The position numbers and the translations under genes were made by a program. Source: Eledone cirrhosa (lineage: Eukaryota). Taken from it: 64,000 nt of DNA. Within the stretch, counting starts at the first letter, position 1. The number at the start of each line of letters is the position of its first letter. Of the stretch, positions 1 to 64,000 are shown in pieces. Location of the stretch: assembly GCA_964016885.1 (NCBI GenBank), contig OZ024741.1, forward strand, positions 171,926,001 to 171,990,000, in the 5' to 3' direction. The notes below the pieces were generated by a model. The model had not been told where the DNA came from. It saw only the letters and a program-made list of their open reading frames with translations, and did no database searches.

Positions 1-181
1 TGCAATTGCAATGTGGTGAGGAAAACAAACAAAAAATCACACAACATCGTCCTTCAGGCGGGTTAACAAGGGACGCGTTCAGGCCTTAGGTAGAGGGGTC
101 TGCTCGAAAAATATATTTCAGTCTCCCTTTTATGCTGCAACAACTGGCAATGGGTCTGCGACCTGTCCTGAGAGGTGTGGG

Positions 182-2585
182 ATGGACGCACAAAGATTGC
201 GTATCCCGAGACCCAAAAGAAGGCCTGGAAGAGAGGAAACCTTGACAATTGGATCCTGGAACATCATAACACTGACAGATAAGGAGCGGGAACTAGTGGA
301 GGGGGCGATATGCTACCGGTTAGATATAGTCGGGGCTTCCCCAACAAAGTTCCGTAGCTTTGGTACTGTAGATTTGGATGGAGGATTGAAACACCACTGT
401 TCAGGTGTGGCACTAGAAATACCTGCACAGGTGGGAGTGGAGATATTCACAAGCCCCTAGTTGTCAGAATGTGTTATGGAATGGATCCCACTAGGAGGGA
501 GGATTTGCCTCTTGTGGCTTAAGCTGAAAGATCTCTGTGGGCGGTGCAAGTTTATGCACCAAACAAGAAGTCAGAATACAGGCCCTTCCTCGATCAAGTC
601 ACTGCAGCATTAGATATAGTAAAGACTGAGTCATATATCTTGATGGGAGCCTTCAATGCACATGTGGGCACTGACCACCTGACATGGAAATGAGTGATCG
701 GAAGGAACGGTGACCCCGATCTAAATCGAATGAAGAGGCCTTATTAGACTTCTGTTCTAGCAATGGACTTTTTATTATGAACAACTTCTTCCAGCACAGA
801 CATCCATAAACATACATTGTATAAAGGGGGCCAGGGACAGAGATCAATAATTGATTTTGTTATTGTCTCTGATCTCATCGATTCTTTGCTGAATGTTCGG
901 GTTAAGAGAGGGGTTGTGCTGTCAACTAATCGCGATCTATTTATCTGCAACTTGAGATTACCTAAATCCGAAGAAGCCCCTAAAGCTTGCAGCTCCAGGG
1001 TGGCATACAAGATAAAGTGGGAAGCATTGTTGGATAAGGAAGCAAGTGCCAGGTGTGCAGATGCTATTACATCCAAATTTAGAGAACTCCCTAAGAAAAA
1101 AATGATGACGTTGAGACAGAATGGAGATAATTTATCTCAACAGTTTCTGCTTCAGTTGTTAATTGCTGCGAGTGAATGAGGCTTGGTGTGGTGCCGGATG
1201 GCAGGAGGACCCTTTGGTTCAATCAAAAGGTCGAAGATGCCATCCAAGCAAAGAAGGAAGTCTCCAAAACCTGGCTTGGAAATAACTCCTTCTTCTTGCA
1301 CTTGCGGTGCATGCAGGTACGAAAAATCACAGCAGAAACAGTACAGGCTTCCAAAGTCAAGGCATAGTAGGTAGGCTGGAATCCAACTTCAGATCAGCAA
1401 ATAAAGTGTTCTGGTAGACTATCCGCCGTCTTCGTAATAACAAGCCCCCTTCACACTTTCTATCAAGAACCCATCTGGTGTTCTCCTCTCTTCAGAGAGG
1501 TGCATCCTCGTGAGGCGGAGAAAATACTTTGCTGATCTCCTAAACTCATCCACAACAGCATCTTCTGATGTATAGCATGTACATTTGGGAGCAGTGACTG
1601 ATCTCTCAAAGACTGAAGTCACAAGTGCAGTTAATGAGCCCAAATGTGGCAAGACCGCTGGGGAAGATGATATTCAGCCCTAAATGTTAAAAGCCTTAAA
1701 CATATAAGGTATTTCTGGTTGACTCTTGTGTGCCGGGTGGCCTGGATCTCTGGAAGAGCACCTCTGAGCAATGGTAATCGGGAAAGATAATTTCAAAAAT
1801 GGAGACAAGAGAGATTGTTCCAATTATAGAGGGATCTCCTTGTTAAACCTACCCGGTAAAATCTATGCTAAGTGTCTGGCAAAGCGGTACAGGGAGATTG
1901 TCGAGTCAAATCTAATTGCTGAACAGCAACTTTGACCAAATATTCTCATTGCGGCAAGTCTTCGAGAAATCGTGGGAGCATCGCCAAGATGTACATTCTT
2001 GCTTTGTCGACCTTGAAAAGGCATATGCTCACCGACATCGGGAGCTGCTGTGGAAGGTTGTGTAGCAGTATGGGATCGATGGTCAACTCTTCACTGCCTT
2101 GATGTCTCTATATGAATGCTCGAGTATTTGTGTTCAGATAAAAGGTGTTAAATCGAAACCAATTAATGTGGGAATCCTGTGGTCATAAATCTTGGGCAAT
2201 GCCGAAATAACACGACCGCGAATACAAGCGCCTGAAATGGAATCCCCCGAAGCGTCTATGGAGTAACGTTACTTGATAGAGTGCATTGCGTGGACTTCAG
2301 AGAATCAGTCCATATCGAGGCGCTACTTCTCAGAATTGAGAGATTACAGCTCCGATACTATTGGTTAGAATGTTTTAGGAAAGAATCACTGGACAGATGT
2401 TTACTGGCAAATCAAAACGGCAGGAGACCCGGGGGTAAACCTCGAGCAAGATAACATTCATGAGCCTGGCTAGATTCTGTTGGGGATCGAGCCGGATCTG
2501 CTGCAGAAGGTTGTTTCTGACAGGATCCACTGGAAGGATTGTTTGAAGACTCTGCTCCAACGAACCTTTCAGGAAGATGAAGATG
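182..2585 (+). mobile_element. Decayed RTE-clade LINE (APE endonuclease + RT), internally deleted
   Basis: Endonuclease motifs IGSWNIITL and SIIDFVIVS; RT motifs NYRGISLL (~1821) and FVDLEKAY (~2003); many stops/frameshifts; ends in GAAGAT units followed by (TA)n. Confidence 0.85.
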
Positions 2586-2676
<91 letters not shown>

Positions 2677-2895
2677 CATGAACCACAGAATAAACGTTCA
2701 ATTCAATAGATACATCCCCAAAAGTATAATTCAGAAATTTGATAGTGAAAGCAGGTATTTTTAAAAATAGAATGAATAAATTTAATTAAAAACCTTAGTT
2801 GTCGAGAGGCATGCGAATTTCAATGCAAGAATCAACATCCATGTTTATGATGCGTGACCTTAAGATCCGATCAGCATTTCATTACATTTGTTGTT

Positions 2896-2929
<34 letters not shown>

Positions 2930-3180
2930 GAACAATATTAATATTAGGAATAAAACTAATACTAATAAAAATAATAAATGAAATGAAATATATGAAAGGA
3001 AAACAAACTCAATCATGAATATCAAACGAAAAAAAGCGAAAAAAAACAAACAAGATAGCAAACCGAAAAAGGAAATATAAATACATAACAAAATAAAATC
3101 TTATATACGGTAACCTATTGTGTATTGTTTGAAAGGGAAAAAAAATCAAAGAAGGCATATGTGTTTAGTAAAGACAAAAT

Positions 3181-3371
3181 AATTGTTTCTACTTTTGTCA
3201 CAAGGCCAGCAATTATCCCAGTGTATTACTGGTACTTTATTTTATCGACCTCGTAAGGATGAAAGGCAAAGTTAACCTCGGTGGGATTTGAACTCAGATC
3301 ATAAAGGGCCGTAACTCTATGCTGGAAAGCATGGCGTCCCACCCTCTACCGATACTGCCAATTCACCGCCC
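3181..3371 (-). mobile_element. tRNA-derived SINE (octopod-type family)
   Basis: Reverse complement of the copy at 17429; A-box-like TGGCAGTATCGG and B-box-like GAGTTCAAATCC. Confidence 0.85.
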
Positions 3372-4149
3372 TTCGAAGACAAAATAATAAGACGAGCAAC
3401 AAATATTTATGAGAATTTGGAGATAGAAAGTAACAGGAGAAAGAAACCTACGTAAAGGATTAGAATATATATATAATGGTGTCCTTGGCCATTTGACTAC
3501 CTCCCTAATCACCACCATAGGCTCTGAGCTAGCCAACCGCTGGTGTGAGCCTCGCGATTTGGAATGGCTCTTCCAGAGCATCTTCCTTACCATCCTCCAT
3601 TCTGTCCGCCGGGGCTGTGGGGAGGCCAGCACGTGGGACCCCATTTGCTCACCATACGGAGAGATGGGGAGGGCGAGAGAGATGGGGGTGATGACAATGG
3701 GAGTTCGGCTCTTCCACGTTCGGACCATATCCTTGTGGTTGTGTTCATTATCTATAGAGTTCATTCTGTAAGTGGTTTGAAATTTTACAATGTTCCTGCT
3801 GCTATATATTATCTATTTAGGCTACTTCCGTTATGTCTGAGCGTGTTTAGTGGCAGGGTTGAAACTGCTTCCTTTTCAATATATGTTGGTGGGATCCAGG
3901 TATTAATTTTAAGTTTTTTCTTATTTTGTACATTTCAATTTTTAAGTGTGAAAATTACATTTTGAAGTGTTTGGAGCAATGATTTATTTTATTTAAATGT
4001 TGGATAAAATTTATGTTTGTGAACACTCGCTTTCTGTCTTCTTCTTCTTCTTCTTCTTCTTCTTCTTCTTCTTCTTCTTCTTCTTCTTCTTCTTCTTCTT
4101 CTATTATTGTTATTATTATTATTATCATTATTATTGTTATTCTTGGAGT

Positions 4150-4680
4150 CTCAGTCATTGATGTTATTTAACTGGAAAGTTTGTTCAAATGAACACCAAG
4201 CCGCTACCTGCAGCCTCAGATATTCAGGACGTATCGGAGGGTTCTTGCTGTTCCCAGCAAGCATGCCTTTTGAAGTGTTCCAAAAAAGAGGACTGGACTA
4301 ATGTTGTTTAACCATCCTTGAAAACTCTTTCATATTGTACCTAGTGCTTCTTATGACAATCGGGACGACCTTGATTTCATGGCAGTCCCAAATCCTTTTT
4401 GACACACCAGTTTAAATCCTGGTATCGATTAATTTTCTCCTTCTCCTTTTCTTGCACTCTTGTGTCAAAAACCACTAGGTCAGGCCTATTGTGTTCTAAT
4501 TTCTTGTGTTCACCTTCACTTGATCGTTTTCTATCACCGACTCTGGATTATGTTCATACCACTTCTATGGTAAATTATTTAGTTTGCATAAATGCCAGTG
4601 AATCCCCTTTCCTATTATACCAGCCTTTATAGTGAGTCTGGGCTAGGTTCTTACACTCGGATACGATGTGAGTCACAGTC
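4150..4680 (-). mobile_element. R4/Dong-like non-LTR retrotransposon 3' fragment (restriction-like endonuclease)
   Basis: Minus-strand translation gives HNRPDLVV, QEKEKEKINRYQDL, IKVVPIVI, LQKACLLGTARTLR, typical of RLE C-termini; adjacent to (TAA)n/(GAA)n. Confidence 0.7.
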
Positions 4681-5488
4681 TCCTCTCTCTCTCTCTCCAC
4701 GGTAGATTGGTAGAGCATCAGATAAAAGTCCATTGTGGTACTTGTTCTGGTTCTATATTCTGAGTTGAAATCCCACTGGGCTCAAACATACCTTTCATCC
4801 TCCCAGGGTTTATAAAATAAAGTAGCAATGAATGACTATGGTTAAGATAATTAACCCTAAATTCCACACTAAAAAGAATTATCTGGCTTTGTGCCTAAAT
4901 TAGAAATCATTTTTATACTATTCAACGTCGTTGTTCTTGTTACTGTAATTGATCCGCAAAAAACATGAGCTACAATGAAATACGTTTCAAGCTGTGAAGA
5001 TCATCTCTTCCTATACATTATTATTTTTTAGTATTCTAAATCCAAGAAAACACTATTCTCTACTGTAAAACGTTGCGATCAGCGAGGGGGGGGGGGGAAC
5101 TGATATTTCTGGATGTGGTTCTTTTCTGCACTGACATACAACGATGGCTGTTTCTGGCTATTGTTATGGCTTTAAGAAATCAATTTGGGGGAAGAGATTG
5201 ATGTGTTTCACTTGCAGTCATTTGAAATGTATTCTGACATAAAATAAATGAGAAAAAGAGGAGGAAAAAAGAAACATATATTTTAACCAAATTCTAAAAT
5301 AAGTCTGGCGTATTAGCTAGTCTGAAGTATTAGTTTCTATCACGTTCTTGGCAAGATTGTGATGCAAACTAATGAAAAGTGTCCCAATCTTAGGTTGCTG
5401 ACTGTACTCATCTGATGAGGTCACGAAGTCCATACAATGTAACTTGTTGGTCTGCATTTGTAATTATATACTTGTGCGTGTGTGTGCT

Positions 5489-5553
<65 letters not shown>

Positions 5554-6992
5554 GGGGTAACAAATAATAGTTATATCCAGTCCCCTTAGGTGTAGTCCAG
5601 TTGTGGTATTCCGGGTAGTGGATGATATCAACGCTAGGCTTGGTTTGACTCAACAAGGCGTATTCATAGTGATGTTGCGAGTATGCTGTAATTCCTATGT
5701 TGTAAACACTTGGAGTAATAATAAATCAGGAAAGAAGATTGACATGGTTTGCAATACAAAAAAGGTTTTTAATCTCATTGCTGACAATTGTTTCTCTGAA
5801 CTGGTAGGTCTAGAGATCGCTATTCGCTTGTTTTCACGTTACTCGATCGCCAATACAAAATTATAACCAGTCAGTTCTTCGGAGCATGCGAGAATGAAGA
5901 GAATATACAGGCATGAATGGAATATACAGGCTACTATATGAAGTAGTAATGGCATTCAGTTAGAACAATAACAACAATTACAACAATGCTAGTAATAAAT
6001 TATTTGAGGAGACCCTGACATTACATTAGGTGGGGGGTATAGTGTATCTAAGATTTCGGCGTGTAAAACTAGCTGACATGAAGCAGAAGTATAAGTTTGG
6101 CATGTCGTAGGGTGTAAGCACCTGCATACCGAAATATGGTTTCCTCAAGAATCTGTCATTTATGTATCGAGGAAATTATTTATATAATTAACTGCCAAAA
6201 TTCTATTAATTTAAAAAGCGAAATATTTAGTTCTTGCAGACATCGCCAAAGAACCACTTTCCGAAGTATTTTTAATCTATAATATTCATTACACTTTACT
6301 ACATCGTATACATCTTTAAAATGATCCTGTTATTTACTGAGGTTATTTTTTAATTTAAAATTGTTTAAATGATCTTTCTTCTTAGATTTAGTATTTTTAC
6401 CAATTGATATTCTTTTCCTAATGATACTCTTGTTAATCTATTTTTTAGATTTATATATATTTTTTTAGATTGATACTTTTAATTGATATTCTGAAAGATA
6501 TCCTCTTTACGATAGTTCTTCTAAATGCACTCGCGACTTATCGAATAATACATTTTTCCTCTCTTTAATCTTCAAACTTTTCACACATCTTTCGACGTAG
6601 ATAATATATAATTGAAATTCTTGTCCTTGAAAACATGTAATATAAAATACCTTATAATCTCACACAAAATAATATATAATTTTCCCTACATACTTTCCGC
6701 ATTTTCTAAGAAAATTATTCATCAAATCTAATTTTAATAGTGTAACAAATAACATTGGAGTTATCTTTTCCTTTACAATTAAGAAAACATAGACATAATA
6801 ACTTGTATGATAAATTATGTAATTTCGCTAAATTAATAATTTTCTGAAAATAATTTCAATGTTGGATGAAAATATTTGAATCTACAAATTGTTCTTCTCT
6901 TATAATTTGAACTACGTCTTTTTCTTAAAAATATATATGTAAAATGTAAAATCAACATCCTTCGTAACTCATATTAAAAATGTAAACAAATT

Positions 6993-7124
6993 AATTGTTT
7001 CTACTTTAAGCACAAGGCCAGCAATTACCCAGTGCATTACTGGTACTTTATTTTATCGACCCCGGCGGGATTTGAACTCAGATCGTAAAGGGACGTTACT
7101 ATGCTGGAAAGCATGGCGTCCGAC
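6993..7124 (-). mobile_element. SINE copy, internally deleted
   Basis: Same family as 17429-17613. Confidence 0.8.
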
Positions 7125-7529
7125 GTGTGTTTTATATCTATATAATCACCAATAATACTTATATTTATACACTTATTAATCTATATAGATATTTATATAC
7201 TTACACAACACCTGTTGCAATATAATAAGATAAAATGTACTTATAACCATAATTCTTCATACAATCTAATTGATATATAATATTATAAGTCATAATTTAG
7301 GTAAATATTTTTTAAATCCTGGAATCATATTCCACCACCTCAACAAACTGTTAATTCTTAATCTTTCAATCATTTTAAATTAACGTACATACAAACTTTT
7401 CTTTCTTTCTCTTTCTTCTTCCTATACATTAATATATATATATATCCTAGTAAAGAAGAAGAAGAAGAAGAAGAAGAAGAAGAAGAAGAAGAAGAAGAAG
7501 AAGAAGAAGAAGGAGAAGAAGAAGAATGT

Positions 7530-8585
7530 TTTCTTTATTAACCACAAGGTTTCACATAAAGTAGACATTAAAGACAGTACAGGACAATACAGGACGGTAC
7601 AAATGGGCATTTCTGCGTGTAAAAAAACAGAGGTTGAAATAAAATAACAAAGAAAAATTCCCCAATAGGGGGGAGACTTCCAAGGGACATTTGTGGAGAA
7701 AGCCCATTAAAAGACCCCAGTGGCCCTGACCACCAGGGCAAGTGCCCTCTCCCAGTTTTCCACCTTTAATTTACAGACACATACTCAGAGAAGGCCCATT
7801 CATTCGGGCCATACTTGCTTCTCTCACCCATCTTTCAACAAAATGCTGGGAAGAGAGCACTTCCCTCTCTACCCTGATTTTCCTTTTCAAATGAAATTTG
7901 AAAAAGTTAATCAGGGCATCACCGAAGAGGTAAGTGCTCGTCTTCAGCCCTTTCAAACGTGTCCACCATACTATCTCTTTCGCCATGGCCACCAGACAGA
8001 TAAAAACTGCCTGCCCTTCCAGACTAAAGGAAGGGGGCGGGGCAATCCTCACGATGGACTCAGCTGATAGCTGGATCCGTCCTACACGTGACAGCAGGTG
8101 TTCGACATAAACCCACAAGTCAGCAATGCTCGGACACTGGACGAGTGCGTGCAGGACGGTTTCGTCGCCCTGCGCGCATCTCGGACATGCCCGGCTGACG
8201 GCACCTCCATGCCTGTAGAGTTTATCCCGAACTGGCAAAGCTCCTCGGTAGCACTGCCAGGCCAGGGATTTCTGGAAGTTGTCCATAGGCCCCGGCCCGA
8301 AAGTCCTTCCGAAGAGATTGGTTAGTTGATTTTCGTCGACGCCTAGAGTTTCTCCAAGTACGTCGTCGCTCTTCCCCTCCACTAATCCCCTATAGAACGC
8401 CAAGGTGGAGTTTCCACCGATCACATTCCCCGATTGGTCGAGGGCTGTGAGCGCCTGAAGACATTCCAGTCTCCAAGCGCTCCCTGTCGGTCTTCGCTTG
8501 ACCCAGGACTGCAGCTCCGTCAAGGAGACGAGCTGGGGAAAAACGTGTCTTGCAAACGGCGACCACACCTGATCACCGTCGAGGA
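7530..8585 (-). mobile_element. Tx1/L1-like LINE 3' fragment (RT C-terminus, CCHC zinc finger, 3' UTR)
   Basis: ORF 7771-8568 contains LAWQCYRGALPVRDKL and CPRC..ETVLHALVQC; homologous to 33238-34822; lies between (GAA)n and (TAA)n. Confidence 0.8.
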
Positions 8586-8619
8586 AGAGTAATAATAATA
8601 ATAATGGTTTAGAGGAAAA

Positions 8620-9589
8620 CGAAAAAACATAAAAAGACCACCCGAGAAACAGGCATGAAATATGAAATACGGAAGAATGGATTCTATACAGTAATGGAAC
8701 AATTAAAACAAAAGATTTTGTCGAAAATCCTGAAGATTAGATATTTGAACATAAGAAATGATTGTTGCAAAATAAACCAAAATTCTGCACTTTTGAAGGG
8801 GGCAATGTAAATGGTGATGTTTTAATGTTGACCAGGTCACGGGGTTCTGGAATTGAATACATGAAACCCTGAGGTGCATAGGAGGGATACCAGGTGAATA
8901 GAAGCCATAAAGACAGAATTGGAAGGCGGAAAGAAGCAAAGAGCTATTATCATAAGCATAGTCAATGTGAAGGATCAAGTAGCCGAGGTACAAAACCGGA
9001 AAGCTCCTCGGTCCCGGTTGGATTCCTTGCTGTTGGATGAAGAGATACAACGCAGTTCATAAGAGACTGGCAACTCAATTGGATGGATGTGTTGAGAGAG
9101 GTAGTAACGAGAATAACAACGCTTATAATAACAGATAGAAGTACGAGAAACGTTGTGAGAAAACTACAGTTCTATAGCATGTCTGAACATAATATAGAAG
9201 GTACTCTACTGGAATATTTGCGGAGAAGGTATATACTTTTCTTTTACAGGAGAGAATATTACAAAGGGAACAAAAAGGATGCAGAAGATCTCGGGGTACC
9301 AAGGATCACCTGGGGATCGATAAGACAGTTTTGAGGCATTGTAAAAAACATTATACCAACATGTCTATGGTCTGAATTGACGTTAAGAAAGCATATGATG
9401 TGGTGTTTCATTCTTGGATTGTTGAATACCTGCAGACGTTTGGTATTGCTGAAAACATCACGCATTTTCTTCTGAAGAGTATGCTAGAGTGGAAGACCAA
9501 GCTGTGCCCGAGCAATGTATTTCTTGGAGAAGTAGAAATTAAAAGGAGTATCTTCCAAGATGACTCATTTTCACCATTACTATTTGTCA
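8620..9589 (+). mobile_element. R4/Dong-like RT fragment, cut by a SINE
   Basis: [34 protein letters not shown] and SIFQDDSFSPLLFV RT motifs. Confidence 0.75.
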
Positions 9590-9706
9590 AGGGCGGTGGA
9601 TTGGCAGTATCGGTAGAGGGTCGGACGCCATGCTTTCCAGCATAGTTACGTCCCTTTACGATCTGAGTTCAAATCCCGCCGATGTTGACTTTGCCTTTCA
9701 TCCTTA
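9590..9706 (+). mobile_element. SINE 5' half
   Basis: Near-identical to the head of 17429-17613. Confidence 0.8.
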
Positions 9707-10162
9707 CCTTCTCTAATAAAAAAAATATAAAGTAACTTGCGAAATATACGCATCCAGAGACTTTCAATAATGACCTTCGGTCTTTCACATTCACTCAATA
9801 TATATATATCTGGGAGTGTGTGTATGTATGTACATGTGTATATATAGATTTATATATATATATATGTATACATACATGTTTTCAACTTGTACAAACATTA
9901 TTTGGCGACTCAGTCTCCCTAGGGACTTTAGACAGAAGAACTGACCACTAATTTATTTTACATGTCTTTAACCCATTGACATGAATAATTATTTGGTCAG
10001 CAGCTCGTCAGCTCGTGTGTATGTGTAAGTATATATATGAGTGTGTATGCATGCATAAATGAATACAATTAAACCTATCATATAATTTTGGCTTCTATTA
10101 ATTCCCTGGGGAATTGTTTGACCAAATTCTTTGCTTATTTCTTTAATTATTTATTTTTTAAA

Positions 10163-10353
10163 TGGTGATGAATTGGCAGTATCGGTAGAGGGTTGGACGC
10201 CATGCTTTGATGCATAGAGTTACGGCCCTTGCCATTCTGAGTTCAAATCCCGCCTAGGTTAATTTTGCCTTTCATCCTTACGGGGTCGATAAAATAAAGT
10301 ACCAGTAATGCACTGGCATAATTGCTGGCCTTGTGCCAAAAGTAGAAACAATT
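10163..10353 (+). mobile_element. SINE, full length
   Basis: Same family; ends AGTAGAAACAATT. Confidence 0.85.
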
Positions 10354-10385
10354 ATTTATTTTTTAAATTTATTCTTTCTCTAAGG

Positions 10386-10675
10386 CAGTGCTACTCAAAG
10401 TGGTGGTCAGCAGACCGGGGCCGGTACGCGAGCCATCAGCTACCGGTACGCGGCCTGTGTCCAGGCCATGCTAAGAAATCATTTGAGGAATTTTTTTGTT
10501 ACTTTTTTATGTTTTGATATTGTATTATTTGTTTACAAAATAAATAGAAGATAAAAAAATGGTCAACTATTATTCGTTTCCGGTATAAATTAATATTACT
10601 ACGAATATTAGCGGTACGTAGCACATTGAAAAAAAAAATGCCGGTCCGCCACATCAGATAGTTTGAGAAGCACTG
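10386..10675. mobile_element. hAT (Charlie/MER5-like) MITE
   Basis: TIRs CAGTGCTACTCAAA / TTTGAGAAGCACTG; 8-bp TSD CTCTAAGG / CTATAAGG (7/8 match). Confidence 0.85.
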
Positions 10676-11329
10676 CTATAAGGCATTTTCTTGAAGTTCT
10701 TTTTTTGCAAGCAAAGCATTGACCTCTAAAATACTACAGTGAGCTTCTGCAATGCTACCGTGAGCCTCTGCAGTGTTACTGTGAGACCCCTGGGGGCCCA
10801 CTTGCCATTGGGCAACCTGGCAATCTGGCAACCTGGCTAGTCCGCCACTGCGTGTATGCACTGGTTAGATAGATATAGTGCGTTTATTTGCAATGTGGTT
10901 TTCTGTTGCGTCCGTACAATCAAACGAAACTGTATGTCGTGTTCCAGTGATCACATAAAATATACCTCCGTCTTACTGTATACATACATACCTCATTCAA
11001 ATCGTATAAAACTTTCGTTACAACGTAATGAATATAATGTTATCTCCGCCAATTGATTGTATGCAGTGAATAAGCTAAACAATGTATGCGTGTTCATTAA
11101 AAAAATGTAATAAAAAAAATTCTATAATAAAAGCACTATAGAAGACATTTGATTGCTTTCTCTGTGGTTGTAAATAACCGTGTTTCCGTTAACGGTCTAG
11201 ACATCATCATCATTATCATCATCCACTGCGTCTTCTCTAGTGTTATCCCCACCATTGTCGTCGTCACCTGCTTCATTATCATCTGCTACAGCGGCAGCAA
11301 CCAGTATAGATATACATTAAAGACAAACC

Positions 11330-11386
11330 ACCACCATCTACTTCACCACGACCTACACCACCACCTACACCACCATCATCATCATG

Positions 11387-11417
<31 letters not shown>

Positions 11418-11677
11418 CCACTACCACTACCACCACCACCACCGCAACCATCATCACCACCACCACCACCACCACCGCAACCACCACCACCACCACCACC
11501 ACACCATCACGACCACCACCACCACTACCACCACCACCACCACCACCACCACCACCACTACCATCATGACCACCGCTACCACCATGACCACCACCACCAC
11601 CACCACCACCACCACCACCACCACCACCATCACCACCACCATCACTACCATCACTACCACCACCACCACCATCACCA

Positions 11678-11711
<34 letters not shown>

Positions 11712-11826
11712 CACCACCACTACCACGACCACCACCACCAACAACAACAACAACAACACCACCACTACCACCACCACCACCACCACCACCACCATCACCA
11801 CCACCATCACTACCATCACTACCACT

Positions 11827-11858
<32 letters not shown>

Positions 11859-11960
11859 CAACAACACCACCATCACCACCACCATCACCACCACCACCAC
11901 CACCACCACCACCACCACCACCACCACCACCACCACCACCACCACCACCACCATTACTAT
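11330..11960. repeat. Compound (CAC/CAA/CAT)n trinucleotide microsatellite
   Basis: Direct reading; source of poly-T/poly-H/poly-G pseudo-ORFs. Confidence 0.95.
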
Positions 11961-12934
11961 TATAACAAAACGTTGTTCGAAATCTTTGAAACAGCAGAAT
12001 GGAAATCAGAAACCTTTGTAATAAACGGAAATCCATTTGACACTTCTTGATACTCTCTCGTCACCTTGACTTGACAAAATCGATTTCTGTTTGATGTGTA
12101 TCTGTACGTGTGTGGGTGTGAATATATGTGTGTACGTACATATCTGTGTTTACCGTATCGTGTGTGTGTGTATGTGTTTATTTTGTGTATATGTGTATGA
12201 GCATTATTTTCTTCTTCTTACGTTGAGTTGAACAATTCATTTCCTTCGCAGAGGAAACGTTTTAATCCTTCTTTTTTTCCTTTTTTTTTTATAGAGCTAA
12301 CAGGAGTGTGAAAGAAGCTGTACACTACTTATAGCTAAGTGTGTGTGTGCATGCGTGTGTGTGTGTGTGTGTGTGCTCGAGAGTGTGTGTGAGTATGTGT
12401 GTGATTTGGCATATTTAATGTTGTGGGATATAAAAATGTTAAATTAATTTCAATGTGTTTCATAAGAATTATCATTAACACTAATGATTTTTCAGTTCAT
12501 TAACAAAGCACTTTTGCTTCATTTTTGGTCACTATATTAGACCTAACATATATTCTTCATACAGTATATATATATATATAATATATATCGTTTCTGAATT
12601 TGTTTAGCAAGATTCTTTATCTGAAAACGTGTGTTGAAACCGATATTGTTATACTTTGGGGGGGGGGGGGTCATGTTGCCAATAAGAAACACACGCACCA
12701 CATACTTTCACTTCAATTTATTATAATAAATTAAATTTATAAATTTAGGAATTTATAAATTTCCGGTTGGTTGGTTGGTTCCACAACCAGATGATTGTTT
12801 ATATATTGTCAAAGTTCTTTCGTCACACATTCTGTGACCTCTTCAGTGACCGGGGATTCTTTTCTTTGTTTTTGTGCCTCTCCTTTGTTCTGTCCTACGC
12901 CATCTTGTTTTTGTGTATATATATATATATATAC

Positions 12935-13482
12935 TAGATATGTGTGTCTGTCAAGCTGCGTGCCAGTGGAGAAGGAGGGCAGGGTATGGAGCCAGGCACC
13001 ACTGTGGGGTTTGGAGGCCGTACGAAAACAAGCAAGGCGGTGCTGTTCGAGCTGACGCGTGAGATGTCTGAGGCCAGGCTGCACTGGATGGCATCCCAAG
13101 TGCGTTGGGGAGACTTGATGTCAACAGGAGGAGAGGTAGGAGGGACGTCTACTGGGCTAAGTCCCAGCCGGTTCCACGTCTCACAGGCGGCCTCACGTTC
13201 TCTGAACACAGAGGGTTCTGTTGTGTTTTGAAGAACCCTGCTGACGAGGACGCGGCACGAGGTTACCGACGAAAGATACGCCGGCAAAGCTAGTGAGATC
13301 GGGGACCGGAGGCCAAGGCCGCCATACCTGACAGGTAAAGTGGCCTGTTGCCACCCTATGTCGTCAAACTTGACGTTGCATATCCCCTCGGCTGCTGCTC
13401 GGATACAAGTATCGAGGTCAGCGATGAGGGATGTCTGGGTGTAGCACGGAGCGCTGCGGAGTGTATAGAGGAGCTTCGGCAT
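12935..13482 (-). mobile_element. CRE-like non-LTR retrotransposon fragment (RT thumb region)
   Basis: PKLLYTLRSAPC, WQQATLPVRYGGLGLRS, ALPAYLSS; SGAWLHTLPS..TGTQLD in a second frame. Confidence 0.75.
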
Positions 13483-13997
13483 TTGTTGGCGTGCGTTCGG
13501 AAGTCTATCACAACCTAGCTAATTTATCTAAAAGCCTTTGACTTTCTAAATTTATTTATTACTTTTTAGCTCACTGTATGTAAAAGGCGGTTTTAAGTGT
13601 TTCCAATGTTTGACGTAACAGAAATAGTTAAACCTTCTCTATAGATAATCTACTATCACATATAAATTCCAAATACTTCAGAATCAACGTATTTTAATGT
13701 AACTTTCTTCATATGAGATAAATGCAGGTGTTTTAGGCTCACGAGATAATACCTATATTCTATACCATTATCATCATCATCGTCTCACCGCATGAATCAC
13801 AATCTCGGTTTTTGTTATTCATCCTTATAAATTGCATATTTGCACCTCGAGGATTATAAGTGTAAAAAGAAACCATAAATGGAAGAGGTTTGAGATAGGA
13901 TTTGACAATCTCATTGTACTTAGCATACTAAACAGTTGCCCAAACAAGTCAAGGAACATCATATGAGTTGACCAATCGATAGAACGTAACCCATTAT

Positions 13998-14176
13998 AAT
14001 TGTTTCTACTTTTGGCACAAGGCCAGCAATTACTCAGTACATTACTGGTACTTTATTTTATCGACCCCGTAAAGATGAAAGGCAAAGTTAACCTCGGCGG
14101 GATTTGAACTCAGACCGTAAAGGGACGTAACTATGCTAGAAAGCATGGCGTCCAACCCGCTACCGATACTGCCAAT
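13998..14176 (-). mobile_element. SINE
   Basis: Same family, reverse orientation. Confidence 0.85.
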
Positions 14177-14177
14177 A

Positions 14178-15980
14178 TAACACTACAGCACACTACACCA
14201 CACCACACCACGCCACACTACACCCCTCCACACCACACCACACTACACTACATCACACTCTACCACACCGCACCACACTACAGCACACCACACCGCACCA
14301 TACTACACCTCACCACACCACACCGCACCGCATAACACTACAGCACATTGCACCACACTATACCACACCACACTACACCACACCACACCACACTACACTG
14401 CACCACACTACACCACACTACACCACACTACACCACATGACACAACACTACAGCACACTGCACCACACTATACCACCCCATACTACACCACACAACACTA
14501 CACTGCACCACACTATACCACACTATACTGCACCTACAGTACACCACACTATACTGCACCACACTACACCACACCACACCACACTACACTGCACCACACT
14601 ACAGCACACTGCACCACACTATACCACACCACACTACACCACACAAGACCACACTCCACAACACTAAACCACACTATACTGCACCACACTATACCTCACC
14701 ACACCGCACTACACTGCACCACACTATACCAGACCACACAACACCACACACCACCACACCACACCACACTACACTGCACCACACTATACCACACCACACA
14801 ACACCACACTACACAACACCACACCACACTACACTGAACCATACTACACCACACCACACTACAGCACACTGCACCACACTATACCACACCACACTACACC
14901 ACACCGCATCACCCACACCACACTATACCACACAACACCACACAACACCACACTACACCACACCACCCCGCACCACCCACACCACACTACAGCACACTGC
15001 ACCACACAACACCACACCACACCACACTACACTGCACCACACTATACCACAACGTACCACACTATACTGCACCACACCACACCATACCACACTACACCAT
15101 ACCACACTACACCACACCACACCACACCACACTACACTGCACCACACTATACCACAACGTACCACACTATACTGCACCACACCACATCACACCACACCAC
15201 ACCGCACCACACTACACTGCACCACACTATACCACACCGTACCACACCACACAACACCACACTACACCACACTACACTGCACCACACTATATCACACCAC
15301 ACCACACCGCACAACACCATACTACACTGCACCACACTATACCACACCACAACACACAACACCAGACTACACCACACTACACTGCACCACACTACACCAC
15401 ACTATACCACACCACACCACACCACACCACACCACACCACACTACACTACACTGCACCACACTACACCACACTATACCACACCACACCAGACCACACCAC
15501 ACTACACTGCTCACACTATACCACACCACACTACACCACACTACACCACACTACACCACACTATACCACACCACACTACACCACACTGCACCACACTATA
15601 CCACACCACACCACACCAGACCACACGACACTACACTGCTCACACTATACCACACCACACTACACCACACTATACCACACCACACCACACCACACTACAC
15701 TACACCACACTATACCACACCACACAACACCACACCACACTACACCACACCACACCACACCACACCACACCACACTACACCACACCACACCACACCACAC
15801 CACACAACACCACACCACACTACACCACACCACACAACACCACACCACACTACACCACACTATACCACACCACACAACACCACACCACACTACACCACAC
15901 CACACCACACCACACCACACTACACCACACCACACTACACCACACTACACCACACAACACAACACCATACTATAGCACGC
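14178..15980. repeat. Degenerate pentanucleotide array (CACAC/CACTA/CACTG)
   Basis: Direct reading; ~1.8 kb. Confidence 0.95.
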
Positions 15981-16399
15981 AACACATCATCACACCAGCC
16001 AGCCAGACAACCAACCTCAGTACCATATCACACCCTTGCCCCTCTTCCCAATCCAACCCACCACTTTTCCTCATCTCCATCCATTCCCACCCCCTCCCAT
16101 ACTCACCTGTCCTTCAAACAACTTCCGTTCTGTGACAACCCCGCCATACTCACCTAGCCACTATCAATACAATCTTACACCATTGTCCGCAATCTTTACC
16201 ATCACCGTTCATTCCAGCTCTGTCGTCTTTCTCCTCCCAATGACACCCAACTACCCACATTAAACCCAATGTCACACTATTGCCCACCATCATGTCCCAT
16301 TCTCTCTCACTCTCTTTACCCTCCTTTCACTCTCTCTCAATCTCTTCATATTTCACCACCCCCTCTCTCAATTTCTTCATCTCCCACTCTCTCAGGCTG

Positions 16400-16447
<48 letters not shown>

Positions 16448-16679
16448 TTGTTCTTTCTTTCGTTCTTTCTTTCTTTCTTTCTTTTTTTCTTTCTTTCTTT
16501 CTTTCTTTCTCACAACGCCTCTCTATTTTTTTACGTTTTTCTCTCTCTCTCTCTATCTCTCTTTCTGCGTCTCTGTATGTCTCACAATGCCTCCCAATCT
16601 TTCTTTGTCTGTCTCTCTATCTCTTTCTCTCATCTGCTTTCTCTGTTTGGTTCTCTGTATGTCTCACAATGCATCTCCA

Positions 16680-16734
<55 letters not shown>

Positions 16735-16853
16735 ACTCTGTCTCTCTTCCCCTCTGCCCCCCTCTCTCTCTCTCTCTCTGTCACTCTGTCTCTCTTCCCC
16801 TCGCCCCCCCCTCTCTCTCTTTCTCTCTGCCACTCTGCTTGTCCCACAATGCC

Positions 16854-16910
<57 letters not shown>
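16400..16910. repeat. (TTTC)n / (TC)n polypyrimidine tract
   Basis: Direct reading. Confidence 0.9.
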
Positions 16911-16915
<5 letters not shown>

Positions 16916-17428
16916 TCTACCTATTTCTGACTCCTTGTCTTTCTCTGACTTATTATGCGTCTCTGTCTCTCTTTGTTTTTCTATCTCTCTCTCCCTTTGT
17001 CTCTATGTCTCCCCTTGTTTCCCTTTGTCTCTCTATGTCTCTCTTCTGTTATTCTGCCATCATTGTAAAAAAAACCCGTTCTCTCTCTGTAACTCTCTCC
17101 TCATTACCTCAGTACTCTTTCTCTCTCTAGTCTTTCTTATTCATTATTGTCTTGCTTCTTCATTCTCCTCTCTCCATACCCTTTTCACCAACCCACCACC
17201 AGCATCATCATTTCGGTATTTAGTTACGTCTCTTTACGTTCCTAGTTCAAATCTCACAGATGTCAACTTTGCCTTTAATCCTTCCGGGTTTAATAAAATA
17301 AAGTTCTAGTCAACTGAACTTTTAGTTATGTTAGAAATTATCTAGAATATTGTTATTCTCACGGCGTGTGTTATGTTACGCTTCAAAGGGAAATAATCTC
17401 GTCCAGACCTTCATTATTACGCTTATCT

Positions 17429-17613
17429 TGGCGGTGGATTGGCAGTATCGGTAGAGGGTCAGACGCCATGCTTTCCATCATAGTTACGTCCCTTTACGAT
17501 CTGAGTTCAAATCCCGCCGAGGTTGACTTTGCCTTTCATCCTTACGGGGTCGATAAAATAAAGTACCAGTAATGCACTGGGTAATTGCTGGCCTTGTGCC
17601 TAAAGTAGAAACA
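17429..17613 (+). mobile_element. Full-length SINE with 16-bp TSD
   Basis: TSD ATTATTACGCTTATCT at 17413-17428 and 17614-17629; Pol III A/B-box-like motifs. Confidence 0.92.
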
Positions 17614-18434
17614 ATTATTACGCTTATCTGTTGTAGTGAAAACAAGCTGAGAATAACAGCAAGAGAAGTTGAGGTGGGGTGAAAATGAAAGTATTTCCCT
17701 GCGTTAAAATTAAACGGTTTATTTATTTTTTATATACAAAGGATAAACATCTAGCATCTTTAAATAATCATTGAAATCCATTAGTGTTTATTACAAAAGA
17801 TAAACGAGTCTAATATATTTCAATAATTGATCAAATCCATCAGTAGGAAAGGCATAACGCCACATAAACTCGATTAAATAACAGTCTAATTGTGTGTGTG
17901 ATGAATACCAGAGTCTCGTTTACTTCTATTTGTATTCCCGATCCCACAGAGATTCAACATACTTCTGTAACAAAAGATGCTTTAGAGTCTCTAGCCGGCT
18001 TTCTCCAGTTCACTCGTTAATTTACTATCATTATTGAATACCTTTTTGGTAGTTTATTGTAACGATCCCGTAAGGATGGAAAGCAAAGAATCCCCCTGAA
18101 GTCAACTTTGCCTTTTGCGCCTCCGGGGAATTCTTCTTCTTCTTCTTCTTCTTCTTCTTCTTCTTCTTCTTCTTCTTCTTCTTCTTCTTCTTCTTCACTA
18201 CCATTACTACCAGCATTTATAATCGTCATCATCATCTTTATCAGCTACACAGCTACCCCTAGCAGCAGCAACAGTAGCAGCAGACCCTCCTCCACTATGC
18301 TACCTCAACGACAACCCCTTCACTATCATCGCCACCAAAATAAAAGCACCCGTTTCTTAATAATTTTATTCTCTAAGAAAATAAGGAAACACTTTGACTT
18401 TTTGGAGCGAAGAAAAAAATCTTTCACTTTCACT

Positions 18435-19362
18435 TAGAACAAAGGAGATTGTTGAGTCCAAGCTAGTTGACGAACAGTGTGGTTTTCGCTTCTGTGGTAG
18501 CACAGCCGACCAAATATCCACACTGCGGCAGGGCTTTGAGACGTGTTTCGTAAATCTCGAAAAGGCATATGACTGCATTCCACGAGATTTGTTTTAGAAG
18601 GTACTGCAGGAGTATGGAATCGATGGTCAGCTTCTTGTTGTCCTGATGCTCTATACGAATGCCCTAGTATTTGTGTTATGATAAATGGGGCTTAGGCGAA
18701 ACCATTCAATGTGGGTGTCGGATTCCGCCAAGCGTGCGTATTGTTACTTATCCTGTCCATAATTTTCATTTACAGGATTTACATGTGCAGCCGGGCTGGA
18801 AGTGGTATGAGGACTGGCAGGTGTTGGATCAGTTGGCTGAAATTTGCAGACGACATGGTGCTACTTAATCCGCCAGAAGTCGGTCACCGACATTTGATAG
18901 GTTTTCTGCTGAGTACTGTACGAAATGAACACAAAACAGCGGTGCGAAGACTGAGACACTCATCCTCTCAAAGAAGTCTGCGCAGTGCACTCTAATTATG
19001 AGTGGAGTTCACCTGAAATATGTCGAGATGCTCAAGTGTCTCTGGGCCGTGTTCATGTGTGATGGAAGTTACGAGGCTGAATTAAGTGCAAGAATTACAA
19101 GAACTGGTGCAGTAATGCGCCAACTTCAGTATTTGGTCATCAGAATAAGGGAATAGGTGTAAAAGCCTAATTCGTTATCTTCAATTCCATGCCAACTCTT
19201 ACCTACAGTTTTGGGTAATGACTGAAAAAAATATGATTGGAAATACAGGCGGATGAAATGGGGTTCTCCCGAAGGGCATTGAAGTAATGTTACTCGATAG
19301 AGTGCATAGCTCGGAGATCAGAGAGTCATTCCAGGTAGAGCCGCTATTTCTCTGAATTGAAA
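18435..19362 (+). mobile_element. Decayed RTE-clade RT fragment (related to 182-2585)
   Basis: EQCGFR, FVNLEKAYD, LKFADDMVL; nucleotide similarity to 1890-2345. Confidence 0.8.
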
Positions 19363-21002
19363 CTCACTTATAGAAATATTGAATATACTAGTGTGCTTAT
19401 TGGGGAAGATAGAAGCATCCCAGAAAATAGAAACATCATAATTCGTCCAAAAAGGGGCTCATATATAGCTTGGCATCTTGACCCAGTATGTTACCCTCAA
19501 ATATTTGTATAGAGTTTGGATAGCACAATGATATTATGTTGAGGAGCAAAGAACCCTAAATGAGGTGACTAGACAAGATTTGTACTGTTATAGTCTTCAT
19601 ACATAGCTTCAGTGTTAGAAACCTTTTACAATATATAGTCGAAAAGGCTATTGTTCATAATCAGTATCACTACATCTCTTCTGTTTTTTTTTTGTTATAT
19701 ATACTGAGCTCTTCTTTCCAACTAAGTAGAATATCACTTACTGATGAGTTATAATAATATCGAAACATACATTGCTTTCACCAGCTAACTTCAATACCCA
19801 AAACCCATTCGCATACAGCATCTCTGTACTTTCCAAAATTTCACTTGATTGACTTTATTAAAGTTATCTTCTTTACTTGTTATGTTTAGAGAACACCCAG
19901 AGAACACGCTTTTAAGTTATTTCCCTCAGTTATTCTTGTTATTCTTGAGCAGTCTACCTTGACAGATCAATAAATCCTATCCTCCCCAGCAACGACTTCT
20001 CTCACGTCTAATGAGACTAATCTTGGAACAACATCGACGATTATATCTTGATTGTTGTAGATTCTTTGTCATAATTGCTGTCATAAGGGATGAACTGTTT
20101 TTTTCTCTTTCCTGATGGTTGCCGATTTTCTGAATCTATTCTACACGAAAATGATGAGTTTGTTTGAATCATTCTAATTAAGAAGGAAGTATGCGTCACA
20201 CCTTCAATGCTTTCTTATGGGTATTTATACCACTTTTTCTTTTGATTTTGTCCGTCAATGACTTGTAGACAATCTACAAGTTTGCCGTATAAAATATTTG
20301 TAATTAGACTTGTTAGTATATATATGGAATTAGTAGTTAATATAATTTTATTGAATTGAACTTGTAACACCCAATTAAAATCAGGCTATACTGGAATAAT
20401 AGAATATATTAATACTCGTATTAATAATGGGTTTAATGAGACGTGTTTCTGTGAAATGACGCGGAAAAGGTGAGAAGCGTGAAGTCGCATGATGAGATAG
20501 AGATTTGTCCAAGTGATACTATTAAATAACAAATCACACTCAAAACTATTTTAGATAACCTGTTTTTAGACGTCTTGGTGGAATGTACCAGAAAACCAAA
20601 TTTTCGCCTGAAGATAAATGCCTCAACACAAGGATTTTTCGTTCTTCTTTGGATATTGCGGTAAATAAATCCTTACAGTCATGAAGGAGTTATGTAATGC
20701 GGTTCACTGCATGAAAAATAAAAAAGCATTTCCTGCATATAAGATTGTTCGATCATAGTTGTTCTGAGCTAAACAAATAGGAAAGTTAAACGGAGGCTCA
20801 AATAGCTGAAACTAACATCAAGAATATCTGTAAAGGTTACCCACTAATGTCCTAAGGCATAATTCTGAAAAAATGAATAAATACGGAATGGTGAAGACTG
20901 GAAACACTCGGATCGCTGGTTTGATTTGAAAGCTAAACATCAATGACGGCGACAACAACCAAAAGTAGAAGGTTAAAATTTGGTATGAGTCCGTATAATT
21001 AT

Positions 21003-21540
21003 TTATAAAAACAGCAGAGGTACCCGAGGAGTTACAGGCAGAGTTCGTCTGAAATCACCAGCAAGAACCATTGTCGTTCCTCCCATTATGCAAGTATCTC
21101 TTAACAGATTTCTTATTGTCCCGGCCAAAGCTTCAATTGCACGTTTATGGCTCATGGTGGCTTCATCCAAATTATCACCTTGCATGTTTGCAGGAGCTTG
21201 TCTTTGGGTAAGATCTTGATGTTGCAAACAAGATTGTCCATGCCGTGTGAGATCTATGGGAAGCTTAAACATGGAGTGTGCAGTTCTTCCTCCATCCAGA
21301 AATATTGCTGCAATGCCACTTGAAGCCACAGCAAGGGCAATATGTTGCTTTTGGTGAACCTTTGCAAGCATGAAGTTTATGAGGAATGTTTTACCTGTGC
21401 CAATAGGAGCCTGAATGAAAAAAAAGTCCCCCCCCCTGTCGTTTTTAATCTTTTCCATGATGTTGTGGTAGGCGTATTTCTGGTTGTCCACCAATTAAGG
21501 GTCATTGTAAACACGTCCAATACCATCACTTTCCTTGACA
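21003..21540 (-). mobile_element. Helitron PIF1-like helicase fragment (pseudogenised)
   Basis: FFIQAPIGTGKTFL, AVASSGIAA..LDGGRTAHSMFKLPI, DEATM, VLAGDFRRTLPV. Confidence 0.85.
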
Positions 21541-22103
21541 TTATAACCTTCCACTAAATGACATTGCTTCCTTCGATTCCTGGTCTTGCAATTGGTCCAG
21601 GTGTAGTATATTGGGATGTCAGCATATAGCAGGGATCGAGCAAACCCACCATTCTAGCAGAGTTATTAAAAAGCAGTTTAAGTAGTGTCAGGTGGGGCTT
21701 GTGCTAACTGATGAGGAGTGGTCTCAGTGAAATACTGCCTCAGTCCATTTTCTAGAGATGTATCCATCTCTCTGATATTGTTTGACTTTAACGTGACAAC
21801 CTTCATTTAGTTCCTTGTCAGAAACAAAGATAGACATGTCACGGCCCTTGTTGATACATTATGTGACATATAATATTGCTTTGACAGAGCTGCAATACTC
21901 AACATCGATATAAGCTTTTAGAAATTTACACACATTTTGTTTTGTGGGACTAGCCATCGATTGTCTATGGTCAGCATTGGGACATTGGAAAAAATAACGC
22001 AGAAATTTGTATATGTGTATATATAATCTTGATTTACAATCTTGAATTTGTTTGTAATATATATCGTTAACTTTAGAGAGAGGAAAAGTTGAAAAACGTC
22101 TAT

Positions 22104-22164
<61 letters not shown>

Positions 22165-22188
22165 GACACGCACACACACACACACACG

Positions 22189-22219
<31 letters not shown>

Positions 22220-22312
22220 GTCTCTAGCTTAAAAATGGTGACACACATATATATGGTATGTCCCTAATTTAAGAACGATGACACACATGTGCAATAGAGC
22301 CATAACTAGTTG

Positions 22313-22346
<34 letters not shown>

Positions 22347-22350
22347 TCAT

Positions 22351-22391
<41 letters not shown>

Positions 22392-22967
22392 GGTAGGTTG
22401 ATCGATTGATAGATAGATAGAAAACCCACGCTGTATAGGTACTCGACTAATCATTGTTTCAATGTGAGGTCCTCACAATCATTCAGTATTTCTACAAAAG
22501 GATTTAGTAACACAGCAGAATACTTTTATTTTAAGTCTGTAATCTTCCACCGAATTGTATCTAGATATGCTTACATCTTTAATGAGTAATTTTCCCTACT
22601 AAGAAGGGAGTGGAGACCGATGAAGTGTGAAGTAACTCAGTTGATTCGAACCGCTACCCAGGCTACATGAAATCCATACAGTGTTCTAATTTCATAACGA
22701 AACTAAGTTACAGGTGGATATGAGTATTAGTATTTATTCGTACCTGAGTAATAAAAAAAGGCAATTCAAATCGAGACACATTTCGAGAAAGAATGTTATT
22801 GAAAATAAACCTGTGATTCATGTTTTAAGAGGACATACTTTTTAACACGACACTTAGGAATTTTTATTTCTCTCAAAGCTGCTTTTAACACAAGAAAAGT
22901 ACGGAACCGCTCACTGATTTTACTTTTTTTGAAAACTGGCGATAAATACATTAAATCCATAGCGACA

Positions 22968-23016
<49 letters not shown>

Positions 23017-23083
23017 ACGCTCTCTCTCTCACGCTCTCTCTCTCTCACGCTCTCTCACGCTCTCTCACTCTGTCTGTCTCTCT

Positions 23084-23128
<45 letters not shown>

Positions 23129-23185
23129 ATTTATATATATATATTTATATATATATAAATGTATGTGTATATATATATATATATA

Positions 23186-23271
<86 letters not shown>

Positions 23272-24023
23272 AAGGTTCTATACAAAACTGGTTATAGAGA
23301 AAAGGTGAAATTGGAAATAGCATGGAAAATATATTTAAGGGTCTGTTTTTCTTTTTTTTTCTTTCTTTGATTCGTTAAAGTGACATTATAGAAAAAAAAT
23401 GAGAGGGATATTTCTTTTAAAAAAGAGTTTTATAATGTATGTAAAGTATATAAAGTATAACCGGTTTCGATATATTAGTAAAATTTATCTTATCAAATGT
23501 TGAGTATTACAATTAAAAAGAATTAATAAGATTAAAAAAAAAAAAATTAAAGATTTAAAATTAAGTGTTGAGGCAAGTTTTTTCATCTTCCTTGTTGAGA
23601 AGACTGGAAAAATGAACTCTTGTGTATATATAGAGAGAGAGGTGGAGTCAGGGTAGTAGCAGCAGCAGTGGTGGTAGTTTTGCTTTTTCGCACGGAACAA
23701 AATTGCTTTTAAGGAGCTGCTGCTACTACCATGACTACACATCTCTCTATACATACATAAGAGTTTATTTGAAGAGGCGTCGACCAAGATTCGAGATCCA
23801 ATCACCAGATTAAATTGTAAAAAATTGTGAAAAATTGTAATATGAAATAAAATTTCACAAAAAGCTCCAATACCTTTGTCCCTCTATATATACCCTGCAA
23901 ACTACCGCCGCCTTAAACCCGGAGCAAAATCCCACCGAGAAACGGACGTTGTAACATGTGTTTCGACCAGCGTCAACAATAGTAACTACAAGTTACTCAC
24001 TTAACATATATCTACATCTATAT

Positions 24024-24345
24024 ATATATAAGAACAAAAGATGGTTAAAAGAGTTCCATGTATTTTATTATGCGCATTTCAAAAACAAATATCATCATGC
24101 AATAATATTTGTGTTTTCATCAGATAAAACAGGAAGACATGATATGAAGGTTAAAAAACACTTGTGGATAGTTCAGTTTTAAATCAACATATCATATAAT
24201 GCGCATAATAAAATATATGGAACTCTTTTAACCATCTTTTGTTCTTATATATTATGTATACTCCAGTCCTACAAACTGTAGAGTGCTTCTTATCCGATAT
24301 CTGCATTGCTTTATTGTACTACAATAAAACTCACCCCCTACATTA
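24024..24345. mobile_element. Non-coding hairpin mini-element, family A (copy 1)
   Basis: Inverted arms 24024-24078 / 24198-24252 plus a tail; homologous to 39506-39840; flanked by TA/TC repeats. Confidence 0.8.
24063..24129 (-). ncRNA. Type I hammerhead ribozyme motif
   Basis: ttttat-CUGAUGA-stem II-GAAA-ugcgc-AUA-ataaaa; palindromic stem III. Confidence 0.75.
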
Positions 24346-24347
24346 CA

Positions 24348-24493
<146 letters not shown>

Positions 24494-24527
24494 TAGATAG
24501 ATATAGATAGATATATATATATATATA

Positions 24528-27500
24528 GTAATAATAATAAATTTGAAGACTAAAATCCAAAGAGGGCTCGATAAGTATAAATATATATAAATATATACGG
24601 GTGAAAGCAGCGATTCTTTGCTTAAACTTTAATCTGTTATTTTAATAGATATTTGCACCACGGTTCTTATATATTTGATATATATTTATCCTTATCGAGC
24701 CCTCTTTGGATTTTAGTTTTCAAATTTATTATTATTACTATTTGGCTCCCCCGGTTGAGCACTCTATTGACTTATATTCATCATGCAGAAACAACATCTG
24801 AATATTTCTACAAAGAACATACCCGTACCAAGCAGGAAAACATACCTAAAACTCCTGATACATTAAAAGATTGCGTTGGTGTGCCTTTAATTTCGATAAT
24901 CAAGGAAAAGCAGACAACAGACAGGATAAATTTGGGTTTAAAACCTATAATAACCCTCCGAGTAACCCAGCATTACTACCCTTCGAAAATGATGTCTTGG
25001 AACTCATACGGAGTATCAAATTTCGGAATAGGAGCAATTCCTTCCAGCAGGACCTGAAGAATAGAATTCGTTCTATTAAGGATTCTAATGCCGTGCACGT
25101 CCATTCCGACAAAACTGGCAATCTATATCAAGTGGGGCGCAGTACGTACCATCAACTGCTACATAATGCTGGAACTAAGGATTACCGTAAAACTAATCGG
25201 AGCGTCATTAATGAAATCAACGATGCTGGGTTTAAAATCACCTCTGATCTCAACATCCTGGACCGGACTGAACCTCTGGACCCTATTTCTCCCTACTTTA
25301 CCCTGAGGGATCACAAATCCAATTTTCCGAACAACCTCTCTATTCGGCTTATTAACGCTACGAAGTCCGATTTAGGTAGACTTAGTAAAAGGATTCTTGA
25401 TAGAATTATACCTGAAATTAGAAGTTTGGCCCCTCTTGCACTGTGGAACAATTCTTTCGCGGTGATTGATTGGTTCAACGGCATATACAAGGAACATTGC
25501 CGTTTTATCCAATTCGACATCAATAATTAATACTCCTCCATCACTTTACCACTTCTCTTCAGAGCTATCAATTTCGCTAAATCACTCACAGTGGTTAAGG
25601 ATTTCGAAGTTGATGTCATCCTCAATGCCCGTAACTCGGTGATTAATTTCGACGACTCTATTTGGATTAAAAAATCTAATAGTACCCCATTCGACGTGAG
25701 TATGGGTGCCAGCGATTCTGCGGAGGTTACTGATCTTATCGGCCTTTTCCTTCTTTTCTCTATCATGGAAGCATTCCCCAACGTGGGCGGTGGTTTGTAC
25801 CGTGATGATGGTCTTTTGACCATGACTAAGTGCGGCCCACGTGCTTGCGACAGGTTCAGAAAAGAACTCACAGCCTTCTTTAAAGGCTTGAACCTCTCCA
25901 TACAGGTTGAGGCCAACCTCTCGGTCGTTAATTACCTCGAGGTTACCCTGAATTTATCGAATGGCTTGTATTACCCGTATAGAAAGCCGAATGATACGCT
26001 TAATTACATAAGTAAGCATTCTAACCATCCTGCCAGCATAACCAAGAACCTGGTAAGAAACGTTTCTTTGACGCTTTCCCGTCTATCTACTAACGAGCAT
26101 ATTTTCAACGACCATTCCACTTATTACTATGAAGCTCTTGCTCGGAGTGGATTTGACGATAAGGTAGCATATACAGAGTACGAGAATAGACCTAGAAGAA
26201 ATAGATCCCGACTCATTATATGGTATAACCCACCATATAATATGGAGGTGGCCACACCTTTAGCTAAGATCTTTCTCTCCCTTATCACGTAGCATTTTCC
26301 CCCTACACATAAATATAGTAAAATTTTAAATAGAAATACTATTAAAATTTATTACTCTACGACTCCTAACCTTGCACATAACATCACACAGCTTCAAATT
26401 TAGCTAAACTACCTAGCCGTAGGAACACTTGCAGCCCTGTAGTTAGTACTAACTGTAATTGTAGGAATCGTGTTGACTGCCCCCTATCCGGGAAATGCCT
26501 CTCTAGTAACATTGTCTACAAATGTAAGGTTGAAACACCCACATCCCGTAGGGCCTACATAGCGTTAACCGCCAATAGATTCAAGCAGCGTCTTTACATG
26601 CATACCCATTCTTTTCGATACCCTTTAAGAAGGAATATGACGTCACTTTCAGCTTATATCTGGAGTCTAAAAGACAACCACACCCAATATAAGTTACACT
26701 GGGAGATCCTAGCTAAGGCTAGATCGTATAACGGAAATAAAAGACCTTGTGATCTCTGCGCCGCTGAGGCCCTGGAAATACTCTACGCCAAAGACCACAT
26801 CTTAAACAAAAAATCTGAGGCAATTTCGGCTTGTAAACATAAATTGCACAAAACTTTCCTGTATTACAGCCGTACATTACACCCTAACGGATAGTACGAA
26901 CTATACGCGGTTATTTTACGTCTTGATGTGGTAGCTATGTTATGTTTATACCATTATTTATTTGTATAGGTAAGTATATATTACCTGTATGCTATGTGAA
27001 GGTACGTATACTTTCTCGTACGTATATTTGATTGTATATGTTATGGCGTATATATTATATATTCTGGTACATATGCTTTTGGTTATGTGTATACGTGAGT
27101 TTTGCGTCTGTGTGAGTATGCGGGTTCGTACGTATGTAGGCTGTGTGTATATGTGTACGTTGTTTTTTGGTTAACGTTCGTCTCCGAACATATGTGTATA
27201 TACATGTATGTATGTGTGTGCGCTTGTTATATACGTATTTATTTATTTATAGACGTTTATTTAATTATATGTATACACGCGCACACACACACACACATAT
27301 ATATATTTTTATCTGTATTTGGTGTATACATTCGTATGCGTGCGGGTATAGGCGTTGCGTGGGTTCTGTATGTGCGTGCGGGTTTTTTTCTTTTTTTTTT
27401 CTGTGTACGTGCGTGTATTTGTATACCTATGGCGAGTGTTTTCGCGTATGCTTGTGTATGTATATGGATGCGTGTATGTATTTATTTAATTTCAATTACC

Positions 27501-27976
27501 TCTGTATTTTATTTACTTTATTCTTAACTCTGAAGCCGAGAATCATTCGGTTTCCTAGTTAGAATTTTCGTCTACGACTTCAGTTATACCATTCACGTGG
27601 TTTTGTCTTTGCGTGCAATTGTTCTCCCCGCTCCACATATGATGTTTTATCTTCGTTTATCCCGTTCATTGCCAGAGAACGTCTCTATGAACTACCTAAT
27701 AGAATATTAGTCTACAACTTCTTTTATACCATAAACGTGGTTCTGTCTTTGCGCGTAATTGTTTTTCACCGCTCCAAATAATGACGTATTATATTCGTTT
27801 TTCCCCGTTCTTTGCCAGGGAACGTTTCTACGAACCAAAGTATCGTCTTCCTGTCTTCCTCCTGTTGCAACGTTTTTTGAAATATCACTTCTGCGTTCAC
27901 AGATTGACTTTGTTACTTTCAGAAGATCCCGTTAAGGGTGAAAGCAGTGATTCTTTGCTTAAACTTTAATCTGTTA

Positions 27977-27983
<7 letters not shown>
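24528..27983 (+). mobile_element. Penelope-like element, family P1 (decayed ORF ~24783-26894), with partial 5' pLTR, inverted 5' fragment and 3' pLTR
   Basis: GLYRDDGL RT; CNCRNRVDCPLSGKC linker; IVYKC..AYIALT..FKQRLYMH GIY-YIG; 24600-24647 repeats at ~27936-27983; 24528-24577 is the inverse of 24690-24739; both flanks (TA)n. Confidence 0.9.
27915..27965 (+). ncRNA. Variant hammerhead-like motif (CAGAAGA core) in the P1 pLTR
   Basis: CAGAAGA-uccc/gggu-GAAA-gca/ugc-UU-aaacu; other copies at 45292-45342 (+), 43981-44031 (-) and a truncated copy near 55235. Confidence 0.5.
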
Positions 27984-28013
<30 letters not shown>

Positions 28014-28098
28014 AAAGTTATATTTAAAATTGTTGGGTTACAACTAGTAAATATTTATAACTGATATAAAAGCACTCGACAAATATTTGGAGTATATT

Positions 28099-28437
28099 TA
28101 CAATATTAAATAAATGGAAACTATATTTATAAAACCATATTTATTTCATTATATATATTTCGGGGATATCATATTAACAATATGCTATGCCTTCCTCAGA
28201 CAAAATACAATATAAACAGTTTTATAGATAAATAGATTCGACATACCGTTATAACACCGACTTGCATTTTGAAAATGCAAGTCGGTGTTATAACGGTATG
28301 TTGAATCTATTTATCTATAAAACTGTTTATATTGTATTTTGTCTGAGGAAGGCATAGCATATTGTTAATATGATATCCCCGAAATATATATAATGAAATA
28401 AATATGGTTTTATAAATATAGTTTCCATTTATTTAAT

Positions 28438-28443
<6 letters not shown>
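28099..28443. repeat. ~172-bp-arm near-perfect palindrome in (TA)n
   Basis: Centre at 28271 (CTTGCATTTT-G-AAAATGCAAG). Confidence 0.95.
28335..28400 (+). ncRNA. Type I hammerhead motif (mirror copy 28142-28207, minus strand)
   Basis: tattttgt-CUGAGGA-stem II-GAAA-uauau-AUA-atgaaata. Confidence 0.7.
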
Positions 28444-28518
<75 letters not shown>

Positions 28519-28854
28519 CGCGTGCTCCGATGAAAACGACTGGTTATAATCAAAGTATTCGAGATCGATTGACGCAAAATCAGGCGGGTAGCGAACTCTA
28601 GATCTACGAGATCGAAGAAACAATTGTCAGCAATGTGAATAAAGCCCTTATTGTACAGCTAACCATGTCACTCTTTTTTCTTGAATCATTATTACTCCAA
28701 GTATAAACTACATAGAAATCACCGCGAACTCGCAGCACCACTAGGGAAACGTCTTGTTGAGTCAAACTAAGCCACACGTTAATACTATCTACTACACGGA
28801 GTACTCTAACTGGATTACTTCTAAGTTTACTGCCTATAACGATAACCTGTTACC

Positions 28855-29008
<154 letters not shown>

Positions 29009-29186
29009 ATATATATATGTGTGTGTGTGTATATATATATTTATTTATTTTTAGATAGATAGACAGATAGATGAATATGCATATTTATGCTCAGATAAAT
29101 TGATTCATATTCATTCCTTAATTGAGCAAAACTACCTTGTTGGTCTCCCTCATATATATGTTTATACTTATACTTGTGTATATATA

Positions 29187-29252
<66 letters not shown>

Positions 29253-29932
29253 TACAGGTGAAATGTTAGGCTGTGTGGTTACTGAAAACGAAGCGTTAGA
29301 AGGTAAACGGGACGTAAACAAGAGAAGAAAAGTACCGCTTCATCAGCTGTTTATTACATATCATAGATGTTTCGGCGTTTAAAACAGATAATAGGTACGT
29401 GGCGCCCACGCCCCGTTTACCTTCTAACCCTATATATCAACATCCAAATTTTCTTATCAACTAGAAACTTTCGGACTTTCGCAGTTATCTCCCTTACACC
29501 TCTCGCACGTAATTTTGTATTGCCTGAGTGAAGTGACCGTTTCTGCGCATGCGCATCCATACGGTTGCCCTTCCTGTTCTGTATAACCATATCCATTACG
29601 AGCTGACGATCCGCTATGGTTAAACAATTGTTCTTATATATATATTCAATACATTTTTAATTACTCCCTTGTGGTAGATAAATTTGGCTGAATCGGACTG
29701 TTTTTCTATCAGCCCCGTTATTTGCCATTGTCCACTTACCACTACCCTTCTGTTAATCACGTGATAATTTTTCCATTCGAAATTATCGCTGGTAGCGGAT
29801 AACTCGGGTGAATTTATCTTGACTAAAAAGTTCTCTGAAGAACTGAGATTTTTCAGCCCTCAAAAACTGCGATTACTCTGCGAAACTGCAGCCGGGACAT
29901 CTTCTTTACCTTTCCGAAATATGATTTATATA

Positions 29933-30000
<68 letters not shown>

Positions 30001-30006
<6 letters not shown>

Positions 30007-30349
30007 TAAGTATGTATACGTACATCCATATATGTATACAGACGTACAGTAGTATGTATATATATATACATACATGCACACATATATATATGTACGTATG
30101 GATTCACCGAACATTTATTATAATGCTCGGTTTGTTTCTAAACAAACATTCCGAATTAAGCCGTACAGTGTTTAGCTCTGTACGGCATAATTCGGGCTGT
30201 TTGTTTACAAACACACCGATCATTATAATAAATGTTCGGTAAATCCATACGTACATATATATATATGTGTGTGCATCTATGTATATATATATGCATACTA
30301 CTGTACGTCTGTATACATATATGTATGTACGTATACATACTTATATTTA
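30001..30349. repeat. Imperfect palindrome with ~168-bp arms next to (TA)n
   Basis: Centre GCCGTACAG-tgtttagct-CTGTACGGC near 30173. Confidence 0.9.
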
Positions 30350-30445
30350 AGTAACAGCCGTACTAAGAGTAGAAATGAAATTTCGTTTCATTTTTTCCGT
30401 TTATATATATATATAAACGGAAAAAATGTATATATATATATATAT

Positions 30446-31310
30446 ATATGATAATAATGGAGCTGCGGCGTTGCAAATGGGTTACATATGAAAAAGTGAG
30501 TCCTTCATCAGTGACCCTCCAACCGTCCTAGGCATTTCATCGCTTTAAGGGCCATATACCTCAGGTTGGTGCGAACAACGGCTAAAAAAAGTCGTTGGGA
30601 CACGTAAATAAAGAGAACGTTAGGGTGAACAAACAAAATGGTTTAAGCAACAGAAAGTGAGAAGAAAGAGACAAGTCCCAGATTTCTATGAATATAAACT
30701 CGATAAAATCGTGAACTAGAGAATAAAGACCATCAAACCTGGTTGAAATGTGAGCAAGGAAGGAATTTCGCACAGGTCTAACGGGGGGAAGAAGAAGGGG
30801 TCTGGTCTGCGAATTCGGTGAACATAAGTTCTGTGAAGACGCAGACGAGAGAGAGAGAGAAAAAAAATTTCATACCGGCTTGGCCAAGAGTGCGCGAGAA
30901 AAGAAATCGGACAGGTCAAGCGGTAAGAAAGAGGAGAGGAGGAGAGGTAGTGACAGGGTATGAGTGAGTGAAAGTTGAGGAAGAGGCTAACAGAGAGAGA
31001 GACTGCTAGAAAGGGTAAAGATACAAAGAACGAAACAGACGGGTGGCAGCAGAGGAAAAAATATATGTGTAAATATGATAATAATGGAGCTGCGGCGTTG
31101 CAAATGGGTTACATATGAAAAAGTGAGTCCTTCATCAGTGACCCTCCAACCGTCCTAGGCATTTCATCGCTTTAAGGGCCATATACCTCAGGTTGGTGCG
31201 AACAACGGCTAAAAAAAGTCGTTGGGACACGTAAATAAAGAGAACGTTAGGGTGAACAAACAAAATGGTTTAAGCAACAGAAAGGGAGAAGAAAGAGACA
31301 AGTCCCAGAT
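30446..31310. mobile_element. Non-coding element with 238-bp direct terminal repeats in TA context
   Basis: 30446-30683 and 31073-31310 differ at about one base; 627-bp period; CUGAUGA on the minus strand of each repeat. Confidence 0.75.
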
Positions 31311-31578
31311 ATATATACATAAAGAGAAGAAGCGGGAACATTATTCTCTGAAAATTCCTTAAACTCTGAAGAGAGGAATTGTAGGTCCCGAAATATTAGG
31401 ACGGAAGAAACAACAGCAGTAATAAATAAATCAAAATACAAAACACAGATTACCAGGTAACTTTCTTTTTCGTTACCTCATCTTACAGTCCGTTTTGCAT
31501 TGTTTAGCCTTATGTCTCTTTCCACATTATATATATCATACAATGACTCAAGTAAACTGCAACATTTTATTATATATA

Positions 31579-31688
31579 TGAGTTCAAATCCCGCCGAGGT
31601 TAACTTTACTTTCATCCTTACGGGGTCGATAAAATAAAGTACCAGTAATGTACTGGGTATTTGTTGGCTTTGTGCCAAAAGTAGAAAC

Positions 31689-31692
<4 letters not shown>
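31579..31692 (+). mobile_element. 5'-truncated SINE
   Basis: Same family from the B-box onward. Confidence 0.8.
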
Positions 31693-31733
<41 letters not shown>

Positions 31734-32089
31734 AAGCGTTTATATGAAAGCATATTCTATATGTTTATATACAATAAACATACGAGAGCCTGCTATCAAA
31801 CAAAAATTTATATTTTCATTGTGAAAAATTATTGTTTCCACTTTAGCTTCGTGAACATGTGGTTGGTTATAGATAATTTGCAGTAGAATTATGACAGCGT
31901 TAAGTATAATAAGAGTGTACATGAAGGAATATATTATACGTTCATATGCAATAAACATACGATAATCTTGTTATTTTGTTTTTTCGTAGAAGAACCTGTA
32001 AAAGGGTGAACGAGGAACTTGCTTGTATAAACATTAAATGAAATTAAAAAAAAGGAAAGGGAAAGTAAAAGAAAAAAAGAGAATTAAGC

Positions 32090-33040
32090 ATTGAGAGGTG
32101 AAGAGTATACACTCCAGTCTGAACTGTGATTCATCTGCGACGCGCAAAAAGAATGGCAAAGGTATCTCCAAAGAGAACGGTAAGTGTTATTCGCTGGAAC
32201 AGCCACCTTGTCTCACGTGGCTCCTTTTTTAAGTGGGCTGCTGTCTTTCAGATTTTGCGGAGGAAATTGGCAGTGCGAGGATCTATTACCCCAGGGGGCT
32301 CAACAGTGTTCTATTAGAGCAGGGTTCTCAACGGTGATCGGTACGAAAAGGAAGCGGTCGGTGCAGTTGTGTGGGGAAGCCGGTTGCGTCGTGGCCCCTC
32401 TTGATGATGCGGTCTGAACAGCGTCACGGGAAAACTGCCCTAGGCTAAGTCAACATGATAGCGGGTGCAAGCCGAACTCGTCAACAGCAACTGCAAAATG
32501 GTATTTGTGCGGCTTGCGCATGTGGGGTCGGAGGCGCTGGGATACTCCAATGCACGTGCAATCATCATCAAGAAGGGTACTCGTTGGTGAGGAAGGCACC
32601 GAGCTGAGCAACAGCTCGCTGTTTCATTGCAAATCGAAGTGGGGGATGGGTGAAGATGTTGCTCTAAAGAAGACTCAAGCCACCTTAAGGAGACCTGCAC
32701 TTGATGTCACTCCAGTGACGTTGGACATTTGTATAATGTGAGGCATTCGTTGGTTCAATCGACGGCAGCTGACACCAGTTTCCAAGCCACATCAGGTTAT
32801 GCCGTTTTGCGAAGAATCTCACTGATCGGAGTGCGGCTGGAGCAGATTGAGAAATGTTAGGCCAGCGGTGCCAAATCTGATGCAGATTGGAGGCCGAAGT
32901 AACTGAATTTCTAAGGGAGTTTCGCCTGTTGCCAGCCGGTATTGTCGACGCTAACATTACATATGAGTTCAGCACAGCGTCTGATGGTGGCATTGAAATC
33001 GACAAGGCGATCTGTGAAAAGATGACAAGGCGCTCCACGT
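32090..33040 (-). mobile_element. CRE-like non-LTR retrotransposon 3' fragment (RLE region)
   Basis: WQQAKLP, RFVPITVE, EPRETRWLFQRITL; related to 12935-13482. Confidence 0.7.
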
Positions 33041-33137
33041 AGCTTTACTAGATTAAGTATTGAGTAATCTGGTGCGTTATGGTCTACCTGGTATCTTACC
33101 ACACCTTTTTTGTTATATATATATAAATATATATACA

Positions 33138-33168
<31 letters not shown>

Positions 33169-33237
33169 GAGGGAGAGAGAGAGAGAGGAAGGGGAGAGAG
33201 AGAGGAGGGAGAGAGAGAGAAATAGATACATATCTTT

Positions 33238-34822
33238 CTTTATTTGCCACAGGGGCGTACAAAACTGAGACATTACAAGACGTGACGGCGGAGGTTTTAC
33301 ATAAAAATAACTTTAACATTAATAAATAACAATAAACTATATATAATAAAATAACAATTGAATTCCCCAATAGAGGGAAACGTTACTGCAGGGTTGTTTT
33401 ACACCCCGTGGATAGAACAACCCTCAACACCAGGAACACGTTTTGTAGGTATTCCTGTCTTCCCACTGTTTATCTTCCTCAACCTACAGGTTTATATATA
33501 GGGCCATTTTCGCCACATTCACCCACCTTTTAGTGAATTTACTGGGGTGTAACACCCCTCTCTCTCCACTCTCATGTTCCTTCTGAAGTGTTACTTAAAG
33601 AAGGGGATAAAGGTGTTTGCCCTCGGTCCTTTTAACCTCGTCCACCATATTACCTCTTTCGCCATAGCCTCCAGACAGAGGAAAACCACCTGTCCTTTGT
33701 TCTTAAATGTCCTGCTCGCATCTTGGACAGGTCCTTTTGGCAAGATCTCTGCCAGGGCGACCGTGACTGTAGATTTTGTCTCGAACTGGTAGAGCTCCTC
33801 GGTAGCAATGCCAGGCCAGAGACCTCTGGAAGTTATCCATAGGCCCTGGACGGAAAGTCCTCCCGAACAGACTGGTCAGTTCGTCTTCCTCGATGCCTAG
33901 ATTTTCCCCGAGAAACGTCGTCGCACTTATCCTCCACTAATCCCCTATAGAATGTCGAAGTGGAATCTCCGCTGATTGCCGTTTCCGCTTGGTAGAGGGT
34001 TGTGAGCGCCTGTAGGCACTCAAGGCGCCAGGCACCCATTTTCAGTTTTCGTTTGACCCAGGACTGCAGCTCTGTTAGTGAGACGAGTTGTGGAAGAGCT
34101 TGTTTCACAAACGACAACCACACCAGTTCACCGGTCAGGAATACCTGGAGATGGCGTAGCCTCAGCGCGTGTTTGCGCATCATCAGCCACGGAATGCCCA
34201 GCCCTCCGTTAGAAGGGTGTTGACAGCAGATGGATCTCCTCACCAATAGAACTTGAAGAGGAACTTGAAGAGTAAGGCGTTCCATTTTGGTAAGGTATTC
34301 GCGGGTGCAAGGCACGACTGTCAAGCGGTAGTAGATGACGGACGCTATGCAAGTGTTCGCCACCTCCGCTTGACCTTTCAAGGAGAGTTTGCACTCAGCC
34401 CACTTCTGGGTGAATGCAAACACCTTCGCCGTGACCTCGTTCCAGTTCTTGTCCACCTGGAGGTCTGGACCAAACCAGACCCGGAGCATTTTCACCGGTC
34501 CTTCGGTCCAGCGCCCAACGACACTGTCGGAAGGCATGGGTTTGCCTCTCCATGTGCCGAATAGCAAACCGACAGACTTGTTTGGGTTTAGTCTTGCTCT
34601 TGTCAACGTTTCGTATTCCTGTAATAGGTTGCCGATTACCCCGATTTCCGAGGTTTTCGACACTATTACGGTTATGTCGTCGGCATAAGCCGACGCTGCT
34701 TTCCGCAGTCTTGGTTCGATCGGGATGCTCTGCAACAGCTCCAACTTCCGCAGTAACGGCTCGAGAGTCAGTACATACAGAATGGAGGAGAGAGGGCATC
34801 CCTGACGGATGGAACGCATGAT
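33238..34822 (-). mobile_element. Tx1/L1-like LINE, 5'-truncated (RT + 3' UTR)
   Basis: SIRQGCPLS, AYADDITV, GGLGIP; flanked by GATA-type repeats; 3' UTR recurs at 62910-63168. Confidence 0.88.
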
Positions 34823-35186
34823 TTGGAGATAGATAAATAGATAGATACGAGATGGGTCAGATAATTAACTGTACTTAATGTGCCGTACGAGCTATGAGTG
34901 AGCTAGGTATTAGTGGGCTGTTTCATCGTGTGACATAATATCCGCGGATTATATAACTGCGATCTCAGCTCTCTGCCGCCATTGTATTTCATAGAAGTCG
35001 TTTCCATATTAAATAAACAATGTACATTCTTTATTTAATGTATTGCGCACATTATTTAACTGTGGTCTTTCCGCTCCATTTCGAAAATTACATTCTTTGT
35101 ATCTATCTAGCTATCTTTTCGTCCGTCTAGTGTATGTGTGTGTGTGTGTATGTGAGTCTGTGTGTGTGTGTGTGTGTGTGTGTGTT

Positions 35187-35262
<76 letters not shown>

Positions 35263-37254
35263 ACACCATGGTATTTAGACTATAAACAGGTGACTAGAAG
35301 CACTCCGTTAGTCTGTATATGACTGGAACGAAGTAGTTCAGAAGTCACCCAATCAAGCAGCAAACATGAATAACGTAGTGGTAGTATTAACAGTCGTAGA
35401 AGTAGTTAACAATGTTTAAAATATACCCGGGTGTCTCGGAATAAGAAGAAAGCTACTTGATTGTCACTGAATGTGAACTAATTAGCGGAAAAATTGAAGC
35501 TTGTTGACTTTGGATATTGTTGATTATGTTCAGTATAAAGTCCTTAATCAGTCACTGTTAAAATAGAACGTGGTTAATGAAGGAAAAATTCTGGAAAGTT
35601 GTTTTGATAGCTGATGCTACTCTTTTAACGAATTTCAAGGATTTCACATGTCTGGTGTTGACAGACTGTGTACATAGAATGTGAGTACGAATGGAAAGGT
35701 ATTGATGTTGCTATATGTACTGATCAGACCCATTATACTTTCTAACCATGACCACCGCATCTGTTTTGTTTAGGTGTAGTTTTATCTATGATAATGTTAT
35801 CTAATGCGCTCTTACTTCAAGGTGCAATTAGATGGATATGTTGCTGCTATTTCTATCAGGTTGTTATAATTGCCAAACTCGTCTTTAGAGCACTAATTTT
35901 AAATTCGACTTTGCTTTTGATCTTTTCGGAGTCGATAACATTAATAATTAGTCTAGGGCGGCCGATTTGTGGAATTGTTAGAGCAGCTGACGAGATGGCC
36001 TTGAAAAGAATCATGGGAACGGCCATTCTTCCCTAACTAAACAGTAGAAAGAAATAGACGATGTCATAGACGTCTATCAACATTCGACTTCTATGTTGCT
36101 GTTATTTAGATTCATAACAGCTCTTATTGAACAGACCTATTATGAAAGATGTTCCAGCCGTATCTTTTGTGTCTACATCGCGCGATTTGAAACCACTACC
36201 TGGTTTTGGGTGCTTCTATCCAATTGCACTCTGTTCCAGCATTTGGGATAGGTTTCCAGTTTTATAACTGCTTTCATTTTTTACAACCCGCTTTGAAGCT
36301 ACTCTCCCCACCCCCAACTGAAATTGTAAAAAATGTATTTACTATTATCTATGACTACATTATTGAATGTTTCGTTTCTGTTTTGTGACGATCTAGTAGA
36401 ACTTGCAAGTAAGTTGGTTGTTATATCTAGCAGATTAATCGACCATATAAAAGTTCCATCGATGACTTAAAACTGTTGTTACTGCTGTTGTTCTTGTTAA
36501 TTAACCCCAGAACATGATTGATCCAACAACCTTATATACAAAGGTTTACCACCTGCAATCACCCCATGATTTTTGCCAGGCATTGTTTATCTAAAGCCAC
36601 TTCCTTCACCGTCACTATCATCATCACATTGTTAAAACGTACATCAGCATGGTCGCTATCTCTAACGGTTTCCTTTGAATAAATTAGAAAATCTTTCAGT
36701 TGGACCAATCAGAATGGGATTCTGTTTGATAAATCAGAGATGGATTAAACCGGTAGGTAAAATTTTAATAAGACCAATCAGATTGGTATAATCAGAGAAT
36801 TTCTTGCAAAAAGTTTTTAAAATACGTTTTAGAACTAGATGAATTGTGGTGAGGAAGAAAGATTATTATGTATTTACCAATATTATTTTCATCACTTTAT
36901 CAAGTACGTAGACGTCTCCGGACATGTTTCATGGTAATTGTCCTTATTGTCAAAGTATACGCTTCAACGTATGTGCCTTGGCGCTGAAGCAATGAGAGAT
37001 TAAGAAAGTAAAAATATAAAATAATATTCACTGGAAGACGTAGAGAAATATAACTGTTCAAATAAAACATTTTTTATATTTCTACACAAAAGACTGTACA
37101 GTTGAGCTGTTGTGTGCTGAGATGCAATGTATAACAGTTTCTTAATAAATGAGTAAGCCATATGATTGAAAATAATACTTTTATTCCATTTAGGTGAGGC
37201 ATAATTGGTGATGTATATGGCTCCATTAGTATCTACTTTTATGGATATTTATAC

Positions 37255-37324
<70 letters not shown>

Positions 37325-37333
<9 letters not shown>

Positions 37334-38071
37334 TAAACGGAATAGAAAATGCTGACAAATTGTTCACAGTTGAAAAATGGTTTAATTAGGAATGAAAGAG
37401 TATTAGTGATTGTATGGGTTAGTATTCAGTTGTGGTTTTAAGTTTTTAAGTTTTTACCGGTTGCGCATTTCTAAATGCTTTTCAAAAATAATTTTGAGAT
37501 AGAGTGTCCGTGCTGTTTGCTCTGATCTGATTAGTTTGGGGAATTCTACCTGTTTTTATGTTAAAAAAGTGGCTCCAGCGTTACTTTGGTGTTGCAAAAA
37601 TTCTTGTGGTCAAAACAATTTTGATTGGGCGGTAGAGGTCTTGTGAATGTAAAAAATTGATTTTGCGCCAAGACTGTTTTTATGTTAAAAAAGTGGCTCC
37701 AGCGCTACTTGGTGTTTGCAAAAATTCTTGTGGTCAAAACAATTTTGATTGGTCGGTAGAGGTCATGTGAATAAAAAATTGGTTTTGCGCCAAGATTGAG
37801 AAATGACTCTTTCACAACAAATATGTGTGTGTGTGTGTGTGTGTAGTAGTAGTAGTAGTAGTAGTAAGGTGTTCGATGTTGTGATAATAGTTAGCAGGGA
37901 TGTGTGTCAAATGGCTATTAAGATAAGTGCGTGTGTGTGTGTGTGTGTGTGTGTGTATAGCAGAGTAATTCGTGGTAGCAGGGATGGTCAGTAAGAATGT
38001 GTCTGAACACACACACACACACATATATACACACACACTTACACACGCGTACATTAACATACAAAGAGACT

Positions 38072-38115
<44 letters not shown>

Positions 38116-38322
38116 TTTCTCCGTATAAGACAAAAGCTGAAAAATATCTTTTGACATGCTAAAATACCCCCCATTGCTTTCAGACACATTCTTACTGACC
38201 ATCCCTGCTACCACGAATTACTCTGCTATACACACATACACACACACACACTTATCTTAATAGCCATTTGACACACATCCATGCTAACCATTATCACAAC
38301 ATCGAACACCTTACTACTACTA

Positions 38323-38360
<38 letters not shown>

Positions 38361-38857
38361 TTGTTGTGAAAGAGTCATTTCTCAATCTTGGCGCAAAACC
38401 AATTTTTTATTCACATGACCTCTACCGACCAATCAAAATTGTTTTGACCACAAGAATTTTTGCAAACACCAAGTGGCGCTGGAGCCACTTTTTTAACATA
38501 AAAACAGTCTTGGCGCAAAATCAATTTTTTTACATTCACATGACCTCTACCGACCAATCAAAATTGTTTTCACCACAAGAATTTTTGCAACACCAAAGTA
38601 ACGCTGGAGCCACTTTTTTAACATAAAAACAGGTAGAATTCCCAAAACTAATCAGATCAGAGCAAACAGCACGGACACTCTATCTCAAAATTATTTTTGA
38701 AAAGCATTTAGAAATGCGCAACCGGTAAAAACTTAAAAACTTAAAACCACAACTGAATACTAACCCATACAATCACTAATACTCTTTTATTCCTAGTTAA
38801 ACCATTTTTCAACTGTGAACAATTTGTCAGCATTTTCTAATCCGTTTACCAATATAT
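37325..38857. repeat. Inverted repeat with ~680-bp arms and ~170-bp spacer, abutting (TA)n
   Basis: 37325-38007 is the reverse complement of 38179-38857 with scattered differences; each arm has an internal ~125-bp tandem duplication. Confidence 0.92.
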
Positions 38858-38885
38858 AATAACTTGTGTTACACCTCTATTCTTT

Positions 38886-38945
<60 letters not shown>

Positions 38946-38949
<4 letters not shown>

Positions 38950-39287
38950 AACTCTGGATGTCGGTGAGCATGTCCAGCTAACCTCAGTCTCCTCTGTGTC
39001 ACTTTTGAGCTGACTTTTGGGATGCTCCCATAGAGCTCTGAGTTTTTCATCCTCAGTGTATACTGATTAATGTTCAGAGCCATCCTCAGCATTCTCGTGT
39101 AGCACCCATCCACCATCTCCTTTGGGAGCTCCTACATGGACACACTAGAAGAGGAAGACCAAGGTTAACGTATGTTGATGCCCTAAGGACAGACACTGGT
39201 CTATTGGAGACGCAGGACATGGCAGCGATAATGAGGGACAGAGACCGCTGGAGAGAACTCGTCCATGGATCTCGGGAATTTTACCCG

Positions 39288-39290
<3 letters not shown>
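38946..39290. mobile_element. RTE/RTE-X-like LINE 3' end with an inverted 5' part, inserted in (TA)n
   Basis: Minus 38946-39116: DGCYTRMLRMALNI..RRLRLAGH..HPELT; plus 39123-39290: WELLHGHTRRGRPRLTYVDAL..DRDRWR. Confidence 0.8.
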
Positions 39291-39343
<53 letters not shown>

Positions 39344-39345
<2 letters not shown>

Positions 39346-39434
39346 ACGTTATTCCGGGTTGAATCGGAGGTAACCACAGTAAGTAAGGTGATGATTTCTC
39401 AAGAATAAAATAGTTCTACTCCTGTAGAATCTCA

Positions 39435-39445
<11 letters not shown>
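39344..39445 (+). mobile_element. Non-coding mini-element, family C (deleted copy)
   Basis: Homologous to 43658-43849; between (TA)n tracts. Confidence 0.7.
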
Positions 39446-40720
<1,275 letters not shown>

Positions 40721-40837
40721 GCTCTGATTAATGATTATTTGCTTAATTAATTCTTCATTGAGCCATACTGTGAAAGGTAGTCAAACTCATAAATGTATCT
40801 GTGACTATGTCTAATTATATACATATATCCCTTTGAA

Positions 40838-40881
<44 letters not shown>

Positions 40882-40890
<9 letters not shown>

Positions 40891-41267
40891 TAAAAAAATA
40901 ATGAATAAAACAAAGAAACAGTTCCTTATATTAAACAAAAAAAGTTCATTATTTTACGATCGTTTCTAGGACATATATGTGTTAGAATTGGCATGCATAT
41001 TCAAAAGATCTATGTACAAAATTATACAAACTATCAAGGAGAATATACATACCATCACATATATATGCTGTCTTCAGACAGCATATATATGTGATGGTAT
41101 GTATATTCTCCTTGATAGTTTGTATAATTTTGTACATAGATCTTTTGAATATGCATGCCAATTCTAACACATATATGTCCTAGAAACGATCGTAAAATAA
41201 TGAACTTTTTTTGTTTAATATAAGGAACTGTTTCTTTGTTTTATTCATTATTTTTTTAATATTTTAT
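40882..41267. repeat. Perfect palindrome with 192-bp arms and a 2-nt centre, starting at (TA)n
   Basis: Centre 41074-41075; the ORF track gives near-identical peptides on both strands; truncated HHR on the minus strand (CUGAAGA..GAAAC-GAUC-GUA). Confidence 0.95.
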
Positions 41268-41398
41268 CTTGACTCTGTATTCAGTTTATCTTTCACCGGA
41301 AGTGATTTTTGAATGCATCTCTTCTTTCCATGATATCCGGATTACATTGAGTTCTTCATACGGATTGGACACTACCGTAAACTTTTGGTAGATTTATC

Positions 41399-41459
<61 letters not shown>

Positions 41460-41539
41460 TTATTTATAAATGAAGTAATTCCGTCGGAAAAGTCCGTCGG
41501 AAAAGTCCAGTTTATTACATAACTATATATATATATATA

Positions 41540-42452
41540 TATAAGGAATTTATATCTAGTAACATTTATATACACACAGATGCATATCAATGCTAGCAAA
41601 TATATAGGTTTTGTCTTATTAACAATGTGGTTCAATGCATGGGGTTGCAGAACAATAATATGAGAGACGTAAAATAAGAAAATTATAAAATTAACTTACT
41701 TACTAAAAAATCACTTCCAACTAATTAGTTTCTGGAATGGAGTAAATATATTTTCCGAAGAAACATATAGAAAATCATTCCGTCATCAGGAAAGTCTTTT
41801 TCCGTATAGGTCTCCAGGCATAGCGAGGACACTGGAAACTTATTAAAAAAATAATTCAGTTGAATGGAAATAGCGATGCGTGGACTGGATTCCAAGCCAT
41901 TGAGAAAATCACTGCCTCTACGTCCGTGGCAAATTCAAAAAGAATCAATCACGTGACATCGAGGTCAATCAGTGGAAAGCGAGTGGTTATTAAGACAGCG
42001 GCTAGCTTACTACCATAGTAGCAATCATGGCCAAATATTGCTCGACAAATGAATTGGAGATAATTATAAGGAATTTATATCTAGTAACATTTATATACAC
42101 ACAGATGCATATCAATGCTAGCAAATATATAGGTTTTGTCTTATTAACAATGTGGTTCAATGCATGGGGTTGCAGAACAATAATATGAGAGACTTAAAAT
42201 AAGAAAATTATTCTCAATGGCTTGGAATCCAGTCCACGCATCGCTATTTCCATTCCACTGAATTATTTTTTTAATAAGTTTCCAGTGTCCTCGCTATGCC
42301 TGGAGACCTATACGGAAAAAGACTTTCCTGATGACGGAATGATTTTCTATATGTTTCTTTGGAAAATATATTTACTCCATTCCAGAAACTAATTAGTTGG
42401 AAGTGATTTTTTAGTAAGTAAGTTAATTTTATAATTTTCTTATTTTACGTCT

Positions 42453-42456
<4 letters not shown>
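41540..42456. mobile_element. Non-coding mini-PLE-like element: ~526-bp unit with ~146-bp terminal direct repeat plus an inverted ~245-bp segment
   Basis: 41540-41686 repeats at 42066-42211; 42211-42456 is the inverse of ~41662-41907; both ends in (TA)n. Confidence 0.85.
42322..42404 (+). ncRNA. Type I hammerhead motif (mirror copy 41713-41795, minus strand)
   Basis: actttc-CUGAUGA-ggaaug/cauucc-GAAA-cuaauua-GUU-ggaagt; palindromic stem III. Confidence 0.75.
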
Positions 42457-42492
<36 letters not shown>

Positions 42493-42557
42493 ATGTCCCA
42501 AGGCTATGATACCATCAACACCATAAACACAGAGCTGGCATATCTAAGAACTGACTA

Positions 42558-42613
42558 ACTGCCTGATGACGTCATAGCCACTCAATGGCTATCGTCGAAA
42601 TATATACAGCAGT
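42558..42613 (+). ncRNA. Hammerhead motif, probably inactive (ACA at the cleavage triplet)
   Basis: actgc-CUGAUGA-auagcca/uggcuau-GAAA-uauau-ACA-gcagt. Confidence 0.65.
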
Positions 42614-42654
42614 AAATAAAGGATTATGAGTTCATGCAATTGACTTATGTTTCG

Positions 42655-42700
<46 letters not shown>

Positions 42701-43204
42701 CGAAACATAAGTCAATATACATATATATATATATATATATATGCAAACACCATTAAGTGAACACAATATGTTTTACTCTGGAGAATATTTAAAGTATACG
42801 CCCACCTTGTTATTCTAAATATTTTGCTGTATTCATTGTCGTGAGACCATTGTTCAATTAATATTTGCTGTTATACATATAGGAACATATGCTTTAATAT
42901 ATTATACTCACTGTAATGTAAACAAATTTATATTCTACGCTTTATATTGTACTGATTAATTTACGTATGTGCAGACATAGCTGTGTGGTTAAAGAGCTGA
43001 CTTCACAATCACGATGCATCACGTTTGATCCCACAACTTGGCACTTTGGGCGGCAAAATGTATTGTATTATACACCGAGTTGACCTATGCATTGTGAATG
43101 AAATGTTATACACAGAAATTGTCCTGAAACCTGTCGTGACTAAAAGAATTAACATACCTTCCTACCGTAAACAGCTTTTCCCGTTTCTTCCTCTGCTTAC
43201 TCTC

Positions 43205-43241
<37 letters not shown>

Positions 43242-43403
43242 CCAAACACACACACACGTACACATACATACATATATACATACATACACACACACACACA
43301 CGTACACATATAAACACAAACACACACACACACACACATACACATACATACACATACACACACACATATAAATATATACAATTATATACATATATGTATA
43401 GAT

Positions 43404-43577
43404 ATGAAAAGAGTCCGGACTCTGACGGCCGAGCTCCGGCCGTTTTGAAAGCTACATCCGAACAGTTCGGGTCTAGCTGTCAAAACGGCTGGAGCTCAGC
43501 CGTCGGGATCCTGACTCTTTTCATATTACCCACTCTACTAACCTAAGTATTGAGTACTCTAGTGCGTTATGGTCCAC
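43404..43577. repeat. GC-rich hairpin repeat family; inverted second copy at 53205-53352
   Basis: ~115-nt imperfect hairpin plus a shared tail; related fragment at ~33050-33088. Confidence 0.75.
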
Positions 43578-43583
43578 CCACTT

Positions 43584-43624
<41 letters not shown>

Positions 43625-43625
43625 A

Positions 43626-43657
<32 letters not shown>

Positions 43658-43659
<2 letters not shown>

Positions 43660-43839
43660 GTTATTCCGGGTTGAATCGGAGGTAACCACAGTAAGTAAGG
43701 TACTCAATACATTGCAGAGTATAAAAGTTTTAATATAGATGAGATTCTACAGGACTAGAACTGTTTCATTCTTTAGAAACCATCAGAGATTCCTGATGAT
43801 TTCTAAAGAATGAAACAGTTCTAGTCCTGTAGAATCTCA

Positions 43840-43849
<10 letters not shown>
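43658..43849. mobile_element. Hairpin mini-element, family C, with an HHR-like core at 43786-43838 (+)
   Basis: Arms ~43733-43786 / 43793-43849; CUGAUGA-uuucuaaagaau-GAAAC-aguucua-GUC. Confidence 0.7.
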
Positions 43850-43869
<20 letters not shown>

Positions 43870-43870
<1 letters not shown>

Positions 43871-45351
43871 GTAATAATAATAAATTTGAAGACTAAAATC
43901 CAAAGAGGGCTCGATAAGGATAAATATATATCAAATATATAAGAACCGTAGAGCAAATATTTATTAAAATAACAGATTAAAGTTTAAGCAAAGAATCGCT
44001 GCTTTCACCCTTAACGGGATCTTCTGAAACTAACAAAGTCAATCTGTAAACGCAGAAGTGAATATTTCAAAAAACGTTGCAACCGGAGGAAGAGAGGAAG
44101 ACGATACTTTGGTTCGTGGAAACGTTCCCTGGCAAAGAACGGGAAAAAGCGAATATAATACGTCATTATGTGGAGCGGTGAAAAACAATTACACGCAAAG
44201 ACAGAACCACGTTTATGGTATAAAAGAAGTCGTAGGACCTGGAAATACTCTACGCCACAGACCACATCTTAAACACAAAATCTGAGGCAATTTCGGCTTG
44301 TAAACATAAATTGCACAAAACTTTCCTGAATTACAGCCCCACATTATACCCTAACGGATAGTACGATCTATACGCGGATATTTTACGTCTTGATGTGGTA
44401 GCTAAGTATATGTTATGTTTATACCGTTACTTATTTGCATAGGTAAGTATATATTACCTGTATGTTTTGTGAAGGTATGTATACTTTGTCGTACGTATAT
44501 TTGATTGTATATTTTATGGCGTATATTTTTATATATTCTGGTACATATGCTTTTGGTTATTGTATACGTGTGTTTTGCGTCTGTGTGAGTATGCGGGTTC
44601 GTACGTATGTAGGGTGTGTGTATATGTGTACTTCGTGTTTCGGTTGACGTACGTCTCCGAACATTTGTGTATTTACATGTAGGTATGTGTGAGCGCTTGT
44701 TATATACGTATTTATTTATTTATATACGTTTATTTAATTATTTGTATACACGCACACACACACACACACACATATTTATATGTGCGTGTATTTGTATACC
44801 TATGGAGAGTCTTTAGGCGTATGCTTGTGTATGTACGTATTTGGATGCGTGTATGTATTTATTTATTTCAATTACCTCTGTATTTTATTTACTTTATTCT
44901 TAACTCTGAAGCGGAGAATCATTCGGTTTCCTAGTTAGAATTTTAGTCTACGACTTCAGTTATACCATTTACGTGGTTTTGTCTTTGCGTGCAATTGTTC
45001 TCCACGCTCCACATATGACGTATTATCTTGGTTTTTTCCGTTCATTGCCAGAGAACGTCTCTATGAACCACTTAAGAGAATATTAGTCTACAACTTCTTT
45101 TATACTATAAACGTGGTTCTGTCTTTGCGTGTAATTGTTTTTCACGGCCCCAAATAATGAGGTATTATATTCGTTTTTTCCCGTTCTTTGCCAGGGAACG
45201 TTTCCACGAATCAAAGTATCGTCTTCCTGTCTTCCTCCGGTTGCAACGTTTTTTGAAATATTCACTTCTGCGTTTACAGATTGACTTTGTTAGTTTCAGA
45301 AGATCCCGTTAAGGGTGAAAGCACCGATTCTTTGCTTAAACTTTAATCTGT

Positions 45352-45357
<6 letters not shown>
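43870..45357 (+). mobile_element. 5'-truncated PLE family P1 copy with an inverted pLTR segment (43870-44237)
   Basis: 44238-45357 matches ~26771-27980 (GIY-YIG C-terminus, 3' UTR, pLTR); the left part is the reverse complement of pLTR plus leader; flanked by (TA)n. Confidence 0.9.
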
Positions 45358-45433
<76 letters not shown>

Positions 45434-45578
45434 AGGGTTGACGGACCCAGCATATTTATCAATGCCAGTACCGGTTGTATCTCAGCGTACTCAATGGGCA
45501 ATGTAAGATACATTACCAGAGTATACACATAGTTATTTGCCTCAACACAACACACGTAAAACGGGTGCCTATAAGGTT

Positions 45579-45688
45579 CCCGGATTCGAGTTTCTGCCGC
45601 ACTAATGCAGCAGTAAGGTGCACTGCACTATCTGTCTGCATATATTATGCAACAATGCACAATCGGCTTATGCGGCTTCATCAGCGGG
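45579..45688 (-). ncRNA. Type I hammerhead motif inside a 440-bp TA-flanked insert (45431-45870)
   Basis: cccg-CUGAUGA-a gccgca..ugcggc a-GAAA-c ucga-AUC-cggg. Confidence 0.7.
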
Positions 45689-45887
45689 TATCGCCTAATC
45701 AATAACCAATCGATCGACAGAAACTAAACACCGGCCCATGCCGGTTATGACTGTTTGTGACAACCGACACGGTAAAGTGATTAACTGGCAACCGATAGGA
45801 CTCTATCTCTCAACCAGCCACAGATTTACAAATTTTACGTGGGGACGGGAAGTTAAAAGGAATCAATCTTTATATATATATATATAT

Positions 45888-45981
<94 letters not shown>

Positions 45982-47084
45982 AGATTTGAATGGATACAGT
46001 TTAGTTGAAAGTAATTTATTGACACGTGTTTCTATAACAGTTACATAACCTAAAACAGCTATCTACAAACTTTTAGTTATGCAGACATTCAATATTTCAA
46101 TGTTATTATTTACTGTCATTTCATCAGAATAATATTACTGAGGACCTATTTAGTTTTTATAGAGAATATTAGGAGGGAGGGGTGAAGTTGTTAGAAGAAT
46201 AGTTGAAGGAGTGGTTTTTCGATAGCAGTGAGAATTCTTGGTGGCAGTGAGTAATTAGATTCCCATCTGTTGTTTTGACATTTTTTATAGAATATATTAT
46301 TGGTTATTTTTCTAAATCTATAGAAGGATTAGAGATAGTAAAGATATGCGTGGTTGGTTTTGTGTTTGCACTTAACATTCAGACTTAAATTTTTCTTTCA
46401 AGTGTACGTATTCTTTCACCCACGCATTCACACACAAATATATTTGCACACCTCTACAAAATACATATACTCACAATTCGCATATTCATACTTACACATA
46501 TATACACATGCATACACATATATATACACACATGTATTCATGTACATACATACGCGCTCATGTGTATACATTTTCATACTCAACTTATCTTTATATATAC
46601 ACACGTATAGACACACACATATATACATACACACTCTAGTCCATGTGTACACACATACACATACATACACATCCATATACACATACATACATACACATAT
46701 ACATATATGTATATATATACATATATATATATATACATATATACATATATATATATACATACACATACATATATACACATATATACATATACACACACAC
46801 ATATATATATATATAAGCACTTTAATACATGAATACACTTACATCTAACTATACACATCAAACATATATATATATTTACTTATTTATATACATTTTCACA
46901 TATATATACATACTTATGGACGTTTTTAGACACATTCATTATCGCATATTTGTACCTATTCTCATCAGCATATCTTTTCATTATTAGTATGGTAATTTAA
47001 GGTTATTAATATATGTTGAGAAGAGATTGTTTTTATATTTTTCTAACTAGATTAAGGTTTATATAGTTGGGGGATGTCCCTCTT

Positions 47085-49406
47085 TTATGTAATATTCTGC
47101 TTGTAGTGGGAAAAAAGGGTTTTAGTTCTGTGACGGCAGAATAATGTTCGTTCAATTCTGTTATTCAGCAGTTTCTTCTTGTGTGTGATTATGTAATAAA
47201 TCTCAAGATTACACAATTTGCAGAAATTTTGGCTCCTGGAAAAGCTTTGGGTTTTAGCTAATTTTTCCCATTTTAGGGTAAACTTTTGATTGCTATCCCT
47301 GAGCGTCCAAGCTTTTTCTGCTAAAGTTGTTACATTTCTTTGGCTCTGGTGTTTTATTGAGTAAGAATGCCTATACAATCGAGATTTAAACGATGTTGCC
47401 GTTGATCCCACGTAATACCACTCGTTGCCTCCGGATTTAATGGTACACTTATAAATAATATTTTTTTCCAGGCAGTTATTGCCGAGGGGGCAGTTGTCAG
47501 GATAGGTGCAGTTACAGTTGTGTACGTTGGGTTTTCTCTGGAGTAGTATTGCGGACGAACTTAGGTGTGGTTTATTTATGTTCTGTAGTGTATTGTCTAC
47601 TGTTTTTTGGGGGTTCTTTGTACTTAAGTTCTTAGTGTTTTCGTTTAACCTTCTAGTATTGATCTTTTTTATGTGTTGTTCAAGGTTTAACGCTGTAGAG
47701 TATGACAGTCTTATAGTGGTAGGGTTTAGGATTTTGTGGTATTTGTGTGATGTGGGAAAATGTCTTTTAATTATTTTAAAGAAGAGTACTGGTAAATTTG
47801 TACTAATGGAGCTATTGTATTCGGGGTTATACCATAAGTACTCTTTGCATCGCTTTCTATTAGTTTTGTTTGTTGGTTTACTGGTGTGCATACTATGGTA
47901 GTAAGTGTGGTTTGGTGTTGTGTTATTATATCTACCTATGTGGGATTTATTTTGGGTGTTTTGATTGTTCCCATCTATGTACTCTATTTTGTTGAGGTAG
48001 CCTGCTTTACTAAGGGCGTTATCGTAGTACTCGGCGTGTTCCTTAAATACTTGTATGTTAGAAGATAGACACGAGATTCTAAGGGAAATATTTTTAGGGA
48101 TAGATTTAATTATAGAGATGGGGTGGTTAGACCCAACATTTACGTATTTGAGATTTTCATTCAATTTATGAAACGGTTTAATCAAACCAGAGTTTAAATT
48201 GAGTGTGACATCCAGGAAGTTAACTACTTTAAGGTTGTATTCATATGTTATAGTTAGTCCTATTTCGAGTAGTAGTTTTCTTATATCTTTGCGTAGTTTT
48301 TCTAGTTTTTGGTTATTAAGGTTTTTAGCTAGGAGGAGAACATCGTCGCGGTATATTCCGCCGTGGAGATTGCTGAATTTTTCCTGGAGTCTAAAGGCGA
48401 TAAATAACCCCACAATATCAGTTATTTCCGCCGAATCGTTAGAGCCCATTGTTATGTCAAAGTTAGAGGGTCTATCTTTACGTACCCAATAACTGTTCTC
48501 AAATTTGACTATAGTTTTCCTAGCTTCTAATATAATCTTAATTTCATCGTTTGTAAGGTCAGAGTTATCCTTAGCAAACTTAATGGCTCTATTCAAAGTT
48601 TCAGGTGATATCGATGAGTAATATTCATCGATATCAAACTGGATAAACTTAGATTTATTCTTATTGCTAATGCTATTAAACCATCTTATTGCTTCTTGGG
48701 TCTTCCCCCAGAGTTTAATGTTAACCTTAGCCTTAATTTGGGGGATGATTCTATCTAAGATATATTTGCTTATTTTACCTATATCTGATTTAGAGGGGCA
48801 GATTAATCTAATTTTAGGGTCATTATCAAAGTTTACCTTGTGGTCCTTAAGATTGAAGGTGGGTACCGCCGGTAAGAGTGGTCCTGTCCTATCTTCGATT
48901 CCGAGATTTTTCACTATTTCGCATGCCTCATCATTGATGTGCTTAAGGGTTACTTCACTCGTTTTTCTATATTTTTTATGTAATTCTTTTCGAATGAGGT
49001 TGTTGTATGTAGTGCAATCCATAGTGTACAGGTTTGATGTTTTGTCCGCTTTTACTACAATTCCTTTGGTGTTTTTAAGGTCGTCCAGTAGTTTTTTTAT
49101 ATCTTTCTGTAATTTGCTGTTGGTGTTGCGTCCTTTGAATTTAATTTTAAGGATTAAGTTCATAAGGTCCTGCTCAAATGCATCTAATAGTGGGTTGGTG
49201 GGTGGGTTTTTACAAGTCCTAAAACCGAATTTGTTGTTTACACCACTTTCTAATGTTGAGTTCATACGGCTTCTATCATAGTGGAGCGTTTTCCACCTGA
49301 CACGTCGAATGAATTCATTAGTTTTTTGAATCATGCTCAATAAATATTCCTTTCTACCTTGGGTTGGTATGTTTTTGAGTGACATATCCAGGTAGTGTTT
49401 TTCCAT
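47085..49406 (-). CDS. Intact Penelope-like RT + GIY-YIG endonuclease, 773 aa
   Basis: FIQFDIDEYY, ITMGS, GIYRDD, VNFLDVTL, CNCTYPDNCPLGNNC, NIIYKC..YYVGST..FKSRLYRH, FCKLCNLE. Confidence 0.93.
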   Translation of the reverse strand: MEKHYLDMSLKNIPTQGRKEYLLSMIQKTNEFIRRVRWKTLHYDRSRMNSTLESGVNNKFGFRTCKNPPTNPLLDAFEQDLMNLILKIKFKGRNTNSKLQKDIKKLLDDLKNTKGIVVKADKTSNLYTMDCTTYNNLIRKELHKKYRKTSEVTLKHINDEACEIVKNLGIEDRTGPLLPAVPTFNLKDHKVNFDNDPKIRLICPSKSDIGKISKYILDRIIPQIKAKVNIKLWGKTQEAIRWFNSISNKNKSKFIQFDIDEYYSSISPETLNRAIKFAKDNSDLTNDEIKIILEARKTIVKFENSYWVRKDRPSNFDITMGSNDSAEITDIVGLFIAFRLQEKFSNLHGGIYRDDVLLLAKNLNNQKLEKLRKDIRKLLLEIGLTITYEYNLKVVNFLDVTLNLNSGLIKPFHKLNENLKYVNVGSNHPISIIKSIPKNISLRISCLSSNIQVFKEHAEYYDNALSKAGYLNKIEYIDGNNQNTQNKSHIGRYNNTTPNHTYYHSMHTSKPTNKTNRKRCKEYLWYNPEYNSSISTNLPVLFFKIIKRHFPTSHKYHKILNPTTIRLSYSTALNLEQHIKKINTRRLNENTKNLSTKNPQKTVDNTLQNINKPHLSSSAILLQRKPNVHNCNCTYPDNCPLGNNCLEKNIIYKCTIKSGGNEWYYVGSTATSFKSRLYRHSYSIKHQSQRNVTTLAEKAWTLRDSNQKFTLKWEKLAKTQSFSRSQNFCKLCNLEIYYIITHKKKLLNNRIERTLFCRHRTKTLFSHYKQNIT

Positions 49407-49623
49407 TGTTGTGGTTGCGTTTGCTGTGTGGGTTGCTCGACTTTACAGGAGGTAAATATACAGTATCTTCCGTTGTGTTGTAATATACATGGAACCGTCG
49501 AGCAAACTCTACGTGAGCTGATAATCTACTGTGTGTAATATTTATATTACAACACAACGGAAGATACTGTATATTTACCTCCTGTAAAGTCGAGCAACCC
49601 ACACAGCAAACGCAACCACAACA

Positions 49624-51946
49624 ATGGAAAAACACTACCTGGATATGTCACTCAAAAACATACCAACCCAAGGTAGAAAGGAATATTTATTGAGCATGAT
49701 TCAAAAAACTAATGAATTCATTCGACGTGTCAGGTGGAAAACGCTCCACTATGATAGAAGCCGTATGAACTCAACATTAGAAAGTGGTGTAAACAACAAA
49801 TTCGGTTTTAGGACTTGTAAAAACCCACCCACCAACCCACTATTAGATGCATTTGAGCAGGACCTTATGAACTTAATCCTTAAAATTAAATTCAAAGGAC
49901 GCAACACCAACAGCAAATTACAGAAAGATATAAAAAAACTACTGGACGACCTTAAAAACACCAAAGGAATTGTAGTAAAAGCGGACAAAACATCAAACCT
50001 GTACACTATGGATTGCACTACATACAACAACCTCATTCGAAAAGAATTACATAAAAAATATAGAAAAACGAGTGAAGTAACCCTTAAGCACATCAATGAT
50101 GAGGCATGCGAAATAGTGAAAAATCTCGGAATCGAAGATAGGACAGGACCACTCTTACCGGCGGTACCCACCTTCAATCTTAAGGACCACAAGGTAAACT
50201 TTGATAATGACCCTAAAATTAGATTAATCTGCCCCTCTAAATCAGATATAGGTAAAATAAGCAAATATATCTTAGATAGAATCATCCCCCAAATTAAGGC
50301 TAAGGTTAACATTAAACTCTGGGGGAAGACCCAAGAAGCAATAAGATGGTTTAATAGCATTAGCAATAAGAATAAATCTAAGTTTATCCAGTTTGATATC
50401 GATGAATATTACTCATCGATATCACCTGAAACTTTGAATAGAGCCATTAAGTTTGCTAAGGATAACTCTGACCTTACAAACGATGAAATTAAGATTATAT
50501 TAGAAGCTAGGAAAACTATAGTCAAATTTGAGAACAGTTATTGGGTACGTAAAGATAGACCCTCTAACTTTGACATAACAATGGGCTCTAACGATTCGGC
50601 GGAAATAACTGATATTGTGGGGTTATTTATCGCCTTTAGACTCCAGGAAAAATTCAGCAATCTCCACGGCGGAATATACCGCGACGATGTTCTCCTCCTA
50701 GCTAAAAACCTTAATAACCAAAAACTAGAAAAACTACGCAAAGATATAAGAAAACTACTACTCGAAATAGGACTAACTATAACATATGAATACAACCTTA
50801 AAGTAGTTAACTTCCTGGATGTCACACTCAATTTAAACTCTGGTTTGATTAAACCGTTTCATAAATTGAATGAAAATCTCAAATACGTAAATGTTGGGTC
50901 TAACCACCCCATCTCTATAATTAAATCTATCCCTAAAAATATTTCCCTTAGAATCTCGTGTCTATCTTCTAACATACAAGTATTTAAGGAACACGCCGAG
51001 TACTACGATAACGCCCTTAGTAAAGCAGGCTACCTCAACAAAATAGAGTACATAGATGGGAACAATCAAAACACCCAAAATAAATCCCACATAGGTAGAT
51101 ATAATAACACAACACCAAACCACACTTACTACCATAGTATGCACACCAGTAAACCAACAAACAAAACTAATAGAAAGCGATGCAAAGAGTACTTATGGTA
51201 TAACCCCGAATACAATAGCTCCATTAGTACAAATTTACCAGTACTCTTCTTTAAAATAATTAAAAGACATTTTCCCACATCACACAAATACCACAAAATC
51301 CTAAACCCTACCACTATAAGACTGTCATACTCTACAGCGTTAAACCTTGAACAACACATAAAAAAGATCAATACTAGAAGGTTAAACGAAAACACTAAGA
51401 ACTTAAGTACAAAGAACCCCAAAAAAACAGTAGACAATACACTACAGAACATAAATAAACCACACCTAAGTTCGTCCGCAATACTACTCCAGAGAAAACC
51501 CAACGTACACAACTGTAACTGCACCTATCCTGACAACTGCCTCCTCGGCAATAACTGCCTGGAAAAAAAATATTATTTATAAGTGTACCATTAAATCCGG
51601 AGGCAACGAGTGGTATTACGTGGGATCAACGGCAACATCGTTTAAATCTCGATTGTATAGGCATTCTTACTCAATAAAACACCAGAGCCAAAGAAATGTA
51701 ACAACTTTAGCAGAAAAAGCTTGGACGCTCAGGGATAGCAATCAAAAGTTTACCCTAAAATGGGAAAAATTAGCTAAAACCCAAAGCTTTTCCAGGAGCC
51801 AAAATTTCTGCAAATTGTGTAATCTTGAGATTTATTACATAATCACACACAAGAAGAAACTGCTGAATAACAGAATTGAACGAACATTATTCTGCCGTCA
51901 CAGAACTAAAACCCTTTTTTCCCACTACAAGCAGAATATTACATAA
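49624..51946 (+). pseudogene. Second copy of the PLE ORF, +1 frameshift just before GIY-YIG
   Basis: A8 run at 51563-51570 versus A7 in the other arm; splits into 652-aa and 108-aa ORFs. Confidence 0.85.
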
Positions 51947-52898
51947 AAGAGGGACATCCCCCAACTATATAAACCTTAATCTAGTTAGAAAAATATAAAA
52001 ACAATCTCTTCTCAACATATATTAATAACCTTAAATTACCATACTAATAATGAAAAGATATGCTGATGAGAATAGGTACAAATATGCGATAATGAATGTG
52101 TCTAAAAACGTCCATAAGTATGTATATATATGTGAAAATGTATATAAATAAGTAAATATATATATATGTTTGATGTGTATAGTTAGATGTAAGTGTATTC
52201 ATGTATTAAAGTGCTTATATATATATATATGTGTGTGTGTATATGTATATATGTGTATATATGTATGTGTATGTATATATATATATGTATATATGTATAT
52301 ATATATATATGTATATATATACATATATGTATATGTGTATGTATGTATGTGTATATGGATGTGTATGTATGTGTATGTGTGTACACATGGACTAGAGTGT
52401 GTATGTATATATGTGTGTGTCTATACGTGTGTATATATAAAGATAAGTTGAGTATGAAAATGTATACACATGAGCGCGTATGTATGTACATGAATACATG
52501 TGTGTATATATATGTGTATGCATGTGTATATATGTGTAAGTATGAATATGCGAATTGTGAGTATATGTATTTTGTAGAGGTGTGCAAATATATTTGTGTG
52601 TGAATGCGTGGGTGAAAGAATACGTACACTTGAAAGAAAAATTTAAGTCTGAATGTTAAGTGCAAACACAAAACCAACCACGCATATCTTTACTATCTCT
52701 AATCCTTCTATAGATTTAGAAAAATAACCAATAATATATTCTATAAAAAATGTCAAAACAACAGATGGGAATCTAATTACTCACTGCCACCAAGAATTCT
52801 CACTGCTATCGAAAAACCACTCCTTCAACTATTCTTCTAACAACTTCACCCCTCCCTCCTAATATTCTCTATAAAAACTAAATAGGTCCTCAGTAATA

Positions 52899-53015
52899 TT
52901 ATTCTGATGAAATGACAGTAAATAATAACATTGAAATATTGAATGTCTGCATAACTAAAAGTTTGTAGATAGCTGTTTTAGGTTATGTAACTGTTATAGA
53001 AACACGTGTCAATAA
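52899..53015 (+). ncRNA. Type I hammerhead in the P2 3' region (mirror copy 46016-46132, minus strand)
   Basis: ttatt-CUGAUGA(52904)-ugacagu..acuguua-GAAA(52999)-c acgu-GUC-aataa; palindromic CACGUG stem III. Confidence 0.82.
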
Positions 53016-53162
53016 ATTCCTTTCAACTAAACTGTATCCATTCAAATCTTTCTATTTTTCTCCGGATTACCTTTGGAACTACAACTGGAACCGTCGAGCA
53101 AACTCTACGTGAGCTGATAATCTACTGTGTGTAATATTTATATTACAACACAACGGAAGATA

Positions 53163-53199
<37 letters not shown>

Positions 53200-53822
53200 G
53201 AGAGTGAACCATAACGCACTAGAGTACTCAATACTTAGGTTAGTAGAGTGGGTAATATGAAAAGAGTCAGGACCCCGACGGCTGAGCGCCAGCCGTTTTG
53301 ACAGCTAGACCCGAACTGTTCGGATGTAGCTGTCGAAACGGCCGGAACTCCGTTATATATATTCGTCTCATTCTGACGTCACCAGCCCTGTTTTTCCACA
53401 TGTGCATTTTATTTTCATAATCACGCATGATGTTAAACTAGCCTGCTTTTAAATTCCCTTTTTGGCATATTAATCATTGAGAATTTGGCTATCGTGTTGA
53501 GCTCTGCTGAGGATCGGATTCCAACCGTGACCATCTCCACTGAAAGTGTTCGTGAAATAGTCTTTTCAAGACTATACAGAACATTTGTAGTAGTCCCAAA
53601 TTGAAGGATGAGTATTTTAAACTTTATTTTATCATGAGTTAAGGCTCTATTGATTTTTCCCTGGATTTCACTAAATTCTGTTGGATAAATCTATATCCTG
53701 ATTCTTTTTGAATTGAGTTTGAATTATTTTTCCCACATCTTACGTTAACTATTTTCCCATTTTGACGCTATAGTCACTTATATATTATGGAATACTGTTG
53801 GCTTCTTGCTACAATACCTTTA

Positions 53823-53864
<42 letters not shown>

Positions 53865-55084
53865 TCGATGTCTGTTTATAATATTTTTGTATTGTAGGTC
53901 ATAGTAGCACCCGAGTTGCTTTTCCTTCGGTGGTATCTCATTTAACCGATGGTGGTAATTTTGACCGCTGGGTAATTGTTTCTTAATTTGGGGTGGAGCT
54001 GCATCATTACTTTTTACTTGCCTCTTGTATGGTGAACAAACTTTGATTGTTGAAATACGTAACAGCTTTTAATCCAAAGGATAATTGCATCGATTGTATC
54101 ATTTACGTCTTTCTTTTCGTGTCATTCGTTTTGTAGTGTGGCTTATGCCGCATGTCATGTTCGTCCTTTTCTTTAGACGATGCTGTGAAATTTGTGAAAG
54201 AAGGTTCGTATTTGTTCACGCGTTTTGTTTTAGTGTTGGTTTTAGAAGCTTTCTTCTTGAAGGACCTCGTGGATTTTGCTGTTGGTTTACCCCTGGTCAA
54301 ATCTGATCGAGAATCTCTACGATCAAAGACGTTCTAACAATAACTACCCCAGAGTTGTTTTGGTTGTGTATTTAGGAATGTATTTTTAATGTAATGTATA
54401 ATTTAGAGGAGATTTGGCTGATATAAATAATTTGTCGATTTGATTGTACTTCAGCGGTTAAGGACCGTAGTGTCTGTTTGAAAAAATGCCATATTAAAGC
54501 ACCTCAGTTTAAAACTACTAAATGGTAGCGTTACACTAGGATACGTTAATATGGTGTGGATTGGTGACCACCTAAACATAGGAACGATTCTCATAAAGTT
54601 GCTTCCACACAGTTTCCTTCAACATAGTTTCTGTCACAAGGCATTTTGTCAACACGAATCAATGGCGGAACATTTTTCTCAGCCAAATAGCCGTTCAGCT
54701 AGAATGAATTCGGAACCACTTATCTGCAAAACTAACTTCTTAACCACACATGTTGTTTTATCAAGATTAATGATATATATACGCTTATAGTTTCGATTTA
54801 ACTTCCAGTCAAAAACACAAAAACCACAAAAATAAACGAAACAACTTTTCTAGAAATATTCTATTTCATTTGAAGCGTCTCATTCTGTTCATCAAGACAA
54901 TTTATTATTTCAATTTTTACGTTTGCTGCTCTTTCTTTTAATTCAATTTATCTCCAACTTCATTTTCCCTCCTTCTGAAATTCTTTTTGCATAGTTTATT
55001 AACTTTAAAATTAGTTTACTTATAATGAAATATATTCCTATATAACCTTACTGTATTTCTTTTGCCTTAATGCATACCTTGCGC

Positions 55085-55164
<80 letters not shown>

Positions 55165-55171
<7 letters not shown>

Positions 55172-55387
55172 TTTATTAAAATAACAGATTAAAGTTTAAG
55201 CAAAGAATCGCTGCTTTCACCCTTAAGGGGTCTTCTGAAGATCCCGTTAAGGGTGAAAGCAGCGATTCTTTGCTTAAACTTTAATCTGTTATTTTAATAA
55301 ATATTTGCTCTACGGTTCTTATATATTTGATATATACTTATCCTTATCGAGTCCTCTTTGGATTTTAGTCTTCAAATTTATTATTAT

Positions 55388-55392
<5 letters not shown>
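55165..55392. mobile_element. Solo P1 pLTR hairpin (mini insertion) in (TA)n
   Basis: Palindrome centred near 55235 made of P1 pLTR sequence; tail ends TTATTATTACTA like the other P1 termini. Confidence 0.88.
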
Positions 55393-55425
<33 letters not shown>

Positions 55426-56271
55426 ATGTGTGTATATATATATATAAATATATATTATATATTATATATATATCGCGTGTGTGGGTATATTTGTGTGTAT
55501 ACAAACCCACACTTTTCATTCTAAAGTAGCTATAATACTTGTATTCTTGGTCTGTTTTCATTTATTTTTATATTCAACATTTTCGATTCTTACTTAGCTG
55601 TTTGCTAAAATAGCTGATTCTTATCAATTATCCCTTCTCCTTCAAAAGTAATTTTTTTCAGCATTATCATTACATGCAATGCAGTGCAAGTTGATTTGAC
55701 TAATATTAAAAAATAGTTTTTGTTTTAATATACATTTTAGAGGTATAGAGTATTCGTTTACGTCTTCCATTAAATCTGTGTTTTCACCTTGGAGTTTTGA
55801 TTCCTTAAGTAAGGAGAATATATTTATTTTCAAGTTACTGATATTGTTTTATTTTCTTATTCTGAAACTGGTTTCAGTCATCGAATCACACATATTCTAT
55901 GCTAGGGTGCTGTCGTTCATATGTTGTAGTCGATCATATTAATCCTAGTATATAATTTATTTTGTTGTTTATTTTATCAATCTCTATTCATATACACTAT
56001 ATTATCGGTTTTAAAACAGGTAAACATAAACACAAATATATGTTTTGATATATATTAATGAATTTCAGCTGTAGGAGTATTCTCCTTTTCTTGCTACTCT
56101 GGATTTGAAAACACCCCAAAGGGAGACCCTCTCTTGAAATCGTGCAGAAAATATCAGGTGATTAAAGCTTCTTGCACTCATGATATACATAATTTCGGTA
56201 TAACGGTCTCTAGGTTTTTTCACCTCTTCTTTAACACACACTCACACACACACACACACACACACACGCAC

Positions 56272-56305
<34 letters not shown>

Positions 56306-56309
<4 letters not shown>

Positions 56310-56466
56310 TTAAAAAAGGAAAAGAATGACTTCACTTGTAGTTCTAAACAATTTGATTTAATTTTATAATATTATGATTTGGTAGATCTACCAAATCATA
56401 ATATAAAATTAAATCAAATTGTTTAGAACTACAAGTGAAGTCATTCTTTTCCTTTTTTTAAATATA
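56306..56466. repeat. Loop-less palindrome with ~80-bp arms next to (CA)n(TA)n
   Basis: Centre GGTAGA|TCTACC at 56386/56387. Confidence 0.9.
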
Positions 56467-56498
56467 CCTAACTGAACCAAGGATTTCACACAAGGATT

Positions 56499-56534
<36 letters not shown>

Positions 56535-57408
56535 TCTTGAGTGCTACTGGTAACATGTAACCCAGTACAACCTGTCGCATGGTCGGGTCGTCGGTGACTA
56601 AACCGGCAACCCGACCAAGTTTACTTGGTGAGGAGGTTGTTTTTGGACACCCTACAGGACAAAAAACAAAACCTGATAAAAGAGTCAACGGCCATCCAAA
56701 AGTGTGTTAATATGTATATACACATGTACCTCGCGGTTAAACCACTGGGAGAGAAGGACACCTAGCATTTGTCAGGGCATTATTCTAGGAGAAGGCAACT
56801 TAGGAACTGGGATAACTCTGATATAAAACCTGCGGCTCAGTAGTTACCACTGATGTTAATCTTTTCTTCTTTTCGGGTTATAGCTACTGTCGCTCAAAGC
56901 GTGGGATTGGCTCAGTGCACAATCTTCCCTCACTTTGAAAAACATCTTCACGCACAGGCATTGTACGATAGAATTAATTAATACTTATTAATAATGATAT
57001 ATCGTGTAATGGCCATACTCGATAACGAGTGGGCAGCCATCATATATATAAAGAGAGCTCGTAATTTCAATTCAACAGACTTTATTCATAGTCATGCGTA
57101 ACGCGTGTTTCGCAGTTGACTAGCTCTGGGTCATAAGTAGTTACGTAATAGTTCGGTATGAGGCAACTAAATTCTAGATTTGGTTTGCCCTAAAAATGAG
57201 TACATCGATTCCAAATTCAAGGTGCATGTCACGAATAAAGTATGTTGAATTGAATCTTCAAACTCTCTGTCATCAATGTAGACATTCTGCAGCTTACGCC
57301 TACAGAGATATCTGTATTAATCTCTACTCTTAATACTGAATCAAATACCGTTAATAGCACTGAATGCTGAAATGTGTACCCCATGTAGTGCTTAGGATTA
57401 AACAACAC

Positions 57409-57887
<479 letters not shown>

Positions 57888-58799
57888 GAGGGGGGAGGGA
57901 AGATGTCTTCAAACTTTCCGTCTACCAAACTCCAGTTCAATGACACTTGTTAACCTCAGACCTATAGTAGAATACACCTTTGTGTGTATTATGATGCAAT
58001 GGTTTGAGAACACCCTACCTGCCAGCCTTTTCATGTGTACATTTTAATATCTAGGATTTCGGCTTTTGGCAAAGCATTCATAAGATATTAGAATGTATCC
58101 TTAATTTCTAATTGGATGCCATTCACAAAGATGTTTGATTCAATACTGGATGTTGATTCCATAATGAACTACAAAGTCACAATCATATGCATAAAGCACT
58201 ACACGAATCAATATTTTCAATGCTTTAAACATATATTTGAATCCTTTAGATCAACGACTTTTCCTGTTGTTTAATTCTCAGCTTGTTACCAGTATCACAT
58301 TCTTGAAAGACATACATACATCTAAATACCTTACATACCTGCCTCCATACACACATATACATACGTAGCTACATACGTAAATAGAAATACACGAATAATC
58401 ACAGTAACTCACAAAGCCAAATGCAATTACATCACACACCACATAGACACAAATATACATAAATTAAAGTAAAGGTCCTTTAAATCCCAATGGAGTTGTA
58501 GGGGTATTGTTGTGAAACACAGCGTCTTAATATAAGAGAAAGGAAAATGCCTAAGAAGCTATACAACCCTGGATGTCTCTGTCCTACACCAACTGAATAT
58601 CTACCTATGCTCTCAAGCATTTCTTCAGCACTCGTTCATAGAGAGCACCACACACACACAGGTTAATAACCAAGGCCCCAGTAGGCCCAAGTATCCCCCT
58701 CCATGACACTGTTGGAGGTTCTCAACTACTAAACCAATACTGCTTGATGTCACGCCACCCTTTCTCTCATAACGCAACAAAGCTGCGAAACTCAAATTT

Positions 58800-59135
58800 C
58801 AATATGCTTCTGGCATAGAGAGCTAGTTGGTAACAAAAATCTCGACCGGCCCAACTGAATGTCAACCTCAATACAGCCCCCACACCCAGGCGCTAATCTC
58901 TCTCAGAGGGAGTGGGTGTCCTTGAATCGGCTACGCACAGGTGTCGGCCGATCCGATGCAGCTATGCACTATTGGAGACTGCGGCCATCAGTAGATTGCC
59001 AATGGGGCTCGCCAGAGCAGGCAGCAGAACACATACGGAGGGTGTGCCGAATATTCGCCTACCTGAGAGTGTGGACCGCAAGCACCATAATCCCACTACC
59101 GTGAGCTGGTTGCAACACCTGGGGAATTTAAGTGA
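58800..59135 (+). mobile_element. I/Ingi/Vingi-like LINE 3' fragment
   Basis: WVSLNRLRTGVGR..HYW..DCQWG..EQAAEHI...C degenerate zinc-finger C-terminus. Confidence 0.65.
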
Positions 59136-59330
59136 TGCTGTCTCTTTCTTAGGAGAAAGAAGAACGCTGCCAATTTCTTCTTCTTCTTCACCAACCTCGA
59201 AGAATTTGAGCGCAGTAAGCCGGAACAAAATTCAACCATAATATCTCAGCCAATTCACCGCCGTAAACAGAGAAATACAAACATACAAACGCACATGGGA
59301 ACGTTAATTAAAATTGGAATGTAATATAAT

Positions 59331-59513
59331 TGTTTCTACTTTTGACACAAGGCCAGCAATTATCCCAGTGTATTACTGGTACTTTATTTTATCGACCCCG
59401 TAAGGATGAAAGGCAAAGTTAACCTCGGCGGGATTTGAACTCAAACCATAAAAAGCCGTAACTCTTTGCTGCAAAGCATGGCGTCCGACCCTCTACCGAT
59501 ACTGCCAATCCAA
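59331..59513 (-). mobile_element. SINE with 16-bp TSD
   Basis: TGGAATGTAATATAAT at 59315-59330 and 59514-59529. Confidence 0.9.
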
Positions 59514-60128
59514 TGGAATGTAATATAATATGCGACAGAAAATGAGAAATATTGAAATGTGTCATGTTTTCAGGAATTAAAAGCAAAACTAAAATTATAA
59601 ACAAGATGGACAATAAAATACAATAACGATGATGACGACGATAATAAAAATTGAAGTTTAATTTATTTATTCCAATGCCAATTATCGTGTTATAGCATTC
59701 CATATTCTTTGTTATATTGTTGCTGGTATTCCAATTTAAATCATATGGTGTTGAGTAGTTAACATTTCTGCATAGAGTATTGTTCTGATCGTATATAAAA
59801 TTCTATAGCATACTATAGGACAAGCCAATAGATATTTTGCAATCTCAAAGCAGAACAAGCTGTTGCTGATGAAAATGTATTAACGTTTGAAACTATAGTC
59901 CAGCAGACTCTTCTTTTCGGTTCGCATTGTAAATGTATAACCGAACACACAGCCGTTTAAGATTACTCAAGGTATCTAATTAATATTAAATAATTTACAT
60001 GCTGTGACGGTTAAAATCTTTAGATTTATCCTACGTTGTACTATAGCACCCAAAATGAAACAAGGCAGCAATATATTTAAAGTTAAGAGTGTGTTATAGT
60101 TTGCTTGAAGCATTGTGTTAGTGTATAA

Positions 60129-60460
60129 AGTAATATATTATTCGAAGGCTACGACAATGAAAAATACACGGCAGATTTTGGAATGGATTGAAGGCACAGA
60201 ATATGATAGTGTGTCACTCGTTATTTTATTTACCTGTCTTAATATTCCGGACTGTCTTAATATTTCGGACTTGATCTCTAATGTCAAAAGCACGAACTCC
60301 GAGCCAGATTCTTATAGTGTTCTGGCGAAGTGTTTTTAGACCCTAAATATTAGGACAGGTAAATAAAATATCGAGTGACGCAACAACATTTTTGTTGCCT
60401 TCAATTTATTCCAAACTTTACCGCTCATTTTGCATTGACGTAACTTTAGAATAACTTACT
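60129..60460. repeat. Old diverged inverted repeat with ~115-bp arms (MITE-like or hairpin element)
   Basis: GTCACTCGTTATTTTATTTACCTGTC vs GACAGGTAAATAAAATATCGAGTGAC, with degenerate outer extension. Confidence 0.7.
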
Positions 60461-62909
60461 ACTTCATATGTAAAGTATTCAGATTGTTATGTATTGTTTG
60501 TTCAATGACATAAATCACTCCCTTACAGTAGTGTCAAAGTGGGACTTTCCACATAATCGACCTGTTGGAAATAGCAGCCAAATCTACATCGTATTACACA
60601 CAAAACCATCTTTTAAAAACGGGGGACGACATTCAATAATGTAGTATTTGTCATGGCTGGAATGTCTGAGCATATAGACGAGATCGTTCGATCAGCGTTG
60701 ACCCACATATAAACAACAACAACAATGATTAACGAACTGGTGAGGGACCATCTATTACCTAGAAATAACAGCCAAATCTACTCCAAATCCGACAATACCA
60801 TGTTATGGGATGGATACATGTGTGTGTTGGTGTGTTTATGAATGTAGCAGCACTTTCCCAGATATTTAACGTAGTTTGACAAGGCTCCTTGATTTCGAGG
60901 GTCAGTGCTTTATGCAGATGTTTTACACGGCTTAGTTGGAGACAAAAGGTTAGCCAACACCCATGACTAATTTTAAGAGTCCAAGACCGCTGAGAGGAAG
61001 AGGTTACTTTCAGACAGGAGTCATGCGTGCAGCAGAATAGAATCTGCTAAAGGATTCCAAAGTTTAGGCGAGGTTGTTAAACAACGTGATGAATTAAATC
61101 ACAAAACGAATTAAGTCTACCCTCCTCCAAAGGAGCGGTCCTTTCGGTGTACGTACACAAATTCTATTCCCACATTTCACTCAGAAGTGTTTGATCGACC
61201 TGGGGTTATGGTAGATCTCACTGCCCAAGGCGCTGCCATTGTACTACGTTCGTCAGACACTTAATTCTCAACTTAACTGTCGATGGTGAATAGTAAAATC
61301 CTCAATCTCAGTCCATCTATTATTTTGATTATGCTGTCTAATATTGTTAGACATTTTCTGATAATGATAAATAGAAAACAAAATAGTCTCTGAAATAATT
61401 ATACATATAACAATCACTTTATTTTTGTTCGTTAGCTGCATGTAGTTTATTTCGAGATTATGTAGAAAGAAAGAAAGGAAAACAGCTAAGAAACTATAAA
61501 AGAAAGGAAAGAGATATAAAAAGCGAGCAAGAGATAAAACAATCGAAATAAAAGCATGCCAAGAACGTAAAAAAAAAAAGCATGAAGAAAGAAAAAGAAG
61601 GAAGGAAAAATAATGTGAGACAGAAAAAAATAAAGAAAGTGTAAGCAGAGTGCGAGAGTTACATCAACAGAAAAGTAACCCTCTCATAAACAACAGCAAA
61701 AGATCGATGTTGTATGACTGGAAAAAAAGAAGAGATTGATGTGATTAAGTGATGGTAATAAGGTATAGTTCAATACTGAAATTGTTTCGATAATTAGGCT
61801 TTTTTTTTATTTCGCCCAATTCATTGAGGATAAAGTCTGATTGGATGGATCGACGACATTTTCTATTGACAGCTTAAATATGTTATGATTGGTTTTGGTT
61901 GATTGGAATTTTCTGTCGGTTTCTTTGTTTCTTTGTTTGTCTCTTTTCTTCCGTAGTTGCTATCAAAAAAAATATTTGTATTATTGCTAGAATGCTAATG
62001 GTTTCTAATATAGACACAAAGTCATCTCGGCAAAATTTGAACCTAGAACATAGAGTGCTTCAAGGAAATACACTCAGGCATCATGTCTGACGGTCTATGG
62101 ACTCCGCAAATCCATTTTAGTATAAATTATGGACAAAATATCTCCTTGGCATAACTTAAAACCAGAATTTATATATTTTCAGTATAACTATGTACAGCCT
62201 AAAGTCTTAGTCAATGCTCCAGTCATTCAGCTAACAATCGTTCTATAGAAGAAAATAACAGGGAGGACAAATAGAAAAAAAAATCTATATCAAATGCGGT
62301 TTGAACTCAGAACGTAGCCAAATGTAACTAGGAATGATTAAAAGACAAATTGTTAATTAATATTAATGACATCAACATTAACAGCAACAACAAATAGAAC
62401 AACAACGAAGAGGTTATATCGAAGGAAATAGTGATAATGACAATGATGATGGCGATGATGAAACCGAGCGATGAAGCAAAGAAGAATGTAAAATACAAAA
62501 CTGAAGAAAGAAGACAGGCAAACACAGAGTATGTCATAGTGAAAGTTATAGATAAATTATACAAAATATTGGTATGATTAACTCTTAATATCCAGCAATG
62601 ACAGCAGAAAATATCTCAAAACCAGTTTTGTTTATTAAAGTGTTTATAGTATCTTTACTAGTGGACTGATTGTTGTGAAATTTTGCAGTAATACGATAAT
62701 GTTTTTAATTCTTAATGTCATTTACTGTTTTGTACTTTTGAAGATTGAATTGCCAATTTGGTTTCATGGGGAACTGGGCATTAGAAGCTAAATAGGTAAA
62801 ACGCCAAGATCCTCTCTATCTCTCTCTCTCTCTCTTGCGCCCACGCGCGCGATTTATCTGTCTGTGTGTCAGATTGTCTGTCACTCAATCTGAAATGGGC
62901 CTTCTCTGT

Positions 62910-63170
62910 AAACCTGTAGGTTGAGGAAGATAAACAGAGGGAAGACAGGAACACCTACAACACGTGTTCCTGGTGTTGAGGGTTGTTCTATTCACGGGGT
63001 GTAAAACAACCCTGCAGTAACGTTCCCCCTATTGGGGATTTCAATTGTTATTTTATTATATATAGTTTATTGTTATTTATTAATGTTAAAGTTATATGAT
63101 TTTTATGTAAAACCCCCGCCGTCACGTCTTGTAATGTCCCATTTTTGTACGCCCCTGTGGCAAATAAATA
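62910..63170 (+). mobile_element. Tx1-like LINE 3' UTR-only insertion
   Basis: Reverse complement of ~33238-33493; followed by (TCTA)-like repeats. Confidence 0.85.
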
Positions 63171-64000
63171 AAGATATCTATTTGTCTATCTATCTATATA
63201 CAGAAATATATCTATATGTGTGTCTCTTTAACCTTCTCCAGCTCCCTATCTATCTATCTTTCTATCTATTCATCAGTCTCATCTCTATCTCCTCTTTGCC
63301 TGTGCCTCTGTATTTCTTTTTTCTTCTCTTTATCACCATGGCACTCTATTCCATTCATGTCTATCCATGTCTTCATTTTTTCTCTTTCTCTATTTCTCTA
63401 TCTCATATAAAATAGCTTCCCCTCCCTTCTCCATCTCCCTCTCTCTCTCACACCCCCTCACACCCCCCTCTCTCATTCTTTCTTTCTATATTTCACCAAT
63501 TCTGGAAGGACAAATTTGATTGACTGTGTCATTAGGATTTCATTCATATTTGAAATTGTCTCATGATTACTTGGCTTGTTGAGGAGAAATATTTTGGTTG
63601 ATTAGATGTATGTCTGTGGTGGGGTAATTTTATCACTTCTGTTAAACTTTGAAAAGAACTGAAGGAATATTTAGACAAAGTATATAACAGAAAAACAAGT
63701 AAGAAAATAAGGAAAAATAATAAGAAAAAACTAAATCTGTAAAAGATAAAAGAACCGTTTAAATATGTGAAGGAATTTATAAAACAAAGGAAAATAATAG
63801 ATAATGAGTCACAAGTAGGAAGGGATAAAATGAAAAAAAAAAACCATGCTAGTGATAAGACGGACACTAAAATTAGCATGGTATATTGCGGTGTGTGTTT
63901 GGTGAATTTAATGACATCAATAAAAGTAGAATGTGGCGGTTATGCCCGAAGCGAGAAGTGATTGACCTCTGTATCATACCGGTAATGGTTTCTGGAACAT

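What the first reader, a model, noticed from the sequence alone, without database searches (positions are those of the whole stretch)
45976..53170. 7.1-kb palindrome of two full-length head-to-head Penelope-like elements, one with an intact ORF
Seen: 3.5-kb arms, a 55-bp spacer and divergent ORFs whose start codons are 218 bp apart. The arms differ at only a few noticed sites (CPLG/CLLG, NPQK/NPKK, one A in a homopolymer, one base near 46013/53018). The spacer belongs to an 85-bp pLTR repeated at the right end. Established: PLEs often have short inverted 5' pLTR pieces. A whole-element inversion of this length is unusual, should be unstable, and read-through would give long dsRNA. Inference: one recent insertion event made both arms, and the family may still be active.
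Basis: partly seen in the sequence, partly recalled or inferred. Interest (0 to 1): 0.85.

Follow-up and report, generated by a model that had tools for sequence, protein, structure and literature searches.

The report
Penelope palindrome primed from both ends
This 7-kb mirror-image DNA is one insertion of a young Penelope-type jumping gene, and such head-to-head copies are routine in its family; they likely arise when both cut ends of the chromosome each copy the same RNA from two fixed start points.

Summary
The palindrome is there as described: 3,512-bp arms, a 55-bp spacer and 4 differences. It belongs to a young, (TA)n-targeting Hydra-clade Penelope-like family with at least 111 near-identical ORF matches. 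It is not unusual for that family. Head-to-head form was found in 75 of 116 mapped insertions, and two are longer palindromes with 62- and 125-bp spacers.

The useful result is a rule across the family. One outer end stops at a short site (S) and the other at a long site (L) 115 nt further on: 60 of 62 resolved cases, including 24 of 24 predicted in advance, and 16 of 16 in a second family. Both arms carry the same haplotype in 55 of 57 insertions. Neither arm contains the other in 31 of 61, which simple fold-back cannot give.

Likely mechanism: both target strands prime reverse transcription on one source transcript, and the two cDNAs are end-joined. No read spanning this locus was found. Earlier notes of this scan reached the same idea on other DNA of this genome.

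The parts
45872..45977 (.). Left (TA)n target flank, with one short interruption; unique sequence beyond it
45976..49487 (-). Inverted arm = unit positions 54-3566; its outer end is the short (S) end
47085..49406 (-). Intact 773-aa ORF: RT with RWK, DKT and YRDD motifs, CxCx5C linker, C-terminal GIY-YIG-type endonuclease
   Evidence: motifs compared with PMC8557442 section 11
46095..46127 (-). Mirror copy of the hammerhead-like core
49488..49542 (.). 55-bp unpaired spacer: 2 inserted bases plus unit positions 1-53; holds the head-to-head junction
49490..53170 (+). Direct arm: one 3,596-bp unit plus 85 bp of the next lap; its outer end is the long (L) end
49490..49574 (+). 85-bp direct repeat (residual pLTR), identical to 53086-53170
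49624..51946 (+). Right ORF, frameshifted by one extra A in an A run at about 51563 (652 aa, then a second frame with the endonuclease part)
52080..52560 (+). TA/TG microsatellite in the 3' UTR; identical in both arms, variable between insertions
52904..52936 (+). Hammerhead-like core with stem II and a weak stem III; stem I does not pair directly; no Rfam hammerhead match
   Evidence: layout compared by eye with File S2 of PMC8557442
53056..53170 (+). 115-nt one-sided tail between the S site (53055) and the L site (53170), the two inferred priming sites
53171..53197 (.). Right (TA)n target flank; unique sequence beyond it

Best explanation
The palindrome is a single insertion of a Hydra-clade Penelope-like retrotransposon, likely made by double target-primed reverse transcription on the transcript of one source copy. 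Shown: both outer ends are element 3' ends joined to (TA)n, one at site S and one at site L 115 nt further on, and all segments of an insertion share one haplotype. Inferred: the GIY-YIG domain cuts both strands of a TA repeat. Each 3' end anneals to a short UA run in the RNA (both sites end in TAT) and is extended, one from S and one from L, probably by the two halves of a dimer. The two cDNAs stop independently and are joined head to head by microhomology or templated end-joining. Here both ran about one full unit (3,512 and 3,681 nt), so the near-symmetry is the chance tail of the ordinary process. Whether one RNA molecule or two from the same locus is used, and whether it is circular or a tandem transcript, is open.
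For: End rule: 36 of 38 resolved in the first set and 24 of 24 in a set fetched after the prediction was written down (binomial p about 1e-7 for the held-out set). A second family with 40% amino-acid identity gave 16 of 16. Both exceptions have mirrored flanks, so they look like later duplications or assembly fold-backs. One template: 2 of 57 arm pairs are discordant at common polymorphic sites, against 45 expected with random partners; within-insertion differences are 2.1 per kb against 7.5 between insertions. Independence: the S arm reaches further upstream in 31 pairs and the L arm in 30. Junctions: 45 of 79 have 1-6 nt of overlap, 11 are blunt and 20 have inserts; all 13 inserts of 10 nt or more contain a piece of at least 9 nt copied from within 60 nt of the junction (no shuffled control). 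In vitro precedent: the anole PLE protein cuts and extends both strands, starts at two internal RNA sites that bound the tail, and is predicted to be a dimer (PMC11167929). Raw Illumina reads of another sample show L ends joined to TA (95 reads) and head-to-head junctions of other loci (22 and 9 reads, matched by eye).
Against: No intermediate or biochemistry exists for this family; the mechanism is read from insertion anatomy. No read or contig shows this locus's junction or its private base at 49563, so this copy rests on the assembly. None of 41 non-inverted insertions shows a clear stub of the second end, so second priming is not shown to be obligatory; these end at S in 30 cases, L in 8, and 3 are unresolved. 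PMC11167929 reports no difference in start site between strands in vitro, which does not by itself predict strict S+L pairing. Two RTs on one RNA would need strand displacement, which is untested. Loci were top-scoring hits that hold the 5' part of the ORF, so the proportions are not genome-wide rates.
Confidence: 0.75

Rival explanations
1. Self-priming or fold-back: one strand (cDNA, or an antisense RNA as proposed in PMC3846280) snaps back and is copied, and the endonuclease then resolves the hairpin at staggered S and L sites.
For: It explains identical haplotypes in both arms. In this locus the left arm is a subset of the right and the loop is only 55 bp. PMC3846280 (Discussion) argues for self-priming, and PMC8557442 attributes the tail to endonuclease resolution.
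Against: In 31 of 61 pairs the arm that reaches further upstream has the shorter outer end, so neither arm can be a copy of the other. Rescue needs resolution with random polarity (31:30). Loops would be about 2 kb at the median, with mostly 0-6 nt of homology.
Confidence: 0.13
2. This particular locus is a fold-back chimera or misassembly.
For: Perfect long palindromes are a known long-read artefact (own knowledge). No read support was obtained at this locus. Two sampled loci (L079, M074) do look like fold-backs. The extra A lies in a homopolymer.
Against: A fold-back mirrors ends and flanks. Here the ends are S and L, as in 60 of 62 insertions, the flanks differ, and the arms differ by two non-homopolymer substitutions, one private to each arm.
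Confidence: 0.06
3. Two separate insertions side by side, or two templates from different loci, were later homogenised by arm-to-arm gene conversion.
For: Palindrome arms can convert each other (own knowledge). 30 of 57 insertions have variants private to both arms.
Against: Direct tandem segments share private variants at a similar rate (36 in 41 kb against 51 in 71 kb). Older pairs with 9-34 differences remain concordant at all haplotype sites (L036, L045, L101, L106, M110). There is no TA or host DNA at the centre. Conversion does not explain the S+L rule.
Confidence: 0.04

Closest known systems
Hydra clade of endonuclease-bearing Penelope-like elements, e.g. Hydra-1_Obim (Craig et al. 2021, PMC8557442)
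   Same: Single ORF with RT and C-terminal GIY-YIG; RWK, DKT and CxCx5C motifs; no CCHH; (TA)n target; partial tandems, inverted 5'-truncated copy and one-sided tail.
   Different: A different family by eye from the printed Hydra-1_Obim protein. The unit is 3.6 kb rather than under 3 kb, the tail is 115 nt rather than 30-40, and hammerhead stem I is not canonical. The paper describes the inverted copy as 5'-truncated and gives no end-pairing counts in the passages I read.
PAc Poseidon element of Anolis (Frangieh et al. 2024, PMC11167929)
   Same: Both target strands cut and extended; two internal start sites bounding the tail; AT-rich target.
   Different: A different clade, with start sites inside the ORF. 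The paper does not link the two sites to opposite ends of one insertion or to inverted copies (parts 1-2 of 4 read).
Adineta vaga and Drosophila virilis Penelope inverted-pLTR structures (PMC3846280)
   Same: Head-to-head inverted repeats with a tail on one side.
   Different: The inverted parts described are mostly pLTR-sized, and self-priming on an antisense template is the proposed cause; the nesting test here disfavours it for this family.
LINE-1 twin priming (recalled, not read)
   Same: Both target strands prime on one RNA and give a 5' inversion with microhomology.
   Different: L1 arms copy non-overlapping parts of the RNA from a variable internal site. Here the arms copy the same sequence from two fixed sites, which gives true palindromes.

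Membership tests
Hydra-clade PLE | Single ORF with RT and C-terminal GIY-YIG endonuclease | tested here: met
   773-aa ORF. 300 homologues at E<=1e-20. It aligns end to end with 18 of them, one of which hits RVT_1 at 9e-6. The motif order matches the printed Hydra alignment by eye. The window protein itself has no Pfam or PDB sequence hit.
Hydra-clade PLE | RWK motif, and DKG changed to DKT | tested here: met
   RRVRWK and ADKTSN in the translation (definition)
Hydra-clade PLE | CxCx5C linker; CCHH absent; CxxC and CxH at the end of the endonuclease | tested here: met
   CNCTYPDNC, CKLC and CRH in the translation; absence of CCHH judged by eye
Hydra-clade PLE | Insertion into (TA)n | tested here: met
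   Nearly all outer ends listed run into TA repeats (by eye; L092 and L064 deviate)
Hydra-clade PLE | Canonical type I hammerhead in the pLTR | tested here: inconclusive
   Core with stem II and a weak stem III at 52904-52936; stem I not directly paired; no Rfam hammerhead match at E<=1; cleavage not testable
Hydra-clade PLE | Placement in the RT phylogeny with named Hydra elements | not tested
   The named reference proteins were seen only as supplement text; no tree was built
Endonuclease-bearing PLE insertion structure | Partial tandem (pLTR), inverted 5' copy, tail at one end | tested here: met
   the tail is 115 nt, longer than the 30-40 nt in PMC8557442
Naiad/Chlamys PLE | N-terminal endonuclease before the RT | tested here: not met
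   The endonuclease motifs are C-terminal

The most novel reading that the evidence does not exclude
Penelope-like elements insert through an asymmetric dimer that holds one RNA by its folded tail, places the two cut target strands at the two sides of that tail (S and L), and sends two reverse transcriptases along the same, possibly circular, template. The tail, the inverted copy and the tandem pLTR would then all be products of one reaction, and whole-element palindromes a routine output that seeds larger chromosomal fold-backs.
Probability: 0.4. Interest if true: 0.7.

Novelty: new member of a known kind. Interest (0 to 1): 0.45.

Why it matters
How Penelope-like elements finish an insertion is unresolved; PMC11167929 leaves the later steps unvalidated and PMC3846280 proposed self-priming. 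This family gives a countable rule (one S end plus one L end, one template, arms not nested) that favours double priming. It also has many copies with open reading frames, so the rule can be tested in vitro. The palindrome itself is ordinary for the family. The S+L end pattern is a practical way to tell real Penelope palindromes from assembly fold-backs.

Tried and rejected
Pfam and PDB sequence searches with the protein or its alignment gave nothing for the window protein. The structure prediction had not finished at the last try, so no fold search was run. Rfam gave only microRNA-type hairpin noise below the gathering scores.

A stem that brings S and L together appears in the best fold of the common family-1 tail (z -2.2). 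It is weak in the ensemble (28 of 200 shuffles as good; 0 of 32 distinct tails with 4 or more expected pairs). It is better in family 2 (6 of 200; 15 of 18), but absent from the window's own family-2 copy. The window's own family-1 fold depends on a private base. Kept as a lead only.

Target-site duplications were informative in only 3 of 62 insertions and cannot be resolved in pure TA, including here. Stubs of a second end in non-inverted copies were not found. Stalling in the tail after one lap was rejected: no excess of stops there (0.62 per kb). Circular versus tandem template is unresolved: 1 lap-shared site, 1 arm-shared site and 6 singletons in 4,386 bases.

No RNA holder was listed. 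Runs X1-X3 and X12 do not show this junction; contigs drop rare variants, so this is no evidence either way. No daughter copy of this locus was seen among the best 40 scored of 246 and of 975 candidates. A search of earlier findings by the tail sequence returned nothing.
Full report
Observation. The structure is in the sequence as reported. The reverse complement of 45976-49487 matches 49543-53055 with 4 internal differences: two substitutions, one change at a C/A run boundary and one extra A. The spacer is 55 bp, 49490-49574 recurs at 53086-53170, and the ORFs start 218 bp apart. The left ORF is 773 aa and the right one is cut at 652 aa by the extra A. Taking 49490-53085 as the 3,596-bp unit, the right copy is unit 1-3681 (one lap plus 85 bp) and the left arm is unit 54-3566. 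Both outer ends are therefore 3' ends of the element, and both run into TA repeats with unrelated DNA beyond. The junction is unique in the assembly.

Identity. The protein has 300 homologues at E<=1e-20 among 8,000 candidates scored. It carries the motifs that PMC8557442 gives for the Hydra clade (section 11): RWK, DKT, CxCx5C, no CCHH, and a TA target. By eye it follows the printed Hydra alignment and is a different family from Hydra-1_Obim. No tree was built. A hammerhead-like core lies at 52904-52936, but its stem I does not pair canonically and Rfam did not score it.

Family. A search with the first 369 residues returned 111 matches at 99-100% identity, all the candidates that were scored, so this is a lower bound. 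I fetched 120 stretches of about 10 kb around top hits; after merging five overlapping pairs and adding the window, they gave 116 insertion chains, of which 75 are head to head. Of 101 ORF-spanning copies, 63 have an open frame of at least 765 aa. Both arms span the full ORF in 11 of 62 resolved pairs. That figure is inflated, because I picked seven stretch sets as visible pairs; a count by eye gives about 11 of roughly 96 insertions with two ORF starts head to head. L101 (62-bp spacer, shorter arm 4,054 bp) and L106 (125 bp, 4,559 bp) exceed the window's palindrome. With about 0.85 stops per kb, a spacer of 53 nt or less among 11 such insertions has a chance of about 0.39.

End rule. Outer ends fall at two fixed sites: S at unit 3566 and L at unit 3681, 115 nt apart, both ending in TAT next to the target repeat. 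In the first set, 36 of 47 head-to-head insertions were S+L, 1 was L/L, 1 was S/S and 9 were unresolved. I wrote the prediction down before mapping 40 further stretches; there, 24 of 28 were S+L, none was homotypic and 4 were unresolved. In both exceptions the mirror continues into the flanks up to the edge of the fetched DNA, as a fold-back artefact or later inverted duplication would. A second Hydra-type family, with a copy in this window at about 24527-27983 and 40% amino-acid identity, has its own two ends about 90 nt apart: 16 of 27 junctions were S+L, none homotypic, 11 unresolved, in 39 loci. Non-inverted insertions end at S in 30 cases, L in 8, with 3 unresolved, and show no stub of a second end.

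One template. At 13 common polymorphic sites, only 2 of 57 arm pairs disagree, each at one site, against 45 expected with random partners; in the held-out set it was 0 of 21 against 16.7. Within-insertion differences are 2.1 per kb against 7.5 between insertions, with the microsatellite and two homopolymer sites masked. The partner arm was the nearest sequence in 40 of 57. The window's arms share 3 variants found in no other mapped locus. Conversion after insertion is an unlikely cause: direct repeats share private variants at a similar rate, and older pairs with 9-34 differences stay concordant.

Not simple fold-back. If one arm were copied from the other, the arm reaching further upstream would also have the longer outer end. 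It has the shorter end in 31 of 61 pairs and the longer in 30. Junctions mostly show 1-6 nt of overlap (45 of 79), blunt joins (11) or inserts (20), and the 13 long inserts all contain locally copied pieces (no control). This fits end-joining of two independent cDNAs. A fold-back that is later trimmed at S and L with random polarity is not excluded.

Mechanism. Shown: end geometry, end pairing, shared haplotype, no nesting, junction types. Inferred: a double-strand cut in (TA)n, priming of both 3' ends on the transcript of one source at S and L, independent stops, and joining. PMC11167929 shows both-strand cleavage and extension, two start sites bounding the tail and a predicted dimer for another clade, but saw no strand difference in start site. 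Arms run seamlessly through up to 2.7 units, so the template is circular or a long tandem transcript; one search did not decide this. A tail-closing stem that would bring S and L together is only a lead.

Is this locus real? Probably. It obeys the S+L rule, has unmirrored flanks and has arm-private substitutions. Raw reads of another sample show other head-to-head junctions and L ends joined to TA, so the form exists outside long-read assembly. Age: 2-4 differences in 3,512 bp would be at most about 0.1-0.2 million years on the Octopus vulgaris scale in PMC13282606 (JC 0.09 = 25 million years). This is an upper bound that assumes a similar host and ignores copying and assembly errors.

Literature seen. 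PMC8557442: passages, section 11 and parts of the supplement. PMC11167929: parts 1-2 of 4; its supplements were not read and may hold end-pairing data. PMC3846280: part 1 of 5, passages and Discussion. bioRxiv 10.64898/2026.07.22.740005: passages, nothing on inverted copies. PMC13282606: passages. Six searches listed no paper stating the S+L pairing or double priming for these elements. Older subscription papers on Penelope are probably missing from the library. The one-sided tail and the inverted 5' copy are already in print. Several earlier notes of this scan reached the same double-priming reading on short stubs elsewhere in this genome. I had stated my reading before seeing them, and they are not independent support.

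Verdict. A real-looking, young, ordinary product of a new Hydra-clade family. The value lies in the family statistics, which make a mechanism testable. Interest 0.45.

Noticed in passing
window 24527-27983: Older, broken copy of a second Hydra-type family (40% aa identity), with a short inverted L-end stub on the left and an S end on the right; the same end rule holds in its relatives.
   Followed up: yes
window 24024-24252, 28158-28384, 39927-40720, 40882-41267, 41658-42459, 43957-45367: Several short inverted-repeat inserts next to TA runs, some with hammerhead-like cores; probably stubs of Penelope-like families.
   Followed up: no
L079 and L074/L075 (G000:C2, about 216.85 Mb and 312.47 Mb): Insertions with like ends whose flanks are also mirrored up to the edge of the fetched DNA: larger inverted duplications or assembly fold-backs centred on the element.
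   Followed up: partly
window 49600-51500 against runs X4, X5, X6: Runs labelled as three other organisms hold the ORF at about 99-99.8% identity; X5 has one contig matching 1,885 bases with 4 differences. Close relatives, horizontal transfer, mislabelling or contamination cannot be told apart here.
   Followed up: partly
unit 3346-3545 (window 52835-53034): Arms stop about twice as often around the hammerhead-like core (22 stops, 1.47 per kb, against 0.6-0.9 elsewhere). The interval was chosen after looking, so this is weak.
   Followed up: partly
window 51563: The same extra A appears at 6 other loci of the first set: recurrent slippage or a sequencing error in the A run, so the right ORF may not be truly broken.
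   Followed up: partly
L024, L064, L125: Apparent direct target duplications of 23, 15 and 85 nt where the TA run is interrupted (3 of 62; 0 in shuffled pairs).
   Followed up: partly
window 7771-8736, 12934-13518, 21003-21494, 33833-34864: Open frames that look by eye like LINE fragments and a PIF1-type helicase fragment (labels recalled). No host gene was recognised in the window.
   Followed up: no
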